DNA from: an uncultured bacterium
Lineage (GTDB): Bacteria > Bacillota > Clostridia > Oscillospirales > Oscillospiraceae
Reading direction: 5' to 3'
Assembly (NCBI GenBank): GCA_948469375.1
Contig: CAOKLO010000011.1
Location: 37,283 to 61,282, forward strand
Length of the DNA: 24,000 bases
Shown here one piece after another: positions 1 to 24,000 of this stretch. Numbering within the stretch: the first letter of the stretch is position 1; each line of letters begins with the position of its first letter. The notes under the pieces are model-generated. The model was not told the origin of the DNA and did not search any database. It saw nothing but the letters and a program-made list of their open reading frames with translations. Position numbers and translations under genes: made by a program.

Positions 1-2585
1 TGGTTGCCGCCGCGATGGAGAGCAAGCGCCTGGGACTGTGCCATAAGTCCATGTTCGTGGTGCCCAACCATCTGACCGAGCAGACCGCCTCCGAGTTTAT
101 GCGCCTCTATCCCTCCGCCAACATTCTCGTCACCACTGAGAAGGAGTTTGAAACCGCCCGCCGCAAGAAGTTCTGCGCCCGCATCGCCACCGGCGACTAT
201 GACGCAGTTATCATCGGACATTCCCAATTTGAGAAAATCCCCATCAGCAAAGAGCGGCAGGAGCGTCTGCTGCAAGAGCAGATTTGGGAGATCACTGAGG
301 GTATGCAAGAGGTGAAAGACAGCGGCGGGGAGCGGTTTACAGTGAAGCAGCTGGAGCGGACCAAGCGGCAGCTGGAGGCGCGGCTGGAGAAATTACAGGC
401 CAACCACCGCAAAGATGATGTTGTCACCTTTGAGCAGTTAGGTGTGGACAGAATGTTTGTGGACGAGTCGGATAATTACAAAAATTTATTCCTTTATACA
501 AAAATGCGCAACGTGGCGGGCCTCGCCACCACCGATGCGCAGAAGTCCTCCGATATGTTCGCAAAGTGCCGGTATCTGGACGAAATCACAAAAAATCGTG
601 GCGTTATCTTCGCTACAGGTACGCCAATCAGCAACTCCATGACAGAGATGTATACCGTCCAACGATACCTCCAATATGACCGTTTGCAGGAAATGGGCAT
701 GACCCACTTTGACAGCTGGGCCTCCCGCTTCGGGGAAACCACTACCGCTTTAGAGCTGGCCCCGGAGGGCACCGGCTACCGCGCCCGGACCCGCTTCGCC
801 AAGTTCTTCAACCTCCCGGAATTGATGAACATCTTCAAAGAGGTGGCGGACATCAAGACCGCTGACCAGCTGGACCTTCCCACGCCGGAGGTGGAGTACC
901 ACAATGTTGCCGCAAAGCCCACCGTGATCCAGCAGGCAATGGTGAAGGACCTGTCCGAACGCGCCAGCAGGGTCCACTCTGGAAGTGTGGATTCCAAAGA
1001 GGACAATATGCTTGTCATAACCAGTGACGGGCGAAAGCTGGGGCTGGACCAGCGCGTGATTGACCCCACCCTCCCGGACGAGCCGGGAACAAAGGTCAAC
1101 CTTTGCGTGGAAAACATTCTACGGTATTGGCGCGAGGGAGACAGTCAGAAATTGACACAGCTCGTTTTCTGCGATGTCAGCACGCCGAAGGCCGCTCCCT
1201 CCAAGAAGAGGGGCATGGGAGATAAGCTGGATAATCCCACGCTGCATATGCTGGAAAACGCGATTCCTCTGGAGCAGGAAAAGCCCTTTACCATCTATGA
1301 GGACATCCGGCAGAAACTCATCGCCGGAGGGATGGCACCGGATCAGGTGGCGTTCATCCACGATGCAAAAACCAATGTTCAGAAAAAGGAGCTTTTCGCA
1401 AAGGTGCGCTCCGGCCAGGTGCGCGTCCTGCTGGGCAGTACGCAAAAGCTTGGAGCTGGCACCAATGTCCAGGACAAATTGATCGCACTCCATGATCTGG
1501 ACTGCCCGTGGAGGCCCCGCGACCTGATTCAGCGCAAGGGCCGCATCGAGCGTCAGGGCAACGGCAACGAAAAAGTTCATGTGTTTCGTTACGTCACAGA
1601 AGGAACTTTTGACGCCTATTTGTGGCAGACAATCGAGAAAAAGCAGCAATTTATCTCACAAATCATGACAAGCAAGTCACCAGCCAGAACCTGCGAGGAT
1701 GTGGACGAATCCGCCCTTTCCTATGCGGAGATCAAGGCCCTGTGCGCCGGGGACCCGCGCATCAAGGAGCGCATGGAGCTGGACGTGGACGTTTCCAGGC
1801 TCAAGATCATGAAGTCCGCCCATCAGAGCAAGCAGTTTCAGATGGAGGACCAGCTGCTGAAATATTTCCCGGAGCAGATCGTCCAATATCAGGGCTTTAT
1901 CAAGGGGCTGGAGGCTGACATGAAAACTCTGGCGGAGCATCCTCACCCTATGGTGGTCAAGGAAAAGCCTGTTCTGGCTCAGGAGGCAAAGCCGGACACA
2001 GCAGATACTCCTGCTCCCGCCGCTGAGGTTACACAGGGCTTCGCCGGAATGGTGGTGCAGGGCATCACCTTCACTGACAAGCAGGAGGCCGGAAAGGCCG
2101 TCCTGTCCGCGCTGAAGGAGATCACCAGCGGTGAGCTGACAGAGATCGGCAGTTACAGAGGATTCACCTTATCAACGGAGGTCAGCGGTTTTCAACGTGA
2201 ACTGGTACTAAAAGGGGAAATGACCCACCGGACACCGGTAGGGACCGACCCTGTGGGCGCTCTGGTCCGCATGGACCACGCGCTTGATAAGATGCCGGAG
2301 CGTTTGAAGATGGTTCAGGCCCAGTTGCAAAATCTCTATGAGCAGAGGGAAGCAACCAAAGCCGAGGTGGGTAAGTCCTTCCCACGGGAGGACGAGCTGA
2401 AAGAGAAGTCCGCCCGCCTCGCTGCGCTGGATATGCAGCTCAACATCAGCGGCGGTCCGCGTCCGATGGAGGACATCGCCAAAAGCGAGCGTCACTCCGT
2501 GTTGGACAGCCTGAACCGGCCCAGACCGTCCAGAGAGCGGTCCGCTGACAAGGATAAGCCGAAACGTTCCCGGCAGGAGCGGTAA
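1..2585 (+). CDS. SNF2/DEAD-like helicase, C-terminal portion of a large ICE helicase (possibly helicase-methylase); 5' partial
   Basis: The frame is open from the window edge (VAAAM...), so ATG 15 is not the true start. Helicase motifs seen: DESDNYKN (motif II-like), LLGSTQKLGAGTNVQ, and QRKGRIERQGN (motif VI-like). Stop is TAA at 2583-2585. Confidence 0.85.
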   Translation, partial: VAAAMESKRLGLCHKSMFVVPNHLTEQTASEFMRLYPSANILVTTEKEFETARRKKFCARIATGDYDAVIIGHSQFEKIPISKERQERLLQEQIWEITEGMQEVKDSGGERFTVKQLERTKRQLEARLEKLQANHRKDDVVTFEQLGVDRMFVDESDNYKNLFLYTKMRNVAGLATTDAQKSSDMFAKCRYLDEITKNRGVIFATGTPISNSMTEMYTVQRYLQYDRLQEMGMTHFDSWASRFGETTTALELAPEGTGYRARTRFAKFFNLPELMNIFKEVADIKTADQLDLPTPEVEYHNVAAKPTVIQQAMVKDLSERASRVHSGSVDSKEDNMLVITSDGRKLGLDQRVIDPTLPDEPGTKVNLCVENILRYWREGDSQKLTQLVFCDVSTPKAAPSKKRGMGDKLDNPTLHMLENAIPLEQEKPFTIYEDIRQKLIAGGMAPDQVAFIHDAKTNVQKKELFAKVRSGQVRVLLGSTQKLGAGTNVQDKLIALHDLDCPWRPRDLIQRKGRIERQGNGNEKVHVFRYVTEGTFDAYLWQTIEKKQQFISQIMTSKSPARTCEDVDESALSYAEIKALCAGDPRIKERMELDVDVSRLKIMKSAHQSKQFQMEDQLLKYFPEQIVQYQGFIKGLEADMKTLAEHPHPMVVKEKPVLAQEAKPDTADTPAPAAEVTQGFAGMVVQGITFTDKQEAGKAVLSALKEITSGELTEIGSYRGFTLSTEVSGFQRELVLKGEMTHRTPVGTDPVGALVRMDHALDKMPERLKMVQAQLQNLYEQREATKAEVGKSFPREDELKEKSARLAALDMQLNISGGPRPMEDIAKSERHSVLDSLNRPRPSRERSADKDKPKRSRQER

Positions 2586-2587
2586 CG

Positions 2588-2613
2588 GTCAGGCGGGGTT
2601 ACTCCCGCCTGAC
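2588..2613. terminator. Bidirectional hairpin between convergent genes
   Basis: 10-bp stem GTCAGGCGGG / CCCGCCTGAC with loop GTTACT, followed by a T-rich run. It overlaps the last codons of the minus-strand ORF. Confidence 0.55.
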
Positions 2614-2834
2614 TTCTCTTTTCTCCGCTGTTTTTGCGCCGATTTCTTCTGACGCTTCGCGTCGATCTCATGCAGCCAGTCCTTGACCGGCGCTTTCCAC
2701 GGCTCACTTTTACTCGGAATATTTTTGATAAGGCTTCGGGGATTCAGCCCCAGCCGTTTGGCGAGGGCAATGTCTTCATTGTTCAGATGGCATTTCTGCT
2801 TTGCCTCCGCCCACTGCTGTTCACTGTATGCCAT
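2589..2834 (-). CDS. Small hypothetical protein (81 aa) with a basic C-terminal tail
   Basis: ORF track. GAGGGA lies 7 nt upstream of the ATG on the minus strand. No family recognised. Confidence 0.55.
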   Translation of the reverse strand: MAYSEQQWAEAKQKCHLNNEDIALAKRLGLNPRSLIKNIPSKSEPWKAPVKDWLHEIDAKRQKKSAQKQRRKEKSGGSNPA

Positions 2835-2907
2835 GCCGTTGTCCCTCGCTTCCGGTTTTTCCCATTATAGCACAGATTTTATCGAAATGGAATGGAGGAA
2901 TCTCAAC

Positions 2908-3825
2908 ATGAAGAAAAACCTGATTTACCAGCACTCCGGCCAATATGCCCAGGAGCATGACGAGCTGAAACAGTATTTCGCCTCTTTCAACGCTCTGCGA
3001 GACTGCAAGGAGGCCATTGAGCAGGCCATAGCCGATCACTACCACGACAACCGCCTGAACGATGGCGGGGCGAGGGAAGTGATCGCGCAGTTTGGCCTTG
3101 AGCGCACCATGTACGTCCTCGCTGCCACCGTCCAGGCCAAGGACAGCGATGGGCGCATTGACCAGGACAACAAGGCATGGGCGCGGGCGTTCCCGCTGGT
3201 GGTGGATGTAGATACCTTTGGGCGGGACCGGACAAAGGAACTGGAGCTTTACCGCGCCCACCCCGGTCTCATTGATCTGTTTGTGCATGAGGTCCGGGAT
3301 GAAGCGGCTATCTCCCGCCCCGTTTACCGGGGGACCTTCGATCAGGCAAAAGAGGCCGGGGAAGTACCGGAGTACAGAACCTCCCTTCGGGTCAATAAGC
3401 TCTGCCAGCGGGAGATCGAGCAGGCAGTCACCGAGGGCTGGGACGGGACGCACGTTGACCCGGATGCCGTCAAGGGAGTGCTGGAGCGGTTTGGCCCGGA
3501 ACGCCTTTCCTATGTGCTGGCAAACACCGTCCAGCAGAAGGAGTGGGAGGACCGCTTTTCCGGCGCTAACGTGTCGTGGGCCAAGACGGTCCCTATGCAC
3601 ATCTCCCCGGAGAAGCGCACTTCCTGCATCGTGAACAGCCACCCCGCCAAACTGGACGATTTTATCTCGACAGCGCGGCAGGAGATGGGGCGGATGGACA
3701 AGGAGCGTGGGCAGTCCGTTAAAGTCAAGCGCCCCTCCGTGCGGAAAAAACTGAGCGAGAAAGCGGACACATCCGCCACCCCCAAGCCGCCCGGAAAAAG
3801 CAAGGCCAAAGGGCAGGACCGCTGA
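2908..3825 (+). CDS. DUF3849-like ICE protein with an internal domain duplication
   Basis: SD GGAGGAA at 2894-2900 precedes ATG 2908 (MKKNLIYQHSG...). The track's start at 2683 is an unlikely extension. Two paralogous halves are visible: ...VIAQFGLERTMYVLAATVQ... and ...VLERFGPERLSYVLANTVQ.... The family name is from memory. Confidence 0.65.
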   Translation: MKKNLIYQHSGQYAQEHDELKQYFASFNALRDCKEAIEQAIADHYHDNRLNDGGAREVIAQFGLERTMYVLAATVQAKDSDGRIDQDNKAWARAFPLVVDVDTFGRDRTKELELYRAHPGLIDLFVHEVRDEAAISRPVYRGTFDQAKEAGEVPEYRTSLRVNKLCQREIEQAVTEGWDGTHVDPDAVKGVLERFGPERLSYVLANTVQQKEWEDRFSGANVSWAKTVPMHISPEKRTSCIVNSHPAKLDDFISTARQEMGRMDKERGQSVKVKRPSVRKKLSEKADTSATPKPPGKSKAKGQDR

Positions 3826-3827
3826 CC

Positions 3828-4166
3828 ATGGCGAAGCGAAAACGGGATGTGCCGCTCCTGTTCTGGGTGTCCCCGGAGGAAAAGGCTCTGATTCAGAAGA
3901 AAATGGAGCAGATCGGCACCACCAATCTCAGCGCCTACCTCCGCAAGATGGCCATTGACGGCTATGTGGTCAATCTGGAGCTGCCGGAACTGGGGGAGAT
4001 GGTCTCCCTGCTGCGCCGGTCCAGCAACAACCTCAACCAGCTCACCCGCCGCGTCCATGAGACGGGCCGGTTCTATGACGCTGATTTGGAGGACCTGCGC
4101 CAGAGCCAAGAAAAGCTCTGGGATGCCGCCAGCTCCATCGTGAAATCGCTGGCAAAGCTCCAGTAA
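3828..4166 (+). CDS. mobC: MobC-family relaxosome accessory protein
   Basis: The N-terminus is ribbon-helix-helix-like (LLFWVSPEEKALIQKKMEQIGTTNLSAYLRKMAIDGYV). The SNNLNQLTRRVHETG motif is typical of MobC. The ATG lies 2 nt after the upstream stop. Confidence 0.85.
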   Translation: MAKRKRDVPLLFWVSPEEKALIQKKMEQIGTTNLSAYLRKMAIDGYVVNLELPELGEMVSLLRRSSNNLNQLTRRVHETGRFYDADLEDLRQSQEKLWDAASSIVKSLAKLQ

Positions 4167-4191
4167 TCAACAACTTCAATACCGACTTCCA

Positions 4192-4217
4192 GGGGAGCGG
4201 CCATCGCTCTCCTTTTT
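4192..4217 (+). terminator. Rho-independent terminator after mobC
   Basis: Stem GGGGAGCG / CGCTCTCC (one G-U pair), loop GCCAT, then TTTTT. Confidence 0.6.
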
Positions 4218-4339
4218 CATTTCTCATTTCTGACAAGTTTGGAGGGAACTGCCATGCCTCCGCGCATCCGTGGCCCCCCTGGGGGAGCTACGCCCATTTC
4301 CAAACCCTATCAAACATCAAATTTTAAGGAGGAATTTCC

Positions 4340-7300
4340 ATGAAAACATTTCAGCTCAAAAAGAAGCTGTCCCTGCTGCTGGTCACGGCGCTGACCCTGG
4401 GCCAGCTCAGTGCCCCCGCGCTCGCCGCCGGGACTGCGGAAGCCGCCGTCAGCGAGGACGGCAAGATCACCACCATCACCACCGAGATCACCTGGACCAG
4501 CCCGGAGGGCGAGGACCCCGTGGTGGAGGGCGCGGTGGTCACGACCGAGACCACCGTTGTGGACGATGAGGGCCGCGTGGTCCAGGAGAGCGGCAGCGAG
4601 ACGGGCACTGAAACCACCGTCACCACGGACACGCAGACCGCCGCCCCCGTGGTGGAGGAAAAGGAGGCCGTAACCGAGACGGAGACCGGCGAAACGGTCA
4701 CTTCCGGGACCACCGGCGAGTTTGAAACGGTAGACAGCTCCACATCCTCCACCAGCGAGGCGGTTGACCGCGTTTTTCCTGGCGGGAGCGACATCACGGT
4801 TGACCTGACCCCCGGCAGTACCGCCACCGGGACAGCCGTGGTAGACCGGGAAGCTCTGGCGGGGCAGCTCGTCCGCCCCGATGCCGGAGACTGCGACATC
4901 ACGGACCCGGAGACCGGGGAGACCATCGGCCACAAAACTGTGACGGTGGAGGACGTTCTGGATGAGGACGGGGCCGTGATCGGCTATACGTCTACATCCA
5001 CCGTGGAGACCTCCGCCACCACCGCCCTCCCGGACAACATCTTCAGCGCCGAGCCTCCCGTGATGCCGGAACCCCAGGAGCCGGTCACGGACGCGGACGG
5101 CGTGACCACCAAAGTGGAGGTCCAGCCGGTCTATGATGATGCTGGCACCCTCACCGGCTACCAGACCATTGAGACGAAAATCAGCAGCACCGAGGCGGCA
5201 GCTTCCGAGATCGTCCTGCCCGACCGCCCCATTGAGGGCGAGACCACCGATGCGGAGACCGGAGAGGCCACCGCTGTCACGGTGACGGAGCTGTACGATG
5301 CCTCCGGCACCCTGACCGGCTATGAGGTCACGACAACCACCACTGACAGCGAGGGAAATGTCCGTACTGCGGTGGAGACCCTGCGCGGCACAAAGACCAC
5401 CAGCACCCTAACCGAAGTGACCGATGTGACGGTCACCACCGTGACCTTTACGGAGTTCACAGGCGGGGCCGTCACCACCACGACCAGGACCACCACCACC
5501 GAGACGAAGCGGATCGCCGCCAGCGACCGCACCGTTACCGCTGGAATGGGCAGTGTCACCGCCGGTAAAAATGACGGCATCCTTGAAACCAACGGCGTTC
5601 AGGCGGACGTGAAGGAGCCTGACGTGGGCAAAACGGACCAGAAAACCGATCTCTACCACCGTGCGGATAAGGACGGCGTGGAATTTGACCCGGACGGCTA
5701 TGGCTTCCAGTGGCTGGGCAAGTACGGCCTGGAGAGCGCCATCCGGGTGGATGCGGTCAAGACCAATGAGGACGGCACCGCTTCCTCCAGCGACCGCTGG
5801 CAGGCCCACCAGTATGTCCTGGTGGACAAGGACGGCAACGAGCACTACGTCTACTGCGCCGATTTCGCCGTCAGCCCCCAGGCGGGTTTCCGCTATGACA
5901 TGGAGAACGTGGAGGATGCCGGGTACTATGACAGCGAGGCGGCGGCGCATATCCGGGCTATCGCCCAGAAGGGCTACTGGGGAACCTCTGATGGGGCCGG
6001 GAGCCTGGACGCTGTGAAACAGATGATGGTGAACGCCTACAACAACGGCGAGATCGACTGGGGCAGCTATAACGGTATGGCTACCGCGTGGGGATTCAAC
6101 ACCTATCTCACAGACGGTATGGCCCTGGCGGCGACTCAGGCGGCAATCTGGACCTACGGAAACAGCGGCAGTCTGGCGATCGACCGGGAGGACCCCTTCA
6201 CCAGCTACTATCAGGCTACAACCGGAAAGAACTGGCGGGACCTGGACAGCCGGGAGTGGGCGCTGACAAAGGCACTCTACGACTACCTGATCGCTCAGAC
6301 GGAAGCGCCCACCAACAAAAACACCCTCATCAATGAGAACAATTTTGCTGCCAATGCCAGTCTGACTGTGGGCCAGCGTGATGAGGATGGCAAATATGAG
6401 GCCGACCTGACCTTCACCCTCGCCGTCATGCCCGACACGGAGAGTGACGATCTGCTGGTCCATGTCGTTGTGGGCGGCGAGATCGTGGAGACGCGGCGGC
6501 TGGCCGGAGACGATTCCGAGACCCAGTACGGCGTGATCCCCCGGAGCGAGGACGGTAGCTATACCCTCTCCGGGCTGAAGCTGGCGGACGGCGTGAATAT
6601 CGACCTTCAGCTCACCGGGACCCAGAACATCGGCGAGGGCGTGTACCTGTTCACATCCGAAGTCCGCACAGACCCGGTGGGCACTGATGAGAACGGGGAG
6701 CCGGTTTTTTCCTCCCAGACCTTTGTGGGCATCGAGAGCGGCAGGCAGTCTGTGGACCTGTCCGTCTCCCTCCATTTCACCGTCAATGAGGCCAGCGCCG
6801 AGATCGTCACGGACAACATCAGCGTGACCGAGCAGAAGGTGGATACCACTGAGACCAGCCGGACGGATACCTCCACGACCATCGAGGGCTGGACAGAAAC
6901 CGCCGTGACTGTCACCACGGTTCAGCAGAGTGACCGGGAGTGGGAGGTCACTTGGGAGAAGAATGATACTTATCCCGAGCCGGTTACGCCCGTTGAGCCG
7001 GAGGACCCCCAGCCGCCCGTGGACCCGGAACTGCCCGACACGCCGGATGTTCCCGATGTTTCGGAGAACCCCCTGGTTGTGGATATGCTGGGGCCGGAGG
7101 ACCCCGTGGAAACCCCCGATGAAGTGGAGATTCCCGATGTGGAAGTGCCCGCTGCGGACGTTCCCGATACGCCCGATGAGAACATCCCCGTTGAGGAAAT
7201 CCCGGATGATGACGTGCCCCTCTCCGATGTGCCGCAGACCGGCGACGCCTCCGGGATGTGGTGCGTCCTCCTGACGGCCTCCCTCGCTGGGCTGGGGATC

Positions 7301-7345
7301 ATGATCTGCCTGGAAATTCGGGACAGAAAGAGAACGAGTAACTGA
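4340..7345 (+). CDS. Cell-wall-anchored thioester-domain (TED/TQXA) adhesin
   Basis: SD AAGGAGG at 4326-4332. Signal peptide MKTFQLKKKLSLLLVTALTLGQLSAPALAAG. T/E-rich stalk. YVYCADF Cys506 (nt 5855-5857). AATQAAIW Gln600 (nt 6137-6139). Pro/Asp-rich spacer. VPQTG (nt 7229-7243), then a hydrophobic helix and an RDRKRTSN tail. Confidence 0.85.
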   Translation: MKTFQLKKKLSLLLVTALTLGQLSAPALAAGTAEAAVSEDGKITTITTEITWTSPEGEDPVVEGAVVTTETTVVDDEGRVVQESGSETGTETTVTTDTQTAAPVVEEKEAVTETETGETVTSGTTGEFETVDSSTSSTSEAVDRVFPGGSDITVDLTPGSTATGTAVVDREALAGQLVRPDAGDCDITDPETGETIGHKTVTVEDVLDEDGAVIGYTSTSTVETSATTALPDNIFSAEPPVMPEPQEPVTDADGVTTKVEVQPVYDDAGTLTGYQTIETKISSTEAAASEIVLPDRPIEGETTDAETGEATAVTVTELYDASGTLTGYEVTTTTTDSEGNVRTAVETLRGTKTTSTLTEVTDVTVTTVTFTEFTGGAVTTTTRTTTTETKRIAASDRTVTAGMGSVTAGKNDGILETNGVQADVKEPDVGKTDQKTDLYHRADKDGVEFDPDGYGFQWLGKYGLESAIRVDAVKTNEDGTASSSDRWQAHQYVLVDKDGNEHYVYCADFAVSPQAGFRYDMENVEDAGYYDSEAAAHIRAIAQKGYWGTSDGAGSLDAVKQMMVNAYNNGEIDWGSYNGMATAWGFNTYLTDGMALAATQAAIWTYGNSGSLAIDREDPFTSYYQATTGKNWRDLDSREWALTKALYDYLIAQTEAPTNKNTLINENNFAANASLTVGQRDEDGKYEADLTFTLAVMPDTESDDLLVHVVVGGEIVETRRLAGDDSETQYGVIPRSEDGSYTLSGLKLADGVNIDLQLTGTQNIGEGVYLFTSEVRTDPVGTDENGEPVFSSQTFVGIESGRQSVDLSVSLHFTVNEASAEIVTDNISVTEQKVDTTETSRTDTSTTIEGWTETAVTVTTVQQSDREWEVTWEKNDTYPEPVTPVEPEDPQPPVDPELPDTPDVPDVSENPLVVDMLGPEDPVETPDEVEIPDVEVPAADVPDTPDENIPVEEIPDDDVPLSDVPQTGDASGMWCVLLTASLAGLGIMICLEIRDRKRTSN

Positions 7346-7352
7346 CCGCACA

Positions 7353-7385
7353 GCCGGGGCCGGGTTATCTGGCCCCGGCGTTTTT
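7353..7385 (+). terminator. Terminator or attenuator between the adhesin and sortase genes
   Basis: 9-bp GC stem GCCGGGGCC / GGCCCCGGC followed by TTTTT. Confidence 0.65.
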
Positions 7386-7401
7386 GATAAGGAGACTGAC
7401 T

Positions 7402-8163
7402 ATGCGTATCAATCCCAGAAGATTTTTTGAGATTTTCTTCCTCGCGCTGCTGTGTGTCTGCCTGCTGATGCTCTGGTGGTACGGTACAGAGTGCTGGAGG
7501 GCGGGACAGCTTCACCAGGAGGCGGCGCTGCTAGCAGGCATCCCCGACCGTGCCTCCGATACATCAGAGGTGCTGTCTGACGGAACAAGCGCCGGGGCCG
7601 TCTCCGTTGGCCTGGACCTGTCCCCGCTGCGGGAGGTCAACGCCGACGTGGTGTGCTGGATCGAGATTCCCGGCGTTCTCTCCTATCCCGTCCTCCAGGG
7701 GGAGGACAATGCCTACTACCTCTCCCACGCCTGGGACGGCGAGGCGAACGCGGCGGGGGCCGTCTTCCTGGACTACCGGGCCAGCGCCGGTCTTACAGAT
7801 TTTCACACGCTCCTGTACGGTCACAGGATGCGAGACGGGTCCATGTTCGGCAGCTTGAAGCAGTACAGTGATGTCGGCTTCTGGCAGGAACATCCCAGCG
7901 TCTGCCTCTCCGATGAGGACGGCATCCGGCGGTATGATATTTTCGCCGCCTACGAAGTGGGGGTGGCGGAGATCGTCTACCGGCAGGACCTCTCCAGTGC
8001 GGAGGACCGGCTGGAGCTGATCCGGTTCGGCCTCGACAACTCCGTCATTGAGACGGGCATCGTGCCAACCGTCACGGACACGATCATCACCCTCTCCACC
8101 TGCACCGGCAGCGGACACAATGCCCGCTGGGTGGTCCAGGCGGTGCGGTGCCAGGAGGCATGA
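7402..8163 (+). CDS. srtB: Class B sortase
   Basis: SD AAGGAG at 7389-7394 precedes ATG 7402. N-terminal TM anchor. Catalytic-type motifs LLYGHRM (His), TLSTC (Cys) and a C-terminal ARWVVQAVR (Arg). Confidence 0.85.
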   Translation: MRINPRRFFEIFFLALLCVCLLMLWWYGTECWRAGQLHQEAALLAGIPDRASDTSEVLSDGTSAGAVSVGLDLSPLREVNADVVCWIEIPGVLSYPVLQGEDNAYYLSHAWDGEANAAGAVFLDYRASAGLTDFHTLLYGHRMRDGSMFGSLKQYSDVGFWQEHPSVCLSDEDGIRRYDIFAAYEVGVAEIVYRQDLSSAEDRLELIRFGLDNSVIETGIVPTVTDTIITLSTCTGSGHNARWVVQAVRCQEA

Positions 8164-8234
8164 CCGCCGCATCCTTGCAATTTTTCCGATGCTCCTGTAT
8201 GCTGATCTCAACAAATCGACAAGGAGTGATTGGA

Positions 8235-8522
8235 ATGAGGCTATTGCTGAAGGTCCTGGCTGCGCCGGTGATTGTGGCGCTGACGGTGTTCGTCTGGCTG
8301 TGCGTGGGAGTAGTCTACTGCGCCGGGATGGTGATGAGCGTGGCGGGGTGGATAGCGGCCCTCCTGGGCGTGGCGGTGATGCTGACCTACTCCGTCAAAA
8401 ACGGCATCGTCCTCCTGGTGATCGCGTTCCTGCTCAGCCCCATGGGACTGCCTGCGGCGGCGCTGTGGCTGCTGGGGAAGGTCCAGGATGTGCGGTACTT
8501 CATCCAGGATGCAGTATACTAA
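8235..8522 (+). CDS. Small multi-pass membrane protein (95 aa)
   Basis: AAGGAG at 8221-8226 precedes ATG 8235. Three hydrophobic segments are visible in the translation. It may belong to the small CD1845-like ICE membrane proteins (from memory, unverified). Confidence 0.55.
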   Translation: MRLLLKVLAAPVIVALTVFVWLCVGVVYCAGMVMSVAGWIAALLGVAVMLTYSVKNGIVLLVIAFLLSPMGLPAAALWLLGKVQDVRYFIQDAVY

Positions 8523-8560
8523 AAACAGGCTGGTGGGAGCATTTCTCACCAGCCTGCTTT
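8521..8560. terminator. Bidirectional terminator between convergent genes
   Basis: Stem CAGGCTGGTG / CACCAGCCTG, extendable by further pairs, with an A-run upstream and a T-run downstream. Confidence 0.65.
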
Positions 8561-8564
8561 CTGC

Positions 8565-8795
8565 CTATTCCTTTTGACTGGGCGGGATAAACTCCAGCAA
8601 ATCGCCTATCTCGCACTCAAGGACTGTGCATAACCGAGCCAACACATCAATGTCCAGCCGGGTCACAGAGTTGTTGCAGTAGTGGTTGATCTGTGTTCTC
8701 TGCATCTCCGCACGGTGGCTGAGTTTGTTCTTGCTCAGGCCGCTTTCCTCTATCAGTTTCGCAAGATTTATCTTGATCGTGCCATACTGCTCCAA
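8565..8795 (-). CDS. XRE/Cro-CI family HTH regulator (76 aa), apparent TTG start
   Basis: HTH segment LSKNKLSHRAEMQRTQINHYCNN. TTG start with AGGGGG about 7 nt upstream on the minus strand. Confidence 0.7.
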   Translation of the reverse strand: MEQYGTIKINLAKLIEESGLSKNKLSHRAEMQRTQINHYCNNSVTRLDIDVLARLCTVLECEIGDLLEFIPPSQKE

Positions 8796-8821
8796 AAAGA
8801 TACCCCCTGTCTAAATAGTAT

Positions 8822-8851
8822 TTGACAAAGTCAGTGTATCTTTGTTAGAAT
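8822..8851 (+). promoter_or_regulatory. Near-consensus sigma-A promoter on the plus strand with no plus-strand gene downstream
   Basis: TTGACA at 8822-8827, an 18-nt spacer, then TAGAAT at 8846-8851. Confidence 0.4.
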
Positions 8852-8916
8852 GGTTCTGGAAGTTCTAAGAAGTCTTGTCTGTTTAGTTGCACACCCCCGG
8901 TTATAGAATCATTCCC

Positions 8917-8948
8917 GAAAAAAGTTGGCGGGATCAGAAATTCCCACC
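8917..8948 (-). terminator. Terminator of the 8961..9206 gene
   Basis: On the minus strand: GGTGGGA / TCCCGCC stem (one wobble pair), 8-nt loop, then a T-run. Confidence 0.5.
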
Positions 8949-8960
8949 AGCTTCTTCTAA

Positions 8961-9206
8961 TCAGCCTATATCCTCTAAATCAAACCTCTTAAACACATCA
9001 GAATCAAAGAAATCATAAAGTGAAATCTCCAGTCCATCGCAAATCAGCTTGATCGTAACGATACCTGGGTTGCGGCTGTTGCCGTATACAATGTTCTTGA
9101 GCGTTGTGGGCGGGATGCCAGATTTTCGGGCCAAAGAATTGATGTTATAGCCGTGTGTTGCGCACAGCTGTTGAATACGCAATGATACCTGCTTCCTCGT
9201 ATCCAT
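8961..9206 (-). CDS. XRE-family HTH regulator (81 aa)
   Basis: HTH segment YNINSLARKSGIPPTTLKNIVYGNS. Confidence 0.75.
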   Translation of the reverse strand: MDTRKQVSLRIQQLCATHGYNINSLARKSGIPPTTLKNIVYGNSRNPGIVTIKLICDGLEISLYDFFDSDVFKRFDLEDIG

Positions 9207-9219
9207 CTGTGCGCCTCCT

Positions 9220-9280
9220 GTCCATATATAGTCTATTTTAGTTTACCCTCTCAGAAAAACCAGACAGACTATATATGGAC
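9220..9280. promoter_or_regulatory. Perfect 15-bp inverted repeat; candidate operator
   Basis: GTCCATATATAGTCT at 9220-9234 and AGACTATATATGGAC at 9266-9280, immediately upstream of the start of the 8961..9206 gene. An imperfect third copy, AGACTTTATATGGTC, lies at 9310-9324. Confidence 0.55.
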
Positions 9281-9341
9281 TTTCAGCAGTAAATGAGCTA
9301 TAATGAAACAGACTTTATATGGTCTTTCTCAAATAACTCGT

Positions 9342-9671
9342 TTATCCCATGGCCTTAATCAGTTGTATGACAGACTGCAACACTCTTTCGGCTACCTCCC
9401 TGTCCTCTGGCAGCATAGAAACCAAGGCTTCTGTCGCCAGCGTCCGATTGAGGTCCGTATCATCCAGGCCGAAGAGAAGGTAGTCTGCGGAAATGTTGAG
9501 TGCTCTGGCTAACTTACAGATCGTATTGCAAGTCATACTCTTCGTTCCATTTTCGATATGCACCAAAAACTGCGGGGAGATACTTGCCATTTCCGCAAGC
9601 TGCTCACGGGTCAGTTTGTAATGCTCCCTGGTCTTCCGAACCCGCTTTCCAATTTCAATCAGCGTATCCAT
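9342..9671 (-). CDS. XRE-family HTH regulator (109 aa) with a C-terminal helical extension
   Basis: LTREQLAEMASISPQFLVHIENGTK ... DYLLFG. It is a paralog-like match to the 11552..11878 protein. Confidence 0.8.
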   Translation of the reverse strand: MDTLIEIGKRVRKTREHYKLTREQLAEMASISPQFLVHIENGTKSMTCNTICKLARALNISADYLLFGLDDTDLNRTLATEALVSMLPEDREVAERVLQSVIQLIKAMG

Positions 9672-9781
9672 GTGCTTTACCGCCTATAAACAATAGTGTA
9701 TGTTGTGGTTAGTCTACTGTTTATCTTATGGTTTGCATCCCACACTGAAAATAGTCTATAGGATAAATATAATTACGCCTA

Positions 9782-9810
9782 TTGACTAAATCAGAAAGAC
9801 GGGCTATTAT
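9782..9810 (+). promoter_or_regulatory. Candidate relaxase promoter
   Basis: TTGACT at 9782-9787, a 17-nt spacer, then TATTAT at 9805-9810. The implied leader is very short. Confidence 0.4.
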
Positions 9811-9849
9811 TGAACTAGGAGGTGTCACATAATCGCAACCACCCGCATC

Positions 9850-11250
9850 ATGTCCCTGCACACCGGCAAGGACCGGACTATGGGAAAGGCAATCAGCACC
9901 ATCATCGACTATGTGGAGAACCCGGACAAGACGGACGGCGGCAGGCTGATCTCCAGCTACCAGTGCGACAGCCGGATCGCGGACGCGGAGTTCCTGATGT
10001 CCAAACGGCAGTACGCCGCCAAGACCGGACGGCGGCGCGGGGCCGATGATGTGATTGCCTACACCATCCGGCAGTCCTTCGTCCCCGGCGAGATCACGCC
10101 GGAGGAAGCGAACCGCCTGGGCCGGGAGCTGGCAATGCGCTTTACCAAGGGCAACCACGCGTTTATCGTCTGCACTCACATCGACAAACGGCATGTTCAT
10201 AACCACATCATCTGGAATTCCACCGCTCTGGACCACTCCCGGAAGTTCCGGGACTTCCTCGGTTCCGGGAAAGCGGTGCGGCGGCTCAGTGACACCATCT
10301 GCGTTGAGAACGGCTACTCCATCGTGGAGAATCCCCAGCGGCGGGGCAAGAGCTACGACAAGTGGCAGGGGGACAAGCCGCCCTCTCACCGGGACCGGCT
10401 CCGCATGGCGATTGATGCCGCCCTCGCACGGAAACCCGCTGACCTGGAGGCGCTGCTGAACCTCCTGCGGGAGGCCGGAATCGAAGTGTCCCCACGGGGC
10501 AAATCCATCCGGCTGAAAGCGCCGGGACAGCAAAAATTTGTCCGCCTGGACGCGGACAGCATGGGCGAGGACTACGGCATTGACACGCTCCTGGCCGTCC
10601 TTTCCGGGGAGAAGAAGCATACGCCGCGCACAAAAAATATCCACCGCGCAGACCCGCCAAAGGTGAATCTGCTGGTGGATATTCAAGCAAAGCTCCAGGC
10701 CGGAAAGGGCGCGGGGTACGCACGGTGGGCCAAAACCTTCAACCTCAAACAGATGGCCCAGACCCTCAACTATCTGACGGAGCACGGGCTTCTCAACTAC
10801 GCCGATCTCTCGGCAAAGACCTCTGCGGCTACCGACCGATACCATGAGCTGTCGGATCAGATCAAGGCGGCGGAAAAGCGCATGGCGGAGATCGCCGTGC
10901 TGAGATCGCACATCATCAACTACGCCAAGACCCGTGATGTATACGTGGCCTACCGTAAGGCCGGATACTCTAAAAAATTCAAGGCGGAGCATGAGGCGGA
11001 GATACTGCTGCATCAGGCGGCAAAGAGTTTTTTCAATGAATCCGGGCTGAAAAAGCTGCCCACAATCAAGAGCTTGCAGGCCGAATACGCCGCACTCCTG
11101 GCAGAAAAAAAGACGGCATATGCCGACTACCGCAAGGCGCGAGACGAGATGAAGGAGCTGCTGACCGTCCAGGCCAACGTGGACCGGCTGATGGGCTACG
11201 ATGAACAGAAGCGGCAGCAGGAGGCGGTCCGCCAGGAGGAACACCGCTGA
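9850..11250 (+). CDS. MOB relaxase / mobilization nuclease (Relaxase-MobA/VirD2 type); the true start is probably upstream at a non-ATG codon (9832 or 9829)
   Basis: Histidine triad HIDKRHVHNHIIWNS, an N-terminal YVENPDKTDGG motif, and a C-terminal coiled region. SD AGGAGGTG at 9817-9824 lies 25 nt from ATG 9850 but 7 nt from ATC 9832. Confidence 0.9.
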   Translation: MSLHTGKDRTMGKAISTIIDYVENPDKTDGGRLISSYQCDSRIADAEFLMSKRQYAAKTGRRRGADDVIAYTIRQSFVPGEITPEEANRLGRELAMRFTKGNHAFIVCTHIDKRHVHNHIIWNSTALDHSRKFRDFLGSGKAVRRLSDTICVENGYSIVENPQRRGKSYDKWQGDKPPSHRDRLRMAIDAALARKPADLEALLNLLREAGIEVSPRGKSIRLKAPGQQKFVRLDADSMGEDYGIDTLLAVLSGEKKHTPRTKNIHRADPPKVNLLVDIQAKLQAGKGAGYARWAKTFNLKQMAQTLNYLTEHGLLNYADLSAKTSAATDRYHELSDQIKAAEKRMAEIAVLRSHIINYAKTRDVYVAYRKAGYSKKFKAEHEAEILLHQAAKSFFNESGLKKLPTIKSLQAEYAALLAEKKTAYADYRKARDEMKELLTVQANVDRLMGYDEQKRQQEAVRQEEHR

Positions 11251-11551
11251 CCGTTTCCCTTGTTCCGCTGGGCTCTGACCAGCAAAAAGCGTTCCGTAGG
11301 AACGCGCAGCCAGCCCCCGTCAAGGGGGCTGTTCATCAGGGGTTTGGGGAAGTCTTCCCCAACAAGCAGATGCGAGTGTATTGACACTCGCCCTGCTTGC
11401 CCGTTTCCGGCCCCCGTCCTGCCGTCCCCCGTCCCTTGCAGGAAAAAAAGGGACTATTTGCTGTCCAGAACCAACGAAATAGGAGAATCTGACAGATTAC
11501 GGATTGCTGAACCAGAAAAACCTCCTGTGCCAATTTCGAGCATCGGAGGTT

Positions 11552-11878
11552 TTACCGTTGTTTGGATGCGTCAGCGTATAGCCGCAGGATTTGGCAGGCA
11601 TCCTCCCGTTGACGCGGCGACAGCGAGTTGATGATTTCTGCAATCGGGCTTTCATGAGCTGTCACAGTTCCAAACAGCAGATAATCTATGCTGATGGTAA
11701 GCGTCCGGCTCAAGCGAATTAGCGTGTCCAATGATACGCTCTTTTCTCCGCGTTCAATCATCTGATAAAACCTCAGACTGATGCCAATCTTTTCCGCGAC
11801 ATATTCCTGTGTAAAGGCGAGCTGGTTTCGTCTGTTACGGAGGCGTTCACCGAATAACAGCAATTCCTCATGTGTCAA
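11552..11878 (-). CDS. XRE-family HTH regulator (108 aa), divergent from the SLOG/RT unit
   Basis: FTQEYVAEKIGISLRFYQMIERGEK ... DYLLFG. Confidence 0.8.
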   Translation of the reverse strand: MTHEELLLFGERLRNRRNQLAFTQEYVAEKIGISLRFYQMIERGEKSVSLDTLIRLSRTLTISIDYLLFGTVTAHESPIAEIINSLSPRQREDACQILRLYADASKQR

Positions 11879-11942
11879 ACATCATCACCTCTCATGGTTC
11901 GTAGTTTACACCTGTTAGTTCGTTCCTGAAACGAAATGTTAG

Positions 11943-11971
11943 TTGCTATTACGAACTATGAGTAGTATAAT
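11943..11971 (+). promoter_or_regulatory. Promoter of the 12030-15676 unit, with an overlapping operator-like repeat
   Basis: TTGCTA at 11943-11948, a 17-nt spacer, then TATAAT at 11966-11971. The 8-bp inverted repeat TAGTTCGT (11916-11923) / ACGAACTA (11951-11958) places one arm inside the spacer. A direct repeat TGTTAGTT lies nearby. Confidence 0.5.
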
Positions 11972-12029
11972 GGGAATCAACAATATACAGACACCCGACA
12001 GAAAAATATGCGTCAGCTAGGGGAAAACT

Positions 12030-12641
12030 ATGCCAGAACAATCTAAAAATGACATCCCGGACGATGGACTCTTCCTAAACCTATTGACCAGGGTTTTAGA
12101 AATCATAAAATCAAAACCCTTTGCAAACATGGACGAGGACGAGTTAAGCCTTTATGCGGACTACGTGCAGTACAGAGCACAGAGGGACCTCTTTGAACTG
12201 TTCGAGGATGTGTCGCCGGGTACGACCACCTGGGAGAATTTTCGGCTGATGATGCGCGGCACACAGGAACTGCGGGACATCTGTATGGCGGTCATCTGCC
12301 GGAAGATAGGGACCGCTCTCTGTGATTTTAATTTTACGGAAAAAGAAATTCCTTTTTGCAGAGAAACTGACGAGCCAGCGGAAAATATGCTTTATGCGGC
12401 CCGGCTTTTTTCAGAAAGCGAGGGGGTCATCCTCATGGCGCTATTTCTGTTGTTTGCAGAACTGGCGCACTTTATCCATTTGCGGGACACGGTATGTCCC
12501 GGCTACAAGTGGGAGGACTATTATCACGATCTGTTTCATGGCGGCAAGCTGTGGGATGCGGTGAGGATCGCTTTTCGGGGAGCAATACAACGTTTAGATT
12601 TTAAGCCTGACTGGTTGGAGGTTGGATTCAATGAACTATGA
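12030..12641 (+). CDS. Hypothetical protein (203 aa), no recognisable domain
   Basis: ORF track. AGGGGAA lies upstream of the ATG. The 3' end overlaps the next gene by 11 nt. Confidence 0.6.
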   Translation: MPEQSKNDIPDDGLFLNLLTRVLEIIKSKPFANMDEDELSLYADYVQYRAQRDLFELFEDVSPGTTTWENFRLMMRGTQELRDICMAVICRKIGTALCDFNFTEKEIPFCRETDEPAENMLYAARLFSESEGVILMALFLLFAELAHFIHLRDTVCPGYKWEDYYHDLFHGGKLWDAVRIAFRGAIQRLDFKPDWLEVGFNEL

Positions 12642-13182
12642 AAATACTGCGGCCTTTACCGGCCACCGCCCCAGCAAACTGCCCTGGCGTTATGATGAGG
12701 CTGATCCCAGGTGCATAGCACTGAAGGAGGTCCTTACGGAGCAGATCAGACTGCTGGCAGACAGGGGCGTGACCACATTCCTCTCAGGTATGGCCCTGGG
12801 GACCGATCTCTGGTGCGCCCAGATTGTTCTGGACCTTCGCAAAGAGAATCCCGCCCTACAACTTCACTGTATTCTTCCCTGCGAGGGGCAAAAAAATAAG
12901 TGGCCTGCATCAGAACAGGAGCGGTATCGCTCTATCCTGAAGCAGGCCGATGATGTGGTTTTTGTAGAACGGGAGTATACCCGGAACTGTATGCTGGAGC
13001 GGAACAGATATATGGTTGATAACTCTTCGATTCTTCTTGCCGTCTACAACGGAGTTCGGCGCAGCGGCACGGGGGCAACCGTGAGCTATGCAAAAAAGTG
13101 TGACCGGGAGATCATTGTCATTGAGCCTGCGTCTCAAAGCATCTCTTCTGTCGGAGGAAGGTATCAAGGCCAACCGTCTTAG
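12631..13182 (+). CDS. SLOG-superfamily DUF1273 / YpsA-like protein
   Basis: GGAGG at 12617-12621 precedes ATG 12631. Motifs FTGHRPSKLP, FLSGMALGTDLWCAQIVL and SGTGATV are typical of DUF1273/YpsA. Confidence 0.8.
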   Translation: MNYENTAAFTGHRPSKLPWRYDEADPRCIALKEVLTEQIRLLADRGVTTFLSGMALGTDLWCAQIVLDLRKENPALQLHCILPCEGQKNKWPASEQERYRSILKQADDVVFVEREYTRNCMLERNRYMVDNSSILLAVYNGVRRSGTGATVSYAKKCDREIIVIEPASQSISSVGGRYQGQPS

Positions 13183-13188
13183 CCCTCT

Positions 13189-13208
13189 GCAAACAGTTTG
13201 CTTTTTTT
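13189..13208 (+). terminator. Weak terminator-like hairpin
   Basis: GCAAA-CAG-TTTGC followed by TTTTTTT. The stem is short, so termination is probably leaky. Confidence 0.35.
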
Positions 13209-13288
13209 ACAATCTTATGCCACAATGGCTTTGATCTCCATTGAGGGCAGGAGAAAATTAACGCCTGTCCTCTGCAAAGGAGGCTACC

Positions 13289-15676
13289 ATGAAGATCGTG
13301 AGCTGGAATGTAAATGGAATTGTCGCCTGCCGGAGAAAAGGCTTCTTGCAGTTTCTGAGGGACACACAACCGGATGTGATGTGCTGCCAGGAAATCAAAA
13401 CCCGCTGCGTACTGCGCACACCGGGTTATCATCAATTCTGGAATCCCGCAAAACGTCCAGGCTATTCCGGGACGCTTACTCTGACAAAACTGCTGCCGCT
13501 TTCTTGTTCGCTTGGTATGGGCATTGAAAAGTTTGACGATGAGGGAAGACTAATCACGCTTGAATACAAAAATTTTTTTGTTGTCAATGTATATGTCCCC
13601 AGTATTCATACCGGCTCAAAGCCGGAAAGGCCGGATTTTCGCTTGGAGTGGGACAATGCGCTGCGGGAGTATGTCTCGAAACTGAAAAAGCCCGTAGTCT
13701 TAGCGGGGGACTTTAACGCTACACGCAGCTACATAGACACCTATCCTGAGAACGGGAAAAATGAACCAGAACCGCCCTTTTTTTATTCAGAAGTGCGGGA
13801 GGGACTGGAGCGGCTCCTATCTACTGGATTAGTGGACGCTTTTCGGGTACTATACCCACGGCGAACGGGGGCCTATACATGGTGGGGGCCGAAGAACAAC
13901 GACCGGGCCGAAAACCGTGGTTCGCGATTGGACTACTTCCTTGTGTCTGGTGAAATACTTTCTTCTGTGCGAAGCGTTAAGTTTCACAAAGATACTCACG
14001 GTTCGGATCACTGCCCGATCTCTATGCTTTTCAATCCGGTTACGCCGAAGCTGGAAATGAGCGACAGAGATATGGTGGCAATATGGGCCTCCATCAACTG
14101 GGATACGCTGGAGGAAGTTCTTCTTTCGATGCAGCAGGATTTGGCCTATGCCGCATACAACCGGGAATGGGACAAGGTTGACCGTCTCCAAAATGAGCTG
14201 GTCCGCTCCTGGGCGGCGCGGGCGCTGGCTGTTCGCTCTACCCTGGACAAAAGCACCTTCCCAGGAGTTGACGGTGTTCGATGGACTACGGACGCACAGA
14301 AAGCGCGGGCCGCAGTGTCCCTGACCTCCAGAGGCTACCGCCCACTCCCATATCTGCATATGGAGCTGGAAGAAAACGGGAAGACGCGAACAAATCTTCT
14401 TCCCGCAATGCGGGATAAGGCCATGCAGATTTTATATTCCTACGCCCTTGACCCTGTTGCGGAATCTACAGCGGATCGCAAGTCCTTTTTCGCAAGAAGA
14501 GGACGCTCGGCGCTGGATGCACACGCATACCTCAGTCGAGACTTGAGTGGTGATAATCCACCAGACTATGTAGTCCTTATAGATGTACAATCTTTTTACG
14601 ACACGGTGGTTCATGACTGGCTGATAAAAAACATCCCAATGGATAAAACGATGCTGCGGAAGTTTTTGAAGGCTGGCATGGTAAAAGAGGGAGAGATGTT
14701 CCCAACGGACAAAGGGATGTCCATGGCCTCCAGTCTATCGTCTATCCTGGGGAATATGATCTTGGACGGTTTGCAGTCTTATCTCTACGACCATCTTTAC
14801 CCCTCTGGGGGCGTTGACTATAGAAACGGAAATCTCCACAGATTCGCTGATGATATGGCTATTACCGCATATGGCTATGAACAGGCGGAGAAGATTATGG
14901 CGATTACCTCTGAATTTCTGGCACAGCGGGGCCTGCGGGTACACCCTGATAAATCCTGCATTGCAAATGTCAATGCAGGATTTGACTATATCGGCCGGAA
15001 CTATAAACGTGTTGACGGCGTTCTGACAGTGACACCGGCAGACAGCTCTATCAGGAAAATAGAACATGAGTTGGAAAAACTCATCATGAACTTTACAGGA
15101 ACCCAGAGAGCTTTGATTGAGAAGATCAATCAAAAGCTGAAAGGATGGGGGAGCTATCACCGCGTGGAGGATTCCTACATGGAATTCCGCCATATTGACG
15201 CTGTTGTTGAGGGGCTGCTGGTGAAAAAGATGTGTGAAAAATATCCCAGCTGGCACCGGCAGACCGTTTTGAATAAGTTCTGGACAAAAGATGGAATGAC
15301 ATATGTTTTTATACTGCCGACCGACCCGTCCGTCAGGGTTGTTCAGCTAGCGCAGTTGCCGATTGTGCGTCACAAACCATGCAGAGTTAAGTTCAACCCC
15401 TATTTGGACCAGGATTATCATATCTACCTCAAGCACCGGCGCGATGCGCAAAAAAGCAACGGAGCTTATCGGGCGGTATGGACCCGTCAGAGTGGACGCT
15501 GTGCCTATTGCAATCAAAGGATGCTTGCCGATCAAGAGATAGAACTTGTAGAAAAAAACATTGGGCAGGGATGGAAAATAAAAAACCTGATCTACATACA
15601 CCGGCGTTGCAGCTATCAGGTATGTTTTTCTTCAAACGGAGCGGAGGGAGATCCTATTGACGCAGGGAACTTATGA
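13289..15676 (+). CDS. Fusion protein: ExoIII/ExoA/APE-type (EEP) endonuclease + group-II-intron-like reverse transcriptase + degenerate C-terminal CxxC/HNH-like finger
   Basis: SD AAAGGAGG at 13276-13283.
- EEP signature: SWNVNG, CQEIK, NVYVP, GDFNAT, RLDYFLVS, GSDHCP.
- RT blocks: FPGVDGVRW, LIDVQSFYD, GMSMASSLSSILGNMILD, FADD (nt 14843-14854), FDYIGRNY.
- Thumb/X: KLKGWGSYHR.
- C-terminal finger: CAYC (from nt 15500) ... IHRRC.
- One uninterrupted frame of 795 aa. Confidence 0.85.
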   Translation: MKIVSWNVNGIVACRRKGFLQFLRDTQPDVMCCQEIKTRCVLRTPGYHQFWNPAKRPGYSGTLTLTKLLPLSCSLGMGIEKFDDEGRLITLEYKNFFVVNVYVPSIHTGSKPERPDFRLEWDNALREYVSKLKKPVVLAGDFNATRSYIDTYPENGKNEPEPPFFYSEVREGLERLLSTGLVDAFRVLYPRRTGAYTWWGPKNNDRAENRGSRLDYFLVSGEILSSVRSVKFHKDTHGSDHCPISMLFNPVTPKLEMSDRDMVAIWASINWDTLEEVLLSMQQDLAYAAYNREWDKVDRLQNELVRSWAARALAVRSTLDKSTFPGVDGVRWTTDAQKARAAVSLTSRGYRPLPYLHMELEENGKTRTNLLPAMRDKAMQILYSYALDPVAESTADRKSFFARRGRSALDAHAYLSRDLSGDNPPDYVVLIDVQSFYDTVVHDWLIKNIPMDKTMLRKFLKAGMVKEGEMFPTDKGMSMASSLSSILGNMILDGLQSYLYDHLYPSGGVDYRNGNLHRFADDMAITAYGYEQAEKIMAITSEFLAQRGLRVHPDKSCIANVNAGFDYIGRNYKRVDGVLTVTPADSSIRKIEHELEKLIMNFTGTQRALIEKINQKLKGWGSYHRVEDSYMEFRHIDAVVEGLLVKKMCEKYPSWHRQTVLNKFWTKDGMTYVFILPTDPSVRVVQLAQLPIVRHKPCRVKFNPYLDQDYHIYLKHRRDAQKSNGAYRAVWTRQSGRCAYCNQRMLADQEIELVEKNIGQGWKIKNLIYIHRRCSYQVCFSSNGAEGDPIDAGNL

Positions 15677-15837
15677 ATGAGGATATAGCCTGAGTTTCGG
15701 TATATATCATCTCGCATATTCCCCGAAACCGTTGGAAATTGTGCGCTCAGAGCAAAAGCGGGCATGTTTGGAAATAAGGCCGTAATCCCTTGCAAGATAA
15801 CGGATTCAGAAAAAACAACGAAACTCGGACATAGGTC

Positions 15838-15866
15838 TTGACTTCCAAAGTAAGTTCTGATAAAAT
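15838..15866 (+). promoter_or_regulatory. Extended -10 promoter of the RiPP operon
   Basis: TTGACT at 15838-15843, a 17-nt spacer ending in TGA, then TAAAAT at 15861-15866. Confidence 0.55.
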
Positions 15867-15944
15867 GATACAGAAATTTACAGAAGAGTATAATCAGCAC
15901 AAAATATCCACAGTAAAACACAGTGCAAGAGAGGGGGGGGTATA

Positions 15945-16214
15945 ATGAAATGTCGTATTGATTGCAAGGTATGTTGGCAACGAATAAAAAGTCAAATTTA
16001 TATCATCCGGGATGATAAGTTTATTCTTTTGAATGAATCGGCTTCATTGATATGGATGGGGATTTATCAAGGAAAGACTACTACAGAAATCGCCAAAGAT
16101 TTATACAACCTCTATGGTACTGATTTCTCTGTTATTTTAGATGATGTAAGTGGAACAGTAAATGATTTAATTTCTGCCGGGGTATTAACTTATGGAAATG
16201 TTCAATTCTCTTAA
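15945..16214 (+). CDS. PqqD-family peptide chaperone (stand-alone RRE)
   Basis: 89 aa. The pattern LLNESASLIWMGIYQGKTTTEIAKDLYNLYG...DDVSGTVNDLISAGVL matches the PqqD/RRE fold signature. Confidence 0.8.
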   Translation: MKCRIDCKVCWQRIKSQIYIIRDDKFILLNESASLIWMGIYQGKTTTEIAKDLYNLYGTDFSVILDDVSGTVNDLISAGVLTYGNVQFS

Positions 16215-17211
16215 GGAGATATCTAGTTATACGCAAGCTCACCAAGTGTTATGGAATGCGCAAATTGAACTTCTTACATTGTGTAATTTTGCTTGCCAAC
16301 ATTGCTATATACCTAATAGAACATCCAAAGGACTTCCTTTGTTGGTAATTAAAGACTTAGCTACTGCATTTTTTAACATGGGTACATTTAATATAACATT
16401 AACCGGCGGAGAGCCCTTATTGCGAGATGATATATTCGAAATTATTGAAGAATTTCGGAATAAGGGATTAAGAGTTAAGCTTTATAGCAATGCGTCTTTA
16501 CTAGATAGAGATAAATGTATACGATTAAAGGAATTGGGAATTAGTCAGTTTTCAACAACTATATTTTCCCTAAATCCTCAAATTAATGATTGTATTACAT
16601 GCAAAAATGATTCTTTAAATTTTATTCTACCTAATATAGCATTGTTGGAAGAATTATGTGTGCCAGTTCAAATAAAAATGCCAATTCTGAAAATGAATTA
16701 CGAGTCTTATGAAGAGCTTAAAACATTCTGTGGTGCGCATAATTATAGCTTTTTTCCAAGTCCTAATATTTCCCCCAAAACCGACGGTGATTCTTCACCA
16801 CTGAAATTTGAACTAGCTGAACGAGAATTTGCGAAAATGATTCGCAAAATAGATGCAGAACACACAAAAAATGTGACTGGGGATCAAAATGCTTTTAGAA
16901 AAGAAGATATCATTTGTCATTCGTTGAATAATTCGGTTTTTATTAATAGTATCGGCGATGTTTTTCCCTGTATCTCATGGCCAGTAAAGTTAGGGAATAT
17001 TTTTGAAAAGTCAATAGCGGAAATTTGGAACACTTCTGATGTATTACAATACTTAAGGAGCCTAAAGAAATCACATATGAAGTTCTGCGGAAAATGTGAA
17101 TATTCTACGCATTGTACAGTTTGTCCGGGAGATTCCATGATGGATGGTGATATGTTGGGGTGTTCACATCTACAAAAAAAATGTGCAAAAGCCATTATGG
17201 GACTTATATAG
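16192..17211 (+). CDS. Radical SAM / SPASM-domain peptide maturase
   Basis: CNFACQHCY (Cx3Cx2C). SPASM signature: CHSLNNSVFINSIGDVFPC (Cx12Gx4C), CGKCEYSTHCTVC, and a distal Cys. Overlaps the PqqD-like gene by 23 nt. Confidence 0.9.
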   Translation: MEMFNSLKEISSYTQAHQVLWNAQIELLTLCNFACQHCYIPNRTSKGLPLLVIKDLATAFFNMGTFNITLTGGEPLLRDDIFEIIEEFRNKGLRVKLYSNASLLDRDKCIRLKELGISQFSTTIFSLNPQINDCITCKNDSLNFILPNIALLEELCVPVQIKMPILKMNYESYEELKTFCGAHNYSFFPSPNISPKTDGDSSPLKFELAEREFAKMIRKIDAEHTKNVTGDQNAFRKEDIICHSLNNSVFINSIGDVFPCISWPVKLGNIFEKSIAEIWNTSDVLQYLRSLKKSHMKFCGKCEYSTHCTVCPGDSMMDGDMLGCSHLQKKCAKAIMGLI

Positions 17212-17549
17212 GAAATGAAAGACGTAAGTTCATTTTACAAATCTTAAGTCCCAAATAGCAAATAATTTGGAAAAGGGAGAGAATGTGTAGATTAGAAATT
17301 TTGGTACAGCTATAGTAACGTTAGTCCCTCTATAGAACTGATCTTGGCCTTCAACCACGACCGAAATTTCTTGCCATTTCGCTTTTTCTGAGCTTCTCGT
17401 AGTATATTATAGGGATGAGCAAACGCGAGTTTTGCAAAAGCACAGTGCAGTGGTGTTTATTTTCTCTGCAAGTGCTATATGTCGTATCATATCGTAAGCA
17501 AATTCTAGTTTTGCCTGTCCCTATAAAATTTTAAAAGGAGGTGTAAAAC

Positions 17550-17663
17550 ATGAAGTATGAAAAGCCTGCAATTCTCGTCAACAAAACGATGCCGCGTGCG
17601 GCTGTTGGGGCCGATTGTGGTCACGGCAACAAGTGCAATGGCCCGAAAGATGATCATGACTAG
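17550..17663 (+). CDS. RiPP precursor peptide, 37 aa: MKYEKPAILVNKTMPRAAVGADCGHGNKCNGPKDDHD
   Basis: It falls below the length cut-off of the ORF track. SD AAGGAGGTG at 17535-17543 lies 6 nt before the ATG. Stop is TAG at 17661-17663. It sits between the maturase and the exporter genes. Confidence 0.7.
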   Translation: MKYEKPAILVNKTMPRAAVGADCGHGNKCNGPKDDHD

Positions 17664-17674
17664 GTAAAGGAGAT

Positions 17675-17710
17675 GGCAGTCAGTATATAAAATACTGACT
17701 GCCAGTTTTA
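17675..17710 (+). terminator. Hairpin with T-run directly after the precursor gene (terminator or attenuator)
   Basis: 11-bp stem GGCAGTCAGTA / TACTGACTGCC, 7-nt loop, then AGTTTTA. Confidence 0.6.
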
Positions 17711-17713
17711 AAT

Positions 17714-19498
17714 ATGATAAAGGTTGTACTTAAAAATCTTCGCTATGTTCGCTATGCGATACAAGCTGACAAAATCAGTGCCTGGTCAATTATTTTGCTG
17801 AGTATGGCGATAAGCAGTATGTCAGCAGCGAAAATACTTGCAATTGGGCAATTACTTGATGATGTTGCCTTGTCACAATCCTTTGGATTCAGACGCATGA
17901 TTGTGAATACGTGCCTCGTCGTTTTCGTTTATTTGATGGAATACGTATTGTCTGCACTTCAGAACTATCTAAGGTTCAGAATTTGCATTCGCTTGAACAA
18001 CCAGATGGAAGATAAATTTTTCCTCAAGCTATCTGTTGTTCAGTATTCTTTACTGGAAGATAAAAAGAACAGCGATTTGATTTTTCATGTAAAAGATGGC
18101 ATTGAAAAAAGATTTTCGGACGGGTTTTCGCATGTGATAGAATTCTTTTCTTTTGCTTTTAGAGCTGCAGGAGTACTTGGGGTAATAATCACAAAGAATA
18201 TAAGCACAGGTATGATTCTTCTGCTACTCTTTGTTAGCTTGGGCCCCTTATATCAAAAATTAGGGGAGGTCAACTATCAAGCATATGCGGAAGCGAATAA
18301 AGCATTTCGCCGTGCCAAAAGCTATCTCCAAATCCTTTCAGACCGGGAGTACGCGAATGAGCGAGAAGTATTTGGCTATGATGCCTTTTTTAATAAAAAG
18401 TGGAGAACTTACTATCAAACCGCAATCGAAAAAGAAAGAGGTGCATCTAAACAGAATCATTTTAAGATTCTATTGGTAACTATTACCATAACATTTATGA
18501 CTGCATTATTGAGTTGTATCATGATTCCTGCATTGCTCAGAGAATCGCTCTCTCTTGGAGTTTATGTGCTGGTTGTGACACAATTGTTCAATTTGGTACA
18601 TTTTATGTCGTGGAATTTTTCTGATATCACGGAAAATCTTTCAGAAAATGCATTATATCTGGACGATTTTGATCGGTTTATGGATTTGAACGATACTACG
18701 CGGGCGGAGGGAGGAATCCTGCCTTCTCAAAAGCACATAAACATCCGAATCGAAGACCTGTCCTTTCGTTATCCAGGCTGTACGGACTATGCATTAAAGA
18801 ACGTTTCTTTTGAATTCAAAGAGGGAGTACATTATGCCATAGTCGGAAAAAATGGCGCTGGAAAAACTACGCTTGTAAAATTGCTGTTGGGTCTATATGA
18901 CGAATATGACGGGCAGATTCTGATCAATGGCGTAGACATCCGAACGCTTTCAAAGGCCACTCTCTCTTCCGTTTTTTCCGTAGTATTCCAGGATTATGGG
19001 AGATACGCGCTGACACTAAAAGAAAATGTTTTTCTGACGGATTTTGACGATCCACAGAAAGCGGCACAAGCGGAACGTATTTTGTCTCAACTGGGCTTTT
19101 GGGAGGGCCTTTGCCATCAGGAAAACAGAATGGATATTAGTCTCGGTAAACTTGACGAGGGCGGTATCGACTTATCGGGAGGACAGTGGCAAAAGCTTGC
19201 TATTGCAAGGGGGCTCCTGTCCGATGCTCTTGTATACATATTGGATGAGCCCTCCAGTTCGCTGGACCCAATCAGTGAAAGGCATTTATACGATCTATAT
19301 GACAAGGTTTTTAAAGAATATACAACCATTACGATTACCCATAGATTAGGAAATACAAAGGGGCAGGATGAAATTTTGGTTTTAGATGGTGGAACGCTTG
19401 CGGAATTTGGGTCCCATGAAGCATTGATGAAACGGCATTCCATATACTATGAAATGTTTACCCACCAAAGGAGTTGGTACCATGCGGAAAGTTCATAA
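17714..19498 (+). CDS. ABC exporter, fused permease and ATPase
   Basis: N-terminal TM region. Walker A GKNGAGKTT, signature LSGGQWQKLA, Walker B VYILDEPSS. No obvious SD before the ATG. Confidence 0.9.
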   Translation: MIKVVLKNLRYVRYAIQADKISAWSIILLSMAISSMSAAKILAIGQLLDDVALSQSFGFRRMIVNTCLVVFVYLMEYVLSALQNYLRFRICIRLNNQMEDKFFLKLSVVQYSLLEDKKNSDLIFHVKDGIEKRFSDGFSHVIEFFSFAFRAAGVLGVIITKNISTGMILLLLFVSLGPLYQKLGEVNYQAYAEANKAFRRAKSYLQILSDREYANEREVFGYDAFFNKKWRTYYQTAIEKERGASKQNHFKILLVTITITFMTALLSCIMIPALLRESLSLGVYVLVVTQLFNLVHFMSWNFSDITENLSENALYLDDFDRFMDLNDTTRAEGGILPSQKHINIRIEDLSFRYPGCTDYALKNVSFEFKEGVHYAIVGKNGAGKTTLVKLLLGLYDEYDGQILINGVDIRTLSKATLSSVFSVVFQDYGRYALTLKENVFLTDFDDPQKAAQAERILSQLGFWEGLCHQENRMDISLGKLDEGGIDLSGGQWQKLAIARGLLSDALVYILDEPSSSLDPISERHLYDLYDKVFKEYTTITITHRLGNTKGQDEILVLDGGTLAEFGSHEALMKRHSIYYEMFTHQRSWYHAESS

Positions 19499-21275
19499 GA
19501 AGACGTATAACATACGAAGAGTGTTTGGGGAGGTTGTGAGGGTTTCCCCTCTTCAATTTTTTCTACAATACGTCCTGGCTGTTGTGAGTTCTGTCTTCCT
19601 AGGCTTATTTATCGTACAATTGCAAAATGTATTTGATCATGCGGCAATCGTAGTTGAGAGCGCGTCTGCGGATGGCGTCTGGAGCCTGCTTTGTTCCTTA
19701 CTCATCCTGTTCCTGTACAAAGCTGGCTCGGAGAGCTTGGAAATCGCCAACGGATATCTTGGAAATGATTTTTATAACCGTTGCGCAGCATATTTTCTGG
19801 ATCTATATAATCAAAATATCGCCAAGATGCGCGCAATCACATTTGAAGAGAATGACAATTTAAAGCTCTATCGCAACGCATTGACGGGAGCAACTTCAGC
19901 TAGAGGAATGTTGCATGTCATCATGGATATATTTACACTTTATATCCCTTATTTCCTCACGATCATTTTCTATTTGGCAAAACAGGACGCCAGCCTGCTT
20001 GCCATTGTCCCACTTGTCGCCATACCGATCTTTATTACGAATCAAATTAAGAAGAAGAATTACCAGAGACTACATAAACATACGATCCATCCAAAACGGA
20101 AAAAAGAAGAATACACAAAATACCTTTCCGAATTTCCGTTTCTTAAGGAAGTTCGTGTCAAGGAGGCGTTCCGGTTCTTTTATGGAAAATATCTGTGCGC
20201 AAGGTCAGAATACAACAAACTTTGTCTGTCCACAAATGATCAAGAATTCATGCTAAACCTTGGCACAAAAATGATTACCTTGCTTGGTTTTATAACGATT
20301 TTGGGCCTTCTGATCGAGCGGCTAGCTACAGGGGCAATCAGCATTGGTGCCTTTGGCGCTATCTTTTATTCGTTGGACGACATGTATAGTTTGATGGAAG
20401 AAATGCTTATATCGAGAATCGAAACATATCATAAGGGGCTACCTGCTTTGAAATCATTTATTCAATTTGTGAATGGCGCATATACAGAGCAGGGGGAAGC
20501 AACAGGAACGGCGGGGCGCATTCCCTTTAAAAAGATGTCGTTGGAAAGCATTTCATTTATTTATCCAAATACAACTCGAATGGTCCTCAAAAATATCAGC
20601 TTTACCATTCATCGGAATGATAAAATCGCAATCGTAGGCTATAACGGGAGCGGGAAGAGCACATTGGCCAAAATCTTGCTTGGGCTATACAGTCCAACCG
20701 AGGGCACCATTTTGATAAATGACGACCCGGGTATAAGATCCGGCCCTCAAAATGCCAGCGTCATGTTTCAGCAATTTAATCGCTACAAAGAGACAGTTTT
20801 TAATAATATCTGGATCAGTGAGGCAACGGGCGATGAATCGGCTGGGGAGCAGGCGAAAAAAATAGCTTCTGAACGATTGAGGCAAATAAACCTGAATCAT
20901 TCCGTGCACGTAGAAGATACGCTGGACATATTATGCGCACGTGAATTTGGAGGCATCGACCTTTCCGGTGGACAATGGCAAAAATTAGCGACCGCGAGAA
21001 TGCTATATCGCGACCGTGACTTTATAGTATTGGACGAGCCGACAGCTGAAATCGATCCAGTATCAGAATCTCAGATGTTTCGTCTGTTTGAGAGCGAAAT
21101 GAGGAATCGGACGGCAATCATTATTACGCACAGAATGACCTCCATTCGTTTCTGTAACAAAATAATTGTCTTGCGGGATGGAGCGGTCGATGCCATCGGA
21201 GACCACGAAACTTTAATGAAAACTTCAGACCTTTACTACGCGTTGTATCACTCGATTGAGGAGAGATACCATTGA
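19482..21275 (+). CDS. ABC exporter, fused permease and ATPase (second subunit)
   Basis: AAAGGAG at 19467-19473 precedes ATG 19482, which overlaps the upstream gene by 17 nt. Walker A GYNGSGKST, signature LSGGQWQKLA, Walker B FIVLDEPTA. Confidence 0.9.
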   Translation: MRKVHKKTYNIRRVFGEVVRVSPLQFFLQYVLAVVSSVFLGLFIVQLQNVFDHAAIVVESASADGVWSLLCSLLILFLYKAGSESLEIANGYLGNDFYNRCAAYFLDLYNQNIAKMRAITFEENDNLKLYRNALTGATSARGMLHVIMDIFTLYIPYFLTIIFYLAKQDASLLAIVPLVAIPIFITNQIKKKNYQRLHKHTIHPKRKKEEYTKYLSEFPFLKEVRVKEAFRFFYGKYLCARSEYNKLCLSTNDQEFMLNLGTKMITLLGFITILGLLIERLATGAISIGAFGAIFYSLDDMYSLMEEMLISRIETYHKGLPALKSFIQFVNGAYTEQGEATGTAGRIPFKKMSLESISFIYPNTTRMVLKNISFTIHRNDKIAIVGYNGSGKSTLAKILLGLYSPTEGTILINDDPGIRSGPQNASVMFQQFNRYKETVFNNIWISEATGDESAGEQAKKIASERLRQINLNHSVHVEDTLDILCAREFGGIDLSGGQWQKLATARMLYRDRDFIVLDEPTAEIDPVSESQMFRLFESEMRNRTAIIITHRMTSIRFCNKIIVLRDGAVDAIGDHETLMKTSDLYYALYHSIEERYH

Positions 21276-21333
21276 CTTTCTTTGATTAGAGCAATCGACG
21301 CAATATCCAACATCCAGCGCAAGTGAACGAGGA

Positions 21334-22443
21334 ATGACAATCGGAAGGAAAGACCATGCCGAGTGCCTTATGGACAACCAAGATCAGTTTTTCTTTTACG
21401 CGAATAGTCACTTGCGGAGGGTGGATTTCATCTTGGTCCACATCTCTCAATGGGGTGAGATACGGATGGCTCACTATATGAAAGTCAGCACGGAAATCTA
21501 CCAAGTGTATCTCAAGTATATAGCTCCAGAGGACATACACGTCTATTCTATTGACGAGGTGTTCATGGATGTTACAAACTATCTTGCCACCTACGGCCTA
21601 TCACCCCGGCAGCTTGCAATGAAGATGATTCTTGATGTTCTTGAGACAACCGGCATTACCGCTACAGCGGGCATCGGGACGAACCTATATCTCTGTAAGA
21701 TCGCAATGGACATTTGGGCAAAGCACATTCAACCGGACGAAAACGGTGTCCGCATTGCTGAACTGGATGAGATGAGCTATCGCCGCAACCTGTGGGACCA
21801 TCGGCCACTCACCGACTTCTGGCGTGTAGGCAAAGGCTACGCAAAGAAGCTGGAGGCCAACGGACTTTACACGATGGGGGACATTGCGCGGTGTTCCACC
21901 GGCAAGCCTACGGAATATTACAATGAGGATTTGCTATATAAGCTCTTTGGCGTGAATGCAGAATTGTTGATAGATCACGCCTGGGGATGGGAACCTTGTA
22001 CTATTGGTGACATCAAGGCATATAGGCCAGAGAGCAGCAGTACCGGTTCAGGGCAAGTATTACAGTATCCATATCCGTTCGCAAAGGCCAAGCTAGTAGT
22101 ACATGAGATGGCTGACCAGCTATCGCTTGACCTTGTAGACAAGGGCCTTGTGACCGATCAGTTGACGCTGACCATTGGATATGACATTGATAATTTGCGA
22201 GATCAGGAGATCAGTAGCACTTATCAGGGAGATGTAACCGTAGACCGGTATGGTCGCGCCGTACCCAAACAGGCCCACGGAACAGAAACTATGGATGTAT
22301 ACACGTCCTCTACCAAGCAGATCGTTCGTGCGGCACTGGCGCTTATGATGATATTATCAACCTTCCCCATCATGTCTCAGACCGGCATCCGCAAATGCCA
22401 ATTAGGGATAGGGCGGCGCAGTTCTCGCCGTTTGCGGCGCTAA
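21334..22443 (+). pseudogene. Y-family (DinB/UmuC-like) DNA polymerase remnant, truncated at both ends
   Basis: Recognisable similarity starts near RMAHYMKVSTEIY (about nt 21466). It includes the SIDEVFMDVT catalytic block, the ATAGIGTNLYLCKIA motif and an HhH region. The N-terminal block carrying the first catalytic Asp is absent. The C-terminus runs into unrelated residues after TSSTKQIVRAALAL. Confidence 0.7.
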
Positions 22444-22739
22444 CCGGATATGAGAGAGAAGTGAAAGAAGCCGCAAGGCTTACTGAAAAAAGAATTGAGC
22501 TCAGTTCGGAGCAAAAAGAAATATTGAATGAGCAGTTGCGCCTGTTGGAAGACGGGGCGCTACAAGGGACCGTTGCATCATTTACGTTCTTCAAGCCAGA
22601 TGATCGGAAAGATGGTGGAGCCTATGTTACTGTAGCAGGGAGGATAAAGAAAATCGACCTGGTAGAACGTAATATCATTCTTCTTGATGGAACCATAGTC
22701 CCCATTGATGCACTTTATCAAATTTACAGCGAGGCGTGA
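22395..22739 (+). CDS. YolD-like protein (Y-family polymerase accessory family); its N-terminus may be damaged
   Basis: RAAQFSPFAALTGYE motif. The same frame is open upstream and reads YDDIINLPHHVSDRHPQ, but with no start codon. Confidence 0.7.
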   Translation: MPIRDRAAQFSPFAALTGYEREVKEAARLTEKRIELSSEQKEILNEQLRLLEDGALQGTVASFTFFKPDDRKDGGAYVTVAGRIKKIDLVERNIILLDGTIVPIDALYQIYSEA

Positions 22740-22785
22740 AAAGGCCCCAGTTCAGCAGGTAACTGACCAATATCGACCTATAATG

Positions 22786-22815
22786 AAAAAAGGAGCAGAA
22801 ATGCTCCTTTTTTTC
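22786..22815. terminator. Bidirectional rho-independent terminator
   Basis: AAAAAAGGAGCA-GAAA-TGCTCCTTTTTTT. Confidence 0.7.
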
Positions 22816-23071
22816 TTTGTTCGACAAAATTTGACAAAAGAATTCAACAGAATCATATATAATGTTAACAAGTTTAGATGCTAATCTTTCACAGAAATAA
22901 CGCTTGCGTGGTTTCTATGGCCGATCAGTTCTTCACTAGATCCATTAGTGTGTAGGCCATAACCAGCAGGACGTTTTTCAAAACAGAAAGGTTTAGCATG
23001 AGCTTGTCCCCTCTAGGTCAGGGGCAATATGCCGTTGATCTAATCGCGTACACTCTTTTCAATAGAATTCA

Positions 23072-23125
23072 AAAAAGGAAAAGGCCACAAGAGACTAGCA
23101 GGTCTCTTGTGGCCTTTTCCTTTTT
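23072..23125. terminator. 24-bp perfect hairpin flanked by A and T runs (strong bidirectional terminator or structured RNA)
   Basis: AAAAAGGAAAAGGCCACAAGAGAC - TAGCAG - GTCTCTTGTGGCCTTTTCCTTTTT. Confidence 0.7.
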
Positions 23126-23355
23126 CGACATTTACTTCCGAAATTTGACAGCATTCGACAAGCAATGCTTCTGTAAACCGGCATACAACGGCTGTTGTTT
23201 TCCCAGAATATGCTTGTGTTGTAGACGCACGGCAAAAAAAAATAATAGAAGACAGAAAAATTTGCATTCCTGCGGAGATTGGTATCTCTGCCGTGGCCCT
23301 CCTGATTGTTGATGCTTCACCCCGAACACAACCATCACACAATCAGGAGGAAATC

Positions 23356-23856
23356 ATGTTTGATAAACATAGCGACTACGCACTGAACAAGCTGGACCCG
23401 GAGGCCATTGTCTGTCCCAGCGCCACCGGCATACATATCCGGCTGACCCGTGAGGACTTCGCCAGCGAGGAAGACTTTCTTTACTGGAAAAAACTGTCCG
23501 ACGGAGACTACAAGGACATTGAGAGTGCGGGGCGCGGCTATTACGATTACTGCATTTCCTTGACCGAGGCCAGGAAATCGACCAGCACATCTGCCGAGGA
23601 TGCGTTTCTTGCTCCGCTGATAGCAGCAGAACAGAGAGAGCAGAGGATCGCGCTGTTAAAGAAAATCAAGGATGCTCTGACGGAAACGCAGTACCGCCGC
23701 TTGTGGATGTACTGCGTGGAAGAAATGAACGAGGCCGAGATTGCGCAAGCCGAACACGTTGGACAACCGCGAGTTTGCCGCTCCCTCTGCCGTGCAAAAA
23801 TTATTCTGAAAAAAATTTTTTCAGAGGGCAGCAAAACAGGGGATAAAAACGGCTGA
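23356..23856 (+). CDS. Sigma-70 family (region 4) ICE regulatory sigma factor
   Basis: SD AGGAGG at 23345-23350 precedes ATG 23356. The C-terminal region-4 HTH reads LTETQYRRLWMYCVEEMNEAEIAQAEHVGQPRVCRSLCRAKIILKK. Confidence 0.75.
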   Translation: MFDKHSDYALNKLDPEAIVCPSATGIHIRLTREDFASEEDFLYWKKLSDGDYKDIESAGRGYYDYCISLTEARKSTSTSAEDAFLAPLIAAEQREQRIALLKKIKDALTETQYRRLWMYCVEEMNEAEIAQAEHVGQPRVCRSLCRAKIILKKIFSEGSKTGDKNG

Positions 23857-24000
23857 TTTTCTGTGTTAGGTGAAAGGCGCGTTTCCCCATAACCTTTCGA
23901 GCACCTATAAAACTGAATACACGGTATTGCGGGTACAGAAACCATGCAGCAGCGGGACAGGGCGCGCCGCCAGGACAGCAGCTTGTGAAAGGGGGACCAG

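Follow-up and report, generated by a model that had tools for sequence, protein, structure and literature searches.

LigD-type multidomain repair enzymes unite a polymerase with another catalytic module for damage tolerance. Among bacterial reverse transcriptases (RTs) without a ribozyme, most of those characterised are defence systems (PMC8632793, PMC2602772), and the domains catalogued in surveys as fused to RTs do not include an ExoIII nuclease (PMC2602772). G2L4, which is defined by YIDD at the RT active site (PMC4244168), shares with ordinary group II RTs a set of DNA-polymerase, translesion, terminal-transferase, snap-back and microhomology-mediated end-joining (MMEJ) activities, and both raise survival after exposure to H2O2 or phleomycin (bioRxiv 10.1101/2022.03.14.484287; PMC11761039). 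In PPRT, a group II-like RT is fused with another domain of DNA metabolism, and the protein takes part in the response to oxidative damage (PMC12439943).

Our study concerns a 24-kb window (the whole stretch of DNA analysed, from an uncultured bacterium), in which an initial annotation had recognised an ExoIII-family nuclease placed N-terminal to a group II intron-type RT, an architecture that our analysis confirms. We conclude with high confidence that this ORF is a 3'-truncated member of a widespread, ribozyme-less RT family of group II intron descent ("G2L" in the broad sense), that the native form consists of an ExoIII/ExoA-type AP-endonuclease/3'-5' exonuclease (fused, or encoded by a translationally coupled upstream gene), an RT/maturase, a catalytically dead HNH finger and a C-terminal DUF7662, and that integrative/conjugative elements of gut Clostridia carry the family at fixed positions. 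Our literature search found no paper describing this nuclease-RT family, which is apparently undescribed; as the annotation had supposed, the libraries and papers searched gave no match to a characterised RT class.

The nuclease-RT reading frame

The ORF and its Shine-Dalgarno sequence are present as first described, and the gap between the upstream gene and the ATG is only 106 nt. Every signature motif quoted in the annotation was located, in the order claimed, and the profile check that it proposed matched all of Exo_endo_phos, RVT_N, RVT_1 and GIIM (Table 1). The frame is thus real; the 795 aa do not represent the native full-length protein, since relatives are normally about 947 aa long and end in DUF7662.

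The nuclease domain passes the NCBIfam cut-offs for xth (TIGR00633, 214 bits against 99) and exoDNase_III (TIGR00195, 199 bits against 182.6) and has the catalytic Glu/Asp/Asn/His set of the exodeoxyribonuclease III/Xth family. Across 67 family sequences, E35, D141, N143, D215, D240 and H241 are invariant and Y102 is invariant or nearly so. The aromatic pair W198-W199 in the motif YTWWG (W198 at least 90% conserved, W199 invariant in the same sequences) is by residue comparison the equivalent of W212/F213 of ExoIII, which are needed for its AP-endonuclease and exonuclease activities (PMC8887469). The window's domain matches ExoA with an E value of 1e-59 in a PDB sequence search, and the model of a relative (P0002) matches Bacillus subtilis ExoA (5cfe) in Foldseek with 41% identity and a TM score of 0.91. 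Because about 41% identity to a housekeeping ExoA is accompanied by retention of the AP-site aromatic pair, the family nuclease is ExoA-like rather than LINE-EN-like. It resembles housekeeping ExoIII, ExoA and APE1 in passing the equivalog cut-offs and in keeping all catalytic residues and the aromatic pair, and differs from them in being tied to an RT, covalently or by operon, on mobile elements. NCBI annotates one relative (P0047) as a plain 'exodeoxyribonuclease III', a name that misses three quarters of the protein, since the nuclease is linked to an RT.

In the RT, D432, D521 and D522 are invariant among the 67 sequences, as is R518, giving the active-site consensus RFADD. The domain matches the T.el4h group II intron RT (6me0_C) with an E value of 9e-84 at the sequence level and a TM score of 0.9 at the fold level, and scores 201.5 bits against the group_II_RT_mat model TIGR04416, which has a cut-off of 300. 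The predicted structure has a pTM of 0.58, with uncertain interdomain geometry. The CxxC...HRRC finger is, as the annotation stated, without the HNH histidine pair: the zinc ligands C738, C741, H771 and C774 are invariant in the 67 sequences, and IELVE in the window stands in place of EIHHILP in the T.el4h protein. The accompanying proposal that the APE-type nuclease replaced the intron En nuclease needs qualification; since the nearest real introns (L062, L064) also have no such pair, this loss may predate the gain of the APE-type nuclease.

The initial annotation had considered that assembly or a frameshift error might have joined separate xthA and RT genes, and two-gene versions do occur in some lineages. 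Such an origin is vanishingly improbable and is refuted by the occurrence of the single-frame fusion in hundreds of independent assemblies (ENA, JGI, Logan, NCBI), in isolates (Flintibacter muris DSM 110149 and cultured Oscillospiraceae) and on the complete chromosome of Bengtsoniella intestinalis BP47G; in addition, the linker is conserved and purifying selection spans the nuclease-RT junction.

Table 1. Features of the locus, in window coordinates; aa numbers refer to the 795-aa ORF.
Feature	Position (nt)	Strand	Basis or remark
XRE-type HTH gene	11552-11878	-	Pfam; divergent from promoter-like site
Promoter-like site TTGCTA-17-TATAAT	11943..11971	+	consensus scan only; upstream of ORF203-YpsA-RT string
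YpsA/SLOG (DprA-like) gene	12622..13182	+	Pfam YpsA 8e-30, DNA_processg_A 7e-8; directly upstream of RT
Shine-Dalgarno AAAGGAGG	13276-13283	+	read from sequence; 5 nt upstream of ATG
Nuclease-RT ORF	13289..15676	+	795 aa, one unbroken frame; stop codon within coordinates
ExoIII/ExoA-type nuclease, EEP fold, aa 1-250	13289..14038	+	TIGR00633; Pfam Exo_endo_phos at aa 4-241 (3e-24)
Nuclease catalytic residues E35, Y102, D141/N143, D215, D240/H241			
Nuclease motifs SWNVNG (aa 5-10), CQEIK (33-37), NVYVP (100-104), GDFNAT (140-145), RLDYFLVS (213-220), GSDHCP (238-243)			
RT N-terminal extension, RVT_N/RT0 region, aa 266-344	14084..14320	+	Pfam (2.7e-14)
RT motif FPGVDGVRW, aa 324-332			
RT fingers/palm, RVT_1, aa 363-569	14375..14995	+	Pfam (9e-22)
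LIDVQSFYD with RT3 Asp, aa 430-438	14576-14602	+	within RVT_1
FADD active site, aa 519-522	14843-14854	+	within RVT_1
RT/maturase motifs FDYIGRNY (aa 565-572), KLKGWGSYHR (616-625)			
Maturase/thumb, GIIM, aa 589-665	15053..15283	+	Pfam (2e-9); aligns to T.el4h maturase 6me0_C
Degenerate HNH/En zinc finger, CAYC...IELVE...HRRC (CAYC aa 738-741, HRRC aa 771-774)	15500..15610	+	alignment to T.el4h En domain
Rearrangement breakpoint	15661..15662	.	homology to full-length alleles stops; ORF continues 4 codons to stop
Low-GC replacement block, not part of RT system	15662..21654	+	GC, blastn, domain calls
Y-family (ImpB/MucB/SamB) polymerase remnant	21334..22443	+	Pfam IMS begins at profile position 66

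An intron-derived family carried by conjugative elements

The annotation had seen no ribozyme around the ORF, and Rfam searches bear this out: no family matched at the gathering score over the whole window, and at E<=10 the region 11800-16400 gave only weak matches below threshold, all of them to unrelated families; group II intron models were absent. Seven further family loci (L001, L002, L004, L006, L012, L027, L033) likewise gave no intron model, and the nearest real introns used as positive controls (L062, L064, L075, L077) were detected by group-II-D1D4-7 and Intron_gpII, with D1-D4 and domain V/VI. In a neighbour-joining tree of family and intron proteins, distinct from the Zimmerly/Toro reference tree, the family forms one clade (100/100 bootstraps) beside the intron proteins. 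An RT nearest to intron RTs with no intron RNA corresponds to G2L in the broad sense of Simon and Zimmerly (2008); of the marks of a mobile group II intron, the RT and maturase are present, whereas ribozyme embedding and a TIGR04416 score of at least 300 bits are absent. From RT0 to RT7 and through the maturase/thumb, the D region and the Cys-rich En scaffold, the family aligns end to end, at about 31-36% identity, with group II intron proteins (T.el4h, PDB 6me0/8fli; the Streptococcus suis L064 and Acutalibacter L062 introns). It differs from them in its added N-terminal ExoIII domain and C-terminal DUF7662 and, compared with T.el4h, in its missing HNH catalytic histidines; unlike the introns, which are flanked by detectable RNA, the family gene has no ribozyme, interrupts no host gene and does not move by itself.

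The family is large and diverse, and is found mostly in gut Clostridia (Oscillospiraceae). A protein search listed 346 relatives at E<=1e-10; the 881 matches among 50%-identity cluster representatives at E<=1e-30 and the 423 encoded relatives confirmed by a genome scan are counts that take in ordinary intron RTs and free-standing ExoIII genes. Nuclease, RT and DUF7662 occur together in about 30 representatives and RT with DUF7662 only in about 35, and the fused architecture is kept down to about 33% identity. DUF7662, for which a structure search gave no significant match, is found in nearly all intact relatives and is under purifying selection as strong as that on the catalytic domains (dN/dS 0.03-0.07 overall, low in each of four regions). 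The homolog survey proposed in the annotation showed that fused and split genes both exist and are interleaved in the tree: a separate, translationally coupled nuclease gene lies just upstream of the RT gene at 11 genome loci and at two IMG/VR loci (L098, L099), with ATGA or GTGA stop/start overlaps at 8 of the 13 junctions read. Truncation or frameshift affects about 20-25% of the copies sampled, and intragenic recombination was observed.

In the window, the ORF203, YpsA and RT genes are presumably co-transcribed. The YpsA/DprA-like SLOG gene is the family's most recurrent neighbour, with a homologue within the fetched flanks of 23 of 72 family loci against 2 of the 16 intron loci that made up the control. 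A Y-family polymerase is a neighbour in 8 loci, across lineages with only 35-70% protein identity, a relaxase in 8, a RecD2 helicase and YqaJ exonuclease in 4, and UvrD in 2. These associations are modest (about 10-35% of loci) and lend correspondingly modest support to the DNA-repair hypothesis raised in the annotation. The order relaxase, YpsA, RT, variable cargo and Y-family polymerase is conserved between the window and two related elements (L023, L069).

The annotation's retroelement suggestion is, in its autonomous form, not supported by these data. In about 100 collection blocks that contain one family protein (P0119), its neighbours are always identical; multiple copies within one genome are 50-58% diverged and lie in different elements; the breaks in similarity beside the gene, and what look like cassette edges, are insertions or deletions within one and the same element; and the flanks compared across clades show neither conservation nor conserved UTRs or terminal signatures. 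The upstream region is neither conserved nor exceptionally structured across loci, and remnants truncated at the 5' end and at the 3' end both occur. The family is thus not an autonomous transposon and shows no sign of independent movement.

State of the copy in the window

The blastn alignment with a full-length allele (L069) ends at 15661, beyond which L069 reads on in frame into DUF7662; GC content falls from 0.51 to 0.35 at this point, the window copy is about 150 aa short of full length, and no DUF7662 remnant was found anywhere in the 24-kb window. The RT gene lost this domain because a low-GC peptide-modification/ABC-transporter block (PqqD, radical-SAM/SPASM, a candidate 37-aa precursor and two ABC transporters) replaced the downstream DNA. 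The Y-family polymerase that follows, which is intact in L023 (507 aa), has no first ~111 aa and carries an internal deletion of about 315 nt relative to L023 and L069.

With DUF7662 absent, the window copy may be impaired. There is a real, if doubtful, possibility that it is a non-functional relic, in which loss of DUF7662, in the replacement event that also destroyed the neighbouring Y-family polymerase, killed the function of an ORF that has yet to decay. The strong selection on DUF7662 and its presence in nearly all intact relatives, the ending of the ORF at a rearrangement rather than a natural terminus, the clearly dead state of the flanking polymerase gene and the frequency of truncated and frameshifted copies all fit a relic. 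However, both active sites are kept, and of the 177 columns with conservation of 90% or more, the remaining 795 aa differ at only 3, where the family median is 4. The identical truncated allele is present in a second sample (L084), within a 90%-identity cluster of 116 sequences. Since an independent lineage (P0081, 794 aa, 53% identity) stops at the same domain boundary and the C-terminal part is encoded as its own ORF in L007, the nuclease-RT-zinc-finger core may retain activity.

Possible functions and the resemblance to LINE-1

Several known RT systems were compared with the family and set aside. Drt3a (29 bits against 200) and Drt2 (16 against 390) fall short of their curated thresholds, and the absence of a conserved partner gene or non-coding RNA at the loci likewise speaks against a DRT/UG/Abi defence RT. 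For retrons, the St85 model scores 16.7 bits against 235, with no conserved or exceptionally structured upstream region and no relevant Rfam match. There is no repeat pair of the diversity-generating retroelement type in the window. G2L4 requires YIDD, and both the window and the 67-sequence consensus have FADD. The likeness to G2L4 and other domesticated G2L RTs (Simon and Zimmerly, 2008; Park et al., 2022) lies in a free-standing, ribozyme-less RT near intron RTs, with a conserved maturase motif, and by analogy makes a DNA-repair role plausible. G2L4 has neither nuclease nor DUF7662 and is proteobacterial and chromosomal, whereas the present family belongs to Clostridia and travels on conjugative elements. 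PrimPol-RT (PPRT/DRT-type) and LigD-type enzymes also pair a polymerase, within a single polypeptide, with a module for end processing or with a second catalytic one; their partner domains are PrimPol, phosphoesterase and ligase and the sequence relation is limited to the RT fold. The analogy is a functional one only.

LINE-1 ORF2p (PDB 8uw3/9hdr) has the same succession of EEP nuclease, RT with N-terminal extension and thumb, and Cys-rich segment, and in Foldseek our model is collinear with ORF2p structures over about 900 columns, at 13-14% identity and an rmsd above 20 A. As in LINEs, a single ORF encodes the EEP nuclease followed by the RT. Identity to ORF2p is nevertheless far below the 31-36% seen with intron RTs, the RT groups with bacterial introns rather than with the non-LTR clade and retains the intron maturase domain, and signs of retrotransposition (near-identical dispersed copies, new contexts) were not found. 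Sequence comparison, rather than a nuclease phylogeny, suggests that a bacterial ExoIII-type gene was the source of the nuclease, in a recruitment separate from that of LINEs, and the resemblance is best read as convergence.

Our best explanation, a tentative one with a near-even chance of being right, is that the family is a domesticated intron-like RT that acts as a nick/end-processing and synthesis enzyme in DNA repair or in element establishment. By analogy, and with moderate confidence, we infer a self-contained mode of action, including its substrate, its template (DNA or RNA) and the hand-off between the two active sites. The ExoIII domain would incise at an abasic site or nick, or alternatively clean or trim a blocked or mismatched 3' end, in either case leaving a 3'-OH that the tethered RT active site would extend along DNA or RNA as template. 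Gaps would thereby be filled, lesions bypassed or ends joined by MMEJ, as has been shown for G2L4 and canonical group II RTs. Binding to nucleic acids or to a partner is probably the task of the zinc finger and DUF7662. The enzyme would serve the conjugative element or the host that carries it, either when DNA is damaged or in the course of, or following, transfer of single-stranded DNA. Some observations run contrary to a repair role: the active site is FADD, as in mobile-intron RTs, and not the YIDD that marks the repair RT G2L4; an RNA-templated role would likewise be in keeping with the RT0 region and maturase/thumb that the protein has kept; the neighbours could mirror the general gene content of conjugative elements; and truncation and frameshift at this rate typify accessory or conflict genes more than functions essential to an element.

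It is unlikely that the family is a phage-defence or anti-defence RT carried as conjugative-element cargo, with the RT sensing or copying nucleic acid and the ExoIII domain serving as effector or product processor. This role would agree with that of most characterised ribozyme-less bacterial RTs, with the location in a variable region (some loci have HTH regulators, an MmeI-like methylase/restriction enzyme, HipA, WYL or STAND-like kinases), and with the pseudogene frequency and intragenic recombination expected of conflict genes; PADLOC matches the RT domain, by generic or partial RT models only, and seven relatives lie on IMG/VR contigs. Those contigs that were inspected, however, look like conjugative elements because they carry relaxase, ParB and recombinase genes, and a scan of 50,697 phage records gave no case of the fusion. 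At curated thresholds there was no match to a known DRT, Abi or retron family, the loci have no conserved non-coding RNA or partner gene, and the syntenic backbone position in the window, L023 and L069, together with neighbours recurring across lineages, is unlike that of swappable defence cargo. To our knowledge, a housekeeping-type AP endonuclease does not serve as a defence effector, which also counts against this role. Very unlikely, in our view, is a ribozyme-free target-primed retroelement or RNA-templated DNA writer, in which ExoIII nicks and the RT copies RNA from the 3'-OH by a mechanism equivalent to that of LINE-1 ORF2p, whether that RNA is its own mRNA, a transcript of the element or some other RNA. 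The ORF2p-like domain order and collinearity, the descent of the RT from a retromobile lineage with FADD, RT0 region and maturase/thumb kept, and the recruitment of a new nuclease while the ancestral En nuclease is dead would all be in agreement with it. The invariant contexts, diverged same-genome copies, indel boundaries and unconserved termini described above tell against its autonomous form, as do remnants truncated at both ends rather than with the 5' bias expected of target-primed reverse transcription, and AP-site-recognition residues in a nuclease that resembles ExoA rather than LINE EN argue against a LINE-type nickase; a role in RNA-templated repair without mobility would be compatible with these observations.

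The repair or element-establishment enzyme that we favour has the domain order of human LINE-1, found here in conjugative elements of gut bacteria. The evidence excludes autonomous retrotransposition. It is quite unlikely that bacteria independently invented the ORF2p solution, with an intron-derived RT copying RNA into the chromosome or the element from a 3'-OH made by ExoIII. If this were true, the family would be a natural single-polypeptide "nick-and-reverse-transcribe" machine, for target-primed reverse transcription or RNA-templated repair.

Composition and constraint of the nuclease-RT fusion

The nuclease-RT gene of the window is one unbroken frame of 795 aa (13289..15676, forward strand), preceded by a strong Shine-Dalgarno sequence (AAAGGAGG) with its ATG 5 nt downstream; both points agree with the initial annotation, all of whose quoted motifs are found in the protein. 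The N-terminal 250 aa pass two exodeoxyribonuclease III equivalog models of NCBIfam (214 bits for a cut-off of 99, and 199 bits for a cut-off of 182.6) and the nuclease domain matches B. subtilis ExoA (E 1e-59, PDB sequences), which, with the Pfam Exo_endo_phos match, confirms that it is of the ExoIII type. The group II character of the RT is likewise upheld by its Pfam domains (table) and by the match of aa 264-779, from the RT to the C-terminus, to the T.el4h group IIB intron maturase (E 9e-84, PDB sequences). The RT part scores 201 bits with the NCBIfam group II intron RT/maturase model, under its 300-bit cut-off, and the window protein reaches none of the curated thresholds for intron, retron or DRT models. 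In the T.el4h alignment, the EIHHILP of the En domain corresponds to IELVE and the CxxC...HxxC around it is retained, so that the zinc finger was correctly described as kept and its His pair as lost.

Coordinates of domains and genes in the window protein and its surroundings
Feature	Position	Remarks
Exo_endo_phos	aa 4-241	Pfam 3e-24
RVT_N	aa 266-344	Pfam
RVT_1	aa 363-569	Pfam 9e-22
GIIM	aa 589-665	Pfam
Replacement block	15662-21654	low GC (0.33-0.43); peptide-modification (RiPP)-like locus in the place of the ancestral cargo
PqqD-like	15945-16214	in replacement block
Radical-SAM/SPASM	16192-17211	in replacement block
Candidate 37-aa Cys-containing precursor	17550-17663	strong Shine-Dalgarno; MKYEKPAILVNKTMPRAAVGADCGHGNKCNGPKDDHD
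Two ABC transporters	17714-21275	in replacement block
Y-family (ImpB/MucB/SamB) polymerase remnant	21334-22443	beyond replacement block

A search with the window protein listed 346 relatives at E<=1e-10. At E<=1e-30, 881 matches were obtained among 50%-identity cluster representatives; ordinary intron RTs and ExoIII genes standing alone contribute to this figure. When genomes were scanned, one for each species, 423 encoded relatives were confirmed, again with ordinary intron RTs counted in, and 78 loci were kept. The family members among them occur mostly in Oscillospiraceae and other gut Clostridia, with hosts including Flintibacter muris DSM 110149, Dysosmobacter and Colidextribacter, and Bengtsoniella intestinalis BP47G has a copy on its complete chromosome. 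Several genomes contain 2 or 3 copies on separate contigs, each 50-58% identical to the query, and the nuclease-RT-maturase architecture persists down to about 33% identity. The same fusion is found in independent assemblies, in isolate genomes and in another sample, which rules out the artefactual joining of an xthA and an RT gene envisaged in the initial annotation.

Among 67 aligned members, the nuclease residues E35, Y102, D141/N143, D215 and D240/H241, the aromatic pair W198-W199, the RT aspartates D432 and D521/D522 and the four Zn ligands are invariant or nearly so. The counterpart of the aromatic pair in ExoIII, W212/F213, is required for its AP-endonuclease and exonuclease activity (PMC8887469). 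Pairwise dN/dS values are 0.03-0.07 overall and comparably low in the nuclease, RT, zinc-finger and C-terminal regions. These patterns of substitution point firmly to strong constraint on both active sites and on all four domains. Two pairs of loci (L010 and L016, L011 and L015) have a patchwork of synonymous divergence along the gene, dS being, for example, 0.23 in the RT core and 0.8-1.7 in the nuclease and C-terminal portions; this indicates intragenic recombination between alleles of different conjugative elements. The search of representatives also returned another uncharacterised ExoIII fusion (P0245, P0257), in which an ExoIII domain 43% identical to that of the family is joined to an unrelated C-terminal region of ~450 aa with no Pfam match.

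The nuclease and the RT are not always encoded by one gene. At no fewer than 11 genome loci, and at two from IMG/VR, a separate ~250-aa nuclease gene lies directly upstream of a ~690-aa RT-DUF7662 gene, with an ATGA or GTGA stop/start overlap at 8 of the 13 junctions read. In the RT tree, fused members are intermixed with split ones. Interleaving and gene overlap are together a classic signature of functional partnership, and as judged from gene arrangement the nuclease and RT are linked either through fusion or through translational coupling. Relatives of 675-716 aa with only RT and DUF7662 are not nuclease-less forms, since a nuclease gene is immediately upstream at every available genomic locus. 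Nor is there a nuclease-less variant of 721 aa: the loci concerned carry P0289 (L092 3013-5771, L093 1147-3905), a multiply frameshifted and very widespread pseudogene (~100 collection blocks) of a P0055-like copy, which gene callers split into an 'RT' of 721 aa and a DUF7662 protein of 204 aa. Three candidates for RTs with alternative N-terminal domains (P0231, P0214 and P0241) proved to be ordinary introns, read through from the host genes PcfJ, YodL and TraG, and a profile search for DUF7662 in other architectures found only short fragments of the same family.

Element context and the truncated window copy

The window is part of a conjugative element. Its genes run from the end of a helicase-containing polyvalent protein through DUF3849, NikA/MobC, a thioester adhesin with sortase and a MobA/VirD2 relaxase to an XRE regulator, an unknown ORF, YpsA and the nuclease-RT gene. 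Giant polyvalent proteins are typical of conjugative elements; ORF 15-2585 of the window has a Helicase_C match, and at the equivalent position of two related loci (L002/L003, 1-2549), upstream of the NikA/relaxase module, is a giant polyvalent gene whose product exceeds 3,400 aa and has MutS_I, LPD11, ResIII and helicase domains. Genes near other relatives encode relaxase, VirB4/TraG, PrgI, TrbL, ParB, recombinase, methylase and regulators. The seven full-length IMG/VR matches that were sampled also look like conjugative elements, and plasmid and phage collections held no record of the fusion. Clustering and targeted phmmer searches of the neighbours revealed no universal partner gene among the family loci. 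A YpsA/DprA-like SLOG gene is present at 23 of 72 loci, usually directly upstream, a relaxase at 8, a Y-family polymerase at 8 (in lineages sharing 35-70% identity), RecD2 helicase with YqaJ exonuclease at 4 and UvrD at 2. The RecD2-like/YqaJ-type pair (L097 891-4221 on the reverse strand, also L028, L094 and L100) closely precedes YpsA and the nuclease-RT gene in a subfamily ~43% identical to P0002. The order conserved in the element family of the window is relaxase, YpsA, RT, variable cargo and Y-family polymerase. A location in the leading (early-entry) region is not supported, the gene being downstream of the relaxase gene. Right after the YpsA stop codon of the window is a short hairpin (13189-13208, GCAAAC-AG-TTTGC followed by T7), uncalled by a consensus scan, which could be a weak terminator and makes co-transcription of YpsA and the RT uncertain.

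Most relatives are ~947 aa long and have an additional C-terminal domain, Pfam DUF7662. The window protein stops exactly at the linker preceding this domain, no remnant of which was found elsewhere in the window, and is a truncated family member. Locus L069 contains the 3' portion of an allele that shares 94% identity with that of the window and continues in frame into DUF7662; DNA similarity between the two ends at 15661 and picks up again at 21655. Between these points, the ancestral cargo separating the RT and polymerase genes has been displaced by a low-GC block resembling a peptide-modification (RiPP) locus. Compared with L023 and L069, the polymerase is missing ~111 aa at its start, the catalytic motif among them, and a further ~315 nt from within the gene. 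The similarity break and these losses indicate that a single replacement event clipped both the RT and the polymerase genes. The same truncated arrangement is present in another sample. It is possible, if somewhat doubtful, that the truncated copy has ceased its native function; its 795 aa are not decayed, deviating at 3 of 177 highly conserved columns versus a family median of 4. In L069 itself (5880-8690), an SLH-repeat surface protein is in frame with the last ~230 aa of the RT allele, namely the zinc finger and DUF7662, a chimera that is the reciprocal kind of rearrangement to that of the window. About a fifth to a quarter of the copies sampled are disrupted, the widespread P0289 pseudogene among them, and both 5' and 3' truncated remnants occur.

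Ancestry, flanking RNA and mobility

All 100 neighbour-joining bootstraps unite the family, with its fused and split members and the more distant RT-DUF7662 forms, in a single clade, whose neighbours in the tree are real group II introns of Acutalibacter and Streptococcus suis. Rfam searches found no intron model in the window, as the initial annotation had held, or around seven family loci (L001, L002, L004, L006, L012, L027, L033), while group-II-D1D4-7 and Intron_gpII were detected around the sister introns and Bacteroidales introns as positive controls, which rules out a canonical group II intron flanking the ORF. The family is group II intron-like (G2L) under the definition of Simon and Zimmerly, but unlike G2L4 it lacks the YIDD that defines that class (PMC4244168). 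The proposal that an APE-type nuclease replaced En stands as far as the loss of the His pair is concerned; the sister introns already lack this pair, so that the death of the En domain may predate recruitment of the ExoIII domain.

An AlphaFold2 model of full-length P0002, a relative of the window protein, is confident within domains (mean pLDDT 83.8) and weaker between them (pTM 0.58). Foldseek aligned its RT to group II intron RNP structures with a TM of 0.88-0.90, and its nuclease to ExoA, XthA, Mth212 and APE1 with a TM of 0.8-0.9 and 37-41% identity. The nuclease-plus-RT architecture has been thought to define eukaryotic LINEs, to which the group II intron RT lineage is held to be ancestral. 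The whole P0002 chain aligns collinearly with human LINE-1 ORF2p, but with 13-14% identity and an rmsd above 20 Å, and the likeness is architectural. The family RT groups with bacterial introns, and the nuclease is far nearer bacterial ExoA than the whole protein is to ORF2p. Convergence with LINEs would be the simplest reading.

Flanking sequences offered nothing alignable across homologues that could represent the cognate ncRNA suggested earlier: neither the upstream nor the downstream regions are conserved across clades, nhmmer with the upstream spacer of the window matched only an identical copy, and the fold of this spacer is ordinary (z = -1.4). In L002, Rfam identifies a drum RNA (RF02958, 99.7 bits; 13259-13372, reverse strand) at ~400 nt downstream of the nuclease-RT gene; the other family loci searched showed none.

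In many pairs, blastn similarity initially seemed to end ~15 nt upstream and ~58 nt downstream of the ORF. The full listing of matched segments showed these breaks to be indels inside otherwise 98-99% identical elements, with a shared promoter-like stretch for the next gene also contributing to the apparent boundary. These indels rule out a mobile cassette, as does, in addition, the identical protein P0119, which has the same neighbours in all of its ~100 collection blocks. A diversity-generating retroelement is also ruled out, template and variable repeats being absent despite the adhesin genes nearby. The gene lives in conjugative elements without moving autonomously.

Possible function and significance

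ExoIII-family enzymes incise abasic sites and clean or resect 3' ends, leaving a 3'-OH, and known roles of ribozyme-less group II RT relatives are CRISPR spacer acquisition and DNA repair (G2L4). According to bioRxiv 10.1101/2022.03.14.484287 and PMC11761039, ordinary group II intron RTs as well as G2L4 are competent in DNA polymerisation, show translesion, terminal-transferase, snap-back and MMEJ activities, and raise survival after oxidative and double-strand-break damage. Tentatively, and at a little under an even chance, we favour a reading in which the nuclease and RT modules would work in series on one substrate, the ExoIII domain incising or trimming and the RT then extending. The outcome would be gap filling, lesion bypass or end joining, to the benefit of the element or the host, perhaps around single-stranded DNA transfer. 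A role in defence or anti-defence is unlikely in our estimation. The retroelement proposed in the initial annotation finds no evidence in its autonomous form, given the fixed context of P0119, the unconserved flanks and the 5' and 3' truncations, and a non-autonomous, RNA-templated and target-primed mechanism seems to us improbable, more so than a defence role. Serial repair remains our preferred, if provisional, account.

We found no description of the family in the full-text literature, including under 'DUF7662', in a search whose scope left out most subscription journals, and the public annotation of relatives such as P0047 is just 'exodeoxyribonuclease III'. Classical surveys recognised endonuclease (En), integrase and primase as domains fused to RTs, without ExoIII (PMC2602772), and a 2021 review of prokaryotic RTs makes no mention of an ExoIII-RT fusion (PMC8632793). 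The family shows that the LINE-type nuclease-plus-RT architecture arose in bacteria too, from the presumed ancestral RT lineage, and its interest lies in this recreation together with the existence of cultured hosts, Flintibacter muris DSM 110149 and Bengtsoniella intestinalis BP47G, that make it testable. The step from a ribozyme-less intron RT to an AP-nuclease fusion becomes experimentally accessible, and such a compact natural fusion may appeal to engineers of RT-based genome-writing tools. For the gut Clostridia, it provides a natural test case of whether bacterial DNA repair, or the establishment of conjugative DNA, draws on cooperation between an RT and an end-processing nuclease.

What the first reader, a model, noticed from the sequence alone, without database searches (positions are those of the whole stretch)
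15677..21333. Abruptly AT-rich radical-SAM RiPP island inserted into ICE cargo
**What the sequence shows**
- Composition drops from about 60% GC in backbone lines to about 30-38% GC in the island lines I counted.
- The cluster is compact. In order it has an extended -10 promoter, a stand-alone PqqD-like RRE, a short (339 aa) rSAM enzyme with a full SPASM signature, a 37-aa precursor, and two fused TMD-NBD ABC exporter genes.
- There is no leader peptidase (neither exporter has a C39 domain), no immunity gene and no regulator.
- The right edge coincides with the missing 5' end of a Y-family polymerase gene. The left edge abuts the RT gene.
- I could find no recombinase, IS element or flanking repeat that explains the acquisition.

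**Why it matters**
A horizontally mobile, ICE-borne thioether-type (sacti/ranthipeptide-like) or other rSAM-modified peptide could serve as a competition or signalling factor spread by conjugation.
Basis: partly seen in the sequence, partly recalled or inferred. Interest (0 to 1): 0.75.

Follow-up and report, generated by a model that had tools for sequence, protein, structure and literature searches.

The report
Mobile radical-SAM peptide cassette in ICE
A 5.8-kb low-GC block carrying a complete five-gene operon for a small radical-SAM-modified, exported peptide has replaced older cargo in a conjugative element of mouse-gut bacteria; the gene kit is an ordinary kind, but its peptide family has not been described.

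Summary
Window 15662-21464 (5.8 kb, 39.7% GC; flanks 48-50%, distal backbone 60%) is a foreign block. It carries a promoter-like site, a stand-alone PqqD-type recognition protein, a 339-aa radical SAM/SPASM enzyme, a 37-aa peptide gene followed by a hairpin, and two half-size ABC exporter genes.

A 99%-identical relative without the island (L124) and a syntenic relative (L119) show that it replaced older cargo. The replacement cut 152 codons off the neighbouring nuclease-RT gene and about 112 codons off the Y-family polymerase gene. There are no flanking repeats and no recombinase or IS inside.

The same gene set recurs at 36-67% enzyme identity in low-GC chromosomes. Each copy has a short peptide with a shared core, C-x(1-5)-C-[N/S]-G, and most have a [Y/F]-x-[K/S]-P leader. 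That makes the 37-aa ORF a genuine precursor.

No curated family (NCBIfam, Pfam) and no searched paper covers the enzyme clade or the peptide. Among solved structures the closest by family-profile sequence search is the thioether-forming SkfB; the fold search ranks SuiB first. Thioether crosslinking is therefore the best guess, but it is unproven.

Verdict: a real, intact, mobile RiPP cassette. It is an undescribed family of a well-known kind and is moderately interesting.

The parts
15662..21464 (.). Foreign low-GC island (5.8 kb), a replacement in the cargo slot between the RT and polymerase genes
   Evidence: 39.7% GC against 49.6% and 47.8% in the flanks. Identity to island-less L124 ends at 15661. 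Homology to the intact polymerase of L119 starts at 21465. Metagenome contigs L008-L010 break at 15622.
15838..15866 (+). Promoter-like site with extended -10 (TTGACT-17-TG-n-TAAAAT) upstream of the operon
   Evidence: 10 of 12 consensus matches plus TG. This is a consensus match only, and the number of such sites in the region is not above the shuffled expectation.
15945..16214 (+). Stand-alone PqqD-like RiPP recognition element (89 aa)
   Evidence: Pfam PqqD E=7.3e-9, 36.3 bits against a 23.4 cut-off. Weak match to lasso PqqD and PQQ PqqD. A homologous small protein precedes the rSAM gene in all relatives.
16192..17211 (+). Radical SAM/SPASM peptide maturase (339 aa), overlapping the PqqD gene by 23 nt
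   Evidence: Pfam Radical_SAM 9.8e-21 and SPASM 6.6e-13. All family-invariant residues are kept. AlphaFold model pLDDT 92. Best folds are SuiB, SkfB, CteB and PqqE. The family profile's best PDB sequence match is SkfB at 1.4e-33.
17212..17549 (+). 338-nt spacer that relatives lack (21-59 nt there). It holds two GCAAA-N7-TTTGC palindromes at 17419-17435 and 17498-17514.
   Evidence: (repeat D12). No Rfam match. Function unknown; possibly regulatory.
17550..17663 (+). Precursor peptide gene (37 aa): MKYEKPAILVNKTMPRAAVGADCGHGNKCNGPKDDHD
   Evidence: Strong SD (AAGGAGG) upstream. Orthologous peptides sit beside the rSAM homologues, with leader [Y/F]-x-[K/S]-P and core C-x(1-5)-C-[N/S]-G.
17674..17704 (+). 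Hairpin (13-bp stem, 5-nt loop, T-rich tail): a terminator or attenuator between the precursor and the exporter genes
   Evidence: also the only stable local element in the fold.
17714..19498 (+). ABC half-transporter 1 (TMD-NBD, 594 aa), no peptidase domain
   Evidence: Pfam ABC_tran 1e-29. Sub-threshold full-length alignments to MsbA, CydC and type I secretion exporters. Six hydrophobic segments.
19482..21275 (+). ABC half-transporter 2 (597 aa from the SD-preceded ATG; 608 aa if read from 19449), no peptidase domain
   Evidence: Pfam ABC_tran 1.4e-26. Start 19482 was used by gene callers on identical contigs and has AAAGGAG upstream.
13289..15676 (+). Left flank: ExoIII-like nuclease fused to a group-II-intron-like RT, truncated at its 3' end by the island (795 aa against 947-954 aa in relatives)
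21465..22347 (+). Right flank: Y-family polymerase remnant (residues ~113-406 of 507). It lacks the catalytic N-terminus and, in this window, also the C-terminus.

Best explanation
The island is a self-contained operon for a ribosomally made, enzymatically modified and exported peptide (a RiPP).

**Proposed mechanism**
- Transcription starts upstream of the PqqD gene.
- The stand-alone PqqD-like protein binds the leader of the 37-aa precursor through the conserved Y-x-K-P-x-hydrophobic stretch. It then presents the C-terminal core, C-G-H-G-N-K-C-N-G-P-K-D-D-H-D, to the radical SAM/SPASM enzyme.
- The enzyme uses a 5'-deoxyadenosyl radical and its auxiliary Fe-S clusters to modify the core. The most likely modification is one or two intramolecular thioether bridges from the two conserved cysteines, for example onto the invariant Gly or onto Asn.
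- The hairpin after the precursor gene lets precursor mRNA outnumber exporter mRNA.
- The two ABC half-transporters form a heterodimeric exporter that secretes the product. The leader is removed by an unlinked protease, or not at all.

**Origin**
- The cassette came from a low-GC Firmicute.
- It entered a variable cargo slot of a conjugative or mobilizable element by illegitimate recombination. This deleted the RT C-terminal domain, a response-regulator gene and the polymerase 5' end.
- It now spreads with that element in mouse-gut bacteria.

**Shown versus inferred**
- Shown: gene identities, cassette conservation, precursor conservation, junctions and spread.
- Inferred: leader-RRE binding, thioether chemistry, export, and biological role.
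For: **Domains**
-. Radical SAM and SPASM cysteines are invariant across 65 relatives.

**Cassette conservation**
- The same cassette occurs in L011, L115, L116, L117, L014, L018 and L016, at 36-67% enzyme identity and in matched low-GC contexts; chromosomal housekeeping neighbours are documented for L011, L016 and L117. L036 carries a matching peptide next to its rSAM homologue.

**Precursor**
- Precursors share C-x(1-5)-C-[N/S]-G and most share [Y/F]-x-[K/S]-P. The closest clade keeps [M/L]CG[H/G]GN[K/R]CNGPKD.
- A profile search of 5.8 billion proteins found only 16 peptide clusters. Several sit on contigs of the same length as the rSAM hits.

**Similarity to RiPP maturases**
- Family profile against PDB: SkfB 119 bits, then SuiB 70, PqqE 56, CteB 52, anSME 49.
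- The fold search ranks RiPP maturases first.

**Signals**
- Hairpin and promoter-like site.

**Foreign origin and junctions**
-.

**Spread**
- The exact rSAM protein is indexed in 565 collection blocks.
- Many contigs are 99.9-100% identical, several from mouse-gut samples, on two different backbones.
Against: - No curated family reaches its cut-off. The best NCBIfam partial hits are GeoRSP (112 of 400), AhbD (111 of 500) and NirJ2 (105 of 500), so sequence does not assign the chemistry.
- The core has only two Cys and no conserved acceptor apart from [N/S]-G, and the Cys spacing varies among clades.
- SuiB and PqqE, which form C-C bonds, are about as close in fold as the thioether enzymes.
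- There is no peptidase or immunity gene in the island.
- ABC1 lacks an obvious ribosome-binding site.
- Natural variants have lost the rSAM gene: L024 and L025 delete 16304-17477, and L027 deletes 16469-16945. The element therefore does not need the cassette.
Confidence: 0.7

Rival explanations
1. It is a RiPP cassette, but the enzyme installs something other than a thioether. Candidates are a C-C or ether crosslink, epimerisation, oxidation of Cys to formylglycine, or a reaction not yet described on the C-[N/S]-G motif.
For: - SuiB (Lys-Trp C-C) is the top fold match, and PqqE (C-C) and anSME (formylglycine) are close behind.
- No sactisynthase or ranthisynthase model reaches its cut-off.
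- The only invariant features are Cys and [N/S]-G.
Against: - The family profile's best sequence match by a wide margin is the sactionine-forming SkfB (119 bits against 70 for the next).
- The two cysteines are the most conserved core residues.
- The enzyme has the seven-Cys SPASM pattern (six invariant plus C324), which in CteB leaves one auxiliary cluster free to bind substrate Cys. That last point is from published knowledge and was not tested here.
Confidence: 0.25
2. It is not a secreted natural product but a peptide-derived cofactor or redox system, analogous to PQQ (PqqA/D/E) or mycofactocin (MftA/B/C). Alternatively it is a non-RiPP SPASM enzyme of the AhbD/NirJ type working with a CydDC-like thiol exporter.
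For: - A stand-alone PqqD plus a short SPASM enzyme plus a short peptide is the PqqADE / MftABC layout.
- The best NCBIfam partial hits include AhbD and NirJ2, and the ABC proteins hit CydC and CydD.
Against: - PqqE scores 49.7 of 381, MftC 60 of 265 and AhbD 111 of 500, all far below their cut-offs.
- There are no PqqB/C/F, MftD/E/F or heme-pathway genes in the island or in the relatives' cassettes.
- The peptide lacks E-x3-Y and a C-terminal V-Y.
- Two exporter genes are conserved in the cassette.
- The cassette sits on a mobile element with no metabolic partner genes.
Confidence: 0.04
3. The island is decaying, non-functional cargo carried passively by the element.
For: - rSAM-deleted variants circulate: L024, L025 and L027.
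- Both flanking genes are pseudogenes, and the polymerase remnant has suffered a further 314-nt deletion in this window.
- The 338-nt spacer is absent from relatives.
Against: - In the window all five ORFs are intact and keep every family-invariant residue.
- The intact version is identical in many samples.
- The apparent 263-aa 'truncated' rSAM on many contigs is a gene-calling difference on identical DNA.
Confidence: 0.1

Closest known systems
SkfB / sporulation killing factor system of Bacillus subtilis (sactionine-forming radical SAM maturase; PDB 6EFN)
   Same: - Best solved-structure relative of the family profile (E=1.4e-33).
- Radical SAM core plus a C-terminal Fe-S domain.
- Acts on a short Cys-containing peptide, in an operon that includes an ABC exporter.
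   Different: - SkfB has a fused N-terminal RRE and a single-cluster twitch-like domain; here the RRE is a separate protein and the full SPASM Cys set is present.
- TIGR04403 (SkfB) is not among the window protein's hits above 1e-20.
- The precursor is unrelated, and there is no SkfC-type protease/cyclase.
Ranthipeptide systems (CteB/SCIFF thermocellin; PapB/freyrasin; NxxcB)
   Same: - SPASM maturases from Firmicutes that make small thioether loops from Cys to a nearby residue such as Asp, Asn or Thr.
- The window's core contains C-x3-N, as do several clades.
- CteB is a good fold match.
   Different: - The PapB model scores 41 of 340.
- Those enzymes carry a fused RRE.
- SCIFF has six Cys; here there are two.
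- The C-x3-N spacing is not conserved across the family.
StsB-type sactipeptides with Cys-Gly sactionines (PMC10288494)
   Same: A Gly alpha-carbon as acceptor is precedented, and this family's only invariant non-Cys core residue is Gly.
   Different: - The StsB model scores 60 of 625.
- StsA has three Cys and three Gly in a hairpin; here the pattern is C-x(n)-C-[N/S]-G.
PqqA/D/E and MftA/B/C (stand-alone PqqD-type chaperone plus SPASM enzyme plus short peptide)
   Same: Same three-part architecture, with a discrete RRE and a short (~340 aa) SPASM enzyme.
   Different: - Below the family cut-offs (PqqE 49.7 of 381, MftC 60 of 265, PqqD 16.6 of 46).
- No tailoring genes.
- Exporter genes are present.
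- The acceptor motifs are absent.
Bacteriocin and RiPP operons carried on conjugative elements (for example nisin on Tn5276; my own background knowledge)
   Same: A peptide natural-product operon travelling as cargo of a conjugative element.
   Different: Different enzyme class (radical SAM, not LanB/C). No immunity or regulatory genes travel with it.

Membership tests
Radical SAM/SPASM RiPP gene cluster with RRE | CX3CX2C radical SAM cluster motif and radical SAM fold | tested here: met
   C31/C35/C38. Pfam PF04055 9.8e-21. Model pLDDT 92 with radical SAM fold matches.
Radical SAM/SPASM RiPP gene cluster with RRE | SPASM domain with the seven-Cys pattern for two auxiliary Fe-S clusters | tested here: met
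   PF13186 6.6e-13. Cysteines C242-x12-G-x4-C260, C299-x2-C302-x5-C308-x2-C311 and C324. Six are invariant in 65 relatives. The last spacing is x2 rather than the canonical x3.
Radical SAM/SPASM RiPP gene cluster with RRE | PqqD-like RiPP recognition element, fused or discrete | tested here: met
   Discrete 89-aa protein. PF05402 scores 36.3 bits against a 23.4 cut-off.
Radical SAM/SPASM RiPP gene cluster with RRE | Short precursor gene co-conserved with the maturase across divergent relatives | tested here: met
   Peptides of 29-53 aa with a shared core lie next to the rSAM homologue in L011, L014, L016, L018, L036, L115, L116 and L117. A profile search recovers only such peptides.
Radical SAM/SPASM RiPP gene cluster with RRE | The peptide is actually modified by the enzyme | not testable with these tools
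   Needs co-expression and mass spectrometry.
Sactipeptide | Maturase belongs to a known sactisynthase family (AlbA, SkfB, StsB and others) | tested here: not met
   AlbA 56.7 of 850 and StsB 60.3 of 625. The SkfB model is not hit by the window protein at 1e-20. SkfB is nonetheless the best PDB sequence relative.
Sactipeptide | Cys sulfur to alpha-carbon thioether in the product | not testable with these tools
   Chemistry cannot be read from sequence.
Ranthipeptide (SCIFF/PapB type) | Maturase matches the PapB/CteB-type models; precursor of the SCIFF or CX3D-repeat type | tested here: not met
   PapB scores 41.3 of 340. The precursor has two Cys and no NCBIfam or Pfam hit.
PQQ or mycofactocin pathway | PqqE or MftC equivalog, plus accessory genes and the E-x3-Y or C-terminal V-Y peptide | tested here: not met
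   PqqE 49.7 of 381, MftC 60 of 265 and PqqD 16.6 of 46. No accessory genes in the island. The peptide motifs are absent.
Non-RiPP SPASM enzymes (AhbD/NirJ heme enzymes, anaerobic sulfatase maturase) | Score above the family cut-off | tested here: not met
   AhbD 111.5 of 500 and NirJ2 105.3 of 500. anSME ranks below the RiPP maturases in both sequence and fold searches.
Integrative conjugative element | Relaxase and accessory mobilization protein | tested here: met
   PF03432 2e-30 at 9850-11250. NikA/MobC at 3828-4166.
Integrative conjugative element | Integrase or recombinase at the element end | tested here: met
   A 563-aa large serine recombinase lies ~2.4 kb beyond the window end on contigs identical to the window (L001, L019-L028). 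It is not inside the window.
Integrative conjugative element | Type IV secretion and coupling protein genes | not tested
   None lie in the 24-kb window. The upstream part of the element was not retrieved, so ICE against mobilizable element stays open.

The most novel reading that the evidence does not exclude
The C-x(n)-C-[N/S]-G peptides made by this uncurated SPASM clade may carry a crosslink or residue modification that fits neither sactionine nor ranthionine. That would make them a new RiPP class, here caught spreading by conjugation among gut bacteria.
Probability: 0.25. Interest if true: 0.65.

Novelty: new variant of a known kind. Interest (0 to 1): 0.45.

Why it matters
- Radical SAM RiPP operons are common and well understood in outline, and peptide operons on conjugative elements are known. 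The general picture is therefore ordinary.
- What is new is the family. No curated model or searched paper covers the enzyme clade, which has about 50 clusters at 50% identity below 1e-50 and 421 below 1e-30.
- The peptide family is rare: 16 clusters among 5.8 billion proteins.
- The core is very small (about 10-15 residues) and its chemistry is unknown.
- The five-gene kit is minimal, intact and portable. It is present in many mouse-gut metagenomes at near-identical sequence, so it is a convenient target for heterologous expression and for testing a role in gut competition or signalling.
- The island-less relatives give a clean natural before-and-after pair for studying how cargo is swapped in this element family.

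Tried and rejected
- **'Truncated' rSAM.** Many related contigs list a 263-aa or 290-aa rSAM, which I first read as widespread inactivation. L028 is 100% identical to the window over 11.6 kb, so this is only a different start-codon call. Real deletions exist only in L024, L025 and L027.
- **Plasmid and phage collections.** Megablast of 12978-24000 found nothing. An exact 45-mer of the precursor gene is absent from IMG/VR.
- **Rfam.** No match at gathering thresholds on the whole window, and only chance-level hits at E up to 1 on 15500-17800.
- **GTDB genome scan.** It gave only two in-family loci, an Oscillospiraceae MAG and an Anaerococcus MAG, so the host species of the window is not identified.
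- **PADLOC.** Only generic radical SAM core and ATPase matches, so this is not a known defence system.
- **Missing polymerase 5' end.** The ORFs listed in 15662-15944 show no polymerase-like translation by eye (no homology search was run), so I read the event as a deletion rather than a split gene.
- **Flanking repeats.** None found.
- **Precursor search.** It was repeated with a longer first sequence.
- **Literature.** Searches for the core strings and for related topics found no description of this family.

Full report
**1. What is in the sequence**

The composition profile shows a stepwise mosaic.

| Segment | Window coordinates | GC |
|---|---|---|
| Distal backbone | 1-8500 | 59.7% |
| RT module | 12978-15622 | 49.6% |
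| Island | 15623-21464 | 39.7% |
| PqqD plus rSAM | 15945-17211 | 33.5% |
| ABC genes | 17714-21275 | 41.5% |
| Precursor gene | 17550-17663 | 50.9% |
| Right flank | 21465-24000 | 47.8% |

The AT-rich block is therefore real. Its immediate neighbours are about 50% GC, not 60%.

On the + strand the block holds five genes:
- An 89-aa PqqD-family protein at 15945-16214 (Pfam 36.3 bits against a 23.4 cut-off).
- A 339-aa radical SAM/SPASM protein at 16192-17211. It has CX3CX2C at C31/C35/C38 and SPASM cysteines C242, C260, C299, C302, C308, C311 and C324.
- A 37-aa ORF at 17550-17663, preceded by AAGGAGG.
- Two TMD-NBD ABC half-transporters, at 17714-19498 and at 19482-21275 (or from 19449).

Neither ABC protein has a peptidase domain. 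No other ORF of note lies in the island. A promoter-like site with an extended -10 sits at 15838-15866. A 13-bp-stem hairpin at 17674-17704 separates the precursor from the exporters. Rfam finds nothing.

**2. The cassette is a conserved unit and the 37-aa ORF is a real precursor**

The word-indexed search for the rSAM protein returns about two dozen unnamed close relatives at 37-99% identity. An exhaustive HMMER search of 1.84 billion representatives gives about 50 clusters below 1e-50 and 421 below 1e-30. Only one 50%-identity cluster contains the window's clade.

Genomic contexts show the same gene set:

| Locus | rSAM identity to window | Gene set |
|---|---|---|
| L115 | 67% | PqqD, rSAM, small peptide, two ABC |
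| L011 | 59% | same |
| L116 | 45% | same |
| L117 | 36% | same |
| L014, L018 | 38-39% | same, with the peptide gene upstream of the PqqD-like gene |
| L016 | 36% | PqqD, peptide, rSAM, one ABC |

In L036 (34%) only the peptide next to the rSAM homologue was checked.

L011 sits between housekeeping genes: transketolase and rpe on one side, map and metG on the other. The relatives' cassettes lie in matched low-GC DNA of 26-43%.

The peptides are:
- Window: MKYEKPAILVNKTMPRAAVGADCGHGNKCNGPKDDHD
- L115: MIYEKPQILVSKNGPVNEIMCGHGNRCNGPKDSHSKQ
- L011: MKYEKPEVVVNSQKPDAEVMCGHGNKCNGPKDTHSSIM
- L116: MKKYVKPIVKVSKKPPITVMCGGGNKCNGPKDDHAIH
- L117 (core only): ...MCKGSTCNGR...
- L014: ...FYYCENTNNCNGR
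- L036 (core only): ...VCKKAACSGSSS...
- L016 (core only): ...RCRCSGSTTHGPGP...

The shared features are a [Y/F]-x-[K/S]-P leader motif in most clades (the L014/L018 clade lacks it) and a C-x(1-5)-C-[N/S]-G core. A profile of these peptides finds only 16 clusters among 5.8 billion proteins. Neither Pfam nor NCBIfam has a model for the peptide. No searched paper contains the core strings.

**3. What the enzyme resembles**

No NCBIfam equivalog is reached by the window protein or by 64 relatives. The best partial hits are GeoRSP (112 of 400), AhbD (111 of 500) and NirJ2 (105 of 500). PapB, AlbA, StsB, MftC and PqqE are all far below their cut-offs.

Against solved structures, the family profile matches SkfB best (1.4e-33, 119 bits). 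SuiB (70), PqqE (56), CteB (52) and anSME (49) follow.

An AlphaFold model (pLDDT 92) matches SuiB, SkfB, CteB and PqqE first, ahead of MoaA and anSME. The enzyme is therefore a RiPP-type SPASM maturase.

Three things make thioether formation the leading guess: the SkfB lead, the two conserved Cys, and the precedent for Gly acceptors (PMC10288494). None of them proves it.

**4. How the island sits in the element**

The window carries a relaxase, a NikA/MobC protein, a sortase, a thioester-domain adhesin, a DUF3849 protein and a helicase. Contigs identical to the window continue to a 563-aa serine recombinase about 2.4 kb past the window end. The module 12978-24000 occurs on two different backbones.

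Two island-less relatives define the junctions.
- **L124** is 99.1% identical to window 12688-15661 and then diverges. There the nuclease-RT gene runs on to 947 aa and is followed by a response-regulator gene.
- **L119** has the syntenic order YpsA-like, 214-aa ORF, nuclease-RT (951 aa), MmeI-type restriction-modification gene, response regulator, 111-aa ORF, intact Y-family polymerase (507 aa), 139-aa ORF, serine recombinase.
- Homology of L119 to the window stops at about 15623 on the left. It resumes at 21465, which is polymerase codon ~113.

The island (15662-21464) therefore replaced the RT C-terminal domain, the intervening cargo and the first ~112 polymerase codons, which include the catalytic motif.

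The polymerase remnant has also lost 314 nt in this window relative to L118. That deletion shows 7-nt microhomology at 22338-22344.

No repeats flank the island, and no recombinase or IS element lies inside it.

**5. Population picture**

The exact rSAM protein is indexed in 565 collection blocks. Most contigs are short and 99.9-100% identical, and several come from mouse-gut samples.

Variants exist that delete the rSAM gene: 16304-17477 in L024 and L025, and 16469-16945 in L027. The frequent '263-aa rSAM' annotation is a start-codon call on identical DNA, not a mutation.

**6. Verdict**

- The interpretation (a mobile radical SAM RiPP island) is supported.
- The chemistry and the role remain inferred.
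- It is an undescribed family within a familiar kind of system, and it is of moderate interest.

Noticed in passing
window 13289-15676 (full-length relatives: L124 602-3445, L119 1844-4699): A single ORF fuses an ExoIII-like endonuclease/exonuclease/phosphatase domain (xth model, 214 bits) to a group-II-intron-like reverse transcriptase with maturase and Cys-rich regions. This is a LINE-like domain order in a bacterial mobile element. Intact copies are 947-954 aa with an extra DUF7662 domain. Where the neighbours were examined they follow a YpsA/DprA-like gene (L119, L124, L126) and precede a response-regulator-like ORF (L124, L126, L130, L131), or precede an MmeI gene and then the regulator in L119. 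No intron RNA was found by Rfam.
   Followed up: partly
window 14896-15508: 24 of the 26 mismatches between the window and the 99%-identical L124 cluster in this 600-nt stretch of the RT gene, while 12688-14895 has none. This suggests a recombination tract just left of the island junction.
   Followed up: no
window 21465-22739: The Y-family polymerase remnant lacks codons 1-112. Relative to L118 it also lacks a further 314 nt (7-nt microhomology at 22338-22344). That deletion removes the polymerase C-terminus and the first ~21 codons of the downstream 135-139-aa ORF, leaving the 114-aa ORF at 22395-22739.
   Followed up: yes
window 17212-17549: A 338-nt spacer between the rSAM and precursor genes is absent from relatives, where the gap is 21-59 nt. 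It contains two GCAAA-N7-TTTGC palindromes 79 nt apart, which could be operator sites. The L024/L025 deletion ends inside it, at 17477.
   Followed up: partly
window 12978 (backbone junction); L001, L020, L029, L032, L034: Everything right of 12978 (RT, island, polymerase remnant, and on to the serine recombinase) is found at 99.99% identity on a second, unrelated backbone. That backbone carries ParB, an A_ENA protein and a 1337-aa protein. The right-hand module is therefore exchanged between elements.
   Followed up: partly
L119 5113-7905: In the syntenic relative, the slot between the RT and the polymerase holds an MmeI-family restriction-modification gene. The slot thus takes different accessory cargo in different elements.
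   Followed up: partly
L014 2002-7430 and L018 4234-7639: In a more distant clade the precursor (…FYYCENTNNCNG[R/K]) lies upstream of the PqqD-like gene. It is preceded by a subtilisin-like S8 peptidase fused to DUF1611 and by a small PP-binding-like protein. L014 adds a B12-binding radical SAM enzyme, and in L018 an agrB / response regulator / histidine kinase set lies ~1.3 kb upstream of the cluster. These are possibly a leader peptidase and quorum-sensing control, both of which the window's cassette lacks.
   Followed up: no
L011 3365-6194: The chromosomal relative carries a second, unrelated small-peptide / radical SAM (416 aa) / ABC cluster 4.5 kb upstream of the cassette.
   Followed up: no
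P0243 (variant of window 17550-17663): A precursor variant in 11 member sequences reads through the stop codon: ...DDHDQVKEMAVST, 46 aa.
   Followed up: no

Follow-up and report, generated by a model that had tools for sequence, protein, structure and literature searches.

Several described systems combine a short ribosomally made peptide with a radical-SAM enzyme of the SPASM type. In AlbA/SboA, SkfB/SkfA, CteB/CteA and PapB/PapA, a SPASM maturase is found together with a short leader-core peptide, conserved cysteines and ABC export genes, and these enzymes have a fused N-terminal recognition domain and a length of approximately 410-470 aa. In PqqA/PqqD/PqqE and MftA/MftB/MftC, a peptide of at most 40 aa is accompanied by a stand-alone PqqD-family chaperone and a compact SPASM enzyme; the PqqA leader has a Lys-Pro followed by hydrophobic residues. 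On the RNA level, nisA-nisB, sboA-albA and pepA have an inverted repeat after the structural gene, which in these bacteriocin and lantibiotic operons presumably gives an excess of precursor mRNA, via leaky termination or 3'-end protection. Furthermore, Cys-to-Asn beta-thioethers exist, as shown for NxxcB (PMC9389541), variable spacing is tolerated by PapB (PMC9413430), and the SSH, CGx and CGG subfamilies of the RaS-RiPPs are given as uncharacterised (PMC13361665).

The cluster described here was found in the window, i.e. the whole stretch of 24,000 nucleotides of Oscillospiraceae DNA that was analysed (Table 1). Its central element is a short ORF which, according to the comparison of homologous sequences, is confirmed as real and as the genuine precursor, hence the predicted substrate, of the adjoining radical-SAM enzyme. 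The ORF, its ribosome-binding site with 6-nt spacing and the peptide with two cysteines are exactly as stated in the preliminary description; the translation is MKYEKPAILVNKTMPRAAVGADCGHGNKCNGPKDDHD, with the cysteines at positions 23 and 29. Its characterisation as unannotated holds with regard to function, but gene callers do predict the ORF, and the homologue in locus L088 is named 'hypothetical protein'. Altogether, we regard it as probable that the ORF is a translated RiPP precursor of a small radical-SAM pathway that travels as low-GC cargo of an integrative mobile element.

Table 1. Features of the radical-SAM peptide cluster, in positions of the window
Feature	Position	Strand	Remarks
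Promoter-like site TTGACT, 17 nt, TG-TAAAAT	15838..15866	+	candidate operon promoter, 79 nt upstream of the PqqD-like gene
PqqD-family protein, 89 aa	15945..16214	+	predicted stand-alone RiPP recognition element (leader-binding chaperone); Pfam PqqD PF05402
Radical-SAM/SPASM peptide maturase, 339 aa	16192..17211	+	no N-terminal recognition domain; Pfam Radical_SAM PF04055, SPASM PF13186
Maturase-precursor spacer	17212..17534	+	specific to the window's element; gap 338 nt including the ribosome-binding region
Precursor Shine-Dalgarno AAGGAGGTG	17535..17543	+	6-nt spacer TAAAAC to ATG
Precursor peptide gene	17550..17663	+	37 aa plus stop; ATG 17550, stop TAG 17661-17663
Leader motif Y3-E-K-P-A-I-L-V10	17556..17579	+	family pattern Y-x-K-P-x-hydrophobic-hydrophobic; presumed PqqD docking strand (putative binding)
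Core motif C23-G-H-G-N-K-C29-N-G31	17616..17642	+	from precursor comparison; presumed modification site
Second Shine-Dalgarno-like AAAGGAG	17666..17672	+	1 nt 5' of the hairpin; sole such site upstream of the first ABC gene
Hairpin, perfect 13-bp stem, 5-nt loop	17674..17704	+	stem arms 17674-17686 / 17692-17704
ABC half-transporter 1, 594 aa	17714..19498	+	no C39 peptidase domain; Pfam ABC_tran, weak ABC_membrane
ABC half-transporter 2, 608 aa	19449..21275	+	overlaps ABC half-transporter 1; presumed heterodimer partner; callers start at approximately 19482

The strongest evidence for this assignment comes from conservation. It had been stated beforehand that the absence of a small ORF beside homologous maturases would overturn the proposal, and clearly the opposite was found: related small ORFs adjoin homologous radical-SAM genes in 13 other clusters, the enzymes of which are 34-67% identical, and a ribosome-binding site of the GGAG or GGAGG type precedes the precursor ORF in all 12 fetched loci. 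The core CGHGNKCNGPKD is almost wholly kept among the five closest relatives, mostly via synonymous changes. The codon comparison over the 12 codons of the core gave eight synonymous and no non-synonymous changes between the window and L088, and six synonymous changes and one non-synonymous change between the window and L092, a pattern indicating that the precursor core is under purifying selection. The notion of a RiPP precursor tied to the adjacent maturase is thus borne out by the homologous clusters and the codon pattern of the core. It could be objected that the ORF is short, matches no family and might be an unexpressed product of chance, but this is contradicted by the conservation in position, sequence and codon pattern; given the predominance of synonymous changes in the core and the positional conservation, such an origin is effectively refuted and extremely improbable.

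Across the whole family, conservation is restricted to Cys-x(1-5)-Cys-x-Gly, and the cysteines are the only side chains conserved throughout. The core of the close group is free of aromatic residues. A Y-x-K-P-x-hydrophobic leader near the N-terminus occurs in 9 of 14 precursors, with S-P instead of K-P in L101. Hence, the K-Y-E-K-P-x-(I/L) N-terminus that had been noticed in the window peptide does represent a recurring motif type, but its suggested relation to SCIFF/ranthipeptide leaders is unsupported. Precursors with a leader of the MKKLVKK type (L093, L097, L103) are accompanied by a small upstream protein without Pfam PqqD match, which fits the assumption that leader and recognition protein change together. 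Searching 1.84 billion proteins with the peptide (phmmer) returned two further short relatives, both with CG(H/G)GNKCNGPKD, and two other matches that were dismissed as repeat-protein artefacts. Scanning metagenomes for DNA encoding KCNGPKD gave 80 loci, two of them real, namely L111, an identical copy of the window sequence, and L145, which belongs to the L088 type, while the remaining ones were discarded as chance matches. A scan of genome contigs with a generic pattern from the enzyme alignment gave only L001 and L002 as close among the matches listed, and no convincing precursor was found in L001.

The maturase has a complete set of radical-SAM and SPASM cysteines and, in the AlphaFold model (pLDDT 91), the predicted fold of peptide-modifying SPASM enzymes. 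Among its relatives, C31-x3-C35-x2-C38 as well as C242, C260, C299, C302, C308 and C311 are invariant, C324 is kept in 22 of 23 and C180 in 20 of 23. The solved folds nearest to the model are SuiB, SkfB, CteB, PqqE and anSME, all of them peptide-modifying SPASM enzymes, and the best sequence match in the PDB is SkfB (E = 1e-7). Since these neighbours comprise SPASM enzymes of several chemistries, the fold search does not discriminate the reaction. In NCBIfam the enzyme stays below every cut-off; the best profiles were GeoRSP and AhbD with approximately 112 bits, far below their cut-offs, and NirJ-type profiles were also among the best. These best-scoring types (AhbD, NirJ, GeoRSP), all far below cut-off, differ from known thioether synthases. 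Directly upstream, the 89-aa protein reaches 36.3 bits with Pfam PF05402 (gathering score 23.4), and its NCBIfam matches to lasso PqqD and PQQ PqqD are both weak. In 11 of 13 homologous loci the gene just before the radical-SAM gene encodes a small protein, a count in which L105 is incomplete at that end and the P0173 cluster lay outside the fetched set; six of these proteins match Pfam PqqD at some strength. On the other side of the precursor, the N-terminus of the first ABC half-transporter aligns with its homologues up to the annotated ATG, and its NCBIfam matches (MsbA, CydC, bacteriocin-exporter-like) are all below cut-off. Neither of the two half-transporters has a peptidase domain, and the cluster encodes no protease. 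ABC exporter genes were present in or beside all 12 fetched homologous clusters; of the 13 homologous loci, 9 have a pair of them after the cluster, L095 has a single one, and L002 has one on the upstream side.

We propose that the Y-x-K-P-x-hydrophobic-hydrophobic leader would be bound as a beta-strand by the separate PqqD-type protein, as in PqqA/PqqD and MftA/MftB, that this binding would present the C-terminal core from C23 to G31 to the SPASM enzyme, and that the product would be exported by the two ABC half-transporters. The enzyme most likely forms one or more intramolecular thioether rings from the two invariant cysteines. With regard to the reaction, which we entirely infer, cysteine thioether cross-linking is our best guess, held with slightly less than even confidence. 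The preliminary description had suggested C-x3-N and C-x4-D-D as acceptor sites, but only Cys-x(1-5)-Cys-x-Gly is kept across the family. Such acceptors are not general, because the peptides of L093, L097, L103 and L105 end at CNGR, CNGK or CRGK, 2-3 residues past the second Cys, and thus have nothing downstream to link. As no acceptor side chain is conserved, C-alpha links of the sactionine type appear likelier than links to Asp or Asn side chains. Furthermore, C180 could be the fourth ligand of auxiliary cluster I, so that this cluster cannot be taken to have a site free for a substrate thiolate. The scores of known sactipeptide enzymes are far from being reached (AlbA, 56.7 vs 850; StsB, 60.3 vs 625). 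We also considered that the minimal Cys-x(1-5)-Cys-x-Gly could undergo a radical-SAM reaction for which there is so far no description among RiPPs; it may be a cysteine-centred change that forms neither sactionine nor ranthionine links, or it may give a new ring topology. This rather unlikely reading rests on the motif being often located at the very C-terminus and on the missing conserved acceptor; if true, a small acidic Cys/His peptide, possibly metal-binding or serving as a signal, would be passed between bacteria on a highly prevalent mobile element.

Other chemistries seem less probable. The window peptide could be a SCIFF/ranthipeptide-type substrate with beta- or gamma-thioethers C23-N27 and C29-D34/D35, similar to those formed by PapB at C-x3-D. 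It does hold C-x3-N and C-x4-D-D, the five closest relatives share N27, the L093 type with C-E-N-T-N-N-C also has an Asn at +4, and the Cys-Asn beta-thioethers of NxxcB (PMC9389541) together with the spacing tolerance of PapB (PMC9413430) favour such links. However, position +4 of the first Cys is not Asn in L101, L105, L106, L095 and L002, nothing corresponds to D34 in L093, L097, L103 and L105, and the Cys-x3-Asp/Glu (or Thr) pairs of ranthipeptides are not seen, as no acceptor is conserved family-wide. SCIFF precursors need about six cysteines compared to the two of the window peptide, which gave no NCBIfam match to the SCIFF precursor at E <= 10, and the enzyme scored only 41.3 bits with the PapB model (NF047865; cut-off 340). 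Hence, we consider the SCIFF/ranthipeptide attribution, which had been made before, improbable. Similar reservations apply to a chemistry without thioethers at Cys-x-Gly-x-(K/R), either an anSME-like oxidation to formylglycine or a thioaldehyde, which could then condense, or a metal-binding peptide using thiols and His. The sulfatase maturation motif is C-x-(P/A)-x-R, and C-N-G-P-K, C-N-G-R and C-R-G-K resemble it loosely; anSME is among the structural neighbours of the maturase (TM 0.66), Cys and His are enriched next to the lack of a conserved acceptor residue, and the L095 peptide gave a metallothionein match at chance level (E = 0.06). But the likeness to the motif is weak, with Gly replacing Pro/Ala and Lys being tolerated, the L095 and L002 peptides have C-S-G-S without a basic residue, and the structural neighbours cover every chemistry, which makes this proposal quite improbable.

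The same three-part layout, i.e. a short peptide, a separate PqqD and a SPASM radical-SAM enzyme, and a K-P leader resembling that of PqqA could also point to the precursor of an intracellular redox cofactor such as PqqA or MftA, and not to an exported peptide. The enzyme scores are distant (PqqE, 49.7 vs 381; MftC, 60 vs 265), further tailoring genes are missing, ABC exporters accompany all 12 fetched clusters and the cluster is cargo of a mobile element. Because the window peptide has neither the Glu-x3-Tyr of PqqA nor the C-terminal Val-Tyr of MftA, the core chemistry of PQQ and mycofactocin is impossible here, and a cofactor precursor is highly improbable.

The hairpin between precursor and exporter genes is real, as had been claimed, but its stem comprises 13 instead of 11 bp and the supposed T-run consists of four T only. 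The stem is followed by GTTTTAAAT and then by the ABC start codon; the tail reads GTTTTAAATA, with four consecutive T only. Alone, the hairpin folds with -20.7 kcal/mol (6 GC pairs); in its 76-nt context the value is -23.7 kcal/mol (z = -5.0), and none of 200 shuffled sequences was as stable. The window has a single copy of it, and it is no dispersed repeat. Hairpins of -16 to -27 kcal/mol were found 1-24 nt past the precursor stop in 9 of 13 scored loci, with unrelated sequences, which makes a role in precursor-linked RNA control plausible; L095 keeps the hairpin although the next gene encodes the enzyme and not an exporter. The hairpin would act on the RNA level as leaky terminator or 3'-end stabiliser, and could thereby keep precursor-containing transcripts above exporter transcripts. 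The description as a classic attenuator finds no support, since the precursor follows the enzyme genes and is not the first gene of the operon, and since the window has a short U-tract and most close relatives have none. While L095 and L002 have canonical terminators with U-runs, most others are without U-tract; in L100, L088, L098, L101 and L105 at most three U are present in the first eight bases past the stem. A terminator scan accepts the window hairpin just at the scan minimum (5 T in 8, 4 consecutive U). Efficient intrinsic termination is doubtful with only four U here and few in the close relatives, and termination at this site would not enrich the precursor alone because the precursor is located downstream of the enzyme genes.

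Alternatively, the hairpin might mainly aid the translation of the exporter, acting in a split ribosome-binding site rather than in transcription attenuation, as known from phage T4 genes 38 and 25. In such an arrangement approximately 31 nt are looped out, which brings AAAGGAG to approximately 10 nt from the ABC start. This layout, with AAAGGAG before the hairpin, is also found in L100, L088 and L098; in the window and these three loci, a Shine-Dalgarno-like element (AAGGAG, GGGAG, CGGAG) is located 1-6 nt 5' of the stem and the conserved ABC N-terminus begins 9-10 nt 3' of it, the spacer being without such an element, and this geometry is kept while the stem sequences differ between the loci. 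However, L092, L101 and L105 have an ordinary Shine-Dalgarno sequence after the hairpin, the hairpins of L095 and L002 are canonical terminators, and in purine-rich intergenic DNA such an element may arise by chance, so we regard a split site as unlikely. Upstream, the promoter-like site has 10 of 12 consensus matches with an extended -10 TG, judged by the consensus match only. The gap between maturase and precursor amounts to 338 nt in the window compared to 22-60 nt in L088, L098, L100 and L092. No promoter consensus was found in this spacer, its sequence has no similarity outside identical copies, and its fold gave z = -2.3. In Rfam no match reached a gathering score and those at E <= 1 were noise only; there was no riboswitch, leader RNA or group II intron RNA.

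The cluster is low-GC cargo of a conjugative or integrative mobile element and widespread. The exact peptide was called on at least 1000 metagenome contigs (2268 index blocks), and independently assembled metagenomes share the cluster with 100% identity over 5.4 kb; the names of several records look like those used in human-gut cohort studies. In collections of plasmids and phages, neither the cluster nor the spacer was matched. Its presence as mobile cargo on at least 1000 contigs suggests that the product may be a widely shared competitive or signalling factor. On identical DNA, gene callers shorten the enzyme to 263 aa, thereby losing C-x3-C-x2-C, and leave the precursor unnamed, which means that automated mining can miss or misjudge the cluster. 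We rejected the idea that these 263-aa calls represent a pseudogene, since they lie on DNA of 100% identity to the window, in which the 339-aa frame is open. With proteins of 89 and 339 aa and a peptide of 37 aa, the small system is suitable for heterologous reconstitution.

Compared to named families, the cluster matched no curated one, including SCIFF, PapB, AlbA, PqqE, CLI_3235 and SSH. The earlier statement that the peptide resembles no named RiPP agrees with our searches: there was no NCBIfam or Pfam match even at E <= 10, and its core strings did not occur in the literature searched. An enzyme outside every curated maturase family makes new chemistry possible, but does not indicate it. 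The L093-type peptide MKKLVKKLAKKKAFVSFYYCENTNNCNGR (enzyme 41% identical) shares C-x5-C-N-G with the window peptide and scores weakly with the CLI_3235 precursor model TIGR04065 (20 vs 26 bits), which the window peptide did not match; a CLI_3235 maturase model was absent among the matches listed for the enzymes (the 25 best matches for the window enzyme, those with E <= 1e-25 for others). The peptide of L002 (Anaerococcus, enzyme 34% identical) stays subthreshold with the SSH-motif model (28.6 vs 45 bits), and a neighbouring gene encodes, as judged from its sequence, an Rgg-like HTH regulator, whereas the window peptide matched no RaS-RiPP model, including SSH-motif/KIS NF050043 and NF050044, and no rgg/shp pair or rgg-like gene was seen beside the cluster in ORFs and domain scans.

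Features common to radical-SAM/SPASM RiPP clusters are present, namely a co-conserved short ORF, a maturase with C-x3-C-x2-C and SPASM domain, and a PqqD-like element. With AlbA/SboA, SkfB/SkfA, CteB/CteA and PapB/PapA, the cluster shares the SPASM maturase, the short leader-core peptide with conserved cysteines and the ABC export genes, and SkfB and CteB rank among the closest matches of its maturase in sequence and fold. In contrast to these enzymes with their fused recognition domain, the window enzyme has 339 aa and would work with a separate PqqD-type protein, and unlike in sactipeptides and ranthipeptides the peptide has only two cysteines, no conserved acceptor and a putative cross-link. 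In its three-part layout the cluster resembles the PQQ and mycofactocin systems, with PqqE as top fold match, but exporters take the place of cofactor-tailoring enzymes. As in nisA-nisB, sboA-albA and pepA, an inverted repeat is located directly after the precursor gene and before export genes; unlike in bacteriocin and lantibiotic operons, it parts recognition protein, enzyme and precursor from the exporter, its U-tract is weak, and the exporter starts 9 nt past the stem with the sole Shine-Dalgarno-like element before it. Finally, the streptococcal RaS-RiPP groups (SSH, CGx, CGG and NxxC, with CGx and CGG compared by description only) likewise consist of small clusters in Firmicutes with a precursor, a radical-SAM enzyme and a transporter. 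The cluster is a new uncharacterised family, a conventionally built peptide natural-product cluster of a known kind, and, if confirmed, it would establish a further family of radical-SAM RiPPs, the core of which is unusually small and has two cysteines.

The 37-aa open reading frame (ORF) next to the radical-SAM gene is a real and conserved gene, predicted to encode the precursor peptide of a new, uncharacterised radical-SAM RiPP family. The ORF and its Shine-Dalgarno (SD) sequence were found as the preliminary description had given them. The exact product is recorded in 2268 index blocks, on at least 1000 contigs, and across 5.4 kb several independent assemblies match the window with 100% identity. 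About 24 relatives of the enzyme were found (identity 36-67%), and at all fetched loci (L-handles; P-handles are proteins) but L001 the enzyme gene has a small ORF beside it that carries a GGAG- or GGAGG-type site. The earlier reading had been made to depend on such conservation beside homologous maturases, and it is indeed present: in the 12-codon core, all 8 codons differing between the window and L088 are synonymous (0 non-synonymous), and the comparison with L092 gave 6 synonymous changes and 1 non-synonymous. With almost all core changes synonymous, the translated peptide is under purifying selection in its core. A 46-aa variant (...DDHDQVKEMAVSI; P0122 and P0123) occurs on 113 contigs; its extension corresponds to the window TAG decoded as Gln and reaches into the hairpin's 5' arm. 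One-residue variants, each sighted once, include G24D, D22A, G31A and H36P.

Features of the RiPP cluster and its surroundings (window positions), with the precursor peptides of related clusters
Feature	Position	Strand	Description
Nuclease-RT fusion ORF, 795 aa	13289-15676	+	N-terminal exodeoxyribonuclease III/EEP domain and group-II-intron-type reverse transcriptase/maturase
Promoter-like site	15838-15866	+	TTGACT, 17 nt, TAAAAT, with TG; sequence match only
PqqD-family protein, 89 aa	15945-16214	+	Pfam PF05402, 36.3 bits (threshold 23.4)
Radical-SAM/SPASM protein, 339 aa	16192-17211	+	Overlaps end of PqqD gene
Maturase-precursor spacer	17212-17549	+	338 nt
Precursor SD	17535-17543	+	AAGGAGGTG, 6 nt ahead of ATG
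Precursor gene	ATG 17550, TAG 17661-17663	+	37 aa, MKYEKPAILVNKTMPRAAVGADCGHGNKCNGPKDDHD
Hairpin	17674-17686/17692-17704	+	Perfect 13-bp inverted repeat, loop 5, starting ten bases after the stop
ABC half-transporter 1	17714-19498	+	No peptidase domain
ABC half-transporter 2	19449-21275	+	Overlaps half-transporter 1; no peptidase domain
Y-family polymerase-like ORF	21334-22443	+	IMS match from profile position 66 on; directly after ABC genes
Precursor, L100			MIYEKPQILVSKNGPVNEIMCGHGNRCNGPKDSHSKQ
Precursor, P0173			MSYEKPKILVSKTDPVYEIMCGHGNKCNGPKDEHKNVSMS
Precursor, L088			MKYEKPEVVVNSQKPDAEVMCGHGNKCNGPKDTHSSIM
Precursor, L098			MEYEKPEVVKTTNEPVAETMCARGNKCNGPKDTHVSIM
Precursor, L092			MKKYVKPIVKVSKKPPITVMCGGGNKCNGPKDDHAIH
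Precursor, L101			...MYVSPSINEIGKVTYIITMCKGSTCNGRQRSNSIN (C-terminal part)
Precursor, L105			MKYNKPVLIELVELSLDTQPCDGQCRGK
Precursor, L093			MKKLVKKLAKKKAFVSFYYCENTNNCNGR
Precursor, L097			MRKLVKRITSKKKMVSFYYCENTNNCNGK
Precursor, L103			MKKLVKKIAARKALVSFYYCENTNNCNGK
Precursor, L106			MFIIELLRATFGAQTYAQHAACPPCRGKNN
Precursor, L095			MRTYKKPQVLVQKIKKKEEIVQRCRCSGSTTHGPGPTNS
Precursor, L002			...VFSKPVVYKGETKVVHVVCKKAACSGSSSHITISKLDKATKNKAS (C-terminal part)

Close to the N-terminus, nine of the 14 precursors carry K-P followed by hydrophobic residues, and L101 has S-P in this place. In the three clusters with an MKKLVKK-type leader, the small upstream protein gave no Pfam PqqD match, which fits a joint change of leader and recognition protein, with L106 as an exception. 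The maturase itself has no N-terminal recognition domain, which accounts for the separate PqqD protein. It carries the motif C31-x3-C35-x2-C38. The SPASM cysteines C242, C260, C299, C302, C308 and C311 do not vary among the 23 relatives compared, of which 22 also have C324 and 20 have C180. The top NCBIfam scores stay far below their cut-offs (GeoRSP, 112 bits against 400; AhbD, 111 against 500), with NirJ2 also among them, and the same holds for the AlbA, StsB, MftC, PqqE, WgkB and PapB models. Four of five relative enzymes tested gave the same picture; the fifth, P0007, had no NCBIfam match at E <= 1e-25. The closest PDB sequences are SkfB (E = 1e-7) and SuiB, and the AlphaFold model (pLDDT 91.3) has SuiB, SkfB, CteB, PqqE and anSME as nearest folds (TM 0.6-0.73). 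Given these cysteine motifs, sub-cut-off scores and SPASM fold neighbours, the protein is predicted to belong to an uncurated clade of peptide-modifying SPASM enzymes; its reaction type can be read from neither sequence nor fold. The DNA of L081-L086 matches the window at 99.8-100% identity (L082, L084 and L086 at 100%). There, gene callers place the start of this gene 76 or 49 codons late (263 or 290 aa), and both calls lose the C-x3-C-x2-C motif, an annotation artefact which could give the cluster a defective look. Another copy, L087 (JGI 3300038382), lacks 477 nt inside the gene (window equivalent about 16469-16945), is otherwise identical and keeps precursor and exporters.

In the mechanism we propose, the leader would dock on the PqqD protein, the core, whose two invariant cysteines would be the reactive groups, would be presented to the SPASM enzyme, and the ABC pair would presumably export the product. 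Where the core contains Cys, most SPASM maturases form S-C thioethers. Such links are made by AlbA, SkfB, CteB, PapB, NxxcB, GggB and QmpB (PMC9389541), and we give thioether formation on the precursor cysteines slightly less than an even chance. The enzyme may instead perform other cysteine chemistry, and the Cys-x-Gly-x-Lys/Arg pattern bears a faint likeness to the sulfatase motif used by anSME. If thioethers are formed, a link to C-alpha seems likelier than one to an Asp or Asn side chain, as the family conserves no acceptor side chain: family-wide conservation in the core is limited to Cys-x(1-5)-Cys-x-Gly, mostly with Lys, Arg or Pro-Lys next, and the precursor comparison revealed no family-wide conserved residue between the two cysteines. 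Moreover, four precursors end at CNGR, CNGK or CRGK, and therefore no residue further than about +3 from the second Cys can be an essential acceptor. The previously suggested acceptors, C-x3-N and C-x4-D-D, thus characterise at most the closest group.

The hairpin behind the precursor, described before as an 11-bp attenuator-like element with a T-run, exists, is longer than claimed, and its tail (GTTTTAAATA) holds only four T. It occurs once within the window and folds at -20.7 kcal/mol alone and at -23.7 kcal/mol in its 76-nt context (z = -5.0; none of 200 shuffles as stable). Hairpins of -16 to -27 kcal/mol start 1-24 nt past the precursor stop in nine of 13 loci folded, with unrelated stem sequences, and in L095 the following gene is the enzyme, not the exporter. 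Hence, from this recurrence, the element is tied to the precursor and probably functional. Canonical terminators with U-runs are found in L095 and L002, whereas the close-group hairpin is no textbook terminator, since in L100, L088, L098, L101 and L105 no more than three of the eight bases after the stem are U. The earlier account of the hairpin is partly borne out, and the element is best read as a putative leaky terminator or 3'-end stabiliser. As the precursor sits after the enzyme genes, the favoured transcripts would encode recognition protein, enzyme and precursor over the exporter. The layout also suggests a structure-bridged ribosome-binding site, in which the hairpin would bring an SD-like element and the ABC start codon together: in the window (17666-17716), L100, L088 and L098, the first ABC gene has its sole SD-like element 1-6 nt 5' of the stem and its conserved start codon 9-10 nt 3' of it, with no SD in the spacer, and this arrangement recurs though the stem sequences differ. 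However, a normal SD follows the stem in L092, L101 and L105, so bridging is not general.

The maturase-precursor gap measures only 22-60 nt in L088, L098, L100 and L092, compared to 338 nt in the window. This spacer gave no Rfam match, no coding signal and no similarity beyond identical copies; in its predicted fold (z = -2.3), 17393-17423 pairs with 17510-17540 as an imperfect long-range helix, which overlaps the precursor ribosome-binding site. The spacer could have a regulatory role as a 5' region, or be what is left of an insertion. The RiPP cluster (15001-21000) has 33-43% GC and lies in DNA of 50-63% GC, with 54-64% in the element backbone (1-8000), and this sharp break implies that the cargo came from a low-GC donor. 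The surrounding DNA encodes a helicase-related protein, DUF3849, NikA/MobC, a thioester-domain surface protein, a sortase, a MobA/VirD2 relaxase and an HTH regulator, with a serine recombinase next in longer copies. From GC contrast and mobility genes together, the cluster is cargo carried by an integrative mobile element. The 795-aa ORF lies directly upstream of it in six longer copies, whose left contexts are of two kinds. Its nuclease domain scores above cut-off (TIGR00633, 214 bits); the RT part matches RVT_N, RVT_1 and GIIM, and TIGR04416 stays below cut-off (201 of 300 bits). Rfam found no group II intron RNA around it, and PADLOC returned generic RT/DRT-like matches only. The domain order nuclease then RT is that of APE-type LINE elements; such a fusion seems unusual among bacteria, and a brief literature search found no description of one. 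The Y-family polymerase-like ORF may be N-terminally divergent or truncated.

Related clusters carry further genes. Those with a YYCENTNNCNG(R/K) precursor (L093, L094, L097, L103) have, upstream of the PqqD-position gene, a Peptidase_S8-DUF1611 fusion together with a small PP-binding-like protein, and L093 and L094 additionally a B12-binding radical-SAM enzyme. These genes may serve in additional tailoring or in leader removal and are absent from the window cluster, which contains no leader-removal candidate. Quorum-sensing-type genes adjoin some relatives (AgrB and a 62-aa ORF at 1323-2106 of L106; a 305-aa HTH protein, Rgg-like in appearance, at 7486-8403 on the minus strand of L002; HTH proteins of 605-613 aa upstream in L088 and L101, with a faint TPR match in L101). 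No such regulator adjoins the window cluster.

The streptococcal SSH, CGx and CGG subfamilies are listed as uncharacterised (PMC13361665). Peptide and enzyme of the window failed every curated family test run, and a literature search on the core strings found no paper containing them, in agreement with the initial view of an unnamed RiPP precursor; the likeness to SCIFF/ranthipeptide leaders was not borne out by these tests, the PapB score being far under cut-off. Subthreshold curated matches are limited to distant cousins, i.e. the L002 peptide (SSH-motif RaS-RiPP model) and the L093-type (CLI_3235 precursors). Uncharacterised radical-SAM RiPP clusters are numerous, and the present one stands out because it is minimal, can easily be tested and has spread very widely. 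In architecture it is closest to PQQ and mycofactocin, both of which combine a short peptide with a compact SPASM enzyme and a stand-alone PqqD; its likely chemistry is nearest to that of sactipeptides and ranthipeptides, and its ecology to that of the RaS-RiPPs of Firmicutes.
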